In this document: positions 1-64,000 of the stretch, piece after piece
Numbering within the stretch: the stretch's first letter is position 1
Layout: each line of letters begins with the position of its first letter
Assembly (NCBI GenBank): GCA_029981435.1
Contig: JARRBB010000001.1
Coordinates: forward strand, 1,691 to 65,690
DNA length: 64,000 bases
Source: Thermotogaceae bacterium
Lineage (GTDB): Bacteria; Thermotogota; Thermotogae; B21-G9; HyVt-16
Reading direction: 5' to 3'
Program-made: the position numbers and the translations under genes
Notes under the pieces: model-generated
The model's input: the letters and a program-made list of their open reading frames with translations, nothing else
What the model was told of the DNA's origin: nothing
Database searches by the model: none

Positions 1-460
1 TAGCCCAGACGGCTTTACCTATATCATGGAGTAAACCACATATAAAAAGTTCTTCTTTGTTAGGGTAATTTAACTTTTCGCCCAACAACTCAGAAAATAT
101 AGCAACATTTATTGAATGTTCCCAAAGTTTCTTCATATCTACTGAAGCGGTTTGATTTTTGAAAAGGCTCTCATAAACCATAACTCCAAGTGCCAGATTT
201 TTGATAGTCTTAAATCCAAGAATAGTAACCGCCTGTGATATCGAAGAAACTTTTCTTGGGAATCCATAATAAGCTGAGTTTGACAATTTCAGAACTTTTG
301 AACTTAAAGCCGGATCCATTGAAATGACCTTTGCCAGGTCAGCCGCTGATGACAAAGGATCATTTGCCACACTTATGACTTTCTGATGTATGAAATTTAA
401 AGTTGGAATATCGTTCAAGCTTTCTATTATTTTGATTATTTCTTCTCTATCTATAATCAA
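1..460 (-). CDS. HDOD domain signalling protein (C-terminal part of gene lies outside the window; start inside)
   Basis: Reverse-strand translation of 1..460 reads LIIDREEIIKIIESLNDIPTLNFIHQKVISVANDP...LHDIGKAVWA, the HDOD (HD-related output domain) pattern. A TTG start at 460-458 overlaps the stop of the upstream kinase gene. Not in the ORF track because it runs off the window edge. Confidence 0.6.
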   Translation of the reverse strand, partial: MIIDREEIIKIIESLNDIPTLNFIHQKVISVANDPLSSAADLAKVISMDPALSSKVLKLSNSAYYGFPRKVSSISQAVTILGFKTIKNLALGVMVYESLFKNQTASVDMKKLWEHSINVAIFSELLGEKLNYPNKEELFICGLLHDIGKAVWA

Positions 461-1995
461 TCACCTCTAACTGGAATGGTAAAGAAAAACTTCGAACCAT
501 CGTTAGGTTTACTTTCTACCCAGATTCTCCCAGCGTGTTTTTCAACGATGGTTTTGCATATCGCCAGCCCAAGACCTGTTCCACTGACTTCATTTGTTAA
601 ATAGCTGTTTACTCTGAAAAAGCGTTCAAAAATCTTTTCTTTCAAATCTTCTGGAATTCCTATACCGTTGTCTTCTACTATTACGGTTATTTCATTTTCA
701 TTCCTTTCCAAAGATACCTTTACAAATCTCTTGTTTTTATTTTTATCACTGTATTTTATACCGTTTTCTATTAAGTTCGTTAGTACCTGCCTTATTCTGT
801 TTTTATCAGCTTCCACTGTTACAGGTTGTGTTTCTTCGAAAATAAGTTCAACGCCTCTGGATGAAGCAAATTCTTGAAGAGAAACTATTAAATCTTTACA
901 TAATTTTGTGATATCGAATTCCTCTTTATTCAATTCAAACATTTCGCTTTCCATCTTTGAGAAGTCAGTTAACTCACTTACCAGTTGCTCAAGATGTTCA
1001 GATTGTTCAAGAATTGTTTTAAGAAAGCTTGAGAGTGTTTCGCTGTCAAGTTCATCAATAGAATCAATTATCGTTTCTGAATAGGCTTTTATTGCAGCAA
1101 TTGGAGTTTTGAGTTCGTGAGAGATTGTGGCTATAAACTGATTTTTCATTTCATCAATTTTTCTCAGCCTATCCAATTCGTGTGAACTCGTTATATCTCT
1201 CAAAATAACCATAACCTGGTCCTGAAAATTGAAATACACGGGAAATGTTGTTATAGAGTAAAAAACAGATTTTCCATCGGCTAAATCTTCGAATTCCAAA
1301 ATTTGAGATTCAGAAGTTTCCAGAGTCTTCGATACAAGTTTTTTTATAGTGTTCACAACTTCCTCGGACAGTTTCTGAGAGGTTTTGAATTTTTTGTTTT
1401 CAAAAGTTGTTTTTAAACCTTTATCGTAAACAGCTATTTCATAGTCCATTGAATCGAGAATGGTTTGCATGTATTCGTAGAGATTCTCAAGGATTTCATT
1501 TTTCTTCTGAAGTTGTTCGTAGAGTGAAACACTTTCGAGAACCATGGAAGTCTGAAACTTCAAAAAGTTAAATATATCGATATCCTCTTGCCTTATAGAA
1601 TCTACAGAATTACTCAATTCAACAACTAAAAGACCAAGGATTTTTGGATTTTTATTCAATGGAATGAACAAAAAGTTACTTTTTCCAATACTCTGTATGC
1701 CTGGAAGACCTCTTTTTATTATCCATAGTGCGAGATCATAGAACTCATTTTCATCGATGGATAAATCGTCTGAAAGACTTATAAATTCAAGCTTGTTTTC
1801 AAGGGTTTCGTTATATCTCAAATAAGCAAAATTTTTTATTTCAACAAGGTTGTTCAACGTTTTTAGTAAGGCATTATAGACGTCTAATGACGTTTTGACG
1901 CTCATCATATTCTTTGTAAAAGAGGACATAACGATGAGTAACTTTTCGGAATAAGAAATAGTCTTTTCAGTCATGAAAGGATTTTCATCCTCCAA
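457..1995 (-). CDS. Cytoplasmic sensor histidine kinase (PAS/GAF-like N-terminus, HisKA, HATPase_c); no transmembrane segment and no adjacent response regulator
   Basis: 512-aa ORF with H-box ATISHELKTPIAAI, N-box NLIENGIKYS, G-boxes DNGIGIP and GTGLGLAICK. The start could be TTG at 1995 or an internal ATG near 1974. Confidence 0.8.
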   Translation of the reverse strand: MEDENPFMTEKTISYSEKLLIVMSSFTKNMMSVKTSLDVYNALLKTLNNLVEIKNFAYLRYNETLENKLEFISLSDDLSIDENEFYDLALWIIKRGLPGIQSIGKSNFLFIPLNKNPKILGLLVVELSNSVDSIRQEDIDIFNFLKFQTSMVLESVSLYEQLQKKNEILENLYEYMQTILDSMDYEIAVYDKGLKTTFENKKFKTSQKLSEEVVNTIKKLVSKTLETSESQILEFEDLADGKSVFYSITTFPVYFNFQDQVMVILRDITSSHELDRLRKIDEMKNQFIATISHELKTPIAAIKAYSETIIDSIDELDSETLSSFLKTILEQSEHLEQLVSELTDFSKMESEMFELNKEEFDITKLCKDLIVSLQEFASSRGVELIFEETQPVTVEADKNRIRQVLTNLIENGIKYSDKNKNKRFVKVSLERNENEITVIVEDNGIGIPEDLKEKIFERFFRVNSYLTNEVSGTGLGLAICKTIVEKHAGRIWVESKPNDGSKFFFTIPVRGD

Positions 1996-3191
1996 AATAA
2001 TTCAAAATTTTAAAAAGAACCATGCTTAAAACCGCAGCTGTGGGAACTGTTAAGAACCAAGAGAAGAATATGTTTTTCAAAACACTCAAATTTATGGCTT
2101 CTATCCCTCTTGCAAGTCCAACACCGACAACCGCACCAACAACGGTATGGGTTGTGGAAACAGGTAATCCAAGAACGGAAGCAACCAGAACAATAGTTGC
2201 TGTAGAAAAGTCTATTGAGAAACCTCTTGTGTTGGTTAATGCTGTTATTCCTTCACCAACTGTTTTCATCACTCTGCTTCCCCACAAAGCAACACCAACA
2301 GCTATTCCTAATCCACCTATTACCAGTATCAATCGTGGGACCGGCACTTTAGAGCTGAGTGACATCCCTTTATAGACAGCATATATAGCAGCAACGGGTC
2401 CTATTGCATTTGCAACATCGTTTGCACCATGGGCAAGTGCGACATAACAGGATGTTACAACTTGCATATTCTTGAATATTTTTTCCACCTCGTTGTATTC
2501 ATCTCCCAGAACCCTTCTTTTTTTCAGCCTTGAATATATAAATAAACTTGAAACAATGAAAACTAACACTGCGATTATCAAACCAGTCATTATGGAACCT
2601 TTAAGGACTTTTACTACAAATGAAAGCGCGATTATCATAAAAGCTGCTCCGATGAACCAGGGACCATATTTTTTAGCATTCTTGAAAGGCTTATCCGAGT
2701 GTAGAATCAGAAATGATATCAGCTTGAACACAACAAAAGATACCAGCAGACCTGCAACAGGCGATAAAATCCAGCTTATGGTTATTATAAGTATTTTGAG
2801 CCAATCGAACCACACTCCAACCGGCAACAGCGATTCCAAATCCTGCCATTGCTCCGACTATTGAATGGGTTGTGGAAACTGGTAACCCAAAATAAGTGGC
2901 TATGAAGATCCAGATTGCTGTTGCAATAAGGGCACTGAAAGCTCCTAACATGAAAGCATTGGGATCGTTAACTTTTGCTGGGTCAACTATACCTTTTCTA
3001 ATTGTTTCGGTAACATGGGCACCAAATATCGCAGCGCCAGCAAATTCCAGTATCGCTGCTATTATAACTGCTTGTTTTATATTTATTGCTCTAGCACCTA
3101 CAGCAGTTGCCATCGAATTGGCAACATCGTTTGCACCAATTGACACAGCGACTATGAAGCCTACAATCCCGCCAAGCAACAGTATGTTCAT
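1985..3191 (-). pseudogene. pit: PiT-family inorganic phosphate transporter (PHO4) interrupted by a single-nucleotide frameshift
   Basis: Two overlapping minus-strand ORFs in different frames (2691..3191 and 1985..2839). Each carries one of the two PiT repeat signatures (GANDVAN..., VSTTHS/TVVGA). The N-terminal ORF reads true PiT sequence to ...AGWSVV, then low-complexity junk. The other frame continues with WFDWLKILIITISWILSPVAG..., as an intact PiT would. The shift falls around 2810-2840. Confidence 0.6.
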
Positions 3192-3207
3192 TTATTATGT
3201 CACCTGC

Positions 3208-3876
3208 CTATTTTTTTAATATTGATGGGATCATATCTATAACGTTTTGAGAAACATCGGCTATTTTCGAAATAGTAAGAACAAGGTTTCTCAAGAACAT
3301 CAAATCAACAGGGTTATAATTCTCTTTGTTTGAATATATCCATTTTCCTATTTCAAGAGTTATTTCATCTACCTTATCTTCTAACCCTTCCACTTTTTCC
3401 ATTTCGAATTTCTCAGCTTCAATTTCTTTTTGGGAGAAATCCGAAATGAATATTCTCTCGAGCCTTTTTACACCATCTTCGAAAACGTCCACAGCGTTTT
3501 GAACTTCATTTACCAGCTCTGTGAGCATGTTTTTCAGTTCATCAGGCATTTCAAAACTATTCAAATACATTAATTTGGCAGTATCTTCCATTAGATCTAT
3601 TATCTTGTCCTGATTATGAATGTATAAAACTATGGCAGATCTTTCAAAGGGGGTTAAATGATAACTATCAAGAGAACCTTTCAATTTTTCTTTGACTTTA
3701 TCTGCTTCTCTTTCTAACAATGTTATTTCCTTGACTATATCGTCTATATTTTCGTGTTCAAAATAAACCTTTATTAATTCTGGGAATTTCATCGCGGCTT
3801 TTTCTATGATTTGAGCGTGTTTGACTATGGGTTCAACTATTTTAACATCTGGGAGCAACTTCTTGAATATTGCCAT
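3208..3876 (-). CDS. DUF47 / PhoU-like Pit accessory protein (TIGR00153 family)
   Basis: 222 aa with LLEREADKVKEKL...LTPFERSAIV, the typical DUF47 pattern. It sits directly upstream of pit in the same orientation (the classic DUF47-Pit pair). RBS GGAGGGA upstream of the ATG. Confidence 0.7.
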   Translation of the reverse strand: MAIFKKLLPDVKIVEPIVKHAQIIEKAAMKFPELIKVYFEHENIDDIVKEITLLEREADKVKEKLKGSLDSYHLTPFERSAIVLYIHNQDKIIDLMEDTAKLMYLNSFEMPDELKNMLTELVNEVQNAVDVFEDGVKRLERIFISDFSQKEIEAEKFEMEKVEGLEDKVDEITLEIGKWIYSNKENYNPVDLMFLRNLVLTISKIADVSQNVIDMIPSILKK

Positions 3877-3986
3877 CTGTTATCCCTCCTTTTTTATATG
3901 AATAGAATCGTATATAATATACCATAGATACACAATTCGTTCGAAAAAAGAAAATTCTGTTGAATTTTAATGAAAGAGGGGGAAAT

Positions 3987-4727
3987 ATGGATATAAAAAC
4001 AGGCAGGAATTTCTTACGATCAAATTGGGAAAAGCATACTCAGTTTGTCTCAGATCAGCAAAAAGGTCTTCCTCAGCCACCTCTTGAGAAACCTTTCGAT
4101 TCGGATTCGAAACTGTACGATTTAGTTTCAACGGATATGATAAATCTCGGTGAGGTTTCTTTAAAAGAAGTTATCGCCAAGAGAAGAAGCAGAAGGAAAT
4201 TTAAGGATATTCCTCTGAATCTGAAAGAATTGTCTTTTCTCTTATGGGCTACACAGGGAGTTAAAGAGATAATAAGGAATGGCTACGCAACTTTAAGAAC
4301 CGTTCCATCTGCCGGTGCACGCCATCCTTTTGAAACATATCTTGTAGTTCACAATGTTGAGAGGTTACCTAAAGGACTTTATAGATATCTTCCAATAGAG
4401 CATAAGCTGTTGCTTATAAAAGAGAAAGATTTAAAGGAAAAAATAATAGATGCCTGTCTTGGTCAGCGCTTTGTTGGTGAATGTGCTGTAACTTTTATCT
4501 GGACTGCTATACCATATAGAACAGAGTGGAGGTATTCTATACTATCGCATAAGGTAATATTACTTGATGCTGGACATGTATGTCAGAATCTATATTTGGC
4601 CAGCGAAGCTATAAATTGTGGTACATGCGCAATAGGAGCTTATGATCAGCAAAAAATCGATGAATTGCTTGGTGTGGATGGCCATGATGAATTAACAGTT
4701 TATATAGCGCCTGTTGGAAAAATCTGA
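3987..4727 (+). CDS. SagB-type dehydrogenase / nitroreductase-family protein
   Basis: Nitroreductase-like motifs RRSRRKF and PSAGARHP. I moved the start to ATG 3987 (the track ORF starts at 3960), preceded by RBS AGAGGGGG. Confidence 0.65.
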   Translation: MDIKTGRNFLRSNWEKHTQFVSDQQKGLPQPPLEKPFDSDSKLYDLVSTDMINLGEVSLKEVIAKRRSRRKFKDIPLNLKELSFLLWATQGVKEIIRNGYATLRTVPSAGARHPFETYLVVHNVERLPKGLYRYLPIEHKLLLIKEKDLKEKIIDACLGQRFVGECAVTFIWTAIPYRTEWRYSILSHKVILLDAGHVCQNLYLASEAINCGTCAIGAYDQQKIDELLGVDGHDELTVYIAPVGKI

Positions 4728-4781
4728 GTTTTCTGTAATCTTGCTTTCGTGCTATCATTAAAAAGTCTGGAGGTGTTGGGA

Positions 4782-5057
4782 ATGAATGAACTACCTGTTA
4801 AAACCGTTATGGCGATAGTGGTAGCTAACAGAAAGGAAGTTTCAACTAAGGTCCAGCAGATACTGACAGGCTGGGGATGCCTTATAAAAACAAGACTTGG
4901 TCTCCATGATGGAGTGGCTGATAACTGCTCTGATGTTGGTTTGATAATACTTGAGTTAGTTGGTGATGAGTCACAGCACGAAGAGCTGTGCAGAAAGTTG
5001 AACCTTATAAAAGGTGTAAAAGCAAAGTATATGACTTTGAATCTCGACGAAGAATAG
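4782..5057 (+). CDS. Small ACT-like protein resembling the TM1266 family (putative iron-only hydrogenase system regulator)
   Basis: About 91 aa after moving the start to ATG 4782 (RBS GGAGGTG 7 nt upstream). Pattern VMAIVVANRKEV...ILTGWG...GLIILELVGD...L.KLNLIKGVKAKYMTL matches the TM1266-like ACT fold from memory only. Confidence 0.4.
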   Translation: MNELPVKTVMAIVVANRKEVSTKVQQILTGWGCLIKTRLGLHDGVADNCSDVGLIILELVGDESQHEELCRKLNLIKGVKAKYMTLNLDEE

Positions 5058-5101
5058 ACTTTTTAAGAGTTCAGAAAAAATAAATAAAGGGAGGGATTGA
5101 T

Positions 5102-5662
5102 TTGCAAAAGCATCCCATACTTAAAGATGCTGATTCAAAAATGAAAAAGAGTGTTCTGGCAATCGAAGAAGAATTAAAACATCTGAGAACAGGAAGACCT
5201 TCACCCGCAGTTTTAGAAGAGATAAAAGTCGATTATTATGGTACACCGACTCCAATAAACCAACTTTCAACTATAACTGTTGGAAATGACAGATCGCTGA
5301 CAATAAAGCCTTGGGATAAAAATATGTTGAAGCCAATAGAAAAGGCTATATTGGCTTCTGATCTTGGATTGAATCCCATAAACGATGGTACTACTTTGAA
5401 ACTTGTTTTTCCAACACCAACCACAGAACAAAGGCAGAAGTGGGTGAAAAAGGCCAAAGATATCGTTGAACAAGGAAAAATCGCCGTTAGAAATGTTAGA
5501 AGAGAATCGATCAAGGATGTTAAAAAAATGCAAAATGAAGGAACTATATCTGAAGATGATGCAAGAAGGCTGGAAGACGAGATTCAAAAAATAACTGACG
5601 AACATATAAAAGAACTCGATAAGATTTTTGAAAATAAGGAAAAGGAGATAATGGAATTTTGA
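5102..5662 (+). CDS. frr: Ribosome recycling factor
   Basis: 186 aa with canonical RRF sequence ([28 protein letters not shown]...). TTG start after RBS AAGGGAGGG. Confidence 0.93.
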
Positions 5663-6375
5663 TAATTGAGAAGATTCCAACTCACGTTGCGATAATAATG
5701 GATGGAAACGGTAGATGGGCACGTTCAAAAGGCCTACCGAGAACAGAGGGACACAAAGCTGGAACTGAGGTTGCTGAGAAAACTATAAGGTGGGCTTATG
5801 AACTGGGGATAAAATATCTCACACTTTATACTTTTTCAACCGAAAACTGGAAAAGACCAAGAGAAGAAGTAAATTTTCTGTTCGATTTGTTTGCGGATTT
5901 CGTGACACGGAAAATACCAGAAGTTAAAAAAGAAGGGGTGAGATTGAGATTCATCGGGAGATTGGAGCAACTTCCTGAAAAGGTTTTAAAGGTTTGTAAA
6001 GTGGCAGAAGAAGAGACGAAGGGGAACAGCAATATAAACGTGCAGGTTGCCCTAAATTACGGTGGAAGAGCAGAGTTATGTGATACTATTTCACGTATAA
6101 TCGAAGACTTTAAAAAAGGAAAGGTTGATCTGCCTATTACAGAAGAAACTGTCAGTAAATACCTGTACACTGCAGATATTCCAGATCCTGATTTAATAGT
6201 GCGAACCGCGAATGAAAAGCGACTGAGTAATTTTCTCATATGGCAGGCGGCCTATGCTGAGTATTATTTTGTAGATAAATTCTGGCCTGACTTTTCAAAA
6301 GAAGATCTTGTAGCAGCTGTTGAAGAGTATAACAAGAGGATTAGAAAGTTTGGTGCGGTGATAGAAAATGAGTGA
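5659..6375 (+). CDS. uppS: Undecaprenyl diphosphate synthase
   Basis: [13 protein letters not shown] and other cis-prenyltransferase motifs. Overlaps the frr stop. Confidence 0.93.
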
Positions 6376-7192
6376 AACGAAGGTTAGAGTTATTACTGCT
6401 GCTGTAGTAGCTCCTTTCGTGGTTCTTTGTTTTCTGTCTTATTCTTCTTTTATAGGATTGGTGGCCACAGTAGCCCTTTTAGCAAGTTATGAGCTTTTAA
6501 AAATGTCTGTAGGTAATTCTTACAGAACCGTTAGGAGATTGATAATAAATGGCCTGATAACACTTTCAAGCATATTGTTTGGCTATTTTGTTGATGTACC
6601 GATTTACGTTTTTATGGTATACACATCTATTACGATTATCATAGGTCTCGTATCGATAATTGGTGAACCTAAGGATTTTCTGATATTCGCAACGAATGGA
6701 GTTTTTACCCTATATTATGTTTCCTTCAGTTTATCCATGTTTTTGCCAATATACAGATTTTTTGGTCCTTTGCATGCTCTGTTGATATTATCGAGTGGCT
6801 GGATTTTTGATACCTTCGCCTATTTCGTAGGATCGAGATTTGGAAAGACGAAAATAAGCAAAAGAATTAGTCCTAATAAATCTCTTGAAGGAGTATTCGG
6901 TGGGTTATTTGGTGTTTTTTTGTATGTTCTGCTTTATGATTTTCTGTCCAAAATTTTGTTCGAGTTTGATATAATGAACATTTCCCAGATGGTTGTTTTC
7001 AGTATAGGTTTTTCTTTTTTGCATACCGTTGGAGATATATTTGAATCAGCTATAAAGAGAAACTATGGTTATAAAGATTCAGGTGCAATACTACCGGGCC
7101 ACGGTGGCATGCTCGATAGAATAGATGGTTTATTGTTCTCAGTCCCCGGCTATCTCATTTTTCTAATAATATTCAAAGGTTTAGGAGGATGA
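6368..7192 (+). CDS. cdsA: Phosphatidate cytidylyltransferase
   Basis: Polytopic membrane protein with the C-terminal CTP-transferase signature KRNYGYKDSGAILPGHGGMLDRIDG. Conserved frr-uppS-cdsA order. Confidence 0.9.
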   Translation: MSETKVRVITAAVVAPFVVLCFLSYSSFIGLVATVALLASYELLKMSVGNSYRTVRRLIINGLITLSSILFGYFVDVPIYVFMVYTSITIIIGLVSIIGEPKDFLIFATNGVFTLYYVSFSLSMFLPIYRFFGPLHALLILSSGWIFDTFAYFVGSRFGKTKISKRISPNKSLEGVFGGLFGVFLYVLLYDFLSKILFEFDIMNISQMVVFSIGFSFLHTVGDIFESAIKRNYGYKDSGAILPGHGGMLDRIDGLLFSVPGYLIFLIIFKGLGG

Positions 7193-7195
7193 TGT

Positions 7196-9826
7196 ATGAA
7201 ATACATGAGTGGTAGAGAAATCAGAAGTTCGTTTCTGAAATTTTTTGAACAAAAAGGCCATACAATACTTCCAAGCGCTTCTCTTATACCTGAAGACCCG
7301 CAGTTGTTGTTTACAATAGCAGGGATGGTTCCTTTTAAACCAATATTCTGGGGAAAAGTGAAACCAACTTATACGAGGATAGCAACTGTTCAGAAATGTT
7401 TGAGAACTCTCGATATAGAGGAAGTTGGCAGGACACCGAGACATCACACTTTCTTTGAAATGCTGGGGAATTTTTCTTTTGGGGATTATTTTAAAAAGGA
7501 AGCCATAGAATATGCCTGGGAATATGTAACAGAGGTTCTTGAGATCCCTGAAGAGAGACTCTGGGTATCTGTTTACGAAGAAGATGAAGAAGCCTTCAAT
7601 ATATGGAAAAAATTTATTGGTCTTCCGGAAAGAAAAATAATAAAAATGGGCAAAGAAGATAATTTCTGGGGTCCAGCCGGTCCTACTGGTCCGTGCGGAC
7701 CAGATACGGAGATATTTTTTGATACAGGTAGAACCGATTTGTGCAATAAAAGTCCAGATGATTGTGATCCTTCCTGTGATTGTGGAAGGTTTGTGGAAAT
7801 CTGGAATCTCGTTTTTACTGAATTTTATCAGGATGAGAATGGTGAATTACATCCACTGCCACGAAAAAACATAGATACAGGCGCTGGTTTAGAAAGGTTA
7901 GCAGCAGCTATTCAAGGTGTATATTCAAATTTCGAAACGGATCTGTTTAAACCAATAATAAAGGTTATAGAAAAAATCACAGGAAAAGAATACGGTAAAA
8001 GTGAGAAAAATGATGTATCTATAAGGGTTGTTGCCGATCATTCAAGAGCGATAACCGCATTGATTTCAGATGGAGTGTTTCCATCGAATGAAGGTAGAGG
8101 ATATGTTTTGAGAAGAATCATAAGAAGAGCTTCGAGACACGGCTGGCTTTTGGGCAAAAAAGAACCTTTTATATTTAAAATAGTTCCAGCAGTGGTTGAA
8201 GAACTTGGAGATGTATATCCAGAGATGAAAGAACAGCAAAATCTTGTTGAAAAAATAACAAAAGCAGAAGAAGAGAGATTTCTTGAAAGATTGGAACAAG
8301 GAATTAAAATGCTTGATGAAGTAATCAAAAATACTACCAGAAAAATAGGTGGTAAGGATGTTTTTAAACTTTACGATACCTATGGTTTTCCACCCGAACT
8401 TACCCTGGAAATAGCGAAAGAATATTCCCTCGATGTCGACATGGAAAGGTTTAAAGAAGAAATGGAGAAACAAAAAGAACGTGCCAGAACGGCAAGAGGT
8501 GAGCTTGAGTTTACCAAGCTCGAGGGTGTGTACAGGGAGATCGAAAACAGGATAGGAAAAGTAGAATTCACAGGATATACCAAATTTGAAGACGAGGCTG
8601 ATTTGGAATTCATAATAAAAGATAATCAAATAATTTCGCAGGCTTTAGAAAATGAAACAGTTGAATTTGTAACCACAAAGACTCCATTTTACGCTGAAAA
8701 AGGTGGACAAATATCGGATACTGGAAAAATATACAATGAAGATTTCGAAGCACAAGTTATCCATGTTACCAATCCATACAACGATATAATTATTCACAAG
8801 GTGAAAATACTCAGAGGCAAAGCAGAAGTTGGTAAAAAGGTTAAGATGGTTATAGATAAAGATAAAAGACTTGCCACAACGCGTGCTCATACTGCAACAC
8901 ACCTTTTGCACAAAGCTCTCAAAGAAGTTTTAGGAGAACACGTTAATCAAGCAGGTTCGCTGGTTGATGTTGATAAATTACGATTTGACTTCACTCATTA
9001 CGAAGCCATTGATACAAAAAATTTGGCAAAAATAGAAGAGATCATAAACAGAAAAATACTGGAATCTTTGCCAGTGGAGATAGACTACAAATCTTTGAAT
9101 GAAGCTCAGAAAGAAGGTGCTATTGCTTTATTTGAGGAAAAATACGGGGATACTGTAAGAGTAGTTAAAATCGACGACTATTCAAAAGAACTCTGTGGCG
9201 GAACACACGTTAATAATACGTCTCAAATAGGTTTGTTTAAAATAATCTCTGAGGAGTCTATATCTGCGGGTGTGAGAAGAATTGAGGCTCTGACAGGATT
9301 GGAAGCTTACAGATTTGTAAATAAGGCATCCGAGTTGCTGGATTCGATTTCTGCTTTCTTAGAAATTGAGAAAACCAGAATCCTCGAAAAAATACAGAGT
9401 TTGCTGAATGAAAATAAAGAACTTAGAAAAACAGTTAGAGAACTCCAAATGAAGAACTTGAACAGTAATCTTGATGAAATAATATCCAGAGCTCGAGTTG
9501 TAGGTGATGTAAAACTGATTGAAATGGTTTTCGATGATTTCGATAATTCAGTGCTTCGCGATACTATCGATAAAATATCCAGTAAAGTACAGAATAGTGT
9601 AGTGTTGGCTTTCAACAAAAAAACTGATAGTAACGTTTCAGTTATGGTGAAAATCTCTAAAAATCTCACAGATAGATTTAAAGCAAGTGAAGTTGCAAAA
9701 TTTCTCGCACAGATACTTGGTGGTGGCGGTGGTGGAAGGTCTGATTTTGCACAAGCAGGCGGAAAATATCCCAATAAAATTGAAGAGGCCATAAAAGCGG
9801 TTGAGGAATTTTTGAAAACGAAGTGA
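7196..9826 (+). CDS. alaS: Alanine--tRNA ligase
   Basis: 876 aa with N-terminal class II motifs (FTIAGMVPFKP, FFEMLGNFSFGDYFK), the editing domain HTATHLLH, and a C-terminal GGGGGRSDFAQAGG motif. Confidence 0.97.
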   Translation: MKYMSGREIRSSFLKFFEQKGHTILPSASLIPEDPQLLFTIAGMVPFKPIFWGKVKPTYTRIATVQKCLRTLDIEEVGRTPRHHTFFEMLGNFSFGDYFKKEAIEYAWEYVTEVLEIPEERLWVSVYEEDEEAFNIWKKFIGLPERKIIKMGKEDNFWGPAGPTGPCGPDTEIFFDTGRTDLCNKSPDDCDPSCDCGRFVEIWNLVFTEFYQDENGELHPLPRKNIDTGAGLERLAAAIQGVYSNFETDLFKPIIKVIEKITGKEYGKSEKNDVSIRVVADHSRAITALISDGVFPSNEGRGYVLRRIIRRASRHGWLLGKKEPFIFKIVPAVVEELGDVYPEMKEQQNLVEKITKAEEERFLERLEQGIKMLDEVIKNTTRKIGGKDVFKLYDTYGFPPELTLEIAKEYSLDVDMERFKEEMEKQKERARTARGELEFTKLEGVYREIENRIGKVEFTGYTKFEDEADLEFIIKDNQIISQALENETVEFVTTKTPFYAEKGGQISDTGKIYNEDFEAQVIHVTNPYNDIIIHKVKILRGKAEVGKKVKMVIDKDKRLATTRAHTATHLLHKALKEVLGEHVNQAGSLVDVDKLRFDFTHYEAIDTKNLAKIEEIINRKILESLPVEIDYKSLNEAQKEGAIALFEEKYGDTVRVVKIDDYSKELCGGTHVNNTSQIGLFKIISEESISAGVRRIEALTGLEAYRFVNKASELLDSISAFLEIEKTRILEKIQSLLNENKELRKTVRELQMKNLNSNLDEIISRARVVGDVKLIEMVFDDFDNSVLRDTIDKISSKVQNSVVLAFNKKTDSNVSVMVKISKNLTDRFKASEVAKFLAQILGGGGGGRSDFAQAGGKYPNKIEEAIKAVEEFLKTK

Positions 9827-9832
9827 TGAAGG

Positions 9833-10114
9833 ATGACAGTAGGTGTTTTAAAGGTAACACTTAGACTATTTGGAATCAATTCTTTGAAAGAAAAAAGAAG
9901 TGTTATAAAGCATCTAATATCACAAATTTCAAATAAGTACAATGTATCAATTATAGAGAGTGATAATCAGGATTCCAAAGTCTGGGCTTCAATTGCAGTG
10001 GCAATGGTACGAAATTCTAAGGATCAGGTCGAAAAAACTATGGATTCTCTGGTTGATCTTATTGAAGAGCGTATGGGGATTGAAATATCCTCTGAAGAGA
10101 GAGAGGTGTATTGA
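9833..10114 (+). CDS. DUF503 (YlxP-like) protein
   Basis: 93 aa. The pattern L.V.L.L....SLKEKRSV...L......YNVS..E.D.QD..VWA.I.VA.V matches DUF503. Confidence 0.6.
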   Translation: MTVGVLKVTLRLFGINSLKEKRSVIKHLISQISNKYNVSIIESDNQDSKVWASIAVAMVRNSKDQVEKTMDSLVDLIEERMGIEISSEEREVY

Positions 10115-10117
10115 AAA

Positions 10118-11392
10118 ATGAGAAAAATGATTAGTTTTATATTTTTCAGTATCATAGTTACCGTTGCCCTATCGGCCAGCATAGTAATATATCAACAGGG
10201 TATTGCACTCATAAGCGATAAAGTTAACACAACCTCGAAGATTTTCAAAATACCTGTGAGCGAAAGATTTTTGGAAGGTTCATTCTTTGTTGAGCCTGTA
10301 GATGGAATATACAAAATCAATTATTACGAAGGTGAAGAGCCTACATTAAAAAAATACTATGAGGGTTACACTGGGAGCAAAATAAAATTCGTATTCGATG
10401 ATGGAACTATAAAAAATTGCTTAATATTATCAGCGGAACCTTTGATTTTAAAAGATGTCGATACAAAAGATGTTTATTTCAACCCGAATGGTTACCCTAT
10501 TTTCCCTAATGAACTTTACATGGATTCAAAAAACTATTTCGTGGTTGAAACTTACAAACCTTTCGATTCTTTGAGTTATTCATATTTGACCGAAGGAATG
10601 AGCTGGAATGCAAAATACTTCTTAACCATGAGCTCAGATAAAGAATTGGATTTTTCTGGCTATTTTAACATCTCAAATGATCTCGATATGGGATTTTTCA
10701 CCTACGATATTTATTTGCTTGCCGGTGAAATATACCGTCCTCAAGCTATGTATGAAGAGACAAGATTCATGAAAACAGCTTCTTTTGCACCGTCGGCAAT
10801 GAATATTGAACAACCTGTGGGACAGAAGACCGGCTACAGAGTTTACAGGATAGATATTTCTGATATACCTAAAAAGAGTAATATATCAGTTCCAATAATT
10901 CATCAGGAGATGTCCTATGAGAAAAAATTCGTATCGATGAATCCTGGTGAAGATTATTCACCAGTTAACATGGTTATTTCAATAACCAATGTACCAATCG
11001 ATTTACCTGCAGGTACGATCGAGATCTACGATCTGGTAAATGGTGTGAAGATATTGTCAGGTAGCTCAAGTATAAGGCAGATATCAAAGGGTGATGATCT
11101 TGAAATACCTTACGGTCAAACGACCGATATCCTTTGCAAAAAGGTTGTAAAATCAACCACAAGAGTTTCAAAAACTCTATACAGAGATGTTAGAGAAGTT
11201 TCACTCAAGAATCTTTCTGAAAGTGACGTAATAGTTGAAGTCCACGACTATGCTTCAAATATCAGAACTGTAGGTCTGGAAAATCAGAACGTAGAATTTA
11301 CACTCCCGAGTAAATCGGAGGTGAAGTTTGTTGTTAAAATCGCAGCAAGAGAAGAACAATCTTTCCAGTACACAATTGAATACGGTTATTGA
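10118..11392 (+). CDS. Membrane-anchored DUF4139-domain protein
   Basis: N-terminal transmembrane/signal segment. The central region SWNAKYFLTMSS...LDFSGYFNISNDLDMGFFTYDIYLLAGEI fits the DUF4139 consensus. Confidence 0.5.
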   Translation: MRKMISFIFFSIIVTVALSASIVIYQQGIALISDKVNTTSKIFKIPVSERFLEGSFFVEPVDGIYKINYYEGEEPTLKKYYEGYTGSKIKFVFDDGTIKNCLILSAEPLILKDVDTKDVYFNPNGYPIFPNELYMDSKNYFVVETYKPFDSLSYSYLTEGMSWNAKYFLTMSSDKELDFSGYFNISNDLDMGFFTYDIYLLAGEIYRPQAMYEETRFMKTASFAPSAMNIEQPVGQKTGYRVYRIDISDIPKKSNISVPIIHQEMSYEKKFVSMNPGEDYSPVNMVISITNVPIDLPAGTIEIYDLVNGVKILSGSSSIRQISKGDDLEIPYGQTTDILCKKVVKSTTRVSKTLYRDVREVSLKNLSESDVIVEVHDYASNIRTVGLENQNVEFTLPSKSEVKFVVKIAAREEQSFQYTIEYGY

Positions 11393-11405
11393 AGAGCTTA
11401 AAAGA

Positions 11406-11960
11406 TTGATTAATTTTCTGGTAACTGATTCACGAAAAGAACATGTATTTGGGGTTATGAAATTTTCGGACAGGCTTGCACAGAGGTTAAGTTTGAATAT
11501 TGAAAAGAGACAAAAGTTGTTTGTGGCAGCTTTAGCTCATGATCTTTTCAGGGATATAGAAGTTCACAAGATGATACAAATGGCAAAAGCTTATGGACTT
11601 GATATATCATCTACGGAAAATAAAAGACCGATTTTACTTCATTCGAAGATAGCTGCAGAATTTTTGAGAATACGTTTCAAGATCGATGATGAAGAAATCC
11701 TGGAAGCAATCAGATATCATACCAGTGGACACAAGTGCATGGGGCTGCTTTCAAAAATAATCTTCGTATCCGATTCTCTTGAAGAAACTCGTGTTTACGA
11801 AGGAGTTGAAAAATTGCGGAAAATGATTTTTGAAAATTTCGAAAAGGGATTCTTTGAGGTTTTGAAAAATAAGTTGAACTATGTTGTTAAAAATAATTTG
11901 ATTCTTTTAGAAGATTCTGTGGAACTCTGGAATGAATTGATATTGAAAGGAGTGAAATGA
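11406..11960 (+). CDS. yqeK: HD-domain phosphohydrolase, YqeK-like (bis(5'-nucleosyl)-tetraphosphatase family)
   Basis: Motifs LAHDLFRDI, LLHSKIAAEFL, RYHTSGH. The track ORF begins at 11328, which overlaps the upstream gene. I moved the start to in-frame TTG 11406; ATG 11457 is the alternative. Start uncertain. Confidence 0.6.
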   Translation: MINFLVTDSRKEHVFGVMKFSDRLAQRLSLNIEKRQKLFVAALAHDLFRDIEVHKMIQMAKAYGLDISSTENKRPILLHSKIAAEFLRIRFKIDDEEILEAIRYHTSGHKCMGLLSKIIFVSDSLEETRVYEGVEKLRKMIFENFEKGFFEVLKNKLNYVVKNNLILLEDSVELWNELILKGVK

Positions 11961-12664
11961 TTTTGAAAGCCAGAAGAACTCAAAGAAGCAGAAAACCTGT
12001 ATTAATAGTTCTTGTGATCCTAATAATTGTTTTAATAGTTGGAGGTGCTGGCTGGTATATATACACCAGAACGTATGGGAACGAACTCATGAAACTTCAA
12101 ACGGTTGATTATTTGTTTGCTACAAAAAATGGTGGAACCGATGGGAAGATTGTTTTTATAAGGACAATGAAAGATAAAAAAATAGCATATGTAGTTGAAC
12201 TTCCAGAATACCCATTTTATGGAGATGAAAACATAGGTTTTGATTCGAATGATTTATCTCTCGGGCTGCAGATAACAAAGCAAATGTTTTCATTAACTAC
12301 ACCAAACGATAGCTATTTTATGGTTTTAAATGATCAGAATATTGACTATATGATCAACGAATTGAATATTTCACTCGAAGAAAAGGACTTAATTTCTCTG
12401 TTAAAAGCTCTTTCAAAGAAGAAGTTTGGTATATTTGATTTTTTGAAAATACAAAATCTCGCACGGGAACTAAAATTGAACGGTAATATGAATTACGACT
12501 CTTTTTACAGACTTTTGAGTTTTTTGAGCAATAATGCGGTTATGTTCGATGAAGTAAAAGGAATAACAAAATCACCTGTGAAAATAAAGGTTGGTGATAG
12601 AGAATACAACAGAATATATCTGTCACCTGATGATGTGAAAAGGGTACAGGAGGTACTCCGTTGA
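11957..12664 (+). CDS. Single-pass membrane protein, function unknown
   Basis: 235-aa ORF. Basic N-terminus, then a hydrophobic helix (VLIVLVILIIVLIVGGAGWYIY). Overlaps the LCP gene start by 4 nt. No recognisable motif. Confidence 0.45.
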   Translation: MILKARRTQRSRKPVLIVLVILIIVLIVGGAGWYIYTRTYGNELMKLQTVDYLFATKNGGTDGKIVFIRTMKDKKIAYVVELPEYPFYGDENIGFDSNDLSLGLQITKQMFSLTTPNDSYFMVLNDQNIDYMINELNISLEEKDLISLLKALSKKKFGIFDFLKIQNLARELKLNGNMNYDSFYRLLSFLSNNAVMFDEVKGITKSPVKIKVGDREYNRIYLSPDDVKRVQEVLR

Positions 12665-13902
12665 TATCGAAGGCACTTAATGCTACCATCGGAGTTTTTG
12701 CAGTATTCATAGGGTTAATAATGGTACTTTTCTTTCCATACCCGGTTTTTCAAATCATTAAGAGCCTCTTCAGTTCCTCACTTCCAGCCGATACAATGTA
12801 CGTGCTTGTCCTTGGAAAAGATGATGCCAATGAAGCCGGAAGTGACAGAACTGATTTTATAGGAGTGCTCGGATTGAACACAAAAACAAAGGAAGTTTTT
12901 CTTTTATCCATACCACGCGATCTAAGGGTAGATTATGTGGTAAAAAAATTTGAAACAAGAGTTGAGAAAATAAACGCTATTTACAAAACTTATGGATTAA
13001 CGGATCTTGAAAACATAATCGGTGAGTTGTTAGGAATACCAATTCACAGATACGTTATATTGGATTACAATGCATTCAAAATACTCGGAGATGAGTTGGG
13101 ACCTATAAAGATATTTGTAAAAGAACCAATGCATTACGATGATTACCAGCAGAATCTTCATATACATTTTGATCCTGGTATGGTAGAAATGGATGGGCAG
13201 AAATTATTGGAGTATGTACGGTTCAGATATGATAAGATGGGCGATCTTGGCAGGATAGAAAGACAGCATCAAGTCTTGAAAGCCGTTATGGAAAGCGCTC
13301 GAGCTAAACTCAATCTTTTTAAGACTGCCGCGATATTCACCAAGTTACTCAAGGAAGACTTGGAGACCAATCTTGATTTAGCAGAAGTTATAGCGTTGTA
13401 TTTGAAATTCAAGGAACTTTCAAATTTGAGCTTGATAACTCTCCCAACTATGTTAACACGCAGCGCTGATCTTGTTGTAGATCAGGAGAAACTCAATGAT
13501 TTGAAAAATAATATCAGAACATTTAAATTTTCGATTGATACAAGCAGACCTAAAGTTGTGTTTATAAACAACAGTACCGGGAATAGATATGATTTTGAGA
13601 GGAAAATAAACAAACTTGTCGAGAATACCGAAAATCTGAAATATGATTATTTCTTTGTAAACTTGAAAGAAAGTGAGACTTATTTCAAGAAGAATGAGAA
13701 TTATGTTTTGATACTTTCAGAGGATATGAACAAAATCCAAAAAGCGCAAAATATCCTTGATAGATTGAATTTAAAAGATGAAAACAAATTCAGGCCAACT
13801 ATCTCTAAGGGCCTTGATGCTTATTATTCTTTAATATACGAACTTTCAAGCTCGAGAATATATATTCAAGACGCTGATTTACTTGTGCTCATTGGTTCAT
13901 AG
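12661..13902 (+). CDS. LytR-CpsA-Psr (LCP) family cell-envelope polymer transferase
   Basis: N-terminal membrane anchor plus LCP-domain motifs (SDRTDFIGVLGLNTKT...PRDL, GQKLLEYVRFRYD...GDLGRIERQ). TTG start after RBS GGAGGT. Confidence 0.8.
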   Translation: MISKALNATIGVFAVFIGLIMVLFFPYPVFQIIKSLFSSSLPADTMYVLVLGKDDANEAGSDRTDFIGVLGLNTKTKEVFLLSIPRDLRVDYVVKKFETRVEKINAIYKTYGLTDLENIIGELLGIPIHRYVILDYNAFKILGDELGPIKIFVKEPMHYDDYQQNLHIHFDPGMVEMDGQKLLEYVRFRYDKMGDLGRIERQHQVLKAVMESARAKLNLFKTAAIFTKLLKEDLETNLDLAEVIALYLKFKELSNLSLITLPTMLTRSADLVVDQEKLNDLKNNIRTFKFSIDTSRPKVVFINNSTGNRYDFERKINKLVENTENLKYDYFFVNLKESETYFKKNENYVLILSEDMNKIQKAQNILDRLNLKDENKFRPTISKGLDAYYSLIYELSSSRIYIQDADLLVLIGS

Positions 13903-14380
13903 AGTTTGAAAGTTCTTTTGCTTTAAAGGCAGCTTCTAATACAAAGTCGATGAAATTGTCTAACCCTGCCTTTTTTTCAATCCCAACAGGATCTAACAAA
14001 ACAACAATGCCTCTTGAAGGTGTCTGAACGATGGTATAAGGTTCAAGCCCCAACAAACCTATTATCATCATATGGAATCTTTCTTTTGAAAGCTCCAATT
14101 CTGTTTGCCTTTTAGATATTTCTTTGACTGCTTCTTGCTTTAATTGCGGAAAATCGCATTTCAGTTTTTGATAAAGCCTATCCAGAAAAGGTCTGGTGAG
14201 GCGATTGAGAGCTTCTAATATCTTCTCATCACTTGTTAAACCATGTCTTTTTTCATATAAAGGAACAACCACAGGAAATTTCTTTGTACGATATTCTTTC
14301 CAAAAATCAAGCCATTCTAATTTATCGTATCGTAGTATTTCAAAAAAATGTTCGCTTCTTTCCAAAAGAATGCTCCTCAA
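13889..14380 (-). CDS. Hypothetical protein, 163 aa
   Basis: Clean ORF 10 nt downstream of the decarboxylase gene on the same strand. No motif I can recognise. Confidence 0.4.
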   Translation of the reverse strand: MRSILLERSEHFFEILRYDKLEWLDFWKEYRTKKFPVVVPLYEKRHGLTSDEKILEALNRLTRPFLDRLYQKLKCDFPQLKQEAVKEISKRQTELELSKERFHMMIIGLLGLEPYTIVQTPSRGIVVLLDPVGIEKKAGLDNFIDFVLEAAFKAKELSNSMNQ

Positions 14381-14390
14381 AAAATCACCC

Positions 14391-15563
14391 CTAAAATGCG
14401 GAATTTGCTTCTGAATTTATTTCAGCTTCTTCTAATTCTATATCTTGAACAAAATAGATAGATGGTCCGTATATTCCATTGAAATTCGTTACATACTCTG
14501 TCGTGTAGGCACCTGTGTTCAATATATAAACTCTGTCGTTTAGTGCTATATCCTCTGGCAACTCAACTTCTTCATACATTATATCAATACTATCACAAGT
14601 CGGGCCTGCCAGTTTGAAGGTTTTCATTTTGCTTTTTTCTTTTCCATCGACGATTATTTTGTATCTTATGCCTCCCATAGCTTCGGTTAATCCATGGAAT
14701 ATCCCAACGTCAAGATACACCCATTCGCCATCAGTTTTTTTACTTCTTAAAAGTACTGAGGAACCCATTAAACCTATGTTACCTACCATCGAGCGGCCCG
14801 GTTCTATTATAACTTTCAAATCGTCTACAAAATAAAAGTACTCTTCTATTGAGTCTTTTATAACGTCAGATATTTCTTCAACAGTTGGAATGGGTTTATC
14901 GTATACAACAGGCATTCCACCACCCAGATTTATTAAATTCATATTGATTCCATCGTTTAATTTAAGTTCTTTGAATATGTTTGACACTTCTTTTAAAGCT
15001 TCACGCCATTTGAATTTGTTGTTACATTGACTGCCAACATGAAAACTGATTCCGTAAGGAATCAAACCGAGTGTTTTTGCGTATACAGCAAGAAACTTTA
15101 TATGTTCAGAAGTGGTACCGAATTTTCTTGAAAGGGGCCAATCGCTGTCACTGGAATCAATTATCAATCTGAAATACACTTTGCTTCCTGGAGCATTGAG
15201 TGCGATTTTTTCAAGTTCCATTTCTGTATCGACAGCGTAGTAATCTATTCCAAAAGAATATGCAAACTTTATATCTTTTTCCTTTTTTATTGTGTTCCCA
15301 AAACTCATTTTTTCAGGCGCAACACCTAATTTTAAAAGTTTCTCTATCTCACCTGCTGAAGCCACATCGAAGTTTGAACCAAGCTCTTTTAATGTGTTAA
15401 TTATTCGTGGGTGTGAGTTGGCTTTTACCGCATAAAATATTTCTGCAAACGGCAGGCTATTTTTGAGACGGATGTAGTTTTCTTTCAAAATTTCAAGATC
15501 GAACAGGACAAAAGGAGTTTGCAAATTCCTGGACAAATCTATTAATTTTTTCATTCTCTCCAT
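14391..15563 (-). CDS. PLP-dependent ornithine/lysine/arginine decarboxylase (alanine-racemase fold, eukaryotic ODC-like)
   Basis: Motifs FYAVKAN, FHVGSQC, EPGRSMVG, GPTCDSID. I moved the start to ATG 15563 (MERMKKL) behind RBS GGAGGGAG. The track ORF starts 11 codons further upstream. Confidence 0.75.
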   Translation of the reverse strand: MERMKKLIDLSRNLQTPFVLFDLEILKENYIRLKNSLPFAEIFYAVKANSHPRIINTLKELGSNFDVASAGEIEKLLKLGVAPEKMSFGNTIKKEKDIKFAYSFGIDYYAVDTEMELEKIALNAPGSKVYFRLIIDSSDSDWPLSRKFGTTSEHIKFLAVYAKTLGLIPYGISFHVGSQCNNKFKWREALKEVSNIFKELKLNDGINMNLINLGGGMPVVYDKPIPTVEEISDVIKDSIEEYFYFVDDLKVIIEPGRSMVGNIGLMGSSVLLRSKKTDGEWVYLDVGIFHGLTEAMGGIRYKIIVDGKEKSKMKTFKLAGPTCDSIDIMYEEVELPEDIALNDRVYILNTGAYTTEYVTNFNGIYGPSIYFVQDIELEEAEINSEANSAF

Positions 15564-15745
15564 TTTTCTCCCTCCTGAAGGGTTTACTTTAAACATGCAA
15601 AAGTATAAACACTTTTGTTATACAAATCAATTCTGATTTGTTTCCAATTTTTTTAAAAAATCATTTCCATAAATACACCTGAAATTCAAGCTGTCGATAT
15701 GCTAAAATCAGATTTGGGCTAAAAATTTAAGGAGGTATATTCTGA

Positions 15746-16807
15746 ATGAAAATTTTCGGAATAGAATTTTCAAAGAAGGATATTCTTGAAAGAGTTGGGG
15801 ATATTTCTCAGCTTTGTGATGCGACTCTTTATTCGCTTGAAGATGGTAAAGGTAGAGGATTGAGGGCAGTAACGGTGAGAAATAGTGTCTTGAATTACAC
15901 AATTCTGGTTGATAGAGGAATGGACATATTCACAATCGATTATAAAGGAATCCCTGTATCATATGTTTCAAAGACCGGGATCACTTCACCTGCTTATTAT
16001 GAAAGTCGTGGTTACGAATGGTTAAGAACATTTTATGGCGGTGCCCTTCTTACATGTGGTCTCACCCATGTTGGAGTTCCTGAAGGAGAAAGAGGGTTGC
16101 ATGGAAGAATTTCAAATTCACATTGTGAAGACCTTTCTATAAGCAAATACTGGAGATCGGATAAATATGTGGTTGAAGTGAGTGGAACTGTGAGAGAAGC
16201 TGTAGTATTTGGTGAACATCTGAAAATGCGAAGAAAAATAATTACTGAACTTGGTGCAAGTTGGATAAAAGTTGAAACGGAAATTGAGAACTGTTCATTT
16301 GAAAGAACTCCTCTCATGGTTCTATACCACATGAACTTCGGGTTCCCAGTTTTAACAGCTAATTCAGAACTTGTTGCACCATTTGAGGAAAGTGTTCCGA
16401 GAGACGAAGAAGCGCAGAAAGACGGTAAAAATTTTGTGAAGTTCCAAGATCCCACTCCTGGATATAAAGAAAGGGTTTTCTTCCATAAATTGAAACATGT
16501 TGAGGATTCAAAAACTTTTGTTGCGGTTGTGAACAAAAACTTCGAAAATAAAATTTTAGGTGTATTAATGAAGTGGGATTTGGAGCAGATGCCGTATCTG
16601 ACCGAATGGAAGATGATGGGACAAAGTGATTACGTACTTGGAATTGAACCTGGTAACTGTTACCCAGTTGGAAGACATGGAGCTGAAAGAAGAGGAGAGT
16701 TACAGTATATAGAACCTCTTGAAACTCAAAGGTTTGACATTGAAATATCGGTTTTTGATGATTTCGAGAAATATCTTGAATTAAAAAATTGCACAGAGGT
16801 TGAATGA
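15746..16807 (+). CDS. Putative aldose-1-epimerase-like (DUF4432-type) protein
   Basis: 353 aa, strong RBS AAGGAGGT. The family assignment is from weak pattern memory (HMNFGFPVL). Confidence 0.35.
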   Translation: MKIFGIEFSKKDILERVGDISQLCDATLYSLEDGKGRGLRAVTVRNSVLNYTILVDRGMDIFTIDYKGIPVSYVSKTGITSPAYYESRGYEWLRTFYGGALLTCGLTHVGVPEGERGLHGRISNSHCEDLSISKYWRSDKYVVEVSGTVREAVVFGEHLKMRRKIITELGASWIKVETEIENCSFERTPLMVLYHMNFGFPVLTANSELVAPFEESVPRDEEAQKDGKNFVKFQDPTPGYKERVFFHKLKHVEDSKTFVAVVNKNFENKILGVLMKWDLEQMPYLTEWKMMGQSDYVLGIEPGNCYPVGRHGAERRGELQYIEPLETQRFDIEISVFDDFEKYLELKNCTEVE

Positions 16808-17999
16808 ATTGATAAAGAAAGCATTTTTATTTTTACTTTTTGGACTTACTTTTTACTCCATCTCTTTCTGTATTTCAAAAACAGTACAGAAAGTGATCGT
16901 TTATTATCATAACACTGTGAATATTGAAAAAAGTCTAGAATTATCAAACGGCATTTCAGATGAGAATCTTTCTTCACTTGTCAAAGCATATTTATTTCTG
17001 GCAGATTCAGTTGAAAAATTCTACGGTAAGAGTGAAAGTTATATTGAAAAACTAATAAAATATGCTGACGAGGAAAATATGGATTTGTACGAAGTGGTGA
17101 AACTTCTTAAAATCTGGCGGTTTGATTCAATAACCAAGCTCGATGGAAAGTTCGAAGAGCTTCTTTTGAAATTTCCTGATTCATTGATCGTTGTTTTAGA
17201 AGCAATGCGTTTCCATCATTACAATTATACTCATTATTTCTACGAGTCTTCTTACAAGACTTTAGAGAGACTTTTTAATATTGCCACAAGACTTGATCCG
17301 GGAGTTTCGTCGCCGTACATATGGATTATAAACGCAAAGAAGATAAAAGAAGAAGATGTGGAACCCTTTATAAGTGAAGCGATAAAAAATGCCGATTGTA
17401 AGGTATTAAGAAGATTCCTTGCCACATTTTATTTCGAAAAGGGTGATTATGAAAAAGCGGTAGAAAATTCGAAAGTGGTTCCTGATTTTGAAAAGGATTC
17501 TGAGATTCTTTACATAATAGGTATTTCTTTATGGAAACTTCAAAAATTCGAAGAGGCGCTGACTTTTTTGGAAATGTTGATTGATAATGAAGATTTTGAG
17601 AAACTTTACTTTAAAAAACAGGCACAGGTATACAGAGCTGCTGGTGATATTTACGAAAAACGTGAAGATATCAAAACAGCCGTAGAATATTACAAGAAGG
17701 CTGTTAAAAAAGATTCCAACGATTCGGAAACTTTTAAAGCGCTCGGAATGGCTTACTTGAAAACATCGGATCCAGATAAAGAAATTTACGCACGGTATTA
17801 TCTAAATCTGGCGCTGAAGATATCACCTAACTTGTCAGATGCTGAAAAGGTTCTGAAAGAAATAAACAAAAAATTTGTCAGGGTAGCTTTCTTGAAATAC
17901 ATGTTTCCGGTGTTGATGATAGTGATTATTCTATTAGTTTTGCTTGAATTCTCAATAAAATTGAAAAAGAAAAAAGATATGAGGAGATTGATGAAATGA
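16800..17999 (+). CDS. TPR-repeat protein with N-terminal and C-terminal hydrophobic segments
   Basis: TPR-like motifs (GDYEKAVENSK, AGDIYEKREDIKTAVEYYKKAVKKD). C-terminal helix FPVLMIVIILLVLLEF followed by KKKK. Confidence 0.6.
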   Translation: MNELIKKAFLFLLFGLTFYSISFCISKTVQKVIVYYHNTVNIEKSLELSNGISDENLSSLVKAYLFLADSVEKFYGKSESYIEKLIKYADEENMDLYEVVKLLKIWRFDSITKLDGKFEELLLKFPDSLIVVLEAMRFHHYNYTHYFYESSYKTLERLFNIATRLDPGVSSPYIWIINAKKIKEEDVEPFISEAIKNADCKVLRRFLATFYFEKGDYEKAVENSKVVPDFEKDSEILYIIGISLWKLQKFEEALTFLEMLIDNEDFEKLYFKKQAQVYRAAGDIYEKREDIKTAVEYYKKAVKKDSNDSETFKALGMAYLKTSDPDKEIYARYYLNLALKISPNLSDAEKVLKEINKKFVRVAFLKYMFPVLMIVIILLVLLEFSIKLKKKKDMRRLMK

Positions 18000-18766
18000 T
18001 GAAAGATGTTCAGAATGAGAAGGATTACAGAAACATTCCGATAAATAGAGTTGGAGTAGAAGGGGTTCACTATCCAATAATTGTAATGGATAAAAGCAAA
18101 AGAAATCAAAGAACCATTGGTAAGATAACGATGTCGGTAGATCTTCCAAAAGATTTTCGTGGTACTCATATGAGCAGATTTATAGAAGTTTTGAATAAAC
18201 ATAAAAATAAGATAAATCCTCATAACATTGAAAACATGCTCGAAGATATTAGAATAGCTTTGAACGCTCAAAATGCACATATAGATGTTGAGTTTCCTTA
18301 TTTTCTTGAAAAGAGTTCACCTGTTTCGAAGATAAAAAGCTATATGAAGTACAATTGTAGATTTTCAGCAAGTAAAACAGCGGAAAAATTTGACTTTGTG
18401 ATAAGAGTCGAAGTACCTGTTCAGACCGTTTGCCCCTGCTCACTTGAAATAAGCGAATTCGGTGCTCACAATCAGAGAGCGCTTGTTAAAATAAGTGTTC
18501 GAATGAAAAATCTGGTCTGGATTGAGGAACTTATAGAAATAGCAGAAAAAGCAGCAAGTTCCCCAGTTTTCACATTGCTAAAAAGGGAGGATGAAAAATA
18601 TGTCACCGAGAATTCTTTCAAGAATCCCCGGTTTGTCGAAGACGTAGCAAGAGAGGTGGTTAAAGAACTCAAAGACAATGAGAAAATAACCTGGTACAGG
18701 GTCGAAGTTTTAAGTTACGAGTCTATTCATAATCACAACGCATTTGCATGTATAGAATCGTCATAG
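17996..18766 (+). CDS. folE2: GTP cyclohydrolase FolE2/MptA (GCYH-IB)
   Basis: RGTHMSRF and [10 protein letters not shown] signatures of the DUF198/FolE2 family. Start overlaps the TPR gene stop. Confidence 0.8.
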
Positions 18767-19339
18767 AGTATTTTTGTTTCTACTACCTGGTTTTACAACA
18801 GGTATATTTTTTTCACATAGAGGGCATGAATCCGGTTCATAAATAGGAAAGTTCAGTGAGATCAAGTATTCAAAGGGAACACCAAAATCTGCTTTTCCAC
18901 CACTTCTGTCGATTATTGAACCAACGCAAACAACTTCACCACCTAATTCTTTTACAAGTTCAATGACTTCTTTTGATGAACCACCAGTGGTTACCACATC
19001 TTCTACAACTGCTATTTTTTCTCCAGCATTTATTGAAAAGCCACGTCTGAGTTTCATTATTCCATTTTCCCTTTCACTGAACATGTTTCTCACACCAAGA
19101 GTTTTCCCAACTACATAAGATATAATAATTCCTCCCATAGCTGGTCCAATAATCACATCTGGTTTGTATTTTTCAATAAGTTTTGCAAGTTCTTCACCAA
19201 TTTTCTCACCGTACTTGGGATATTCGAATATTTTCGCACACTGAACATAGTTTGGAGAATGTTTTCCAGAAGAGAGCAAAAAATGTCCAGATAAAAGAGC
19301 ATGGCTTTTTTCAAGTATTTCCATAATATCTGTGTTCAT
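18761..19339 (-). CDS. pyrE: Orotate phosphoribosyltransferase
   Basis: PRPP-binding motif [13 protein letters not shown]. Last gene of the pyr operon. Has a C-terminal CPLC motif. Confidence 0.85.
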
Positions 19340-19944
19340 ACTAACATCTCCTTTATTTTTTGAATTTTTTTCGTAGGCTCATCGGAGAGATATACTTCTC
19401 TGCCGATAACGGCAAAATCATCGAGTTCTTTTATTTTATCAAGAGTTATAACATCTATCTGATCTCCAACAGGCACTTCCATTCTTATTCCGGGAATTAA
19501 AAATTTTCCTTTCAGTTTTTCTCGCAGTCTTATTGCCCAAGGACCTGGCAATACGAAATTTGAACCAATGCTATCCAGACTCATTATTAAGTCTATATAG
19601 TCTTCGAGTTCGCCTTTTATGGAAGTAAGTTTTATAACAGAAAATATCAGTTTGTCTGTGCTTTCAAGAGCAGCTCTGATACTTTCAATTCCTGCTGCTG
19701 AATGAACTGTGAACCCTATTATTGCTTCACAATCCCAACTTTTTATTGATCTTGATACTGTTGAAGGAATATCGCAGAACTTCAAATCGAGTATCACTTT
19801 CAATCCCATATTGTCGAATTCTTTCAGAATTTCTTTGCCTTCTGTGATAAGATTGTGACCAACTTTCACGAATTCAAAAGAACCATATTTTTTTACAAAT
19901 TCCAGAGGTTCACTCATGTCAAGACTCAAAACGGGTTTAATCAT
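19336..19944 (-). CDS. pyrF: Orotidine-5'-phosphate decarboxylase
   Basis: Motifs VKVG...DLKFCDIP. I moved the start to ATG 19944 (MIKPVLSLD) behind RBS GGAGGTGG, overlapping the pyrD stop. Confidence 0.8.
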
Positions 19945-20764
19945 TACTTCTTTCCACCTCCATAAGTTTCTTACCAATTTCTTCAACAATTTCGGGAGAT
20001 TTGAACAAAGCACTTCCAATACCTATGGCACTTGCACCTACTTTCATAAATTCTTCCGCATCATTAGAATTGTATATGCCTCCACTGGCTATGATAAAAA
20101 TATCTGAGAATCTTTTCCTAACTTCGTAAACAGCTCTCAAAGCAATCGGTTTCAATAAAGGCCCTGACAATCCACCAAGGATTATTTTTCCATTCTCAAA
20201 ATGAAGCCCCCTAACTGTGTTTATAAGTGTGATACCATTCCAATCGTTGTTCACCAGAATATCTGCTGCATTTTCAACGAATATTCCTTCTATCCCAAGT
20301 TTTGCTATCAAAAAACTATCTGGAAGTATTTTCCTTACGGTTTTAATTATCTTTTCCCAGCTTTGCAAGTCACCGACGATGCTTAAACCACCTTTTTCTA
20401 CGTTGGGACATGAAAAATTAAACTCGATAGCATCGAATTCTTTGGAATACGGTTTTATCGTCTCAGCTATTTTTAAGTATTCTTCCACAGTGTCTCCGCC
20501 AAGACTCAGTATTATTTTGGATTTCAAATTCTTGAAAGTATCCAGCATTTCAAGAAATTTCAATACTCCAGGATTTTCAAGACCAATTCTGTTTATGATA
20601 TAGTTGTTGCCTTCTGCCATTCTTGAAGGTTTGTTCCCTTCTTTTGGATTCAATGTGATGGTTTTTAGAGTCAAAGCTCCTATGAAACTTTTATCTATCA
20701 ACTCAAGCCATTCACCAAAACCTGCTGGACCTGATAAAAGTACCAAAGGAGGTTTTACCAGCAT
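19937..20764 (-). CDS. pyrD: Dihydroorotate dehydrogenase, catalytic subunit (class 1B)
   Basis: Motifs NFSCPNV, IASGGI, and a TIM-barrel DHOD pattern. Confidence 0.85.
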   Translation of the reverse strand: MLVKPPLVLLSGPAGFGEWLELIDKSFIGALTLKTITLNPKEGNKPSRMAEGNNYIINRIGLENPGVLKFLEMLDTFKNLKSKIILSLGGDTVEEYLKIAETIKPYSKEFDAIEFNFSCPNVEKGGLSIVGDLQSWEKIIKTVRKILPDSFLIAKLGIEGIFVENAADILVNNDWNGITLINTVRGLHFENGKIILGGLSGPLLKPIALRAVYEVRKRFSDIFIIASGGIYNSNDAEEFMKVGASAIGIGSALFKSPEIVEEIGKKLMEVERSND

Positions 20765-21408
20765 AGTTCATCACCTGCAAATATAGGGCCATCGGTGCAG
20801 ACATGTTTTATACCATGTTTTGTTTCAATTGCACAGCTTTTGCATGCACCGATACCGCACCCCATATATTCTTCAAGAGAAAAGAAAAGTTTCTTTCCTT
20901 TAAAGATATCATATACAGTTTTTTGCATGTTTTTTGAACCATAAACAAGATACCAGTCATATCCCATCGAATTTTTCAGCGAATTCATAAAATCTTCATT
21001 ACCTATAGCAGTCTTGTAAGGAATATCAATGATCAGCGGAGTTCGACTGCCTATCAACACATCTGTCTCAAAAATTTCTTTGATAACATTTGCCAGCGTC
21101 AAACATGTTGGAGAAGCTATGAGTAACCCTTTACCAGCTTGTTTTGTAAAAGGTTTCCCAAGTGGTCCATGTGCTTTGAGAAAATTGGATTCTTCTACGA
21201 TCCATTTTGTTCCTTCTCCTTTAACTTGAACAGAAATAGAAGACTTGTCACTCCATCTTCCAAGTACGAACGGTTTTCTGACGAGCTTAGGAGTTTCGAC
21301 CATGATGAACTGTCCGGGTTCAAAGTTAAAGTCTTCATCAAAGATGATAAGCCAAGTATCTTTATTGACCTGTACTTTTTCCTGAACTTTAAGATATAAT
21401 TTCTCCAT
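20755..21408 (-). CDS. pyrK: Dihydroorotate dehydrogenase electron-transfer subunit
   Basis: C-terminal 2Fe-2S cluster motif GCGIGACKSCAIE...C. Sits directly upstream of pyrD. Confidence 0.75.
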   Translation of the reverse strand: MEKLYLKVQEKVQVNKDTWLIIFDEDFNFEPGQFIMVETPKLVRKPFVLGRWSDKSSISVQVKGEGTKWIVEESNFLKAHGPLGKPFTKQAGKGLLIASPTCLTLANVIKEIFETDVLIGSRTPLIIDIPYKTAIGNEDFMNSLKNSMGYDWYLVYGSKNMQKTVYDIFKGKKLFFSLEEYMGCGIGACKSCAIETKHGIKHVCTDGPIFAGDELCW

Positions 21409-22525
21409 CCCACATCACCGTTTTTCCATTTATTTTTAAACCAACAACTTTTCCTTTTAGTTTCATCCCATCAAACGCACAGTTTTTGCCTTTACTCTTA
21501 AATTTTTTACTGTCAACTTCAAAGGATGCGTTTGGATCTAAAAACACCAGATTATCTTTTGAAAACCTATGGGTTAGTCCTAATATTTTCAGAGGCCTTG
21601 AAGTCATTTTTGTGATTACAAGTTCAAGATTTTCAAGAGCCGTGAAATATGCTGAAAATGCTACTTCTATATTTGAAGTACCAAACGGAGCAGAAATGAA
21701 GTCTTCAGGTTTTGGAAAATGGGGGGCGTGATCACTTGCCAATATATCAATCAAATCAGCTTTGACCATCTTTACAAGTTCTTTACGTTCTCTTTCTTGA
21801 ACTAACGGCGGATTTATCTTGAAATTGCTGTTTGATATATTTTCTGAATTTAGCAAAAGATGGTGTGGCGTAACTTCACAACTGACATCAGCGTAGTTTC
21901 TCAGCCAGGAAATAGTCTCTACAGAAAAAGGATTTGAAACGTGCTGTATATGAAATTTCCTGAAACCGTATTCGAGACCTGTAAGCACAGTCCTTACGAT
22001 TGCTATAGGTTCATTTGATAGAGGCCTTTTTGGTAGCTCAATATCGGCACCTTCGTAAAAAATTCCATCTACTTCATACATCTGACTATGGTCTATCCAG
22101 AGAGATTTTCTTTTTTTTCCACGAAATGTTTCAACAAGTTTTTGATAATCGTATTCAATTCCATCAGTGGAATAAGCCATTATTTTTTTATCGAATGGTT
22201 CTAGATCCTTAAAAGGAGAGATAGTAAGCAAGAACTTTACTTCTCTGTCTTTTATTAAAGTCAAATGTCTAAAAACAATTTCTTGGCTTTCAATTGGTGG
22301 TTTGGTATTGGGTTGAATCAGCAAAGTGTGAAATCCACCGACTTTGGCTGCTCTTTCAAGAGAATCGTAATCTTCACCACCATTAAGTCTCACATGCACG
22401 TGTAAATCAACAAATGGATGAGTTGCTACTAATCCTTTGAGATTAAAATCATCGGGTATTTCAACATACTCCTGACTCCATTTTCCATTGAAGGGATTAA
22501 AAATTTTTACCAGCTCTAATTTCAT
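21389..22525 (-). CDS. pyrC: Dihydroorotase
   Basis: Metal ligands DLHVHVR and ASDHAPH. First gene of the operon, with RBS AGGUGAG before the ATG. Confidence 0.8.
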   Translation of the reverse strand: MKLELVKIFNPFNGKWSQEYVEIPDDFNLKGLVATHPFVDLHVHVRLNGGEDYDSLERAAKVGGFHTLLIQPNTKPPIESQEIVFRHLTLIKDREVKFLLTISPFKDLEPFDKKIMAYSTDGIEYDYQKLVETFRGKKRKSLWIDHSQMYEVDGIFYEGADIELPKRPLSNEPIAIVRTVLTGLEYGFRKFHIQHVSNPFSVETISWLRNYADVSCEVTPHHLLLNSENISNSNFKINPPLVQERERKELVKMVKADLIDILASDHAPHFPKPEDFISAPFGTSNIEVAFSAYFTALENLELVITKMTSRPLKILGLTHRFSKDNLVFLDPNASFEVDSKKFKSKGKNCAFDGMKLKGKVVGLKINGKTVMWDGEIIS

Positions 22526-22535
22526 TTTTTCTCAC

Positions 22536-22572
22536 CTACAAAAATAAATGGGGCTCACAATGAGCCCCATTT
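22536..22572 (-). terminator. Intrinsic-terminator-like hairpin in the pyr operon 5' leader (candidate attenuator); it could also terminate tRNA-Gln read-through
   Basis: Perfect 12-bp stem AAAUGGGGCUCA / UGAGCCCCAUUU with a 3-nt loop (22546..22572). On the minus strand it is followed by AUUUUUGU, then RBS AGGUGAG and the pyrC ATG. Confidence 0.6.
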
Positions 22573-22688
22573 ATCGTATTTTGAAAACAAATCAATTCCT
22601 TTAGAAGAAACAAATGTATATAAAATTTTTGATTGTAAGAACGGTCTTGTCAATGCTATCTCCACCTGTTTTTGAAGATTTCCAGAGT

Positions 22689-22718
22689 ATTTTACTACTT
22701 AAAGAAAAGTAATGTCAA
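22689..22718 (-). promoter_or_regulatory. Sigma-70-type promoter of the pyr operon
   Basis: Minus strand reads TTGACA (22718..22713), an 18-nt spacer, then TAAAAT (22694..22689). This is about 155 nt upstream of the pyrC ATG. Confidence 0.6.
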
Positions 22719-22777
22719 GAGAAGAATTCTTTTTTAACAAAAGTGTTCCAAACATATGAGAAGTGGGAAATAAAAAA

Positions 22778-22851
22778 TGGCTGGGAGAGGAGGACTCGAA
22801 CCTCCACTAGCAGATCCAGAGTCTGCCGTCCTACCATTAGACGATCTCCCA
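22778..22851 (-). tRNA. tRNA-Gln (anticodon CUG), CCA encoded
   Basis: Manual fold into a cloverleaf with acceptor UGGGAGA/UCUCCCA, D-arm GUCU...GGAC, anticodon stem GCAGA/UCUGC with loop CUCUGGA, and T-arm GGAGG-UUCGAGU-CCUCC. U1-A72 and G73 fit bacterial tRNA-Gln identity. Confidence 0.85.
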
Positions 22852-22864
22852 GCATCAATTACTA

Positions 22865-22893
22865 ATTATACATTTTCAATCGCCACGTGTCAA
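22865..22893 (-). promoter_or_regulatory. Consensus sigma-70 promoter for tRNA-Gln
   Basis: Minus strand reads TTGACA, a 17-nt spacer, then TATAAT. It ends 13 nt before the tRNA 5' end. Confidence 0.65.
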
Positions 22894-22894
22894 C

Positions 22895-23659
22895 TCAGAA
22901 ACTTGCTATCAGACTTGAAATTAGCATATCCCAGCCGTTAACAAGAACAAAAACCAGAACTTTGAAAGGTAAAGAGATTAAGACTGGTGGTATCATTATC
23001 ATTCCAAGTGCAAGTAAAACACTTGCAGTGACCATGTCTATTATTATAAAAGGTATGTAAAGGAGAATTCCCATTTTAAAAGCTATTTCGAGTTCACTTA
23101 TCACAAAAGCAGGTATCAACACCGACGTTGGAGTTTTTTCTAAATTTTCAGGCTTTTCACGTTTTAGAGAGCTTAAAAGCATATCGATGTTATCTTCGTT
23201 GTGGTGAATCTTTATCTCATTTAACATAAAAGTTCTTATTGGTTGAATGGATTTTTGATAAAGTTCCTGATAGGTGATTTGCCCTTCCATATATGGAACG
23301 AGTGCATCGTTATATATTTGTATAAAGACTGGCTGCATTATGAAAAAAGTCAAAAACAGTGCCAGCCCTATGAGAACTTGATTTGGTGGAATCTGTCGAG
23401 TCCCAAGGGAATTCCTTAAAAAGGAAAAAACGATTACTATCCTTGTGAAGGAAGTCATTAAAATTAGAATAGATGGTGCAAGCGTAAGAATAGTTAAAAT
23501 TAAAATTATTTCAAGAGTTACAACCAGATCTCTTGGTTGTTCCACTTGACCGATTCCAATTTCTATCCTTGGTAAAGGGGGCAAAGCTTCCTCTTGCGAA
23601 AAAAGACCAACACCCAGCAGAATCAACAGAAGGAACACAAAAAGAGTTTTCTTCATCAC
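22895..23659 (-). CDS. fliP: Flagellar type III export apparatus protein FliP
   Basis: 254 aa with a signal peptide and conserved FliP core (FTRIVIVFSFLRNSLGTRQIPPNQVLIGLALFLTFFIMQPV). Confidence 0.9.
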   Translation of the reverse strand: MMKKTLFVFLLLILLGVGLFSQEEALPPLPRIEIGIGQVEQPRDLVVTLEIILILTILTLAPSILILMTSFTRIVIVFSFLRNSLGTRQIPPNQVLIGLALFLTFFIMQPVFIQIYNDALVPYMEGQITYQELYQKSIQPIRTFMLNEIKIHHNEDNIDMLLSSLKREKPENLEKTPTSVLIPAFVISELEIAFKMGILLYIPFIIIDMVTASVLLALGMIMIPPVLISLPFKVLVFVLVNGWDMLISSLIASF

Positions 23660-24054
23660 TTCAGTTTCTCCAGCTTTTTAATTTCATTTTCGAGTGAGTA
23701 TTTTCCGAGCCTTTTATAAAAAATACTGCTGAACTTCTCTCCTTTTCGCGGTAACTTATCTATTATTTCAGATTCGTCTACCTCTCTCAGTATTGTCACT
23801 CCACCAGAGGTGCTTGCGATATACATATACTTTTCGGATAATTTCACAAGATATATTACTGTATTTCTGTCAAGAACAGCCCTCTCAATAAGAACTATAA
23901 GGTCGTTTTGACGAACTTTGAGAACGTATTTTTTTAACAAAAAATAGACCACCAAAAGTACTGATACTATCAAAACAAGTGATAATAAAAACGATAAATA
24001 CGTTCCCATCGCTCCGCTATAAGTAGGAGTTGAATTCAAATTTGAATACCTCAC
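23656..24054 (-). CDS. fliO: Flagellar biosynthesis protein FliO/FliZ
   Basis: Small single-transmembrane protein between cheY and fliP. The start could be GTG at 24054 (overlapping the cheY stop) or ATG at 24009. Confidence 0.55.
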   Translation of the reverse strand: MRYSNLNSTPTYSGAMGTYLSFLLSLVLIVSVLLVVYFLLKKYVLKVRQNDLIVLIERAVLDRNTVIYLVKLSEKYMYIASTSGGVTILREVDESEIIDKLPRKGEKFSSIFYKRLGKYSLENEIKKLEKLK

Positions 24055-24413
24055 TTAGAGAGTTTATTCAACGCTTCTACAACCCTTGGAGGTTGGAATG
24101 GCTTTACAATGAAATCTTTTGCACCAGCTTGAATTGCTTCAACAACCATGGCTTGTTGTCCCATAGCACTACAGACAACGATTTTGGCATCGGGATCTAT
24201 TTCCTTTATTTTTTTTATAGCGGTTATTCCATCCATTTCTGGCATCGTTATATCCATAGTCACGATGTCCGGTTGCAATTCTTTATACTTTTCGACTGCC
24301 TCAGCACCGTTTGCGGCTTCACCAACCACCTCATATCCTGCTTTTGTGACTATATCTTTTAACAACATTCTCATAAATGCCGCATCGTCGACTATAAGAA
24401 CCTTCTTGCCCAT
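24051..24413 (-). CDS. cheY: Chemotaxis response regulator CheY
   Basis: 120-aa receiver domain with LIVDD, DITMPEMDG, and K at the expected position. Confidence 0.9.
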   Translation of the reverse strand: MGKKVLIVDDAAFMRMLLKDIVTKAGYEVVGEAANGAEAVEKYKELQPDIVTMDITMPEMDGITAIKKIKEIDPDAKIVVCSAMGQQAMVVEAIQAGAKDFIVKPFQPPRVVEALNKLSK

Positions 24414-24433
24414 TTTTTGAACCTCCTCTGTTT

Positions 24434-24871
24434 TTAGATTTCTATGATTTTTTCAGCATCGAGATATAATATCAATCTGTTTTTATATTTTATTATCCCC
24501 TTGGTTTTTTTATTCACATCCTCTGAATTAAGAGGTTTGTCTATAGATTCTTTTGTTATCCTTATAACTTCTTTTACGTTATTAACCAAAAAACCAACTT
24601 CTATATCCTTTACTTTTAAAACCAGTATCTTGCTCTGATCGCTGTTGTTCTCTATATCCAAAAGTGCAGAAAGATCGATAACCGTTACGATCCTTCCCCT
24701 TAAATTCATAACCCCTTTTACAAAGTACGGTGCTTTCGGGACATAAGTTATATCAGGACGTTCTATAACCATTTCGACAAAATCAACATCAATGGCGAAA
24801 TCTCTGTTTGAAAGTTCAAAATCCAGAACTTCGAGTATATCTTCAAGCACTATATTTTCTTCATCTGGCAT
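24434..24871 (-). CDS. cheW: Chemotaxis coupling protein CheW
   Basis: 145 aa with CheW-like motif VMNLRGRIVTVIDL. Confidence 0.85.
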   Translation of the reverse strand: MPDEENIVLEDILEVLDFELSNRDFAIDVDFVEMVIERPDITYVPKAPYFVKGVMNLRGRIVTVIDLSALLDIENNSDQSKILVLKVKDIEVGFLVNNVKEVIRITKESIDKPLNSEDVNKKTKGIIKYKNRLILYLDAEKIIEI

Positions 24872-24883
24872 TTTTTACACCTC

Positions 24884-26950
24884 CTACAGACTGGCGACTA
24901 TATTCGGAACATCGAGAATCAACGCTATACTTCCATCACCGAGTATAGCTCCACCACTGAATTCCTTTATATTTTTCAACATCTTTCCAAGGGATTTTAT
25001 AACTATATCGTCCTGCCCAAGTAATCCATCAACCATCAGGCCATATTTCCTTGAACCACTCTGAACGATTACAACATTCAACACATTTTTATCGGATTTC
25101 TGAACCGGTAATCCAAAAAGTTCTTTCAGATTTATCAGAGGTATTATTTCTCCTCTTATGTATATAACAGGCTTCTTTTCGACTATCTTCACTTCATCAT
25201 CTTTGATACTCAAAGTTTCTTCGACATTCACCAGAGGAATTGCGTAGACGAAATCTTCTACTGTAACGAGTAAAGCCTGAATTATGGCAAGTGTTAAGGG
25301 GAATTTTATGGTTACTTTTGTACCTTGATCTTTAATGCTTTCGATCTGCACTGAACCATTCAAAGTTTCAATAGTCGATTTTACAACATCCATTCCGACA
25401 CCCCGACCTGAAACATCAGATACATTTTCAGCGGTTGAAAAACCCGGTTCAAAAATCAAAGAAAATACCTTTTCATCAGTCATAGAAGAAGCGCTTACTT
25501 CATCGATCAGACCTCTTTCAACAGCTTTTTTTAGAATTTTGTCTCTATCGAGCCCTCTACCGTCATCAGAAACTTCTATCACAACGTTGTTGCCTTCATG
25601 ATGAGCATCCAGACGCACCGTACCAATTGGTGGCTTGCCTTTTGCCAATCTTTCATCTTTGCTCTCGATGCCATGATCTATGGCGTTTCGTAAGAGATGT
25701 AACAATGGATCACCGATTTCATCAACCACAGTTCTGTCCAATTCTGTTTCCTGACCGGTTATAACCAGATTTATTTCCTTGTTCAACTTTTTGGAAAGAT
25801 CTCTGACCATTCTTGGAAATCTGTTAAACACAAAGGCTATTGGAACCATTCTGATCTTCATAACAATGTTCTGAAGATCCAGAGTTATTCTACTGAGATG
25901 CGCAAGACTTTCATCTATCTCCTTTATTTGATACTTCTTCAGGGTTTCCATTATTCTGCTTCTTGAAATAACAAGCTCTCCCATGAGGTTCATTAAGGTA
26001 TCCAGTTTATCTATATCCACTCTTATCGTTTGGGTTATCTTTGTTCCAAAAGATGCGGGCTGCGAACTTTCTTTACTTTTTGAAACAGGAGTTTTCTGTG
26101 AAGAAGTTTTCTTTACCTCAGATTCTGGTTCAATCTCTTCGGAAGGTGAAATATCGATTTTTAAATTCTGAGGATTTATTTCTATAACATTCACTTCAGC
26201 AATTTCTGATATATCTTTTATAATTTCCGCAAGTTTTTCTTTTGATATCTTACATACGACTACCAGTTCAACTGTTCTATCAAATTTTTCATTTTCTATA
26301 TCTTCAACTGACGGAATACTCTTGAGAACTTCTCCACCTAATTCTTCTATTTTATGAAAAACCACGTACATCCTCGCAGATTTTAACATTGTTCCTTCTT
26401 GCAACTTTATTTTCAAATAGAATGCATTGAAATCTTTTTCTCTGGCCTCTTTAAGAACGTTGACAACAGATTCTTCAATTGTGATAGGAATTGATAGAAC
26501 CTCTTCAGATATTTTCTCGGCACTTGTTTTTTCTTCTTTCACATGTTCGCTCTCTTTAGTAGACTCCCCACTTACTTTTGAGTAAAAAGTTTCATAGATC
26601 TCTAAAAGTTCAGACGAATCAATCTCATCGTTGCCTTCATCAAGAATCTTCTGAAGCATTCTTTCAAGCGTGTCTACACCTGCAAACAACGCATCCATTA
26701 TTTCCGAATCGACAGAAGCTCTATGATTTCTGAACAAGTCGAAGATATTTTCCATTTTATGGCTCAACTTTGCCATATTTTCAAAACCCATTGTGGCAGA
26801 CATTCCTTTTAGAGTATGAAGAGCTCTGAATATTTCATTTATTGCTTCAATATCTTCGGGATTATTTTCAAGTGCCAGCATTTTTTCATTCAATTGTTGA
26901 AGATATTCTCTGGTTTCTTCAACAAAGACGCTGAGATACTGCTCGTTCAT
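24884..26950 (-). CDS. cheA: Chemotaxis histidine kinase CheA
   Basis: 688 aa with Hpt ([12 protein letters not shown]), dimerisation domain, HATPase ([25 protein letters not shown]) and a C-terminal CheW-like domain. Confidence 0.95.
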
Positions 26951-26992
26951 TTTATCACCTCTTTTTAAAGCAATTACTTTTATTATATCAAA

Positions 26993-28066
26993 TTATTTAT
27001 CATCCTGCGATGTTCTTCGCTTTATTTTTCCTATTCCATCTATTATTGCAAGGGCTCTTTTTTCACCTATTCCCTCAACATTTTTGAGATCGTCAAGTTT
27101 TGCATGACTTATTCCTTGAAGGCTTTTGAAAGTTTTTACAACGTTCATGACTATACTTGACGGTATTCTTGGAATTCTGTTTAGAACGCGGAAGCCCTTT
27201 GGATGAACAACAATATCGGAGATAGTGCTTGGAGAAACATCGTATCCAAGAACTTTAGCGATTTGAGAGTAGTTCATAAGGTCTTTGTCATCCATGTTGA
27301 ACATTTTCGCTTCTATTTCTTTCGCATCGTCTATATCCAAATCTTCAGAAAGGTAATCAAGTATCAAAAAGTGTATAAGATCTTCCAGTTCAGAGGTCAT
27401 CTCTTCAAGCTGTATTTTTGCCAGTCTTCCTTCCACACCAAGTTCAGTTATAAACCATTCAAGCTCTGTTTTAATCTGGTATTCTTTCAAAGCTTTTTCA
27501 AATATTCTGCATATATCATACAGGGTAACCTTATCTTCGAGTTCCAAAACATCCAGTTCAAATAACAATTTATCCAAGGCTTCTTTATATTTCTCTAAAG
27601 CTCTCAATCCTTGATTAACCTTGGTTATTACGAAGTTGACATCGTTGATCATATACCTCATATTTTTGTAATAAAGTGTTATAACCTTTCGGCGTCTTGA
27701 AATGGCTATAGCTGTACCATTGGTCTGTTGAGCGAATCTTTCAGCTGTACGGTGTCTTGTACCGGTTTCCTGTGTTGGAATGGATGGGTCTGTTATTATA
27801 TGTGCGTTTGCCTTTAGAATCCTCGAGACATCGTTTTTCAAAACTATTGCACCGTCCATTTTGGCTAATTCATAAAGTTTTTCGGGAGTAAAAACAGTAT
27901 CTATATCGAATCCACCTTGTATCATATTTTCAAAGTTTTGAAGCTCATCGACAAACACGATCAGAGCACCATTGTTGGCCATCAATATATCGTCGATACC
28001 TTTTCTCAAAAGCGTTCCAGGAGAAACCATTTGAAGTTTTTCAAGAAGTTCTTTGTTTATTTTCAT
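26993..28066 (-). CDS. disA: DNA integrity scanning protein DisA (diadenylate cyclase)
   Basis: 357 aa with DAC domain (DGAIVL...TGTRHRTAERF) and a C-terminal HhH region. Sits downstream of radA as in Firmicutes. Confidence 0.9.
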   Translation of the reverse strand: MKINKELLEKLQMVSPGTLLRKGIDDILMANNGALIVFVDELQNFENMIQGGFDIDTVFTPEKLYELAKMDGAIVLKNDVSRILKANAHIITDPSIPTQETGTRHRTAERFAQQTNGTAIAISRRRKVITLYYKNMRYMINDVNFVITKVNQGLRALEKYKEALDKLLFELDVLELEDKVTLYDICRIFEKALKEYQIKTELEWFITELGVEGRLAKIQLEEMTSELEDLIHFLILDYLSEDLDIDDAKEIEAKMFNMDDKDLMNYSQIAKVLGYDVSPSTISDIVVHPKGFRVLNRIPRIPSSIVMNVVKTFKSLQGISHAKLDDLKNVEGIGEKRALAIIDGIGKIKRRTSQDDK

Positions 28067-28078
28067 ATTCCCACTCCC

Positions 28079-29407
28079 CTAAGTTAACTCTTTTAAGACA
28101 TCTGAAAGGCTACTGTATTGAATCAATTCAAGATTTTTTATCTTTTTTGCATCTTTATCGTATGGCATTACTACTTTCTTGAATCCCATTTTATGGGCTT
28201 CCATAAGTCTCTTTTCGATATTATTAACCTTCCTGATTCTTCCATCGAGACCTATTTCACCTATATAAATGCAATCGCTGTCAATTTTTATATCGGCAAA
28301 AGCTGAATATACAGCAACAGCAATACCAAGGTCTATAGAAGGATCCTTTACATTGAGACCTCCAACTACATTAACGTATATATCGAAAGATTCTAAAGGT
28401 ATATTCAGTCTTCTACTCAGTACAGCCGAAATGAATACTATTCTTCCTATGTCTATTCCTTTGGATAATCTTCTTGGAGATGGGAAAAAAGTTTTGGATA
28501 CCAAAGATTGTATTTCAAGAAAAATATTTCTCGTTCCTTCCAAAGCTGAAGTTATACAACTTCCTGATGACAAATTATTTCGCTCTATGAAAATTTCAGA
28601 TGGATTTTTTACTTCTTTCAATCCATCATTTCTCATTTCAAAAATGGCAATTTCATTGGATGGTCCAAATCTATTTTTGATACTTCTTAAAATTCGATAT
28701 CCTGTTTGAATCTCACCTTCGAAGTACAGGACAACATCTACTAAGTGTTCCAAAAGCTTCGGACCGGCTATTTGTCCTTCTTTTGTTATATGTCCAACTA
28801 TAAAAATAGGAATCCCTGTACTTTTTGCATACCTCACAAGCGCTTCCGTACAGTCTCTTAACTGGACGACACTTCCGGGAAGTCCCACGTTCGATAATCT
28901 CATAGATTGGATGGAATCTACTATAATTGCTACAGGTTTTTCGGAATTCAGTGCAGCAAGTACCCCTTCTAAATCTGAAGTAGAAGTTACTTTCAAACTA
29001 CTGTTTTTCTTTACACCTATTCTTAAAGCTCTTAAAAGAATTTGTTCTTCTGATTCTTCTCCTGTTATGTAAAAAACCTCTCCGAATCTGGAGAGGTTTT
29101 CTGCTATCTCTAACATCAGAGTACTTTTACCAACTCCTGGATCTCCCCCAATTAATAAGACGCTTCCGGGGACGATTCCACCGCCAACCAGTCTATCGAA
29201 CTCTGATATATTTGTCTTTAACCTTCTAAACTCATCAATTTTTATTTGTTCAACACTTTTGAATGTAACAGAACTACTTTTGAGATTGTTGTAATCACTT
29301 TTTTTTTCAAAAGCCGTATTCCATTCGTTGCAAATTGGGCATTTTCCAAACCATTTTGGAGATTCATAGCCACAATTGCTGCATACATATATCTGTTTTT
29401 CTTTCAA
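28079..29407 (-). CDS. radA: DNA repair protein RadA/Sms
   Basis: N-terminal C4 zinc finger (CSNCGYESPKWFGKCPICNEW), Walker A GDPGVGKST, KNRFG motif, and a Lon-like C-terminal domain. Confidence 0.95.
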   Translation of the reverse strand: MKEKQIYVCSNCGYESPKWFGKCPICNEWNTAFEKKSDYNNLKSSSVTFKSVEQIKIDEFRRLKTNISEFDRLVGGGIVPGSVLLIGGDPGVGKSTLMLEIAENLSRFGEVFYITGEESEEQILLRALRIGVKKNSSLKVTSTSDLEGVLAALNSEKPVAIIVDSIQSMRLSNVGLPGSVVQLRDCTEALVRYAKSTGIPIFIVGHITKEGQIAGPKLLEHLVDVVLYFEGEIQTGYRILRSIKNRFGPSNEIAIFEMRNDGLKEVKNPSEIFIERNNLSSGSCITSALEGTRNIFLEIQSLVSKTFFPSPRRLSKGIDIGRIVFISAVLSRRLNIPLESFDIYVNVVGGLNVKDPSIDLGIAVAVYSAFADIKIDSDCIYIGEIGLDGRIRKVNNIEKRLMEAHKMGFKKVVMPYDKDAKKIKNLELIQYSSLSDVLKELT

Positions 29408-31863
29408 ACTTTATCACCAACTTTTTTCTTTTCCTCCTTTTTTCTGAAAACTATCTGACCGTTTCTCGCTGAAATCGCGATTTTATCTCCCTCTTTGAAA
29501 CTACCTTTGAGAATCTCTTCTGCCAGAGGATCTTCGAGATATTTTTGCAAAGCTCTTTTTAGAGGCCTTGCACCATATATTGGATCGAACCCTTTGTTTA
29601 TAAGAAGTTCCTTGGCACTCGCGGTTAAATGTATGCTGATTCTTTTTTCTGAGAGTCTCTTCATTATATCGTTTACCTGTATATCGATTATCTGTGCCAT
29701 GTGTTCTCTGTTCAATGGATGGAAAACGATTATTTCATCAATTCTGTTCAAAAATTCCGGCCTGAATAGTTTTTTTACTTCTCCCATAACCACGTCTCTC
29801 ATTTCCTGGTAATCTTTTTCTTCATTCTCAGATCCTACAAAACCAAGGGTTTTTTTACTCTTGTTTATCAGTTCTCCACCAAGATTACTGGTCATTATGA
29901 TTATTGTGTTTCTGAAATCCACAACCCTACCCTGTGAATCGGTCAATCGCCCATCATCGAGTATCTGAAGCAGAATATTGAAAACATCTGGGTGAGCTTT
30001 TTCAATTTCATCTAACAATATCACTGAAAATGGTCTTCTTCTAACCTTTTCAGTTAAGACACCACCTTCTTCATAGCCTACATATCCCGGAGGTGCTCCG
30101 ATGAGTCTTGAAACAGCGAACCTTTCCATATATTCGCTCATATCAATTCTTATCAGTGCGTTTTCATCACCGAACAGATAGGATGCAAGAACTTTTGCTA
30201 ATTCAGTTTTTCCAACACCTGTAGGGCCAAGAAATACGAAAGAACCCACAGGTCTTCTCGGGTCTTTTAAACCGCTCCTTGCTCTTCTGATCGCTTTAGA
30301 AATAGCTTCGATAGCTTCGTTCTGCCCAACGATTCTTTGATGCAGTACTTCTTCAAGTTTTAAAAGTTTCTGAGTCTCTGTTTCTTCAAGTTTTGTGAGT
30401 GGTATTCCAGTCCATTTGGAAACTACTTCGGCAATTTCTTCAACGCCTATTGTGATGAACTTGTTTTCAACTTCTTTCTTCCACTCAAGATACTCATTTC
30501 TGAGCAAAGATTCTATCCTTTTTTCTTCTTCTCTAAGAATCGCGGCTTTTTCATAATCTTGATTTATAGCAAGAAGCTCTTTTTCTTCTCTGATTGACCT
30601 GAGTTTCTCTTCGATTTCTTTGATATAATCTGGAAGCGTTAGCAATTTCTGTCTAATTCTTGCACCAGCTTCATCTATAACATCTATAGCTTTATCCGGT
30701 AAAAAATGATCGGATATATATCTTTTGGAAAGTTGAATGGCTGCCCAAAGAGCATCATCAGTGTATTTCACTTTGTGATGGGTTTCATATTTCAACCTCA
30801 AACCTTTAAGTATGGCAAAAGTTTCCTCTTCGGTAGGTTCGTTAACAAGTACTTTCTGGAATCTTCTTTCAAGTGCTGCATCTTTTTCAATATACTTTCT
30901 GTACTCATCTGGCGTCGTTGCACCGATACATCTCAGTTCTCCTCTGGCCAGAGGTGGTTTTAAAATATTTGCAGCATCAACGGCACCCTCTGCTGCACCT
31001 GCACCAACTATCGTATGAATTTCATCTATGAACAGTATTATGCTTTTATCTTTTGTTACAAGCTGTATCAATTTTTTTAGACGTTTTTCAAATTCACCTC
31101 TGTACTTTGTTCCAGCAACCAGAGCCGCTATATCAAGTGAGAATATCACATTGTTTTTGAGTGTCTCTGGTACTTTTCCTTCAACGATTCTTTGAGCTAA
31201 TCCCTCTACTATCGCAGTTTTACCAACACCGGGCTCGCCAATCAATACAGGATTGTTTTTCTTTCTTCTACTAAGTATCTGTATCATTCTTTCAATTTCG
31301 TCTTCTCTACCTATCACAGGGTCGAGTTTTCCTTGCTTGGCAAGATCGGTTAAATCTACACCAAACCCTTCAAGTTGTTTGACAGTCACATTGGAATTTA
31401 TCTGACCAAAAGTGTATTCACTCTCTTGAGGAGTGATGGCATCAAGCAGTTCTTTTTTCAACTCTCCGAGATCCACTCCCAATCTTTTAAGGATGTTTGC
31501 GGCTATTCCTTCACCTTCTTTTACTATTCCAAGAAGCACATGTTCAGCCGTTATATATGATTGACCAAGAAGCTTGGCTTCGTCGTAAGCCAGCTCAATT
31601 ATTTTTCTTGCTCTTGGAGTCATTTGCGGAGATTTTGTTACACGGTCTGGCGAACCCATACCAACCAGGGCTATTATTTCATTTTTGACATTGTTATAAT
31701 TAACTCCAAAATCAGTTATCACCTCAAAAGCTGGTCCACTTCCAAGCTTCAGTATTCCCAGCAAGAAATGCTCAGTTCCTACGTACGAATGTCCGAGTTT
31801 CTTCGCTTCTTCTTGTGCTGCCAGCAGTACCTGAACAGCTCTTTCAGAAAATTTATCGTACAT
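29404..31863 (-). CDS. clpC: ATP-dependent Clp protease ATP-binding subunit ClpC
   Basis: 819 aa with two Clp_N repeats, two AAA+ modules ([18 protein letters not shown]) and a UVR-like linker. Confidence 0.92.
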
Positions 31864-31865
31864 AT

Positions 31866-32513
31866 TTATACACCTCCTAATGTAAACAGACTCAAAAGTG
31901 CTATCGTGTTGTTCAAAGAGTGTAGTGTTATCGGTACCAATAAATTAGAACGAATTTCGTAGAAATAGTTCATCAAAATACTCAACATTAGTATCACTGG
32001 AAATGTTTCAAGAGAATGAAACAAAGCGAATATAAGCGATGTTATTATTATTGATACCTCAACTCTCATAAAATTTTTTAAAAAATTATACACCATTCCT
32101 CTGAAAATTAACTCTTCGGTTATCGGGCCTAAAAATATTGCAACGACAACGAAAAGAATCTTTTGTGAATTATCAAGATTTTTTATGTTAACCCCAACAT
32201 AGTTACTGTCATTCACTGGAAAAAGTAATCCCAGAATCAACAAACTTATGAACAAAATTGGGAACACTTTCAAAGACCAGAGAAAATCTTTTAAAAAATT
32301 TTCCCTTTTAAACCAACTTGACAGTAGGTTTCTACGTCTGGTTATTATCAGTACTATTGTCAAAGAATAGATATACCATATTAATGATACTGTCCCCAAA
32401 TATCTGGAATTAATTTCAACATTCTTTTCAAAGAATACTATGGTAATGAGAAATAAGAACAGAATCTCAAGTGAAATAAAAATCAAGATGTCCCTTATTT
32501 TCAATTTATTCAA
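31866..32513 (-). CDS. CPBP-family intramembrane metalloprotease (CAAX protease-like)
   Basis: Polytopic membrane protein with EELIFRG and FALFH motifs. Confidence 0.75.
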   Translation of the reverse strand: MNKLKIRDILIFISLEILFLFLITIVFFEKNVEINSRYLGTVSLIWYIYSLTIVLIITRRRNLLSSWFKRENFLKDFLWSLKVFPILFISLLILGLLFPVNDSNYVGVNIKNLDNSQKILFVVVAIFLGPITEELIFRGMVYNFLKNFMRVEVSIIITSLIFALFHSLETFPVILMLSILMNYFYEIRSNLLVPITLHSLNNTIALLSLFTLGGV

Positions 32514-32550
32514 AAAATTCCCTCCAATTAGATTATAACATTAAAAATTT

Positions 32551-34542
32551 TCAATCAAGTTTAGTTCCCTTTAACTCAAGTATTTTGTCCCTCAGTTTTG
32601 CAGCATCTTCATATCTAAGTTCGCTTGCCGCTTTATACATTTCTTCTTCAAGCAAAGATATATAGTCATTTATATCAAGATTTTCTCCTAATTTCAATAT
32701 CGTTTCAACTTCTTCTGAAAGTTCTTCATAGTTTTCAGATTCTTTAACTCTGAATTGTGCAAAAATATCTTCGTCGAGTGGTTTCACAATACTTTTTGGA
32801 GTTATGTTGTATTTGAGATTGTATTCCATTTGCTTTTTTCTGCGTCGATTGGTTTCATCAATGGCTTGCTTCATAGCTCCGGTGATCTTATCAGCGTATA
32901 AAATCACCTTACCGTTGACATTTCTCGCTGCTCTTCCTATTGTCTGTATCAATGTTGTTTCAGAGCGTAAAAATCCCTCTGCATCGGCGTCTAAAATAGC
33001 CACAAGAGAAACTTCAGGTAAGTCCAGTCCTTCTCTTAAAAGATTCACACCCACCACCACATCTATTTGCCCACTTCTGAGTTTTCTAAGAACCTCAACT
33101 CTTTCAACTGAACCAAGTTCCGAATGCAGGTAAAGAGCTCTTATTCCCATTTCTCTGAAGTAATCTGCGAGTCTTTCAGCCATATTTTTGGTCAGGGTTG
33201 TAACCAGAGCTTTTTCATTTCTGGACCTCACGATTCTTATTTCTTCGAGTAAATCGTCAATCTGGTTTTCAGTTGGTTTCAAGACTACTTCTGGATCAAC
33301 CAATCCTGTTGGTCTGATAAGTTGCTCGACTATCTGTTCAGAAACTTCGTATTCGTAGTCTCCAGGAGTTGCAGAAACAAATATTATTTGTCCAACTTTA
33401 CTTAGAAATTCCTCGAATGTAAGAGGCCTATTGTCGTATGCACAGGGCAATCTAAAGCCGTATTCTACAAGATTTTTCTTTCTTGATCTATCTCCACGAT
33501 GCATTGCATTCAGTTGAGGAACGGTTATATGAGACTCGTCTATAAAAACCAGTAAATCTTTATCGAAATAGTCAAGCAAAGTCCAGGGCGCCTCTCCAGG
33601 TTTTCTACCGTCAAAATGTCTTGAATAATTTTCAATTCCACTACAGTATCCAAGTTCTGAAAGCATCTCAATATCCTGAAGAGTACGTTGCTCCAACCTT
33701 TGGGCTTCCAGCAATTTTCCATGTTTTCTGAAATAGATGAGCTGTTCCCTTAATTCTTCTTGAATGGATTCAATGGCAGCTGCTATTTTTTCGTCGGTAG
33801 TTATATATTCTTTTGCAGGATAGATAACTATTTTATCATATTCTTCGATGATCGTTCTGTTCAGGGGATCAAAAGAAAGAATCTTTTCCACTTCATCGTC
33901 AAAGAACTCAATTCTTATACCTGTATCTTCATAAGAAGGAATTATCTCTAAAATTTCACCTCTCAATCTAAAGGTACCACTCTTTGAGAGATCTTCCATT
34001 CTTTCATACTGCATCTTTGCGAGCTTTTTCAATAGTTCTTTTCGTTTTATTTCTTCTCCAACAGATAACTTCAAATTCAACGATTCAAAATCGTTAGGAT
34101 CTCCAGATGCATAAATACACGAAACACTTGCTACAACTATTACATCACGCCTGGTCAAGACAGATTTAAGAGTCGATAACCGCATACGCATTATTATATC
34201 GTTTATATCGGCATTTTTTTCTATATATAAATCTTTTGAAGGGACGTAGGCTTCTGGTTGGTAATAATCGTAATAACTTATAAAAAATTCCACGCGATTT
34301 TCTGGAAAAAAAGTTTTGAATTCTTTATAAAGCTGCGCTGCTAAGGTTTTATTGGGGGATATAACAAGAGTTGGTCTTTGCAGTTTTTCAATCACATTTG
34401 CCATAGTGAAGGTTTTGCCAGAACCTGTAACACCAAGCAGAGTCTGAAATCTGTATCCTCTTTTAACACCTTCCACCAGCCTGTTGATAGCTTCTGGCTG
34501 GTCTCCCATTGGAACCATTTCACTTATGAGTTTGAATTTCAC
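32551..34542 (-). CDS. uvrB: Excinuclease ABC subunit B
   Basis: 663 aa with helicase motifs ([12 protein letters not shown]), beta-hairpin region, and a C-terminal UVR domain. Confidence 0.97.
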
Positions 34543-34543
34543 C

Positions 34544-35089
34544 TTAATTTACAGCCTCCTGCAGTTTTCTTATAAAATCATCAGAAGGTATGTTTTCTGA
34601 AAGTTGGTTTAGAAGATCAATCTGGTTTTCCATGAAATATCCCATCGCTAATAACTCCATACAATCCAGCCATGTTATTTCAATACCGGGAAGTATCTGG
34701 AGTTTATAGGAATCTGGAGCAAGATTTTCAAAGTCTTGACCTGCGAAAATCAAATTTTCCCATCTTCCGTTTTCCCAAGAAGTTATCATTAAACCAAGAT
34801 AAGCGTCCACATTTTTAGAATTGTAGGAGAGCGAATTGTTAAAATAATTTTCAGCACTTGAATAATTTTCTTTCAGCAGATTCACCCATCCAAGACCCTC
34901 TGACGCCTCTGACAGTTCATTCTGATTTTTCGAGTTATTCAATACTATTATAAAATAATTTTCGGCAGAATTTAAGTCCCAATTTTTCAATGCGTCGTAT
35001 CCATTTGATAAATAATCTATCTTTTTTTCACAAGCCCAGAGAATAAACAATAAGCATGCAAATATTGAAACAAAAAAGATTTTTTTCAA
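34544..35089 (-). CDS. Putative lipoprotein with TPR-like region
   Basis: Signal peptide ending in a lipobox-like ...LWAC. Overlaps the protease gene by 4 nt. Confidence 0.5.
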
Positions 35090-37236
35090 GGGACGGCACC
35101 TCTTTCAGAAATTGACTCAATAGTTCCGTTATCAAAATCAAATAAATATTCTTCAAACAGAATAATATCCTGCTGAACGAAAGTATAATATACTCCTTCT
35201 CTTTGTTTGATGAACGCAGAAGCTGGTGGTTCGTCAAAGCCGTATTCTATAATTGTAAGTAGTTTTTTGTTGTTAATAAGACTTCTTTGCGATATCAATG
35301 AAAAAATCCCAAAACTTTTATAGTAGCTTTCGAAATTTCCAAGGGAGTCTTCTACAGTTATTTCCAGGGTTATAGTTTTATTCGATGGTTCCAGATGAAT
35401 AAATAAAATTTTCTCTACAGTGTCGAATTCGTAAGTGAAAGTAGCATCACAATCTATATGAAATATGAAATCCTGGTCTGAAATTATCTGAAATTCAAGG
35501 ACATTTGACTCTCCGAACAAAAGATAATCTGGAACATTCAAGGCGATTATATGCAAATCATTTGTCAATGGCGTCGGCATCGTTTTGAAACTCCAAACAG
35601 GACCTTCTGTTATTCCACCTTTCTGATCGTCTGCGACTATTTTCCAATAATACTGGGTATCGTAATTCAGATTATTCAAAGGATAACTTTTCAATTCATA
35701 ATCGGATTCAATTAATTGAAGATTTTTATAATCAGTCCCGAAGTATATTTTGTATTTTAAAGCGTCGTTGTCAGGATCAGAACAATTCCATTTTAGGGTG
35801 ATGTTTGTAGAAACGTTAGTTACTGAATCCTCAGGAATAGGTGAAAAAGGTTGTAGAGGATAATGATTGAAAACTATATCCAAATAAATATCATCGTTGA
35901 ACTTACTGATATTTTCCACGAATATTCCTGAATAGTTTAAATAGTAATCACTGCTTGGTAAAGTAAAAGGTGTGAATCCAGTTTTATAGGTATCACCTGG
36001 AAAAGGATCTGAAGAATCACCGGGGTTTATCTTCTTTTCAAGATCAAAGTTTCCATCAGCCTGTTCAAGAGCAACCATGTAGTGAAAATCCGGATTCAGA
36101 CCTGGATACCATTGCTGAGAATTTGTAAATTTGTTTTCATCCACATGATAGATCAAAAGACCTTTCCCGGGCAAATAAAAATCAAAATCTTTTAATTGTC
36201 TGTTTTCTAAAAGGAAATACTCTTTTGGATCAGTGCCGTTTCTGATAAGTGCAACTATATCTCCACCGTTCATTACACTCTTCAACAGTAAGTCTTTCTT
36301 GTTTTCAGAAAAAGCATGCACACTGTACCAACCTGTTTGAAGCTTGGACCATGCATCTAATCCAGAAGGAGAGCCTCCCATCCCATTTTCACCATTCCAA
36401 CAACCATAAGACATTAAAGACCAGTTCCCCAGTCCGTACGAATCGATATCATAAAGATCAGTTAGTCCAAGAATATGACCTATTTCGTGACAATAGACTC
36501 CAATAGTCATGTCTCCTGGTTCAATCCAGTATTCAGGTTCCATAGCGTAGTCTTTTGCATGAACGCCATCGACCATCAATCCTGAAATAGCACTTCTATG
36601 ACTCCATATATCGGTTGTCTTACCTGTGAATTCTGCTCCAGGACCAGCGTGAACCACGAGCAGGAGATCTATATATCCATCTTTATCGTTATCGTACTTT
36701 GAAAAGTCGATAGAATTATCTGCGATTTCTACGATATCCTCGACAAGCTTTTGAGCGTTTTGTGGATAACTTCCAAGGCCATAATAGTTGTTTACATAAT
36801 AAGAATAATTGTTGGGTGCTGTGAACCAGCCGTAAACATCGATAATCAAATTCATTTTCCCTTTCGATGCCCATAAATAGTATTCTCTTATGCTTCCAGA
36901 ATTTGTATTACCTGGATATTTGCTTGACCAGTTCAGTCCAATAGAATTTGCGAGATCTTCAAAAAAACTTTCTTCAACCTGATGTTGATTATCTGGAAAA
37001 TCAACCAGAAGCATAACAGCATGAATTGTCCCGCTTAGATATTTTTCACTTTTAAGCGTGTTGTTTTCAAGTTTAAGTTCTTTGATTTCGCCTTTGCTTA
37101 AGGATAGCGCAGGTATATTTAGAAGCCCTTTATTAACAGCATCAAGAAGTTTTGGGTGTGGTGGCATGGAGAATGAAAAAACTGAGAGTAAAAATAGCAG
37201 AAAGAAGGAAATTTTGAAAAATCTAAGTGGTTGCAA
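35086..37236 (-). CDS. Secreted M6-family (immune inhibitor A-like) zinc metalloprotease with C-terminal FN3-like region
   Basis: 716 aa with a signal peptide and zinc-binding motif HEIGHILGLTDLYD, the M6 InhA signature. TTG start behind RBS GAGGTGA. Confidence 0.7.
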   Translation of the reverse strand: MQPLRFFKISFFLLFLLSVFSFSMPPHPKLLDAVNKGLLNIPALSLSKGEIKELKLENNTLKSEKYLSGTIHAVMLLVDFPDNQHQVEESFFEDLANSIGLNWSSKYPGNTNSGSIREYYLWASKGKMNLIIDVYGWFTAPNNYSYYVNNYYGLGSYPQNAQKLVEDIVEIADNSIDFSKYDNDKDGYIDLLLVVHAGPGAEFTGKTTDIWSHRSAISGLMVDGVHAKDYAMEPEYWIEPGDMTIGVYCHEIGHILGLTDLYDIDSYGLGNWSLMSYGCWNGENGMGGSPSGLDAWSKLQTGWYSVHAFSENKKDLLLKSVMNGGDIVALIRNGTDPKEYFLLENRQLKDFDFYLPGKGLLIYHVDENKFTNSQQWYPGLNPDFHYMVALEQADGNFDLEKKINPGDSSDPFPGDTYKTGFTPFTLPSSDYYLNYSGIFVENISKFNDDIYLDIVFNHYPLQPFSPIPEDSVTNVSTNITLKWNCSDPDNDALKYKIYFGTDYKNLQLIESDYELKSYPLNNLNYDTQYYWKIVADDQKGGITEGPVWSFKTMPTPLTNDLHIIALNVPDYLLFGESNVLEFQIISDQDFIFHIDCDATFTYEFDTVEKILFIHLEPSNKTITLEITVEDSLGNFESYYKSFGIFSLISQRSLINNKKLLTIIEYGFDEPPASAFIKQREGVYYTFVQQDIILFEEYLFDFDNGTIESISERGAVP

Positions 37237-37293
37237 TTTGATTCACCTCAGTGAAGAGATGCTGCCATTTTTAGGCAGCATCTCAATAAAAAT

Positions 37294-37755
37294 TCACTTC
37301 GTTAATTCACTCAAAAGTTTGGATAGATCAGCCAGATGTTTTCTTTCCTCTTTTATTATCTCATTTATCAAATTTTTATCTGGAACAAGTGCTTCTATTT
37401 CACCGTAAAAAACAATGCTTTCTTTTTCAACATCTATTGCTACCTTCAGAGCATCTTCAACTTTTTCTGGTACTTCGTTCGACTGAAGTTTTGGAAATAT
37501 GGATACCTGTGCATATGAAGTCAGATATCCTTTGACTTCCTCATCAGCCCAGCTTGATAATTCAACAGGACTCAGATTTTTGTATTTTTCCACAAGTCCT
37601 CTGAAGGTCTGAATATGATCTCTTTCTTGTTCAGCAAGGTTTGCGAAAATACTTGCAAGTTCACCGCTTACTTTTTTTGAAAGCTTTGAGTAAAACTCGT
37701 AACCGTTCGCTTCAATCTTAACCGCAACATCGATTAAGTCAATCAAATCCAGCAT
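37294..37755 (-). CDS. Rubrerythrin/ferritin-like four-helix-bundle protein
   Basis: 153 aa with paired E-x-x-H-like helices (EQERDHI, KEERKHL). Immediately downstream of the flavodiiron gene. Confidence 0.55.
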   Translation of the reverse strand: MLDLIDLIDVAVKIEANGYEFYSKLSKKVSGELASIFANLAEQERDHIQTFRGLVEKYKNLSPVELSSWADEEVKGYLTSYAQVSIFPKLQSNEVPEKVEDALKVAIDVEKESIVFYGEIEALVPDKNLINEIIKEERKHLADLSKLLSELTK

Positions 37756-38937
<1,182 letters not shown>

Positions 38938-38953
38938 GGTTTATTACCTCCTT

Positions 38954-39826
38954 TCATTTACTCCACTCAATGACCTCTATGGCTGTACCGGCCGTTCCTG
39001 GACCAACATGAGTTGTTATAACCTTCCCCATAAGGGCTGTTTGCATTGTTGCAATCGAATAATCTTCAGACAGTACATGTGCTATTTCTTCGGCTTCTTT
39101 CGAAGCTGCAGCACTGACAGGCATCAATCTCAACTTAGAGCCTTTAGGTATCAACTCGTTTATTTTAGATTTGATCATTTCAAGTGCTTTTTTTGAGCCT
39201 CGTGCTTTGCCAAATGGGGTTAGACCACCTTCTTCATCTATTATCAGTCCGATTTTCAATTTCAACATTCCACCGATGAAACCCTGAATTTTTGAAACTC
39301 GCCCACCCTTGACAAGAAAGTCAAAATTCGATACATAGAAAGCAGCATAAAACCTTCTTTTTTCAACATCTTCGTCTATTATCTTTATCACTTCATCGTA
39401 TCCAAAGCCTTTTTCAAACAATTCGGCTGTTTTTATGGTAATTAATCCAAGAGCTGCTGATGCAAGCTTTGTGTCAACTACATGGATGGGAGTATCGAAA
39501 CTTTTTGATGCCAAAAGTGACGAGTTGTATGTTCCTGACAATTTGCTTGAGATGCAAAGAACAACTATCTTTTCATATCCTTCTTTGATTGCCTCTTCAT
39601 AGAGTTTCTCGAAATCTGCAGGAGATGGTTGAGAGGTTTTTGGAAGAGCTTCAGCTTCTGAAATTCTCTTATAAAAATCTTCGATTTCTTCTGGATTCCA
39701 TGAATCATTTTCTTCTCTTCCATCTGGCCAGACTACCTTCAAAGGTGCAATTGAAATTTTGTATTTTTCAGCTATTGATTTCGGTATATCAGCAGTGCTA
39801 TCTGCGATTATCTTTACTTTCTCCAT
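38954..39826 (-). CDS. DegV-family fatty-acid-binding protein
   Basis: DegV pattern (KIIADSTADIP...). I moved the start to ATG 39826 behind RBS GGAGGTG; the track ORF starts 5 codons earlier at a TTG. Confidence 0.8.
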   Translation of the reverse strand: MEKVKIIADSTADIPKSIAEKYKISIAPLKVVWPDGREENDSWNPEEIEDFYKRISEAEALPKTSQPSPADFEKLYEEAIKEGYEKIVVLCISSKLSGTYNSSLLASKSFDTPIHVVDTKLASAALGLITIKTAELFEKGFGYDEVIKIIDEDVEKRRFYAAFYVSNFDFLVKGGRVSKIQGFIGGMLKLKIGLIIDEEGGLTPFGKARGSKKALEMIKSKINELIPKGSKLRLMPVSAAASKEAEEIAHVLSEDYSIATMQTALMGKVITTHVGPGTAGTAIEVIEWSK

Positions 39827-40460
39827 AACTAACACCTCCAAAATTTTGCAGATTACTTAAGTTATTCAAATGCCAAGTTTCGTTTAAACTTTCAAGATAA
39901 AATTCTCCTCTATCGTAAGACACCATGGTTATAGACGCATTGTTTATCCTGAGCCTTCTGTTTTCACTCAAAGGCATTCTCAAAATCCAACATATTAGAG
40001 ATTTAAGCCAAAGAGCATGTGAAACGATAATTATATTAGAATCATCACTATGATTGAGAACAATTCTTTTAAAGCTCTTTACGGCCCTTGATTGTAAATT
40101 GGCTAATGGTTCAACCCCGTTGATTTCAGCGTAAGGATCTGTTCTCCAGATTTCAAACTCATCTTTGAATTCCGATAGAACTTCCAAAATGTTTTTTCCG
40201 TTCCAGAGATTTATTCTTCCCTCACTTAAATCTTCCATTACTGTCAGATCAACGTTGAGATAATCTGCTATTATCCGAGCAGTTTCAAAGGCCCTTGAAA
40301 GAGGTGATGAGTATATCGCTTCAATTTCAACTGTTTCTAACCTTTTCGCTATTGCATTTGCTTGAGCACGTCCAGTTTCATTCAAAGGTATATCTGAGTT
40401 TCCCTGCCAGATTTTCAGTTTGTTCCAATCGGTCTCACCATGTCTTACAAGATATATCAC
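39798..40460 (-). CDS. Histidine phosphatase family protein (phosphoglycerate mutase-like)
   Basis: Catalytic RHGETDWN motif at the N-terminus. GTG start behind RBS GGAGGGA. Confidence 0.8.
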   Translation of the reverse strand: MIYLVRHGETDWNKLKIWQGNSDIPLNETGRAQANAIAKRLETVEIEAIYSSPLSRAFETARIIADYLNVDLTVMEDLSEGRINLWNGKNILEVLSEFKDEFEIWRTDPYAEINGVEPLANLQSRAVKSFKRIVLNHSDDSNIIIVSHALWLKSLICWILRMPLSENRRLRINNASITMVSYDRGEFYLESLNETWHLNNLSNLQNFGGVSYGESKDNRR

Positions 40461-40555
40461 TGAAGATTCCCTCCACTATTTTCTAAAAATATAATATCAT
40501 ATTTTGTACTTCATTGATAAAATATGTTATTTGAAATTAACATTAGTTAAATAAT

Positions 40556-40969
40556 CTAAACACCACGCCTTCGATAACTTTCGTCTATGGCGGTAGAAGA
40601 TATTATGGAAAATATAACCCCTGTTAAAAAACCAATGATGCTAAAAAATGCATCAAAGAAATTTCCATCTCTGTAAGGAAGTTTTTCCTGATAAAATTCA
40701 TCGATCACCGGGAAAATTATGAAAAACACGAAAAACAGGCCATATATTACTCGAGAAGTTTTTTTGGAGTTCCTGAAAAACGAGAAATAGAGCAATACAC
40801 TTCCTATCATATAAACGAAAAAATGCCAAAGCTTGTCTTCATTAAGGAAGCGATTGTAATTGAAAGGTTGATTTGGAGTTACCGAAAAATAAATCAAAAT
40901 ACCCACGTAAATAAAGAAAAAGAGTTTCAGAAAGATTTTGCTTTTACTTCTACTCATCGATGTATTCAT
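40556..40969 (-). CDS. VanZ-family membrane protein
   Basis: Four transmembrane segments with a DKLWHF...DEFYQ...P.R pattern. Confidence 0.6.
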   Translation of the reverse strand: MNTSMSRSKSKIFLKLFFFIYVGILIYFSVTPNQPFNYNRFLNEDKLWHFFVYMIGSVLLYFSFFRNSKKTSRVIYGLFFVFFIIFPVIDEFYQEKLPYRDGNFFDAFFSIIGFLTGVIFSIISSTAIDESYRRRGV

Positions 40970-41441
40970 CCTTCAATAGCCCATAAATTATTATATCCCA
41001 GTATTTCCCGTTAATGTACTTCGCTTTCCTCATTATGCCCTCTTTAACAAATCCAAAGCTTTCGAATAATCTGATAGATGATTCGTTGTATTCATAGATT
41101 TCTGCTGTCAATCTGTGCAAATTCATAACTTTGAAAGCATGTTCCAGAGTTTTGGCTAAGATTTTCTTCCCAAATCCTCTTCCTTGCTTATCTACATCAA
41201 CAAAAATGGTTATGTATGCTGTCCTGTTGAACCACTTTATATTGTAGATTGAAGCACCACCTACAACTTCTCCTGCAGCAGATTTAGCTATTAAATCGAT
41301 AGCATCGGGCATTTTGTCCCAGTAAAGGTTCTTTTCGGACAGAAATTGTAAAACTTCCTTTTTGTTTTTTATTTTTTCTAATTCTTTCTTATCGATATCA
41401 TTTTTTACCATATCAAGTTGAATTTCATCCAGAAGGATCAT
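40950..41441 (-). CDS. GNAT-family N-acetyltransferase (RimJ/RimL-like)
   Basis: 163 aa with acetyl-CoA-binding motif QGRGFGKKIL and the conserved C-terminal RLFESFGF. Confidence 0.75.
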   Translation of the reverse strand: MILLDEIQLDMVKNDIDKKELEKIKNKKEVLQFLSEKNLYWDKMPDAIDLIAKSAAGEVVGGASIYNIKWFNRTAYITIFVDVDKQGRGFGKKILAKTLEHAFKVMNLHRLTAEIYEYNESSIRLFESFGFVKEGIMRKAKYINGKYWDIIIYGLLKDEYIDE

Positions 41442-42510
41442 CTCCTTTCAAGAAAACCTTCTCCACATAATCCGATGTCATACACCTTAACAAAGCACTG
41501 TAATTGAGTAAAAAAGACATTTTGTCACCAATTTTATAGTCAATACTGGATTCGTTAATATCAACAATCAAATGATCGCTACTGGCATGGAGAATCCTTG
41601 CTTTTTCGTCGAGAGGATAAATACCTTTTGAGTCAATGTCCTGTTCTCCTATTGCGAGTATTGCACGTTTAATTTTTCCTTTATCTTCAAATTTTGGGAT
41701 TCTTCCCAGGGAATCTCTTCCAGTTTCTCCTAAAGGAACAGAAGGTTTTACTTTGATTTCAACGATTTCTGCTTCCAGGATAAAGGTTTCTCTGTTTAAG
41801 TAATCTATGATTCTGTTGTTTGTTGCGTCAGTTCCAAGCATTATTGCTTCTCCTATTCTGTATTGGTTTATTTCTTCAGGAAGTTCGTTTCTCTCTATAA
41901 GTGGAAGAGCCGCGGTATTACCAGCGGAAACTATTTTTACTTTTACTCCATTATTTTCAAGAAACCTTTTGATCTCTATGAGTTGCTCCATTTTTTCTCT
42001 GGTTGGTATTACCCCTCCATAACATCCGAGATTTGTACCGATTCCTACAAATTCTATACCTTCCAATTTACTGGCTTCGATTATTTCATCCAGACTATCT
42101 TCAAGCCAAACACCTTCTCTCAAATCGCCTATATCTATCATGTATATGACTTGTTTCTTTAAACCTGCGGATTTAGAAAATCTGGAGATGGCTTCCACTA
42201 CTTTGAATTCTGATACCAGGAAAATATCCACCAATTGAACAGCTTCTTCAATTTCACTGAGCATTGGAATCCTCAAAAGCATGAATCTACTTTCAACACC
42301 CGCTTCTTTCATTAATTTTATGTTTTTCAATCTCGAATCACCGAGTATTTTTATTCCGGAATCTACAAGAAGTTTTGCTATAACTGGATTACCACAGGTT
42401 ACTTTGGTTACACCAACAACTTCTACTCCAAATTTTGAACAGATGGAAACGATAGACCTTACATTTTCTCTTATCTTGTTGAGATTTATTATCAATCTTG
42501 GATATCTCAT
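41425..42510 (-). CDS. Alanine-racemase-fold PLP enzyme, putative broad-specificity/lysine racemase (TM1597-like)
   Basis: 361 aa with the TIM-barrel PLP-binding pattern of alanine racemase N-terminal domain proteins. The size and pattern match the Thermotoga lysine racemase family. Confidence 0.55.
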   Translation of the reverse strand: MRYPRLIINLNKIRENVRSIVSICSKFGVEVVGVTKVTCGNPVIAKLLVDSGIKILGDSRLKNIKLMKEAGVESRFMLLRIPMLSEIEEAVQLVDIFLVSEFKVVEAISRFSKSAGLKKQVIYMIDIGDLREGVWLEDSLDEIIEASKLEGIEFVGIGTNLGCYGGVIPTREKMEQLIEIKRFLENNGVKVKIVSAGNTAALPLIERNELPEEINQYRIGEAIMLGTDATNNRIIDYLNRETFILEAEIVEIKVKPSVPLGETGRDSLGRIPKFEDKGKIKRAILAIGEQDIDSKGIYPLDEKARILHASSDHLIVDINESSIDYKIGDKMSFLLNYSALLRCMTSDYVEKVFLKGDDPSG

Positions 42511-42872
42511 TTTTCAACTACCACCACCGCTACAGCATAATTTTTTTCATGAGTTATTGATATATGAAAATTCGAAAGTCCCAGTTGTTCCATTAAAGTT
42601 TTTGAATCACCTTGAATCAATATTTCAGGGTTCCCCATCTCTTTATCGTAAACAATCTGTACTTCTTTAAAAGAGATTTTTCCAATTCCTAATTTTAACG
42701 CTTTGAAAAAAGCTTCTTTTGCCGCGAATCTTCCAGCAAGAAATTCCTTTTTTCTATCAGGTTTTTTTAATTCATGATAAATTTGAAGTTCCTTTTCACC
42801 GAGTATCTTTTTAGATAATTCAAAATCTACTCTGCTTATATCAACTATATCGATTCCAATACCATAAATCAT
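42507..42872 (-). CDS. acpS: Holo-[acyl-carrier-protein] synthase
   Basis: 121 aa beginning MIYGIGIDIVDISR. Confidence 0.9.
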   Translation of the reverse strand: MIYGIGIDIVDISRVDFELSKKILGEKELQIYHELKKPDRKKEFLAGRFAAKEAFFKALKLGIGKISFKEVQIVYDKEMGNPEILIQGDSKTLMEQLGLSNFHISITHEKNYAVAVVVVEK

Positions 42873-42876
42873 ATTA

Positions 42877-44964
42877 TTACCTCAGTTCCAAAGTTACTTC
42901 ATCTCCAGGATTCAACGGATCCATAAATCCAACATGAACACCATTAACTTTTATTTCAAAGTCTTTCAAACCATCGATATCAAGATCCAGGAACCTGAAA
43001 ATGTCTACGACCTTTGGCTGAATTTCAACAGTTTTAATATCGATAACCGCTCCTTCTTCTAAAGGTGCATCTAAATCCGCTCTTTTACCGTTTACAAGTA
43101 TTTCGTACTCTACAACGGGTATCGACACTTCTTCACCATTTATGGTTATTTTGACAACTTTTGAATTCTTTTGAAATCTTGAATCTTCTATAATGTCTCT
43201 TATTCTTTTTTCTCTTTTTTCGATTTTTATATCCAGATTATCGGCTAAAACTACATCTGGTGCGAGTTTTTTTCCGTTGAGATATACTTCAACATCGTAC
43301 AGAGGAATTTCCTTTATTTCGCCATTTATCGTTAGAGTGACGGTCTGCTTTGAATATTCAGCTATTATTTCACTCACTTTTAAACTTTTTTCATAGGTGA
43401 TTCTGTCGTTATCCCTTACAACATAATCCAGATTTTCTTGTTTACCATTAACGTACACCTCTGGATAAAACTCTTTTAACTCACCGTTCACTGTTAGTTT
43501 TATAGGTTCGATCACATCTTTCAATTTAAGTGATGGTGGCAGTCCATTTTCAGGCTTTCCAATTTCAATAATATCACCATTATTCACTATTGTACGCAGA
43601 GAGGCTCTTTCCTTGTTGACGAAAACAGGGGCCTCCTTGCCAAGACTACCTTTTCTGACAACGACCTCACCATTGACGTTGAAAGTTATGCCAGGACCAG
43701 GCTTACCGATTAATTCTTCTATTTTGTAACCAAGTTGAAGTAATGCTTGCAGTACTGTCATAGAAGGATCGAGTCCCAACAGGTAAACATCTTTGTCGTT
43801 AACGGTAACCTTTGTGAATATTCTTGCAATTCCTTTACTACAGGTATAGGCTATTCCAACCGGTGTGATAAATTCACTACCTTTCAAAGAACCTGTTGAA
43901 TCCTCTACTATATGAAGATCTTCAATATTTTTCAGTGCTACTCTACTTCTTGGAAGGCCAAGTTTTTGTGACAATCTTTCAGCGAATCCTGGTATTTTAG
44001 CACCACCACCCACAATCATTACAGCAGCGGGAGGTTTGCCATTTAATTCCATGATTTGTTCGACTATTTCTGTGACGATGTCTTCCAGAACGGGTGATAT
44101 TGATTTCAAGATTTCTTCTTTTGATATTTTCAATTCATTACCAAGAATGTCTCTTACCGTGAATTCATCTTTCACATTCAATTCTCTTTTTACAGATTCT
44201 GCACTGTTAAAGTCCAAAAGAAAATCAGAGCTTATTTTTTCACTTATCTCATCACCAGCTTTGGGTACCATACCGTAGGCAATTATAGTACCATCTCTCG
44301 AAACAGCTATATCACTTGTCCCTGCTCCAACATCAACGAGGACCAAATTCAATCTTCTCAAATCAATGGGAACGGTAAGTTCAACAGCTGCGATGGGTTC
44401 TAAAGTCATGTGTTCGATTTCCAGACCAACGCTTTCAATGACAGCAAACATTGCATCAACAACGTGTGAAGGTAAGAAAGCCGCTATAACTTTTACTTCT
44501 GCTCTTCTACCTCTCTGATCCAGTAAACTTTTCATCCATTCACCGTCAAGAAAATAATGCAGTACAGAATATCCAACACAGTACATATCAAGATCTTCTG
44601 AATATTGTCTCATCTCTTCAATAGCGTTTTTTACAGCACCCATTTCAAGGTTTGAAATAACATCTTGGTCTATTCTTCTGTAATGTGAAACATCCATTTG
44701 GTTGTGCCCTACAACTGTTTTCAAAAATCTTCCTGCAAGAGCGACGGAGACTTTCTTAAGTTCCTGATTCGAACGTTTTTCAAGTTCTTTCTTGATTTCA
44801 TCAACCACCTCAGCAACTTTTCTTATATCGTGAATCTGTCCATCGAGCATCGCACGTTCTTTGTGTTCTTTTACTTCGAAATCCAGAACTTTTATTCTTT
44901 CACCTTCGAGCTCTGTTAGCAGTCCAATAACCGTTCTGGTACCTATATCAAGGGCAAAATGCAC
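42877..44964 (-). CDS. Actin-fold (FtsA/PilM/EutJ-like) ATPase fused to about five tandem ThiS/MoaD-like beta-grasp repeats
   Basis: 695 aa. The N-terminal roughly 390 aa carry sugar-kinase/actin motifs (ALDIGTRTVIGL, VLVDVGAGTSDIAV, MIVGGGAKIPG). The C-terminal roughly 300 aa consist of repeats, each like ..[ILV]T[IV]NGE.KE....V.VNGK....D.[VL]..D.D.I.I, for example TLTINGEIKEIPLYDVEVYLNGKKLAPDVVLADNLDIKIEK. This is the ThiS/MoaD signature. Confidence 0.6.
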   Translation of the reverse strand: MHFALDIGTRTVIGLLTELEGERIKVLDFEVKEHKERAMLDGQIHDIRKVAEVVDEIKKELEKRSNQELKKVSVALAGRFLKTVVGHNQMDVSHYRRIDQDVISNLEMGAVKNAIEEMRQYSEDLDMYCVGYSVLHYFLDGEWMKSLLDQRGRRAEVKVIAAFLPSHVVDAMFAVIESVGLEIEHMTLEPIAAVELTVPIDLRRLNLVLVDVGAGTSDIAVSRDGTIIAYGMVPKAGDEISEKISSDFLLDFNSAESVKRELNVKDEFTVRDILGNELKISKEEILKSISPVLEDIVTEIVEQIMELNGKPPAAVMIVGGGAKIPGFAERLSQKLGLPRSRVALKNIEDLHIVEDSTGSLKGSEFITPVGIAYTCSKGIARIFTKVTVNDKDVYLLGLDPSMTVLQALLQLGYKIEELIGKPGPGITFNVNGEVVVRKGSLGKEAPVFVNKERASLRTIVNNGDIIEIGKPENGLPPSLKLKDVIEPIKLTVNGELKEFYPEVYVNGKQENLDYVVRDNDRITYEKSLKVSEIIAEYSKQTVTLTINGEIKEIPLYDVEVYLNGKKLAPDVVLADNLDIKIEKREKRIRDIIEDSRFQKNSKVVKITINGEEVSIPVVEYEILVNGKRADLDAPLEEGAVIDIKTVEIQPKVVDIFRFLDLDIDGLKDFEIKVNGVHVGFMDPLNPGDEVTLELR

Positions 44965-44994
44965 TATTCATCACCTCTACATAAGCTTAAAAAC

Positions 44995-47310
44995 TCACTT
45001 AACCTCAACTATCGTAGCCCCTGTTCCACCCGCTTCTGGTGGTGCAAATTTAAAACTTCTAACTCTCGGGTCATTAACAAGGATTTCTCTAACCCGTTTC
45101 GCCAGCCTCAAAGTTCCTTTCCCGTGAATTATGTATCCTACATTTATATTGTTCAGAACCAGGTTATCTATGAACCTCTCGATAATATCTTCAATCTCGT
45201 CGGTTGACATTCCTCTAATGTCTATTTCTAACTTTTCTTTTGCTCTGGTGATACCTATCTTTGTCTTGTCGAATTCCGATATTTCACCGTTTACTTTTTC
45301 AAGCTTATCGATAGTTGTTTCAAATTTAATACCATTTATATCAACAATTGCTTTTTTGTCTTCCAGTTCTATTATTTTTCCTGTACTAGTTGTATTGATT
45401 ATTCTCACAAAATCTCCTGTTTTAAAATTTTTGAGCTCTTCATCTGTTCTGCCCAACAATTTGTCTCTTAAATTATCTACGAATCTTGGAGATATTTTTT
45501 GTATCTCTCTGTTTAATTTTTCCAATTCTTGAAGATTCTGAATTCTCCGTGCTTTTGAAACTGAGTTTTCTAAAAATTTTTTCACCATTTGAATTTTTGA
45601 AGCCAGTTCGTCTATCTCTTTTAGGAGCTCGTGAGTTTTGTTTCTCTTTAATTTCTCAATCTGTTTATTCAGATTCTCATTTTTTATTTCTAATTCTTCT
45701 TTAAGAGATTCTATTTCTTGTTTTTTTCTCTCAAGCTTTATCTTTTCTGTCTGGAGTTCATGAATTATAGAGTCGATGTTCTTGAGTTTGTTATCCATAT
45801 ACTTTTTTGAAGCCCGGAGTATTTCTTGGGGTATGCCGAGCCTTTTAGCAATTTCAATAGCTTGAGAACTTCCTGCTACTCCCATCATTATCCTGTAAGT
45901 AGGTTTCAAAGTTTCAATATCGAATTCTACCGCAGCGTTTACAAGTCTTGTATCTTCAAAAGCATAAAGTTTCAAAGGTGTAAGATGTGTTGTCACAATG
46001 ATCCTGGATTTTTTATTCAGGAAGTAGTTGATTATTGCAATTGCAAGCGCGGCTCCTTCAACAGGGTCTGTACCAGCACCGATTTCATCTATAAGAATCA
46101 GAGTTTTATCGTTGGCTATTTTCAACATTTCTATTATTTTCAGCATATGTGACGAAAAAGTACTCAAACTCTGTTCAATACTCTGTTCGTCGCCTATGTC
46201 CGCTTTCACATTCTCGAAAATCGATAGAACAGAACCTGGATCACAAGGAACAGGTATGCCGGCCATAAACATCAAAGTTAGCAGTCCCACCGTTTTCAAT
46301 GCCACGGTTTTTCCGCCTGTGTTGGGACCTGTAATGATTATTCCGTATTTATTCTTTTCAAGTTCAATACTTATTGGAACCACTTTCTTTTCGTCTATTA
46401 AAGGGTGTCTTGCGTTCACAAGTTTTATTATTCCTTCTGAATTGATCTCCGGTATCACCGCTCTTTTCTTTATTCCATACCGTGCACGTGCGTATAAAGA
46501 ATCAAAATATGAAATACTTTCAATCGTATAGATTATCTTCTTTTCTTTTTCTACAAGTAATTGCAGAACTTCTCTTATTATTCTTCTTTCTTCTTCCTTT
46601 TCATCGATTTCAAGCTGTCTTAATTTGTTGTTCAAGTCTATTATTTCTTCAGGTTCTATGTAAAGGGTCATGCCTGAGGATGAACTTGAAACCAACATAC
46701 CTTTAACTTCTTTACGTCTGGATGATTTAACCAGAAATATATATCTACCGTCTCTTTGGATGAAAGGTGGTTCTTGAAGAGAGTCTCTATATTTTCTGGA
46801 GAGTCTTTCAGCGAGATTCTTCAGGGATGAAATTGTTTTTTCAATCTCGTTTCTTATTTCTTTCAATCTTGGACTTGCAGAATTTTTTATAATACCGTCT
46901 TCATTTATACAGCTCGTTACTTTTTTGCAGAAATGATTTGCTTCCTCAACATCAGATAAAATACTCCAAATTTTGGGGTATTTGTTGCTCAGCTTTTCAT
47001 AAAATTTTTTCAGAGCATGAATAGCCAGAAAAAAATCACGAATTTTTAATATTTCGATAGGAGATAATAAAAACCCCTGGAATACTTTTTCAAATTGTTC
47101 TTTGAGATAGACAATACCACCGAGAGGTGGTTCACCATCGTATTGAAGTGCTTCAATCAGTTCTTGCACCTTTGAAAGCTCCTGTTCGGGTTTATAAGTT
47201 GGTAGTAATTTTTCAAGATATTCTTTTCCGTAATCCGAAAAACAGAAAGGTTTGATCAATTCTATAACTTTTTTATATTCAAGAACCTCTAAATCCATAT
47301 TCAATTCCAT
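44995..47310 (-). CDS. mutS2: Endonuclease MutS2 (MutS domains plus C-terminal Smr)
   Basis: Walker A GPNTGGKT and a C-terminal Smr domain (HGKGTLRLAKRV). I moved the start to ATG 47310 (MELNMDLEV) behind RBS AGGAGAG; the track ORF extends to 47355. Confidence 0.9.
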   Translation of the reverse strand: MELNMDLEVLEYKKVIELIKPFCFSDYGKEYLEKLLPTYKPEQELSKVQELIEALQYDGEPPLGGIVYLKEQFEKVFQGFLLSPIEILKIRDFFLAIHALKKFYEKLSNKYPKIWSILSDVEEANHFCKKVTSCINEDGIIKNSASPRLKEIRNEIEKTISSLKNLAERLSRKYRDSLQEPPFIQRDGRYIFLVKSSRRKEVKGMLVSSSSSGMTLYIEPEEIIDLNNKLRQLEIDEKEEERRIIREVLQLLVEKEKKIIYTIESISYFDSLYARARYGIKKRAVIPEINSEGIIKLVNARHPLIDEKKVVPISIELEKNKYGIIITGPNTGGKTVALKTVGLLTLMFMAGIPVPCDPGSVLSIFENVKADIGDEQSIEQSLSTFSSHMLKIIEMLKIANDKTLILIDEIGAGTDPVEGAALAIAIINYFLNKKSRIIVTTHLTPLKLYAFEDTRLVNAAVEFDIETLKPTYRIMMGVAGSSQAIEIAKRLGIPQEILRASKKYMDNKLKNIDSIIHELQTEKIKLERKKQEIESLKEELEIKNENLNKQIEKLKRNKTHELLKEIDELASKIQMVKKFLENSVSKARRIQNLQELEKLNREIQKISPRFVDNLRDKLLGRTDEELKNFKTGDFVRIINTTSTGKIIELEDKKAIVDINGIKFETTIDKLEKVNGEISEFDKTKIGITRAKEKLEIDIRGMSTDEIEDIIERFIDNLVLNNINVGYIIHGKGTLRLAKRVREILVNDPRVRSFKFAPPEAGGTGATIVEVK

Positions 47311-47448
47311 CGGGTTTTCTCTCCTGTAGACATTAATGTATAATAATTGTATCATACTGATTTAGTGTATACTGTTCAGAAACTATTTTAGGAATGATAT
47401 CAACGATAATAGAATTTTTCATTGAAAACAACTTTGGGAGGTCAAAAC

Positions 47449-48237
47449 TTGATAAATATAGACGAAGTTATTTCAAAGTATGTCGATTCTCCAAAACTTT
47501 TCGAAAAGGCTGTTGAAGACGTTGAAATATTTGGAGTTAGGGTCCTTGCTTCTAAAAGAGAAGATATATTGCACGAAATAGTTAAAATCCTTCTTTCAAA
47601 TAGAAAGGCATTTATAGTAACGCTGAATGCTCAAATACTCGATAGAGCACTGAGAGACAAAGAATATCTTAATATAATTAGAACAGCAGACCTGGTTGTT
47701 CCAGATGGTGAAGGAGTTGTGTGGGCTTCGAAAATACTTACCGGAAAAAAACTTCATAAAACTCCTGGAGTTGAGTTAATAGAGGACATATCGAGAGTGG
47801 TAACCTCTCTTAATAGAAGTATTTTTTTACTTGGCGGAAAAGAAGGAGTAGCCAAACTTGCAGGAAAAAGGTTGAATGAAAAATATGGAGTAAAGATTTC
47901 TGGAAGTTATCATGGTTTTTTTGACATTGAAGAAGAGGAAAGAATCGTACAGATTATAAACAGTACGAAAGCCGATGTTCTTTTCGTTGGGATGGGTGTA
48001 CCCAAGCAAGAAAAATTTATAATGAAGTACTGGGATTCTTTAAAGGTCAAAATTGCCATGGGGGTTGGAGGATCTTTTGATGTAATAAGTGGAGTGAAAA
48101 AACGTGCTCCAAAAACAATCATAGACTTGAAACTCGAATGGTTGTATAGGATATTTCAGGATCCTTTGAAAAAATGGAAAGTTCCCTTTGAACTTTTGCA
48201 CTTTGCTTACAGAGTTCTCAGAGAAAAGATGAGGTGA
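47449..48237 (+). CDS. WecB/TagA/CpsF-family glycosyltransferase
   Basis: Glyco_tran_WecB pattern (LNAQILDRA..., VPDGEGVVWASK, LLGGKEGVA). TTG start at 47449 behind RBS GGGAGG; the track ORF starts at an upstream TTG 47422. Confidence 0.75.
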   Translation: MINIDEVISKYVDSPKLFEKAVEDVEIFGVRVLASKREDILHEIVKILLSNRKAFIVTLNAQILDRALRDKEYLNIIRTADLVVPDGEGVVWASKILTGKKLHKTPGVELIEDISRVVTSLNRSIFLLGGKEGVAKLAGKRLNEKYGVKISGSYHGFFDIEEEERIVQIINSTKADVLFVGMGVPKQEKFIMKYWDSLKVKIAMGVGGSFDVISGVKKRAPKTIIDLKLEWLYRIFQDPLKKWKVPFELLHFAYRVLREKMR

Positions 48238-49571
48238 TAAAGTTGCTTATAACTAATGTGAACATATTTACTAACGACGATGAACTTGAACTTATCATAA
48301 AAAACGGCGCTATATTGATTATAGGTGATGAAATTATAGATGTTGGGAAAGAAGATATTCTGAAAAAAAGTTATCCCAGTGAAGAAATCTATGATGGGCA
48401 AGGAATGCTTGTTGTACCGGGGTTTGTGAATGCGTTCCTTGAAGTGAATCTTGCGTGTATAAATGCCCCTATTTTTTTTGATAAAAATTCATCAATATTT
48501 GAATATAACAAAAGCATGAAAAGAATACTTGAAAGTCTTACAGATGAAGAAACTCTTTATACTGTTTCACAATATCTTTCCTATGAGTCGATAAAAAATG
48601 GTGTCACAACGGTACTGGGAACATTTCTTGCTAAACCTTCCATTGAAGATCCCATTGAGATCTTTAGAAGTGGAATACAAACTTCCGGCATCAGAGCTTT
48701 TGTGGGTAGAGAACTGTGCGAAGTGAAACCTAAAAATCTTGAAAGAAGCCTGGGAAATATTTTAGAAAAGAGCAAGAAGTATGTAAATGATAATCATTTC
48801 AAAGTTAGTTTTCCCGTATCTTTTGTAGATTCTTTCAGCAATGATGTGTTTAAACTTCTGGATAATATTAAATATGAGGAATTATACAAGAAGATAATAC
48901 TTGATGATCCAATGTGGGAGAGAAAAGTGATTCTGGAAAAATTCGGAATGGATTTATTTGAGTTACTTAAGCTGCATAAAATAATAGATGATAAGAGTAG
49001 TATAATTTACAGCGGATTGATAGAGGATGCTGAAATAGATTTGATAGCTTCTCTTGATTTGAATGTGATATCAACACCAAGGACGCAATTCATATATGGA
49101 CTTGATCCGAGAAATATTGTTGAACTGCTGGGTAGGGGTATAAAAGTTGGTGGCGGTACAGGGCAACTTGGCTTTGATTTAATTGCAGAAGCGAAGGATA
49201 CTTATATATTCCAGAGACACATAAGAAAAACTGATAATGTTGCTGCTATTTATGAGTTAATAAAGATCTTTTTCAGAAACAATTATGAAATCGCCAGCGA
49301 GATTTTCAATATAAACGTTGGAAAAATAAAACCTGCTTACAAGGCTGATTTAGTTTTTCTGAATCCCAACGTTTCACTCGAATTCGACGAAGAATGGATT
49401 CACAGGGCTATAATATTTGAAATTCTTCAAAGGCATAACGTGGAAACGGTTTTCATTGGTGGAAAAATTGTAATGGAAAATGGTAAAATTAGAAATGTCG
49501 ATGTCGCAGAAATGTATAAAAGCATAAAAAAAGTATCCGAAAGATATATTCGTAATTTACTGCACAATTGA
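48234..49571 (+). CDS. Amidohydrolase-superfamily homolog with degenerate active site
   Basis: 445 aa. The N-terminal beta-sandwich and ...LVVPGFVN... match chlorohydrolase/deaminase-type amidohydrolases. The HxH metal motif is replaced by AFLEV. Later His/Asp ligand positions are also changed (STPRTQ, GGGTGQLG). Start overlaps the wecB stop. Confidence 0.6.
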   Translation: MIKLLITNVNIFTNDDELELIIKNGAILIIGDEIIDVGKEDILKKSYPSEEIYDGQGMLVVPGFVNAFLEVNLACINAPIFFDKNSSIFEYNKSMKRILESLTDEETLYTVSQYLSYESIKNGVTTVLGTFLAKPSIEDPIEIFRSGIQTSGIRAFVGRELCEVKPKNLERSLGNILEKSKKYVNDNHFKVSFPVSFVDSFSNDVFKLLDNIKYEELYKKIILDDPMWERKVILEKFGMDLFELLKLHKIIDDKSSIIYSGLIEDAEIDLIASLDLNVISTPRTQFIYGLDPRNIVELLGRGIKVGGGTGQLGFDLIAEAKDTYIFQRHIRKTDNVAAIYELIKIFFRNNYEIASEIFNINVGKIKPAYKADLVFLNPNVSLEFDEEWIHRAIIFEILQRHNVETVFIGGKIVMENGKIRNVDVAEMYKSIKKVSERYIRNLLHN

Positions 49572-49582
49572 GGTGAAAAGAT

Positions 49583-50476
49583 TTGGCACTGTTTGGCGGA
49601 AAATTTAAAAAAGGTCTATCTAAAACGCGTAATTCTTTTTTCAAAAGGATTTTTTCTATTCTCCGGGGTGGAAAATTATCTAAAGAGGATATAGAGGAAA
49701 TCGAAGAACTGCTCATTTCAGCTGACATTTCTATTGAAACGACTGAAAAACTTTTGAGTAGAATATTGGAGACTAAAAGCGATCCACTTTCTGAGCTCGA
49801 AAAAGCACTGGTCGAATTGCTTTCTGGCGATACTTCGTTGAATTTTCCAGCAATCCCTCCGATGGTTGTAAGTGTTGTTGGAGTAAATGGAACAGGTAAG
49901 ACCACCACTATAGGTAAACTTGCTCACTATATAAATAAAGAATATAAGAAAAGTATCGTCCTTGCAGCGGCAGATACATTCAGAGCGGCTGCTATTGATC
50001 AACTTAAAATCTGGGCTCAAAGAACCGGGGCAGATTTTATTGCTCATCAAATGGGTTCTGATCCTGGTGCGGTAGCCTATGATGCTGTAAATCACGCAAA
50101 GGCAACAGGAAAGGATGTCGTTATAATAGATACCGCTGGCAGACTTCATACCAAGTTTAACCTTATGAATGAATTGAATAAAATTCACAGAGTTGTTAAG
50201 AAGATAGTACCTGATGCGCCACACGAAGTTCTTCTGGTGGTGGATGCGACAACCGGACAGAATGGACTTGTCCAGGCACAGAAATTCAAAGAAGCTGTGG
50301 AGCTTACAGGGTTGGTTATAACCAAACTTGATGGAACCGCAAAAGGTGGAATTGCTGTCACTATAAAAGAAAAACTTGGAATACCTATAAAGTTTGTTGG
50401 ACTTGGTGAAAGTTTGGAGGACTTCGAAGTTTTCTCTGCGGAGAGCTTTGTGAAATCGTTGTTTGAAGAGGCTTAA
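49583..50476 (+). CDS. ftsY: Signal recognition particle receptor FtsY (short NG-domain form)
   Basis: GTPase motifs GVNGTGKTTT, DTAGR, TKLDG. TTG start behind RBS GAGGTGA. Confidence 0.93.
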   Translation: MALFGGKFKKGLSKTRNSFFKRIFSILRGGKLSKEDIEEIEELLISADISIETTEKLLSRILETKSDPLSELEKALVELLSGDTSLNFPAIPPMVVSVVGVNGTGKTTTIGKLAHYINKEYKKSIVLAAADTFRAAAIDQLKIWAQRTGADFIAHQMGSDPGAVAYDAVNHAKATGKDVVIIDTAGRLHTKFNLMNELNKIHRVVKKIVPDAPHEVLLVVDATTGQNGLVQAQKFKEAVELTGLVITKLDGTAKGGIAVTIKEKLGIPIKFVGLGESLEDFEVFSAESFVKSLFEEA

Positions 50477-50478
50477 AA

Positions 50479-51150
50479 ATGAAAGAATTCTGGACGAAAC
50501 ATATGAAGTGCCCTCTCTGTTCTGCACAATTCGAACAGGTAAAAGTTTTCAATGAGGTCGTAAGAATAGAATCTTACGATACTGATTTGAAACCTAATTT
50601 TGCAGGTATCAATCCGTTTTTTTATTCACTTACCACATGCAATAGTTGTTATTATACCGCATTTGAAGATGATTTTGATTCAATAATATCCCGTATTAAT
50701 TCTAACCAGCTATCAAAGTTGAAAAAAGTTTTGGGCATAGCTAGAAAAAGATTTAATATAAATCTTTCTGAGAACAGGGATATAGATGATGCAATAAAAA
50801 TACACAGTCTCGCTATTCTAACCTACGCAATTGCTGATATGAAGAGTAAGCTTGCAGAAATATATTTGAGATTAGCTTGGCTTTATAGAGATAAAAGTGA
50901 AAAAGAAAAAGAAGCGGTTGCTCTTACGAAGGCACTGGTGAACCTGGAAGAAGTTTTTGAAAAGGAAAAAAATATAGAGGCGGAAGATAGGATTATTTAT
51001 TTGATAGGGGAAATATATTTAAGGCTTGGGAAAATTGATAAAGCGCGTCAGTGGTTTTCAAAACTATTGGAGAACAGAAAATTTCAAGACAGTAAGTATT
51101 TCAAAATGGCAAGGGATAGATTATCTCTGTTAAGGGGTGCTAAAAAATGA
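50479..51150 (+). CDS. DUF2225 protein (zinc ribbon plus TPR-like region)
   Basis: N-terminal CPLC...CNSC zinc ribbon, then helical repeats typical of DUF2225. Confidence 0.55.
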   Translation: MKEFWTKHMKCPLCSAQFEQVKVFNEVVRIESYDTDLKPNFAGINPFFYSLTTCNSCYYTAFEDDFDSIISRINSNQLSKLKKVLGIARKRFNINLSENRDIDDAIKIHSLAILTYAIADMKSKLAEIYLRLAWLYRDKSEKEKEAVALTKALVNLEEVFEKEKNIEAEDRIIYLIGEIYLRLGKIDKARQWFSKLLENRKFQDSKYFKMARDRLSLLRGAKK

Positions 51151-52223
51151 AAGCCTTGATTCTCTGTGCAGGCAAAGGTACACGACTGAGACCTCTGACA
51201 TTTACAAATGCAAAGCAGCTCATACCGGTTGCCAATAAACCTGTTATCCTGTATTCGATAGAGAATATAAAAAATTCCGGGATAAAAGATATAGGAATAG
51301 TTGTTAATAGCGAGAATAGAGAAGCTTTTCAAGAAAAGTTGGGTGATGGAAGTGATTATGGAATAAAAATCACATATATACTTCAGCAAGAACCAAAGGG
51401 CCTCGCACATGCTGTTAGAATTTCTAAAGATTATATAAAAGATGAACCTTTCATGTTGTATTTAGGTGATAATCTTATATTCGAGGATATAAAAGAATAC
51501 TCTGAGAAATTCCTGAAAGATGATTGTTCAGCATCAATACTTTTAACACCTGTTCCGAATCCGTCACAGTTTGGGATTGCTGTGCTTGATGATCACGGAA
51601 ATATAATGAAGGTTGTTGAAAAACCAAAGGATCCTCCTTCGAATTTTGCGATTATAGGTGTTTACTTTTTCCGAAAAGAGATATTTGAAGCGATAGAGAA
51701 TATAAAGCCTTCCTGGAGAGGAGAGTACGAAATAACAGATGCCATTGAATATCTCGTAGAAAATGGTAAAAAAGTCAGAGCACACGTGATTTACGGATGG
51801 TGGAAAGATATGGGAAGGCCTGAGGATCTTTCAGAGGCGAACAGGAGGTTGCTTGAAAAGTTGTCGAGAAGAAAGATATTGGGAAATGTTGATGATATTA
51901 AGAATGTATACGGAGTAGTTGAAATAGGAGAAAACAGTGAAATAGTAAATTCACAGATAAGAGGGCCGGTTATAATTGGCAAAAACACAGTTATAAAGGA
52001 CTCTTACATTGGTCCTTATACATCGATTGGTAACAACGTATTTATTCAATCCAGTGAAATCGAGAATTCCATAGTTATGGACAACACCACTATAATAAAT
52101 ATCGATAGAAGAATAGATAACAGCATAATAGGCAGCAACGCCAAATTAGTTAAAACCGACACTCGTCCACGCGTTTTGAGATTTGTCATAGGTGATTATA
52201 GCTCTTTTTATCATTCGGAATGA
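51147..52223 (+). CDS. rmlA: Glucose-1-phosphate thymidylyltransferase, long form with C-terminal left-handed beta-helix
   Basis: N-terminal LILCAGKGTRLRPLT motif and a C-terminal hexapeptide-repeat region. Confidence 0.85.
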   Translation: MKALILCAGKGTRLRPLTFTNAKQLIPVANKPVILYSIENIKNSGIKDIGIVVNSENREAFQEKLGDGSDYGIKITYILQQEPKGLAHAVRISKDYIKDEPFMLYLGDNLIFEDIKEYSEKFLKDDCSASILLTPVPNPSQFGIAVLDDHGNIMKVVEKPKDPPSNFAIIGVYFFRKEIFEAIENIKPSWRGEYEITDAIEYLVENGKKVRAHVIYGWWKDMGRPEDLSEANRRLLEKLSRRKILGNVDDIKNVYGVVEIGENSEIVNSQIRGPVIIGKNTVIKDSYIGPYTSIGNNVFIQSSEIENSIVMDNTTIINIDRRIDNSIIGSNAKLVKTDTRPRVLRFVIGDYSSFYHSE

Positions 52224-52237
52224 AAGCTATGAAAACA

Positions 52238-54022
52238 TCACTTCCCTTCATTTATCAATTTTATCAACCTTTTAGCTGCCCTTAGAGGCCCCTCATATTC
52301 GTAACCCGGTATTCCGAGTGATGTTTTAAGTTCACCAATTTTTATTCCTGTTTTGAACATTTGATTGAAAAATTTGATAGCTATTTCGTGGTGTTTTTCA
52401 CGCATCTGGATAGCTCCAAAAGGATTGGCAAAATAAGACGTCGTTATTCCACGTTCATGCGTCGTTCCTTTTGCCATACGTGCACCTTTTGAAAAAACTT
52501 CAAGAGCTTCATCAACATTTTTGAAGAATCTTATCTCATCTTCTCCTTCTGAAACTTTTGTATAATTGTTTGCATAAAACACGTAATCGATTCTTGATGG
52601 TTTTATTATTTCAGAAAAGTTATTGAATGGGACTATAACCCTTGCATTAACACTATCAGGATTCATGAATACGCTTCTATCAATAGTCGAATAAGCATAT
52701 CCAGGAGGTAAATCATCAAGCCTCACAAATGCTCCGACTTCCGTCCCAAATGCGACTACCTTTCCATCGTGAATTTCAAGAGAGCCCATATCATCGAAAA
52801 TGATATCGACCATCGAGACTTCCTGATATCTGTTGAGTGCCTCGAGTGTTTCTGATTTTCCGGCACCACTGTCTCCAACAAGTAAGATGTACGAACTCTT
52901 TCCATTTACCAATCTTACTCTTGCCAGAGCGCCATGAACAGGTAAGTTACCTTTTTCAATAACTTTGAGATTGTGAACGGTAAGAGTATTCTTTTTCATA
53001 TAGCCAAAATAGTCGTTTTCTGGAGAAAATGGAATAACTCCGACTATCATGTTTTCTTCTTCGTCAATAAAAACTGCACCTCTTTTTTCATCATCACCGA
53101 TCATTTCTTCCGATACTCCAAAAATCACAATACCATCAGGTTTTTTAGTCATGACTTCTTTCATATCAGCTATTTCAAAGAGATTTGTCACACCAGCTCC
53201 CAAAGCCAAAAACTCCATATGCACATAAATATAAAACAACATTCTACCAACGTTTATTGGTATACAAAGCCACTGTGTCCTTGGAAGCTTAAGTTCAGAT
53301 AGTATGTTTCTTTTTTTAACTGGGAAGATTCCCTGTCTTTTGTTTGATAAAGTGTAGAAAATTACAGGTGGTTCAAAGATAACGTTCCAAACTATCAACG
53401 GTTCATACAACCACTGATTCTTGAATCTATGATTTTTAGGGACTCTCATTTTATCAGCCAAAAAGGAAACCTGCGCACCACTTGGAAGCTGACGAAGGAC
53501 CTTTGGAGTTTCACCAGATGTGTTGAATGATACCTGACGATATACATCTCTCACCATATCCTTGAAATCGTTATTGACTTTTATCAAAGAATATGAGGTA
53601 GAAAGTCTTGTTGAGATATTTGATGTGTATCTTTCTTTTTTTATTATGAATCTGTGTTTGTTTCTCCAGTGATTGTAGAGTATTTCTATAAAATTCAGGA
53701 AAGCTTTTCTGTGCTTCAGAAGGTCTATACCATAATTTTCATAAATATATTCAGGTGTTTTGAAGCTTAGTATAAGTATGAGGTCAATGATTCTTTTTAT
53801 ATCGTATTTTTCGTCAATTTTATTTGAAGTTGCATCTATGAGAAAATATTCCTTGAAAAATCCAAGTGATTCATCGTCTTTTTCATCAAGAATTTCCAGA
53901 ATTTCCTTCAACAATATTGAAAAATTTTCAGAATCAATTATTTGAAATGGATTTCTATAAGTTAAATTGGCATCAATTATATAGCTTCTTGGATATTTTC
54001 CATCTTTTCCTAAAAAAGCCAA
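52238..54022 (-). CDS. Large uncharacterised protein with C-terminal HPr kinase/phosphorylase-like P-loop domain
   Basis: 594 aa. Residues around 370-520 read NLPVHGALARVRLVNGKSSYILLVGDSGAGKSETLEALNRY...VDIIFDDMGSLEI, matching the HprK C-terminal fold (H..G..V...G.G.LI.GDSG.GKSE.ALEL...G..LV.DD). The N-terminal roughly 360 aa have no motif I recognise. Confidence 0.55.
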   Translation of the reverse strand: MAFLGKDGKYPRSYIIDANLTYRNPFQIIDSENFSILLKEILEILDEKDDESLGFFKEYFLIDATSNKIDEKYDIKRIIDLILILSFKTPEYIYENYGIDLLKHRKAFLNFIEILYNHWRNKHRFIIKKERYTSNISTRLSTSYSLIKVNNDFKDMVRDVYRQVSFNTSGETPKVLRQLPSGAQVSFLADKMRVPKNHRFKNQWLYEPLIVWNVIFEPPVIFYTLSNKRQGIFPVKKRNILSELKLPRTQWLCIPINVGRMLFYIYVHMEFLALGAGVTNLFEIADMKEVMTKKPDGIVIFGVSEEMIGDDEKRGAVFIDEEENMIVGVIPFSPENDYFGYMKKNTLTVHNLKVIEKGNLPVHGALARVRLVNGKSSYILLVGDSGAGKSETLEALNRYQEVSMVDIIFDDMGSLEIHDGKVVAFGTEVGAFVRLDDLPPGYAYSTIDRSVFMNPDSVNARVIVPFNNFSEIIKPSRIDYVFYANNYTKVSEGEDEIRFFKNVDEALEVFSKGARMAKGTTHERGITTSYFANPFGAIQMREKHHEIAIKFFNQMFKTGIKIGELKTSLGIPGYEYEGPLRAAKRLIKLINEGK

Positions 54023-54034
54023 TCATATCGCCTC

Positions 54035-54304
54035 CTAAAAGAGTTTATATCTTTTCTTCACAGGTTCAATTACTTCCCAGACACATTTCAGCCCCTTGGG
54101 AAATGTTACCAGATCACCTTTTCCTATTTCATATTTTTTTCCACTTTCGGTTGTGACTACAACCTTTCCTTCCAGAAAATAGCAGGTTTCATTTGTATCA
54201 TAATACCAATCAAATTTACTTACTTCCTTTTCCCATATGCCCCATTCATCAAGATTCAATTTTCTAAGTTCCTCAGCCGAAGGTTTTTCGATTCTCACTT
54301 CCAT
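54035..54304 (-). CDS. Small cupin-domain protein (DUF861/cupin_3-like)
   Basis: About 90 aa starting at ATG 54304 (MEVRIEKPS) behind RBS AAGGAGGTG. Cupin pattern ...WYYDTNETCYFLEGKVVV...GDLVTFPKG. The track ORF extends upstream into the rhomboid gene and is presumably over-extended. Confidence 0.6.
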   Translation of the reverse strand: MEVRIEKPSAEELRKLNLDEWGIWEKEVSKFDWYYDTNETCYFLEGKVVVTTESGKKYEIGKGDLVTFPKGLKCVWEVIEPVKKRYKLF

Positions 54305-54321
54305 TTTTTGCACACCTCCTT

Positions 54322-55023
54322 TTAATATCTGTAATAATTTCTTCGCGGTAGAAAATATTTCCACATGTTCATACCAAAGATAAAGCCTCCAATATGTGCC
54401 CACCAGGCTACTCCTCCGAAATTTCCTCTTACGATTGTTGAAAGAGTACCGTTGAAGAACTGCATTATGAACCATATTCCTAAATACAGTACGGCGGGTA
54501 TTTCAACAATAAACGGTATAAAGAACAAAGGCACAAAAGTTATTATTCTTGAAAACGGGAACAAAACGAAGTATGCTCCCATAACTCCCGCAATTGCTCC
54601 AGAGGCACCCAACATAGGCACTTGTGAATTCCAGCTGAAAATAAAGTGTAGCAAACTTGCTGCGATACCACTCAAAATATAGAAAATTGCGAATCCAAAA
54701 TGTCCCAGTCTATCTTCTACGTTATCGCCAAAGAGCCACAGAGCCCACATGTTGCTTATTATATGAGACCATCCTCCATGAAGGAACATTGCAGAAATAA
54801 ATGGAAAAAAGTTGTATCTTGAGAGTCCTGTTATTAAAGAAAATTTTGCTGAAGTATATCTTGCAGGCACAATTCCAAATTTATAAAAGAATTCCAATAA
54901 TTCACGTGATGGAAGATTAAGTTCATAAATGAATATGATTACATTGAGAACTATTATCGCTATTGTGACGTAAGGTTTTCTACGACTTGGAATGGTATCT
55001 TTGAGTGGAAACAAATGAATCAC
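54322..55023 (-). CDS. Rhomboid-family intramembrane serine protease
   Basis: Catalytic GASGAIAGVMGAY (GxSG) and the HIGGF histidine helix. Six transmembrane segments. Confidence 0.85.
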   Translation of the reverse strand: MIHLFPLKDTIPSRRKPYVTIAIIVLNVIIFIYELNLPSRELLEFFYKFGIVPARYTSAKFSLITGLSRYNFFPFISAMFLHGGWSHIISNMWALWLFGDNVEDRLGHFGFAIFYILSGIAASLLHFIFSWNSQVPMLGASGAIAGVMGAYFVLFPFSRIITFVPLFFIPFIVEIPAVLYLGIWFIMQFFNGTLSTIVRGNFGGVAWWAHIGGFIFGMNMWKYFLPRRNYYRY

Positions 55024-55050
55024 CCCCCAATGATAATCATTTCAAAGATT

Positions 55051-56484
55051 TTACCATAAATTCTGTGAAATCATGATTTTCAGACTATCGGATATTTTTC
55101 TCAAATTGCCGTCGAAAGTCTCGAAATCTGTCCTTGATATCTTCTTGCCTCCAAAGTGAACCATCACATAACATTCTGTAAGGTTTTTGAAAGCTTCAAA
55201 GTCTACGGTTTCAATTTTTCTTATTTTATTAAGAAGTTCGTATGGGGTTAAAAAATTCATATTTCCAAAATATTTTCTTCTTAACCACCAATAAGCCGAT
55301 ACAATATATTCTTTAGTGTAATCCAACCCGGGAAACTGATCCAATGGTATCATTTTAACATTTTCAGGGATATCTTTTTCTTTTTTTTCAATATTCACGA
55401 TTTTAAATTCGCGAGTGAATCTGAAAAAATAAAAGAGGAGATAAAAACTTATCGCTGAAAGTATTAGAATTCCGGAGACTTCAAAAGCTTTTACGAAAGA
55501 TGTTACAAGATTGGAATCAATTTTTCTTTCATACATTGAGCTATTAATGTTTGAAAGAGATGGATACATAACTTGTGAAATATTTGAAGCAAATGGATTG
55601 GTACCTGGGAATGTTCTTGCATATTCCATATCTTTCACCAATAAAAACATGAAAGTAAAAAAACCTATAAGAGCGACAAGATATAAGAGTGATAATAAAA
55701 GATTCTTGAGCCCTTCCTTAGATTTAATTATCTTGATCACCACAAAACTTAAAAAAGTACCAAATATTACCAGAATAAAAGAGATCAAAAATTCCAGATA
55801 GTTACTTTCAAAGGTCGTGTAAGTCAATGAAGGCTTCTCAAAAAAATAACTGTAATTGCTGGTTTTGCTTACAAACGAGTTGGAGTTTTGAAATTTATGA
55901 TCATTCGATTGTACTGAATTATCTTGAAAGGTTTCTTCTGAATTGCTTCTGATAGAATTCAACAAAAGTGGAAAATCAAAATTATTTACAAAAGGAGCGA
56001 TAAGTAGTGATGAAATGATAAGGAGCAATAGAGTTCTTTTGTTTGATTTCTCTTTCAAAATCAGCCATGAAACAATAGTTAAGAGGAAAATTAGAAAATT
56101 CATGATTGGCGGTGAATATTTATAAATGGCTAAGAAAATACCTAACATGACTAACCCGGAGATTGAAATTTTTATGTCTTGAGATGATAGAAACATCAAA
56201 GCTGTCCCAAAAAATATCAACAACGATATTTCTTTGAAATCACTTTTCAAAGCTAAAGATGCAACAACCATTGAAATGAATTCGAAAGGCAAGAGGACCA
56301 TCGTATGAATGAAAGTTCCTCTGTTTAAAACAAAAAATATTGACGTGATTCCCGAGAGGATAAGTGCTTTTGGTAAAGGTAACGAGCTCGTAAATACATA
56401 TACAGACAGAATAACCGGAAATATATAAAACAAAAGTTTTTTATTCAATTTCAGACAAAACCTCCTGAAAGCTTTGATTAGCAC
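55051..56484 (-). CDS. Polytopic membrane protein with C-terminal DUF4129-like domain
   Basis: 477 aa with many transmembrane helices. The C-terminal roughly 100 aa (LTPYELLNKIRK...) resemble DUF4129. Positioned directly after a DUF58 gene. Family assignment is pattern-based only. Confidence 0.45.
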   Translation of the reverse strand: MLIKAFRRFCLKLNKKLLFYIFPVILSVYVFTSSLPLPKALILSGITSIFFVLNRGTFIHTMVLLPFEFISMVVASLALKSDFKEISLLIFFGTALMFLSSQDIKISISGLVMLGIFLAIYKYSPPIMNFLIFLLTIVSWLILKEKSNKRTLLLLIISSLLIAPFVNNFDFPLLLNSIRSNSEETFQDNSVQSNDHKFQNSNSFVSKTSNYSYFFEKPSLTYTTFESNYLEFLISFILVIFGTFLSFVVIKIIKSKEGLKNLLLSLLYLVALIGFFTFMFLLVKDMEYARTFPGTNPFASNISQVMYPSLSNINSSMYERKIDSNLVTSFVKAFEVSGILILSAISFYLLFYFFRFTREFKIVNIEKKEKDIPENVKMIPLDQFPGLDYTKEYIVSAYWWLRRKYFGNMNFLTPYELLNKIRKIETVDFEAFKNLTECYVMVHFGGKKISRTDFETFDGNLRKISDSLKIMISQNLW

Positions 56485-57709
56485 GAATTATTCTCACAAT
56501 TATCTGCTCATTTTCCAGTACACGTGCTCTTTCCAGCAATTTTTCCATGTCTCTTGGATACAGTGAATAATCTTTACCTGGTTTATATTTAGGATCTCTG
56601 AATCCATAAGGCATTATTATTACCAGGACCCTTGCACATCTTGCTCTGGCTTTTAAGAGCAATGGTAGTATCGAATTAGTTAAAAACATTGACATTATAA
56701 CAAGAGTAGATGAGGGTGTGAGTTTTTCAATTTCTTTAATCAAAACTTCATCTATCTGTGGTCCGTTGTTAGTTCCCTGAACCATCGCGAGTAACTCTAC
56801 AATTTTTACCCAATCCTTTGTGTTTTCTACTTTCAATACTTTTTCGCCGATAACTGTTAAATCAACATGATTGCCTTTGAGATAACAACTATAAACCACA
56901 GCGCATGCGGCTTTTATTGCATCTTCCTGATAAAATTCTCTTATCTGTGACCAGACGTTTTTCGCGTGTATTTCGTTCGATAGATTTAGATCAACGTAGA
57001 ATTTTATGTTTCCAATGGCAGTATAATCGTGTTCTTTAACATAAAGTTTTCCCAATTTAGCCGATATTTTCCAGTGAATTTTGTTCAGGGCTTCAAAATT
57101 GTATTCTCTTACTCCTCTAATTCTTGTTAAATCTTCCAGCAATTTGAAATCACTCGTCGATCCTGGCAACAATTCTCTCAAGCGTGAAGGAAAGTTTTCT
57201 ATATCCATAATATCCGGAAGTATTATTATCTTCTCAGTTGCTCCAAAATTTATCCAGTGCTTGAATAAACCAAGTGGATCGGTGTAAAAAATGGTGCAGT
57301 TAGAGACATCTTTTATCCCTCTTTTAGAAAAAGAAAGATCGAATTCTATTTTTGTTTTTTTACCATTTGACACAGATAATTTTTTTCCAGAAATTTTCGT
57401 TGAAGGAGTGTTACCATAGAGGGAAGGAATAAGTTCTATTACGAATCTACCGGACATGTTGCTCGCAATCGTGTAGATGATTTTAAATTCTTGGTTGACA
57501 AAGGCACGGTTTCTTTCCGTAAATCTATTAATAACAAGGTTTAAGAGAAAATTTTTAGTGAAAAAGAATTCGATCCAGAAAATGATAACCAGGCATCCAA
57601 AAAGTAAAGAAAAAGTGCTTGGCTGGAAAAGGAACCATAAACTTCCTACAGTACTTAACCAGACCAGTGGCCGATAAGAGGATTTTGCTGACTTAACGTT
57701 GAGCCTCAT
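56441..57709 (-). CDS. DUF58-domain protein (vWA-like, usually MoxR-associated)
   Basis: DUF58 core motif IRGVREYNFEALNKIHWKISAKLGKLYVKE. N-terminal transmembrane helices. RBS AAGGTGA. Confidence 0.7.
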   Translation of the reverse strand: MRLNVKSAKSSYRPLVWLSTVGSLWFLFQPSTFSLLFGCLVIIFWIEFFFTKNFLLNLVINRFTERNRAFVNQEFKIIYTIASNMSGRFVIELIPSLYGNTPSTKISGKKLSVSNGKKTKIEFDLSFSKRGIKDVSNCTIFYTDPLGLFKHWINFGATEKIIILPDIMDIENFPSRLRELLPGSTSDFKLLEDLTRIRGVREYNFEALNKIHWKISAKLGKLYVKEHDYTAIGNIKFYVDLNLSNEIHAKNVWSQIREFYQEDAIKAACAVVYSCYLKGNHVDLTVIGEKVLKVENTKDWVKIVELLAMVQGTNNGPQIDEVLIKEIEKLTPSSTLVIMSMFLTNSILPLLLKARARCARVLVIIMPYGFRDPKYKPGKDYSLYPRDMEKLLERARVLENEQIIVRIIRANQSFQEVLSEIE

Positions 57710-57726
57710 GAGTTGTTCACCTTTTT

Positions 57727-57751
57727 AAACAAAAAAAGGGAATACTCCCTT
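57727..57751 (-). terminator. Putative intrinsic terminator following tRNA-Ser
   Basis: On the minus strand, hairpin AAGGGAGUAUUCCCUU (6-bp stem) followed by UUUUUUUGUUU. It lies between the tRNA 3' end and the DUF58 RBS. Confidence 0.4.
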
Positions 57752-57762
57752 CTTTAAAATTA

Positions 57763-57853
57763 TGGCGGAGAGGGTGGGATTTGAACCCACGAACCGGTTT
57801 CGCCGGTTACACGCTCTCCAGGCGTGCGCCTTCGACCGCTCGGCCACCTCTCC
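57763..57853 (-). tRNA. tRNA-Ser (anticodon GGA), long variable arm, CCA encoded
   Basis: Manual fold with acceptor GGAGAGG/CCUCUCC, anticodon stem CACGC/GCGUG with loop CUGGAGA, an extra arm AACCGGCGAAACCGGUU, and T-arm GUGGG-UUCAAAU-CCCAC. Confidence 0.85.
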
Positions 57854-58008
57854 GTTGATGTTGAATTTTCCAAAGAAATTTTATCACACAATCACCTTCA
57901 AGACAAGAAAAAGTAAATGGACCTTTAAAAGCTTTTAACATTGAAAAGGGGATGAAAGAATTATAATTCTTTTGTGTTCTAAAATAGCAAGAAGCTGGAG
58001 GGAGACAT

Positions 58009-59103
58009 ATGGTTGTAAAGGTTGGAATAATTGGAAGCGGGCTGATCGCGCAATTTGCACATATTCCAGGTTATTTAGAAGCAGGAGCAGAAATAGTTGC
58101 AGTGTGCGATGTTGTGGAAAAAAGAGCGAAAGAAGTGGCAAAAAAATTCAACATTCCAAAAGTTTACACTGATTACAGAGAACTTCTTAAAAATCCCGAA
58201 ATTCAGGCGGTAAGCATTTGTACACCTAACTATCTTCACGCACAGATGACCATTGATGCTCTTGAAAGCTCAAAGCATGTTTTGTGCGAAAAACCAATGG
58301 CTATGAATGTTGAAGAAGCACAGAGTATGCTCGAAACTTCAAAAAAGACAGGAAAAATACTGATGATGGGTTTCAACAATCGTTTCAGAGGCGATGCCAG
58401 GAAACTGAAACAGTTCATCGATTCAGACAAACTTGGAGAAATTTATTATGCAAAGGTTGGATATATGAGAAGACGTGGTACTCCAAGAGGCTGGTTCACC
58501 GTAAAGGCTGAATCTGGCGGTGGCCCTGTCATAGATATTGGAGTGCACATAATTGATTTGACAAGGTATCTTATGGGGAATCCAGAACCTGCTTCTGTTT
58601 TTGCAACTACATACAGAAAGCTTTCGGAATACAGCATAGATGGACGTCAGACCTGGGATTCTTCTGATGTTAGAGATGGCTTGAGAGATGGCAAATTAAA
58701 CGATGTGGAAGATCTTGCAACTGCATTGATAAAATTCAAGAATGGTTCTACCATGTTTGTTGAAGTTTCTTGGGCTGCTAATATTTCTGGTGACAGGTTT
58801 TACATAAATTTATGTGGAACAAAGGCAGGAGCCGAACTCGATTCTTATAATCCTATCCATAAAGGTGCTAAAAACAACGATGCTTTGTTGAAACTTTTTG
58901 GCGAGGAGTTAAATTCTCTCACAGATTATTATGTGGAGCCCCCAAAAACGGTAAGTCACTTTGAGGAAATAAAATACTTTGTGAAATGTGTTGCCGAAAA
59001 CAGACAGCCGGAGATATGCAAAGCAGAAGAAGGAGTTCAGATTCAAAAAATCCTAAATGCTATATATGAAAGTGCGGATACTGGTAAGTTGATAACTTTT
59101 TAG
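58009..59103 (+). CDS. Gfo/Idh/MocA-family NAD(P)-dependent oxidoreductase
   Basis: Rossmann motif VGIIGSGLIA and an EKP motif. RBS GGAGGGA. Confidence 0.85.
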   Translation: MVVKVGIIGSGLIAQFAHIPGYLEAGAEIVAVCDVVEKRAKEVAKKFNIPKVYTDYRELLKNPEIQAVSICTPNYLHAQMTIDALESSKHVLCEKPMAMNVEEAQSMLETSKKTGKILMMGFNNRFRGDARKLKQFIDSDKLGEIYYAKVGYMRRRGTPRGWFTVKAESGGGPVIDIGVHIIDLTRYLMGNPEPASVFATTYRKLSEYSIDGRQTWDSSDVRDGLRDGKLNDVEDLATALIKFKNGSTMFVEVSWAANISGDRFYINLCGTKAGAELDSYNPIHKGAKNNDALLKLFGEELNSLTDYYVEPPKTVSHFEEIKYFVKCVAENRQPEICKAEEGVQIQKILNAIYESADTGKLITF

Positions 59104-59113
59104 ATTTGAAATG

Positions 59114-59144
59114 ACTGGAGGCTTCGAGCCTCCAGTTATTCTTT
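59114..59144 (+). terminator. Rho-independent terminator after the oxidoreductase gene
   Basis: GC-rich hairpin ACUGGAGGC-UUCG-AGCCUCCAGU followed by UAUUCUUU. Confidence 0.6.
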
Positions 59145-59160
59145 AAAGGTGGTGTGAAAC

Positions 59161-59835
59161 TTGAAAAAACCTGTGGAACTTTTGAAAAAAAGTTGTAGGG
59201 AATTCGGAATCTTTCTTTATAATCAGAATAAGATAAAGCATTACGAAATAACTCAATCGGGTGAGTATGGCATCAGAATGAGACTTGGTGATCTTGGAAC
59301 AGTGAAATTTTATATAAACAACAAGTTGGAAATAAAGATAGTAAATGAGAATCTTGCGGAGAATGTTTTTGAGGAAATATTGATTCTCTGGGAAATCTTC
59401 AGGAAGGGAAATAAATACTTGAAAGGAATACATATCTTTGTTGATGGTAGTTTCATGAATGGAAAAGTGGGGTACGGTTTTTTAATCATAAAAGATGGTA
59501 TTGTTTTGAAGAAGTCTTTTGGGAAACTCGGTGATGAATATTCCAGATATTTCAATTTGAGAAATGTTCTTGGTGAAATAAAAGCAATAATTGAGTCAAT
59601 TGAGTTTTGTATGAAGGAAGGATTAACTGAGATACATATCCATTATGATTACGAAGGCTTGAAAAAGTGGGCTAATTTGGAATGGAAGGCAAAAAATGAA
59701 ATAACTCATCAATATCAAGAATATATTTTAGATGCTTCAAAAAAATTGAAGATAATCTGGTTAAAAGAAAAAGCTCACAGTGATTCAATGTTGAATGCTT
59801 TTGCTGATAGGCTTGCAAAAAAAGCATTGAAGTGA
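59161..59835 (+). CDS. RNase H-like (RNase HI/RVT_3-type) domain protein with roughly 95-aa N-terminal extension
   Basis: The C-terminal part reads IFVDGSF...GYGFLI...E..A....L.......I.IH.D......W, an RNase H fold pattern. TTG start behind RBS AAAGGTGGTG. Confidence 0.5.
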   Translation: MKKPVELLKKSCREFGIFLYNQNKIKHYEITQSGEYGIRMRLGDLGTVKFYINNKLEIKIVNENLAENVFEEILILWEIFRKGNKYLKGIHIFVDGSFMNGKVGYGFLIIKDGIVLKKSFGKLGDEYSRYFNLRNVLGEIKAIIESIEFCMKEGLTEIHIHYDYEGLKKWANLEWKAKNEITHQYQEYILDASKKLKIIWLKEKAHSDSMLNAFADRLAKKALK

Positions 59836-59837
59836 AT

Positions 59838-60689
59838 TTAAAAGCGTTTGGGTTTTAAAACTTCATCAAGATTTTCAAAATGTTGTTCTACCCTATCTTT
59901 CATTTTGAATAGAACTGCTTTGTACAGTGTATCAATAACAATCAGCTCACCTACTCTGCTAACGTGGAAATCACTTGGGTGTCTTTTCCCGGCAGCACAA
60001 TACAAAGATACATCGGATACCTTAGTTATAGGAGAATCTATACCTGATGTTATAGCAATAGTTTTAGCACCTGAATCCTGTGCTACTTGTAAAGATTTAA
60101 CAATATCCCTTATCATTCCACTATGGCTTATCCCTATCACTACATCTTTGTTAGACAGACTTGCACCAACCATTACCTGAGCATGTGGATCGATATAGTA
60201 TGCAGAATGAAAACCTAAAAGCGCGAACCTCAAACTTGCATCCTGCGCCAGAGCACCTGAACGACCAACTCCAAAGAACAATATTCTGTTGGAACTCAAT
60301 ATTATTTCAACTGCTTTGCTTAAAGCGACGAAATCAAGTAACTCATGTGTATCTTTCAAAAGCTCGAAATTTTCAGCAAATATACCTTCGATAAATTCTC
60401 TAAGATTCTTCCTATTTCTGCTTTCAATGATATCATCTTTTGGAAAGCTCAATTCGCGAGCAAGTACTATTTTGAAATTTTGATATCCGCTGAATCCAAG
60501 TTTTCTACATAATCTGTATATAGTAGCTTCACTTGCCCCACAATGCCTCGCAAACTCTGTTATACTATAGTGTATAACATCATCAGGCCTTTCAAGAATA
60601 TAATTTGCCGCTAATTTTTCAGAATCACTTAGTGAGTTGTAGATTCCTTTAAGTTTGGCAAGTATCAACCTTGTTCCACCCTTCTTCAT
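59838..60689 (-). CDS. RpiR-family transcriptional regulator (HTH plus SIS domain)
   Basis: N-terminal HTH_6 (YSITEFARHCGASEATIYRLCRKLG) and a C-terminal SIS domain. Confidence 0.8.
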   Translation of the reverse strand: MKKGGTRLILAKLKGIYNSLSDSEKLAANYILERPDDVIHYSITEFARHCGASEATIYRLCRKLGFSGYQNFKIVLARELSFPKDDIIESRNRKNLREFIEGIFAENFELLKDTHELLDFVALSKAVEIILSSNRILFFGVGRSGALAQDASLRFALLGFHSAYYIDPHAQVMVGASLSNKDVVIGISHSGMIRDIVKSLQVAQDSGAKTIAITSGIDSPITKVSDVSLYCAAGKRHPSDFHVSRVGELIVIDTLYKAVLFKMKDRVEQHFENLDEVLKPKRF

Positions 60690-60690
60690 T

Positions 60691-61794
60691 TTAAATCAAA
60701 GCTTTTCCATCTATTTTTGAAAATACATGTATTTTGCTCAGATCTATGTACATTTTGAGACTCTCTCCTTCATTTATTTTAACATCTCCAGGTAACTTTG
60801 AGACTATTCTTGTTCCTTTGAACTCCAGATGTACTATAGTGTCTGAACCTAATCTTTCGATGAAATAAACTTTTCCTTCAATCGGCTCGAATTTTGAAAT
60901 GTCAGTTTTTTCTTTGTGAATATTTTCCGGTCTTATCCCCAAAATGAAAACATCGTTCTTATTTTGGATTTTGTTCCCCAATTCGGTTTTCAGATCATCC
61001 GTTAATCTTATATTTAGGCTCTCATTCCTCAGAAACAGCTCATTTTTCTCTTTTAAGATTTGCACTTCCATGAAATTCATTTGTGGAGAACCTATGAAAC
61101 CAGCTACAAATACATTTGCTGGCTTGTGATATATTTCTTCTGGTGTTCCATACTGTTGTATAACACCATTTTGCATTACTGCTATTTCATCTCCCATTGT
61201 CATGGCTTCAACCTGATCATGAGTTACATATATTGTTGTCGTGCCAAGTCGCTCCTGTAATTTTTTAAGCTCACTTCTCATCGACACTCTCAAAAGGGCG
61301 TCTAAATTTGATAAAGGTTCATCCATAAGTAGAACCTCTGGTTCCAGAACGATTGCTCTCGCCACCGCAACTCTTTGTCTTTGGCCACCCGAGAGTTGAG
61401 CGGGATATCTGTCTAAGAGTTCTGAAATGTTAAGAGTTTTAGCCGCCCACAGTACCTTTTCTTCTATTTTATTTTTATCATAACCTTTTATCTTCATTGG
61501 ATAAGCGATGTTTTCATAAACCTTCATATGAGGCCATACAGCGTAACTTTGAAATACCATAGAAACATTCCTGCTTTTTGGTGGAAGATTAGTGACATCT
61601 GTAGAATCAAAAAAGATTTTTCCTTCGGTAACTTTCTCAAGTCCTGATATACATCTTAAAAGAGTTGTTTTACCACAACCCGAAGGTCCAAGGAGAACAA
61701 CAAATTTTCCATCTTTTATTTCAATATCTATTCCATTCAAAGCTTTTACACTACCAAAATATTTCTTAAGATTTTCAATCCGTACTTTTGCCAT
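60691..61794 (-). CDS. Sugar ABC transporter ATP-binding protein (MalK/MsmK-like, with TOBE domain)
   Basis: Walker A GPSGCGKTT, signature LSGGQRQR, Walker B LLMDEP. Confidence 0.9.
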   Translation of the reverse strand: MAKVRIENLKKYFGSVKALNGIDIEIKDGKFVVLLGPSGCGKTTLLRCISGLEKVTEGKIFFDSTDVTNLPPKSRNVSMVFQSYAVWPHMKVYENIAYPMKIKGYDKNKIEEKVLWAAKTLNISELLDRYPAQLSGGQRQRVAVARAIVLEPEVLLMDEPLSNLDALLRVSMRSELKKLQERLGTTTIYVTHDQVEAMTMGDEIAVMQNGVIQQYGTPEEIYHKPANVFVAGFIGSPQMNFMEVQILKEKNELFLRNESLNIRLTDDLKTELGNKIQNKNDVFILGIRPENIHKEKTDISKFEPIEGKVYFIERLGSDTIVHLEFKGTRIVSKLPGDVKINEGESLKMYIDLSKIHVFSKIDGKALI

Positions 61795-61806
61795 TTTATC
61801 ACTCTC

Positions 61807-62604
61807 CTATTTCAAAGATATTCCCCACATACTCATCAAGTATTTACGAGTGAAGAATATGAATACCATGGCTGGTATTGCCATAACTGTACCAGCAGCG
61901 AATTTGAAATAATCTGGGGAAGTCATAGCTGTGTTTAAAATTTGTGCAGGTAGAGTTCTGTTGACGAAAGTCAGAACAGAAGATATGAAAACTTCATTCC
62001 AGGACATTATGAATGCGAAAATTGCTGACGCTGCTAATCCAGGCAAAGCAAGAGGCAGGGTAATTTTCATAAAAGCACCTATTCGTGAGAGTCCAAATAT
62101 CATACCCGCTTCTTCGTATTCTACAGATATTCCAGAGAGAATACTTGTTGTTATAAGAACGACAAAGGGTAATATAAAAGACGTATGAGCCAGGGCAACA
62201 CTGAAAAGTGTATCACCTATTCCCAATCTCAGGTATATCATTATCAAAGGCACTGCTATTATCAAAGTAGGGAAAGAACGTGTTAAAAGTATACTCAACC
62301 TTATAGCGTTTTTTCCAGGAAACACGTATCTTGTCAAAACATAACCAGCTGGAAGACCTACCAGAAAACTCAGTCCTATAGCCATTGCAGCAACCTGTAA
62401 GCTATTAAGAGTAGCTCTCCAACCGTCTAATACAACAAAAAGTTTGTAAAGATGATCAAAAGTCAATCTCTTTGGAAGTATTCTTTGTTGATCGTAGTAG
62501 TCTTCTGATGGTGTTAAAGAAGCCAGAACTATTAAAAAGACAGGGGTTAAAAACCATAGAATTATCAAAATAGAAACGAAAATAATGAATATCTTTTTTA
62601 TCAT
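61807..62604 (-). CDS. Carbohydrate ABC transporter permease (MalG-like)
   Basis: Six transmembrane segments with a type-I permease EAA-like loop. Confidence 0.8.
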   Translation of the reverse strand: MIKKIFIIFVSILIILWFLTPVFLIVLASLTPSEDYYDQQRILPKRLTFDHLYKLFVVLDGWRATLNSLQVAAMAIGLSFLVGLPAGYVLTRYVFPGKNAIRLSILLTRSFPTLIIAVPLIMIYLRLGIGDTLFSVALAHTSFILPFVVLITTSILSGISVEYEEAGMIFGLSRIGAFMKITLPLALPGLAASAIFAFIMSWNEVFISSVLTFVNRTLPAQILNTAMTSPDYFKFAAGTVMAIPAMVFIFFTRKYLMSMWGISLK

Positions 62605-63467
62605 TTTGTTTCACCTTCCAGTTCTCTGGACCTCAGAATGGAAATATAAAACCAGCTTATAATTAGAGAAACAACTGCGATAACTATTGCATAAGTACTC
62701 GACATATGAGGATCATTGACATTGTTATGCCAGTAATAAGCTTCCCCAGCCAGTATCAGTATATCTCTTCCAGCGAGTAACCAAACCACTCCGAATATCT
62801 GGAAAGCAAACAAAGTTCTAATAAGCAGCGCTGACATTATTGATGGTTTTAACAAAGGTAAAATTATTCTGGTCAGTTTCTGCCAGCTTGAAAAACCAAA
62901 GACATCCGCGGCTTCGAGATATTCTTTATTTATAGATTGAAGTCCTGCTAATATGATAACAAAAACAAGAGGTGTAGCCCTCCAGACTTCTGTGAGAACA
63001 ATAATCCAGAATTCTCTGTTTTGAAACATATAACCAAAAAAATAGAGAGGTCTATCCAGCAATCCAAGTTTCAAAAGTATTTTGTTCAAATATCCCGTTG
63101 GAGCAAATATGTTGTAACTCATCAAAGCTGCTGAAACGTCACTGAGTGCAAGGGGAATTGAAATCACATATAATATCATTGAGTAACCTTTGAATCTCAT
63201 ATTGACAAAAAGCGCTAAAGCAATCGCGAGAATCAGTTGAAGAGGAACGATTATACCGGTTATGAGCAAAGTGTTTTTCAAAGCCTTCCAGAAGTCGCCA
63301 CTATCCATAAGGCGCTGAAAATTTCCAAAAGCTCCTGTTTCGCTTGTAAAAGCAAGTATAAAGGTTTGAATCAAAGGATATCCCAGAAAAGCAACCAGAT
63401 ATAAAATCGTTGGTAAGAGAATCAGATATGGAATAGCATCTTTTCTATAAGTCAAAATCCTCACCAA
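62601..63467 (-). CDS. Carbohydrate ABC transporter permease (MalF-like)
   Basis: Polytopic membrane protein overlapping the downstream permease by 4 nt. Confidence 0.8.
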   Translation of the reverse strand: MVRILTYRKDAIPYLILLPTILYLVAFLGYPLIQTFILAFTSETGAFGNFQRLMDSGDFWKALKNTLLITGIIVPLQLILAIALALFVNMRFKGYSMILYVISIPLALSDVSAALMSYNIFAPTGYLNKILLKLGLLDRPLYFFGYMFQNREFWIIVLTEVWRATPLVFVIILAGLQSINKEYLEAADVFGFSSWQKLTRIILPLLKPSIMSALLIRTLFAFQIFGVVWLLAGRDILILAGEAYYWHNNVNDPHMSSTYAIVIAVVSLIISWFYISILRSRELEGETK

Positions 63468-63482
63468 CCTTGATTTTATGAT

Positions 63483-63506
63483 ATCCAGGGGCTTAAGCCC
63501 CTGGAT
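63483..63506 (-). other. Intercistronic 10-bp perfect stem-loop between the binding-protein and permease genes
   Basis: AUCCAGGGGC-UUAA-GCCCCUGGAU with no U-tract on either strand. The position is typical of mRNA-stabilising or partial-terminator hairpins after binding-protein genes. Confidence 0.5.
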
Positions 63507-63523
63507 TGAAGTTTAAAGTGGAA

Positions 63524-64000
63524 TTAGAACAGAGAAATATCTGGTTCAGGAAGTGGAGCGCCGGTTTCGTTGAAAATCTTCCTGATTCTTTCTCCGAGCT
63601 CCTTGATAACTTTAGCAGGATCTTCGTTTTCCAGTACAATCCTTCTAAAGGCCATTCTGTATGTTTCCGTGAATTCTCCACCTTTTGCACCAAGCCCTGG
63701 TATGAACGCGACTATAGAATCAGGTGCGCTTGCTTGATTAACCACACCCTGGGCGAGTATTTTAAGTGCACCTTCAGGTATTATCCCGGAGGCTTCCTTC
63801 ACAACCGGGAAAAAGCCAACATTATTTAGTATTTTAACTTGAACTTCAGGACTTGTAAGGTAATCAATTAACTTTACAGCTTCTTCTACATTTGGAGCGT
63901 TCTTTGGAATACTCAATCCGACCAGAACAATTATATAGCCTCTTCCCATAGGACCTGCTGGTGATGGAACGACAACGAAATCATTTGGTTTTTCAATTAT
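63524..64000 (-). CDS. Extracellular solute-binding protein of the sugar ABC transporter (C-terminal part; N-terminus beyond the window edge)
   Basis: C-terminal SBP-family sequence (…AFIPGLGAKGGEFTETYRMAF…). The reading frame continues to the window end. Confidence 0.65.
   Translation of the reverse strand: MIEKPNDFVVVPSPAGPMGRGYIIVLVGLSIPKNAPNVEEAVKLIDYLTSPEVQVKILNNVGFFPVVKEASGIIPEGALKILAQGVVNQASAPDSIVAFIPGLGAKGGEFTETYRMAFRRIVLENEDPAKVIKELGERIRKIFNETGAPLPEPDISLF

Follow-up and report, generated by a model that had tools for sequence, protein, structure and literature searches.

The window analyzed here (64,000 nucleotides) encodes a 695-aa protein that, as read from its sequence, is a cytoplasmic paralogue of FtsA and PilM with all of its ATP-binding motifs intact, and whose C-terminal region (aa 380 to 695) is a genuine internal repeat of five domains with the β-grasp fold. 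This architecture recurs in over 500 clusters of proteins, taken at 50% identity, and its carriers are the Thermotogota, many Bacillota (Brevibacillus and Cytobacillus firmus among them), Omnitrophota, and, in the archaea, the genus Methanolobus. In lineages other than the Thermotogota, relatives are embedded in chemotaxis operons, a setting that points to an accessory function in chemosensing and away from cell division or sulfur transfer.

The gene starts with GTG (Table 1), and its product is 100% identical to a 695-aa entry of the public collection (P0001). A first-pass annotation of the window placed the gene between acpS and mutS2, and both neighbors were confirmed. Since no terminator-like site separates the FtsA-like gene from acpS, the two are, judging from the nucleotide sequence, probably co-transcribed.

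Table 1. Features of the FtsA-like gene, its product, and its immediate neighbors (positions within the window)
Feature	Position	Strand	Basis or remarks
mutS2 (MutS_V + Smr)	44995..47355	-	Pfam; same strand, 30 nt upstream of the FtsA-like gene
Shine-Dalgarno AGAGGTGA	44971..44978	-	6 nt upstream of the GTG start; sequence read directly
FtsA-like ATPase + five β-grasp domains	42877..44964	-	ORF, 695 aa plus stop
Actin-fold ATPase, FtsA-type subdomains 1A/1C/2A/2B, aa 1-375	43840..44964	-	Pfam, TIGR01174, Foldseek
Phosphate-1 motif DIGT, aa 6-9	44938..44949	-	D6, G8, T9 invariant or at least 90% conserved
Phosphate-2 motif DVGAGTSD, aa 211-218	44311..44334	-	D211, G213, G215, T216, D218 invariant (110 diverse sequences)
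Adenosine motif GGGA, aa 319-322	43999..44010	-	G319, G320 invariant; G321 at least 90%
Domain 1 (hairpin h0 + helix A1 + strands t1), aa 380-474	43543..43827	-	DSSP of AF2 models, couplings (386-460, 387-465, 388-466, 418-468), ThiS match
Hairpin h1, aa 425-439, between A1 and t1	within 43543..43827	-	assigned to domain 2
Helix A2 + strands t2 (domain 2), aa 475-527	43384..43542	-	hhalign; couplings 428-522, 438-516, 481-522
Hairpin h2, aa 487-500 (domain 3)	inserted within 43384..43542 unit	-	
Helix A3 + strands t3 (domain 3), aa 528-586	43207..43383	-	hhalign; couplings 491-578/579, 533-573
Hairpin h3, aa 540-554 (domain 4)	inserted within 43207..43383 unit	-	
Helix A4 + strands t4 (domain 4), aa 587-649	43018..43206	-	hhalign; couplings 589-631, 554-597
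Hairpin h4, aa 602-616 (domain 5)	inserted within 43018..43206 unit	-	
Helix A5 + strands t5, closing domain 5, aa 650-695 (no hairpin insert)	42880..43017	-	DSSP, hhalign; couplings 652-684, 656-684
acpS	42507..42872	-	start 4 nt past the stop of the FtsA-like gene

The head of the protein had been read as an FtsA/PilM-type ATPase on the strength of three motifs, all of which are present and invariant, or nearly so, in the family. It matches the Pfam families FtsA, PilM_2, and MreB_Mbl above their respective cut-offs, and residues 4 to 346 align to positions 4 to 348 (of 371) of TIGR01174, the FtsA equivalog profile. The best Foldseek match of the AF2 model is likewise an FtsA structure (7q6f; TM 0.85, E 5e-28); across FtsA structures, target-normalized TM scores are 0.80 to 0.85 over ~390 aligned columns, and PilM ranks next. 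The proposal that this protein is not the canonical divisome FtsA stands: it scores 97.1 bits against the TIGR01174 cut-off of 175.85 (and 48 bits against 409 for PRK09472); the C-terminal membrane-targeting helix is missing, with aa 380 to 695 folded and the chain ending in a β-strand (E689-694, ...EVTLELR); and, among the neighbors annotated, neither ftsZ nor a dcw cluster adjoins the gene in any of 89 homologue contexts. For PilM, the PF11104 match reaches 41.7 bits in two stretches (cut-off 27) but the TIGR01175 score only 68 (versus 133), and no pilN, pilO, pilP, or pilQ neighbors exist in the window or in the Thermotogota, Bacillota, and Methanolobus loci. With the N-terminal domain as query, phmmer found no second actin-fold ORF in the window.

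The tail, described at first pass as about five ThiS/MoaD-like modules, holds up under structure and profile comparison both as a repeat and as β-grasp, with a domain count of five. The repeat is supported by hhalign values of 97.8 to 99.5%, the AF2 models have pLDDT values of 92.6 and 86.4, and Foldseek matches the region to multi-ubiquitin, di-ubiquitin, ISG15, and TGS. A ThiS-family sequence signature accompanies the fold: domain 1, once de-interleaved (G1; see below), aligns to positions 1 to 69 of 76 in Pfam ThiS. Only the de-interleaved domain profile retrieved ThiS, MoaD, and SAMP, unlike a phmmer search of PDB sequences with the C-terminus, which gave no match at E ≤ 10.

These five domains appear to be interleaved, such that the β1-β2 hairpin of domain n+1 sits between the helix and β3 of domain n, a topology drawn indirectly from DSSP strings of the AF2 models, covariation (Neff of 231), and profile matches. 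By DSSP, the tail contains exactly five hairpins, five helices, and five three-strand units, arranged as h0 A1 h1 t1 A2 h2 t2 A3 h3 t3 A4 h4 t4 A5 t5, with h3 and t3, like h4 and t4, just one residue apart. In a mean-field DCA of 307 sequences (aligned by MAFFT in automatic mode), the strands of each unit k are coupled with helix k, and β5 of unit k is coupled with hairpin k-1 in the same register as in the undisputed h0-t1 pair. The pooled score for hairpin k-1 and unit k is 0.64, which 0.05% of random anchor sets attain; pairing of hairpin and strands inside the same unit does not rise above noise, 26% of random sets doing as well. The de-interleaved domain profile matches SAMP2, PF1061, MoaD, and ThiS with E values from 3e-6 to 2e-3, in alignments that take in hairpin, helix, and strands; because the contiguous-unit control profile A5 also matches MoaD (E 2e-5), this test supports interleaving without proving it. 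Single-sequence Pfam scans of de-interleaved domains and contiguous units are, apart from the G1/ThiS match, too weak to discriminate. In this arrangement, the peptide originally quoted as an example repeat (TLTINGEIKEIPLYDVEVYLNGKKL...) is not a single module: it consists of hairpin h3 plus strands t3, which covariation assigns to two domains. If real, the chaining of five ubiquitin-like domains by swapped hairpins would show a noteworthy way to make rigid rods out of small domains, and the interleaved poly-β-grasp rod would be a new design for a stiff multidomain spacer.

Family members are automatically annotated in databases as "FtsA," and it is through this misannotation that a large family has stayed hidden: hundreds of its proteins are labeled "cell division protein FtsA" yet fail the FtsA-defining tests. 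The initial statement that no such fusion had been described is borne out by the literature that was searched in full text, which yielded no published description of the fusion or of an FtsA-like che-operon gene; neither appears in the two Aravind-lab β-grasp surveys (PMC1779556 and PMC1949818), in a survey of cell division in Firmicutes (PMC8136486), or in the FESNov paper (PMC10849945). It fails for the databases, where the architecture is abundant and conserved, across Thermotogota (a question the annotation had raised) as well as in other phyla. Candidate stand-alone C-terminal modules, recovered as short matches, proved to be gene fragments starting inside the ATPase domain.

In all nine contexts from che-embedded clades (loci L020, L055, L081 to L085, L087, and L089, in sequence clades 5, 6 [L020], 1, and 3), the homologue lies inside a chemotaxis operon, beside CheA and a CheC-like gene. 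These lineages are Methanolobus, Omnitrophota, and another three clades defined by sequence; the gene order of the operon varies among them, and the homologue still adjoins CheA/CheC. In Methanolobus and Omnitrophota, the CheC-like neighbor is translationally coupled to it. Only L085 has, in addition, a separate PilM-PilO pair, which precedes the che operon. The 9 Thermotogota and ~65 Bacillota contexts all lack an adjacent che gene; an orphan CheR lies 0.6 to 2 kb upstream of the homologue in two Bacillota loci, and the window itself contains cheA-cheW-cheY ~16 kb from the FtsA-like gene. Adjacency to mutS2 is conserved in Thermotogota (tblastn on L001, L004 to L007, and L017) and missing outside that phylum. 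In Bacilli, the gene is solitary, flanked by divergent aroA-ccpA on one side and convergent ytxJ-ytxH-ytxG-murC on the other, with no conserved operon partner among recurrent neighbor clusters (Pfam). The che-operon context of the homologues had not featured in the first-pass annotation.

Because homologues are embedded in che operons beside CheA and a CheC-like gene, we consider the most likely job of this family to be that of a scaffold or adaptor that depends on ATP and serves the chemosensory machinery (probability, roughly 40%). In the Thermotogota genome, where the gene is probably transcribed together with mutS2 and acpS, the protein would act in trans on the system encoded by the distant cheA-cheW-cheY genes or have diverged in its role. 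By homology to FtsA and PilM, the head would bind ATP and self-associate, clamp short partner peptides, or both, and the tail, taking the place of FtsA's linker and membrane-targeting helix, would form a stiff, acidic, nonconjugatable rod that offers a protein-binding platform. Its possible jobs would include the organization or positioning of arrays and the holding of adaptation and phosphatase proteins, and the scaffold function suggested at the outset seems plausible. Motile Bacillus subtilis, with its CheC/CheD-type system, is not known to have a member of this family, and the family is thus excluded from the core components of chemotaxis. More doubtful is a wider proposition, namely that the family is an unrecognized ancient accessory of the CheC/CheD-type systems common to Bacillota, Thermotogota, Omnitrophota, and Methanolobus, in which a polymerizing or peptide-clamping FtsA-like ATPase would use its five-domain rod to organize arrays or to couple CheA, CheC, and CheR to a cellular structure. 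If the chemotaxis link holds, a cytoskeletal-type ATPase joins a signaling pathway usually regarded as fully catalogued, and a protein of the FtsA fold acquires a defined setting in archaea; the array-organizing reading, if true, would supply an actin-type counterpart of ParA-type array-positioning systems.

Further points speak against the chemosensory model: the Thermotogota and Bacillota contexts have no adjacent che gene, the chemotaxis role is transferred across ~35% identity, and the model offers no explanation for the conserved adjacency to mutS2 in Thermotogota.

The proximity of the head to FtsA, the closest structure (including T. maritima FtsA, 4a2a and 1e4f) and the best NCBIfam model, also fits a divisome-related paralogue that binds the FtsZ C-terminal peptide via subdomain 2B and modulates Z-ring assembly, its rod attaching to another division or envelope factor instead of the membrane. 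All carrier lineages, Methanolobus included, can be assumed to possess FtsZ, and in Bacilli murC lies ~1.5 kb downstream, but it is convergently oriented and belongs to an unrelated ytxGHJ block. The subthreshold FtsA score, the missing membrane-targeting helix, and the 89 contexts devoid of an adjacent ftsZ or dcw cluster, together with the several clades placed inside che operons, make this role unlikely.

We give still less weight to an RNA- or ribosome-associated factor. MutS2 is a ribosome-collision sensor in B. subtilis, and TGS-like β-grasps bind tRNA or rRNA, such that the Thermotogota mutS2 operon could represent shared translation quality control. The whole-protein TGS (PF02824) score is 39.7 against a cut-off of 22.2 but is summed over repeats, the best stretch (aa 623 to 645, in the domain 4 unit) covering only profile positions 38 to 60 of 60. 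Moreover, the de-interleaved profile matches SAMP, ThiS, and MoaD better than TGS, the tail is acidic (net charge of -11 in the query and a median of -9 in the family), and there is no mutS2 link outside Thermotogota. Compared with the TGS domains of RelA/SpoT, ThrRS, and DRG, only the β3-β5 third of the profile aligns, and RNA-related partner domains are missing.

An analogue of Hsp70-like chaperones, in which the nucleotide-binding domain would allosterically control a β-rich, client-binding C-terminal region, is very improbable: the two belong to the same superfamily, and the nucleotide-binding domain of DnaK is among the Foldseek matches (E 1e-13), but these matches are far weaker than those to FtsA and PilM, the tail is unlike the DnaK substrate-binding domain, and no co-chaperones are found among the neighbors. 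The least credible reading, the carrier-protein system raised at first pass, has the modules activated or released as sulfur carriers or ubiquitin-like tags, as their resemblance to ThiS, MoaD, and SAMP in sequence and fold and the Foldseek match with multi-ubiquitin proteins of bacteria (9cd2, E 9e-6) might invite, but it is not supported: four of the five domains are internal and the fifth ends in ...TLELR, Gly-Gly terminates only 1 of 307 relatives and is absent from the domain junctions of the query (sequence read directly), interleaving, if real, would keep a single cleavage from releasing any one domain, no ThiF/MoeB/E1, E2, JAB, ThiG/MoaE, or sulfurtransferase genes were found among the neighbors annotated by Pfam (window, homologue loci, and recurrent clusters), and PADLOC returned no defense-system match.

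Relative to known systems, the tail domains differ from ThiS, MoaD, and SAMP (PF02597; PDB 1F0Z, 1VJK, 4HRO, and 5LDA) in their five copies, in lacking both a C-terminal Gly-Gly and an E1-like partner, and in the apparent displacement of each hairpin into the helix-β3 loop of the preceding domain. The bacterial polyUbl proteins described by Iyer et al. (2006, PMC1779556) contain two to three domains, and their genes accompany E1/E2/JAB genes. Multi-ubiquitin and polyUbl structures (PDB 9CD2 and 9D5A) are the best Foldseek matches of the tail and share its tandem ubiquitin-like β-grasps in one chain, whereas here five domains are fused to an ATPase, conjugation genes are missing, and the global TM is only 0.16 to 0.23. 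Kinship with Bub-type multi-ubiquitin proteins was considered and rejected, the Foldseek similarity being at the level of the fold only.

With FtsA (PDB 4A2A, 1E4F, and 7Q6F), the head has in common the ATP motifs and a colinear actin fold that includes the FtsA-specific subdomain 1C (SHS2); the differences are an identity of only 15 to 21%, below the equivalog cut-off, a 320-aa β-grasp tail in place of the linker and amphipathic membrane helix, the lack of a dcw/ftsZ context, and the presence of the family in an archaeal genus, FtsA not being known from archaea. PilM (PDB 2YCH and 5EOU), the second-best structural and Pfam match (TM 0.64 to 0.77), is likewise a cytoplasmic actin-like ATPase without a membrane anchor of its own and clamps the N-terminal peptide of its partner, but it has no β-grasp tail, and its pilN and pilO partners are not beside the gene here. 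For the proposed chemosensory scaffold or adaptor, there is also a parallel of function only: ParC and PpfA, ParA-type ATPases encoded in che operons, position chemoreceptor arrays. The likeness lies in a cytoskeletal-type ATPase that self-associates and has its gene inside a chemotaxis operon. The folds are unrelated, ParC and PpfA having the P-loop ParA/MinD fold and the present family the actin fold, and array positioning by this family is conjectural.

The reading frame that the first-pass annotation had proposed is real and encodes 695 aa from a GTG start: an identical 695-aa protein is held in a public collection, homologues start at the same position, and a ribosome-binding site (AGAGGTGA) lies 6 nt upstream of the GTG. 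Upstream, mutS2 ends 30 nt before the gene, and acpS starts 4 nt after its stop. Because of this 4-nt spacing, the overlapping or abutting genes downstream of acpS, and the lack of a terminator-like site between the focal gene, acpS, and the following genes, the sequence likely encodes an operon running mutS2, focal gene, acpS, and onward. Elsewhere in the window, a 137-aa hydrophobic ORF without a Pfam match at E 1e-5 is conserved at the same position in the Thermotogota locus L001 (75% identity).

Positions of the genes and operons discussed
Feature	Source	Position	Strand
Focal gene	window	42877-44964	-
137-aa hydrophobic ORF	window	40556-40969	-
Motility/chemotaxis operon	window	22895-26950	-
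cheA	window	24884-26950	-
cheW	window	24434-24871	-
cheY	window	24051-24413	-
fliO	window	23656-24054	-
fliP	window	22895-23659	-
DNA-integrity and stress cluster	window	26993-34542	-
disA	window	26993-28066	-
radA/sms-like	window	28079-29407	-
clpC-like	window	29404-31863	-
uvrB	window	32551-34542	-
Orphan CheR	L010 (Clostridia MAG)	4510-5385	
Orphan CheR	L059 (Heliobacterium mobile)	2104-2964	
Homologue	L055 (Methanolobus)	5989-8112	
Homologue	L081 (Methanolobus)	8001-10121	
ComFB-family gene	L083	9526-9789	
ComFB-family gene	L085	9347-9592	

The best 120 matches, all from Thermotogota and 670 to 735 aa long, are named "cell division protein FtsA" or "FtsA domain-containing." When only the tail served as phmmer query, an exhaustive search returned 529 clusters (50% identity); almost all measure about 700 to 730 aa and carry the tail at a constant position (short matches are fragments). 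A species-level genome scan located over 574 loci, spread across Thermotogota and many Bacillota, including Brevibacillus, many Bacillaceae, Clostridia, Negativicutes, Halanaerobiales, Heliobacterium, and Syntrophomonadaceae. A second search added Candidatus Omnitrophota and, among archaea, the entire genus Methanolobus. The Methanolobus homologues are full-length and FtsA-fold; no FtsA is known from archaea. The fusion of an ATPase to beta-grasp domains is old, common, and unnamed: its supposed novelty stands insofar as no paper on it was found in the literature searched, but it is a large misannotated family rather than a rarity.

The head (aa 1 to 375) passes the Pfam cut-offs for FtsA, PilM_2, and MreB_Mbl. 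The closest structures to its AF2 model (pLDDT 86.4) are FtsA (Foldseek; TM 0.80 to 0.85, E down to 5e-28), that of T. maritima included, and the ATP motifs DIGT, DVGAGTSD, and GGGA vary little or not at all across 110 sequences of only about 35% identity. The head is an active-looking ATPase of the FtsA/PilM class. An FtsA paralogue that modulates the divisome is a doubtful reading.

The tail (aa 376 to 695) is confidently modeled by AF2 (pLDDT 92.6, pTM 0.67), and its top Foldseek matches are tandem-Ubl proteins, among them bacterial multi-ubiquitin (9cd2; E 9e-6), linear di-ubiquitin, ISG15, and talin F0F1. Its periodicity is genuine, since sub-alignments of the units match one another at 97.8 to 99.5% probability in profile-profile comparison; there is no repeat at the DNA level. 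The earlier reading of the architecture, an ATPase followed by four to five beta-grasp repeats, was essentially right. The whole protein, at 39.7 bits for TGS, exceeds the Pfam gathering cut-off only because partial b3-b5 matches of several repeats sum, and an automatic "TGS domain" label would mislead. It is improbable that the protein is an RNA or ribosome factor of TGS type with a link to MutS2.

Five b1-b2 hairpins (h), five helices (A), and five b3-b4-b5 strand sets (t) are present in the tail, but DSSP orders them h0 A1 h1 t1 A2 h2 t2 A3 h3 t3 A4 h4 t4 A5 t5 rather than in canonical h-A-t order. Since a single non-strand residue separates h3 from t3 and h4 from t4, neither pair can form a hairpin/crossover within one small domain. 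In a mean-field DCA of 307 family sequences (Neff 231), each helix couples to the strands of its own number in all five units. Hairpin h0 couples to t1 (386-460, 387-465, 388-466), and this register recurs in h1-t2 (428-522), h2-t3 (491-578/579), and h4-t5. Pooled, the four disputed hairpin-strand pairs peak at 0.64, a value attained by 0.05% of random anchor sets, versus 26% for same-unit pairing, which is at noise level. Joining h(k-1), A(k), and t(k) yields sequences with the classic ThiS signature, whose profile matches SAMP2, PF1061, MoaD, and ThiS (E 3e-6 to 2e-3) across hairpin, helix, and strands; a contiguous-unit control profile matched compact ThiS-like proteins more weakly, yet still matched MoaD. 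There are probably five beta-grasp domains, each of which lends its hairpin to the helix-b3 loop in the domain before it, and this should rigidify the chain.

Gene neighborhoods differ among lineages. In Thermotogota (the window, L001, L004 to L007, and L017), the gene immediately upstream of the homologue is mutS2; in Bacilli the gene stands alone, flanked by divergent aroA-ccpA and convergent ytxJ-ytxH-ytxG-murC. Elsewhere it is embedded in a chemotaxis operon. Such loci come from Methanolobus (L055, L081), Omnitrophota (L082, L084), bacteria without a label (L083, L085, L087, L089), and one MAG that bears the label Methylomirabilis (L020). These nine loci belong to four sequence clades at about 31 to 38% identity to the Thermotogota and Bacillota clades. 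In eight of them CheA and a CheC-like gene of roughly 200 aa come immediately before the homologue, at junctions that overlap or span 3 to 23 nt; in L087 the order is CheA, a REC-PAS gene, the homologue, and a CheC/X gene. This CheA/CheC adjacency is kept although che operon gene order varies among lineages. Two Bacillota loci have an orphan CheR 0.6 to 2 kb upstream of the homologue, outside any che operon. In the window itself, about 16 kb separate the focal gene from a cheA-cheW-cheY-fliO-fliP operon of the same strand. The window also encodes a DNA-integrity and stress cluster (disA, radA/sms-like, clpC-like, and uvrB) on the minus strand.

The Methanolobus operons, with the homologue inside, are ordered CheY-CheB-CheA-CheC-X-CheR-CheC-CheC-CheD, and Pfam CheW and CheF were not found in the stretch examined, save for the CheW-like domain of CheA itself. 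L020 (DYJU01000009.1) shares the CheY-CheB-CheA-CheC-X order, and its binning as Candidatus Methylomirabilis may deserve checking. In L083 and L085, a small ComFB-family gene separates the homologue from CheR, and the operon is closely preceded by genes for type IV pilin or PilM-PilO. In Methanolobus, L083/L085, L089, and L020, the CheC-like proteins encoded next to the homologue give higher scores with one another than with the other CheC paralogues of their own operons, which may point to a subfamily of dedicated partners; copies from Omnitrophota deviate from this pattern.

The family combines an intact ATP site on an FtsA-type fold with a tail of five acidic, non-conjugatable beta-grasps; it is conserved in several phyla, and several clades carry it within che operons. 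Judging from its homologues FtsA and PilM, the head may self-associate or clamp peptides in an ATP-dependent manner. The tail could serve as a stiff protein-binding rod, and the family would act as a scaffold or adaptor of chemosensory machinery. For the window protein we put this role at about 40%, because it is transferred from other clades. An Hsp70-like chaperone is very improbable; DnaK ranks behind FtsA, PilM, EutJ, and MreB among structural matches to the head. The carrier-protein system once suggested, whether Ubl or sulfur carrier, is rejected: the protein ends in ...TLELR, only 1 of 307 relatives ends in GG, the acidic tail has a net charge of -11 (family median -9), no E1, JAB, ThiF, MoeB, ThiG, or MoaE was found among annotated neighbor genes, and PADLOC gave no match.

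Two points merit follow-up: the proposed rod of interleaved beta-grasps and the gene context linked to CheA and CheC. Compared with FtsA itself, the head is colinear with the NCBIfam equivalog over residues 4 to 346, yet its 97 bits stay below the cut-off of 175.85. The protein is not an orthologue of FtsA, and it lacks the C-terminal membrane helix that FtsA carries.
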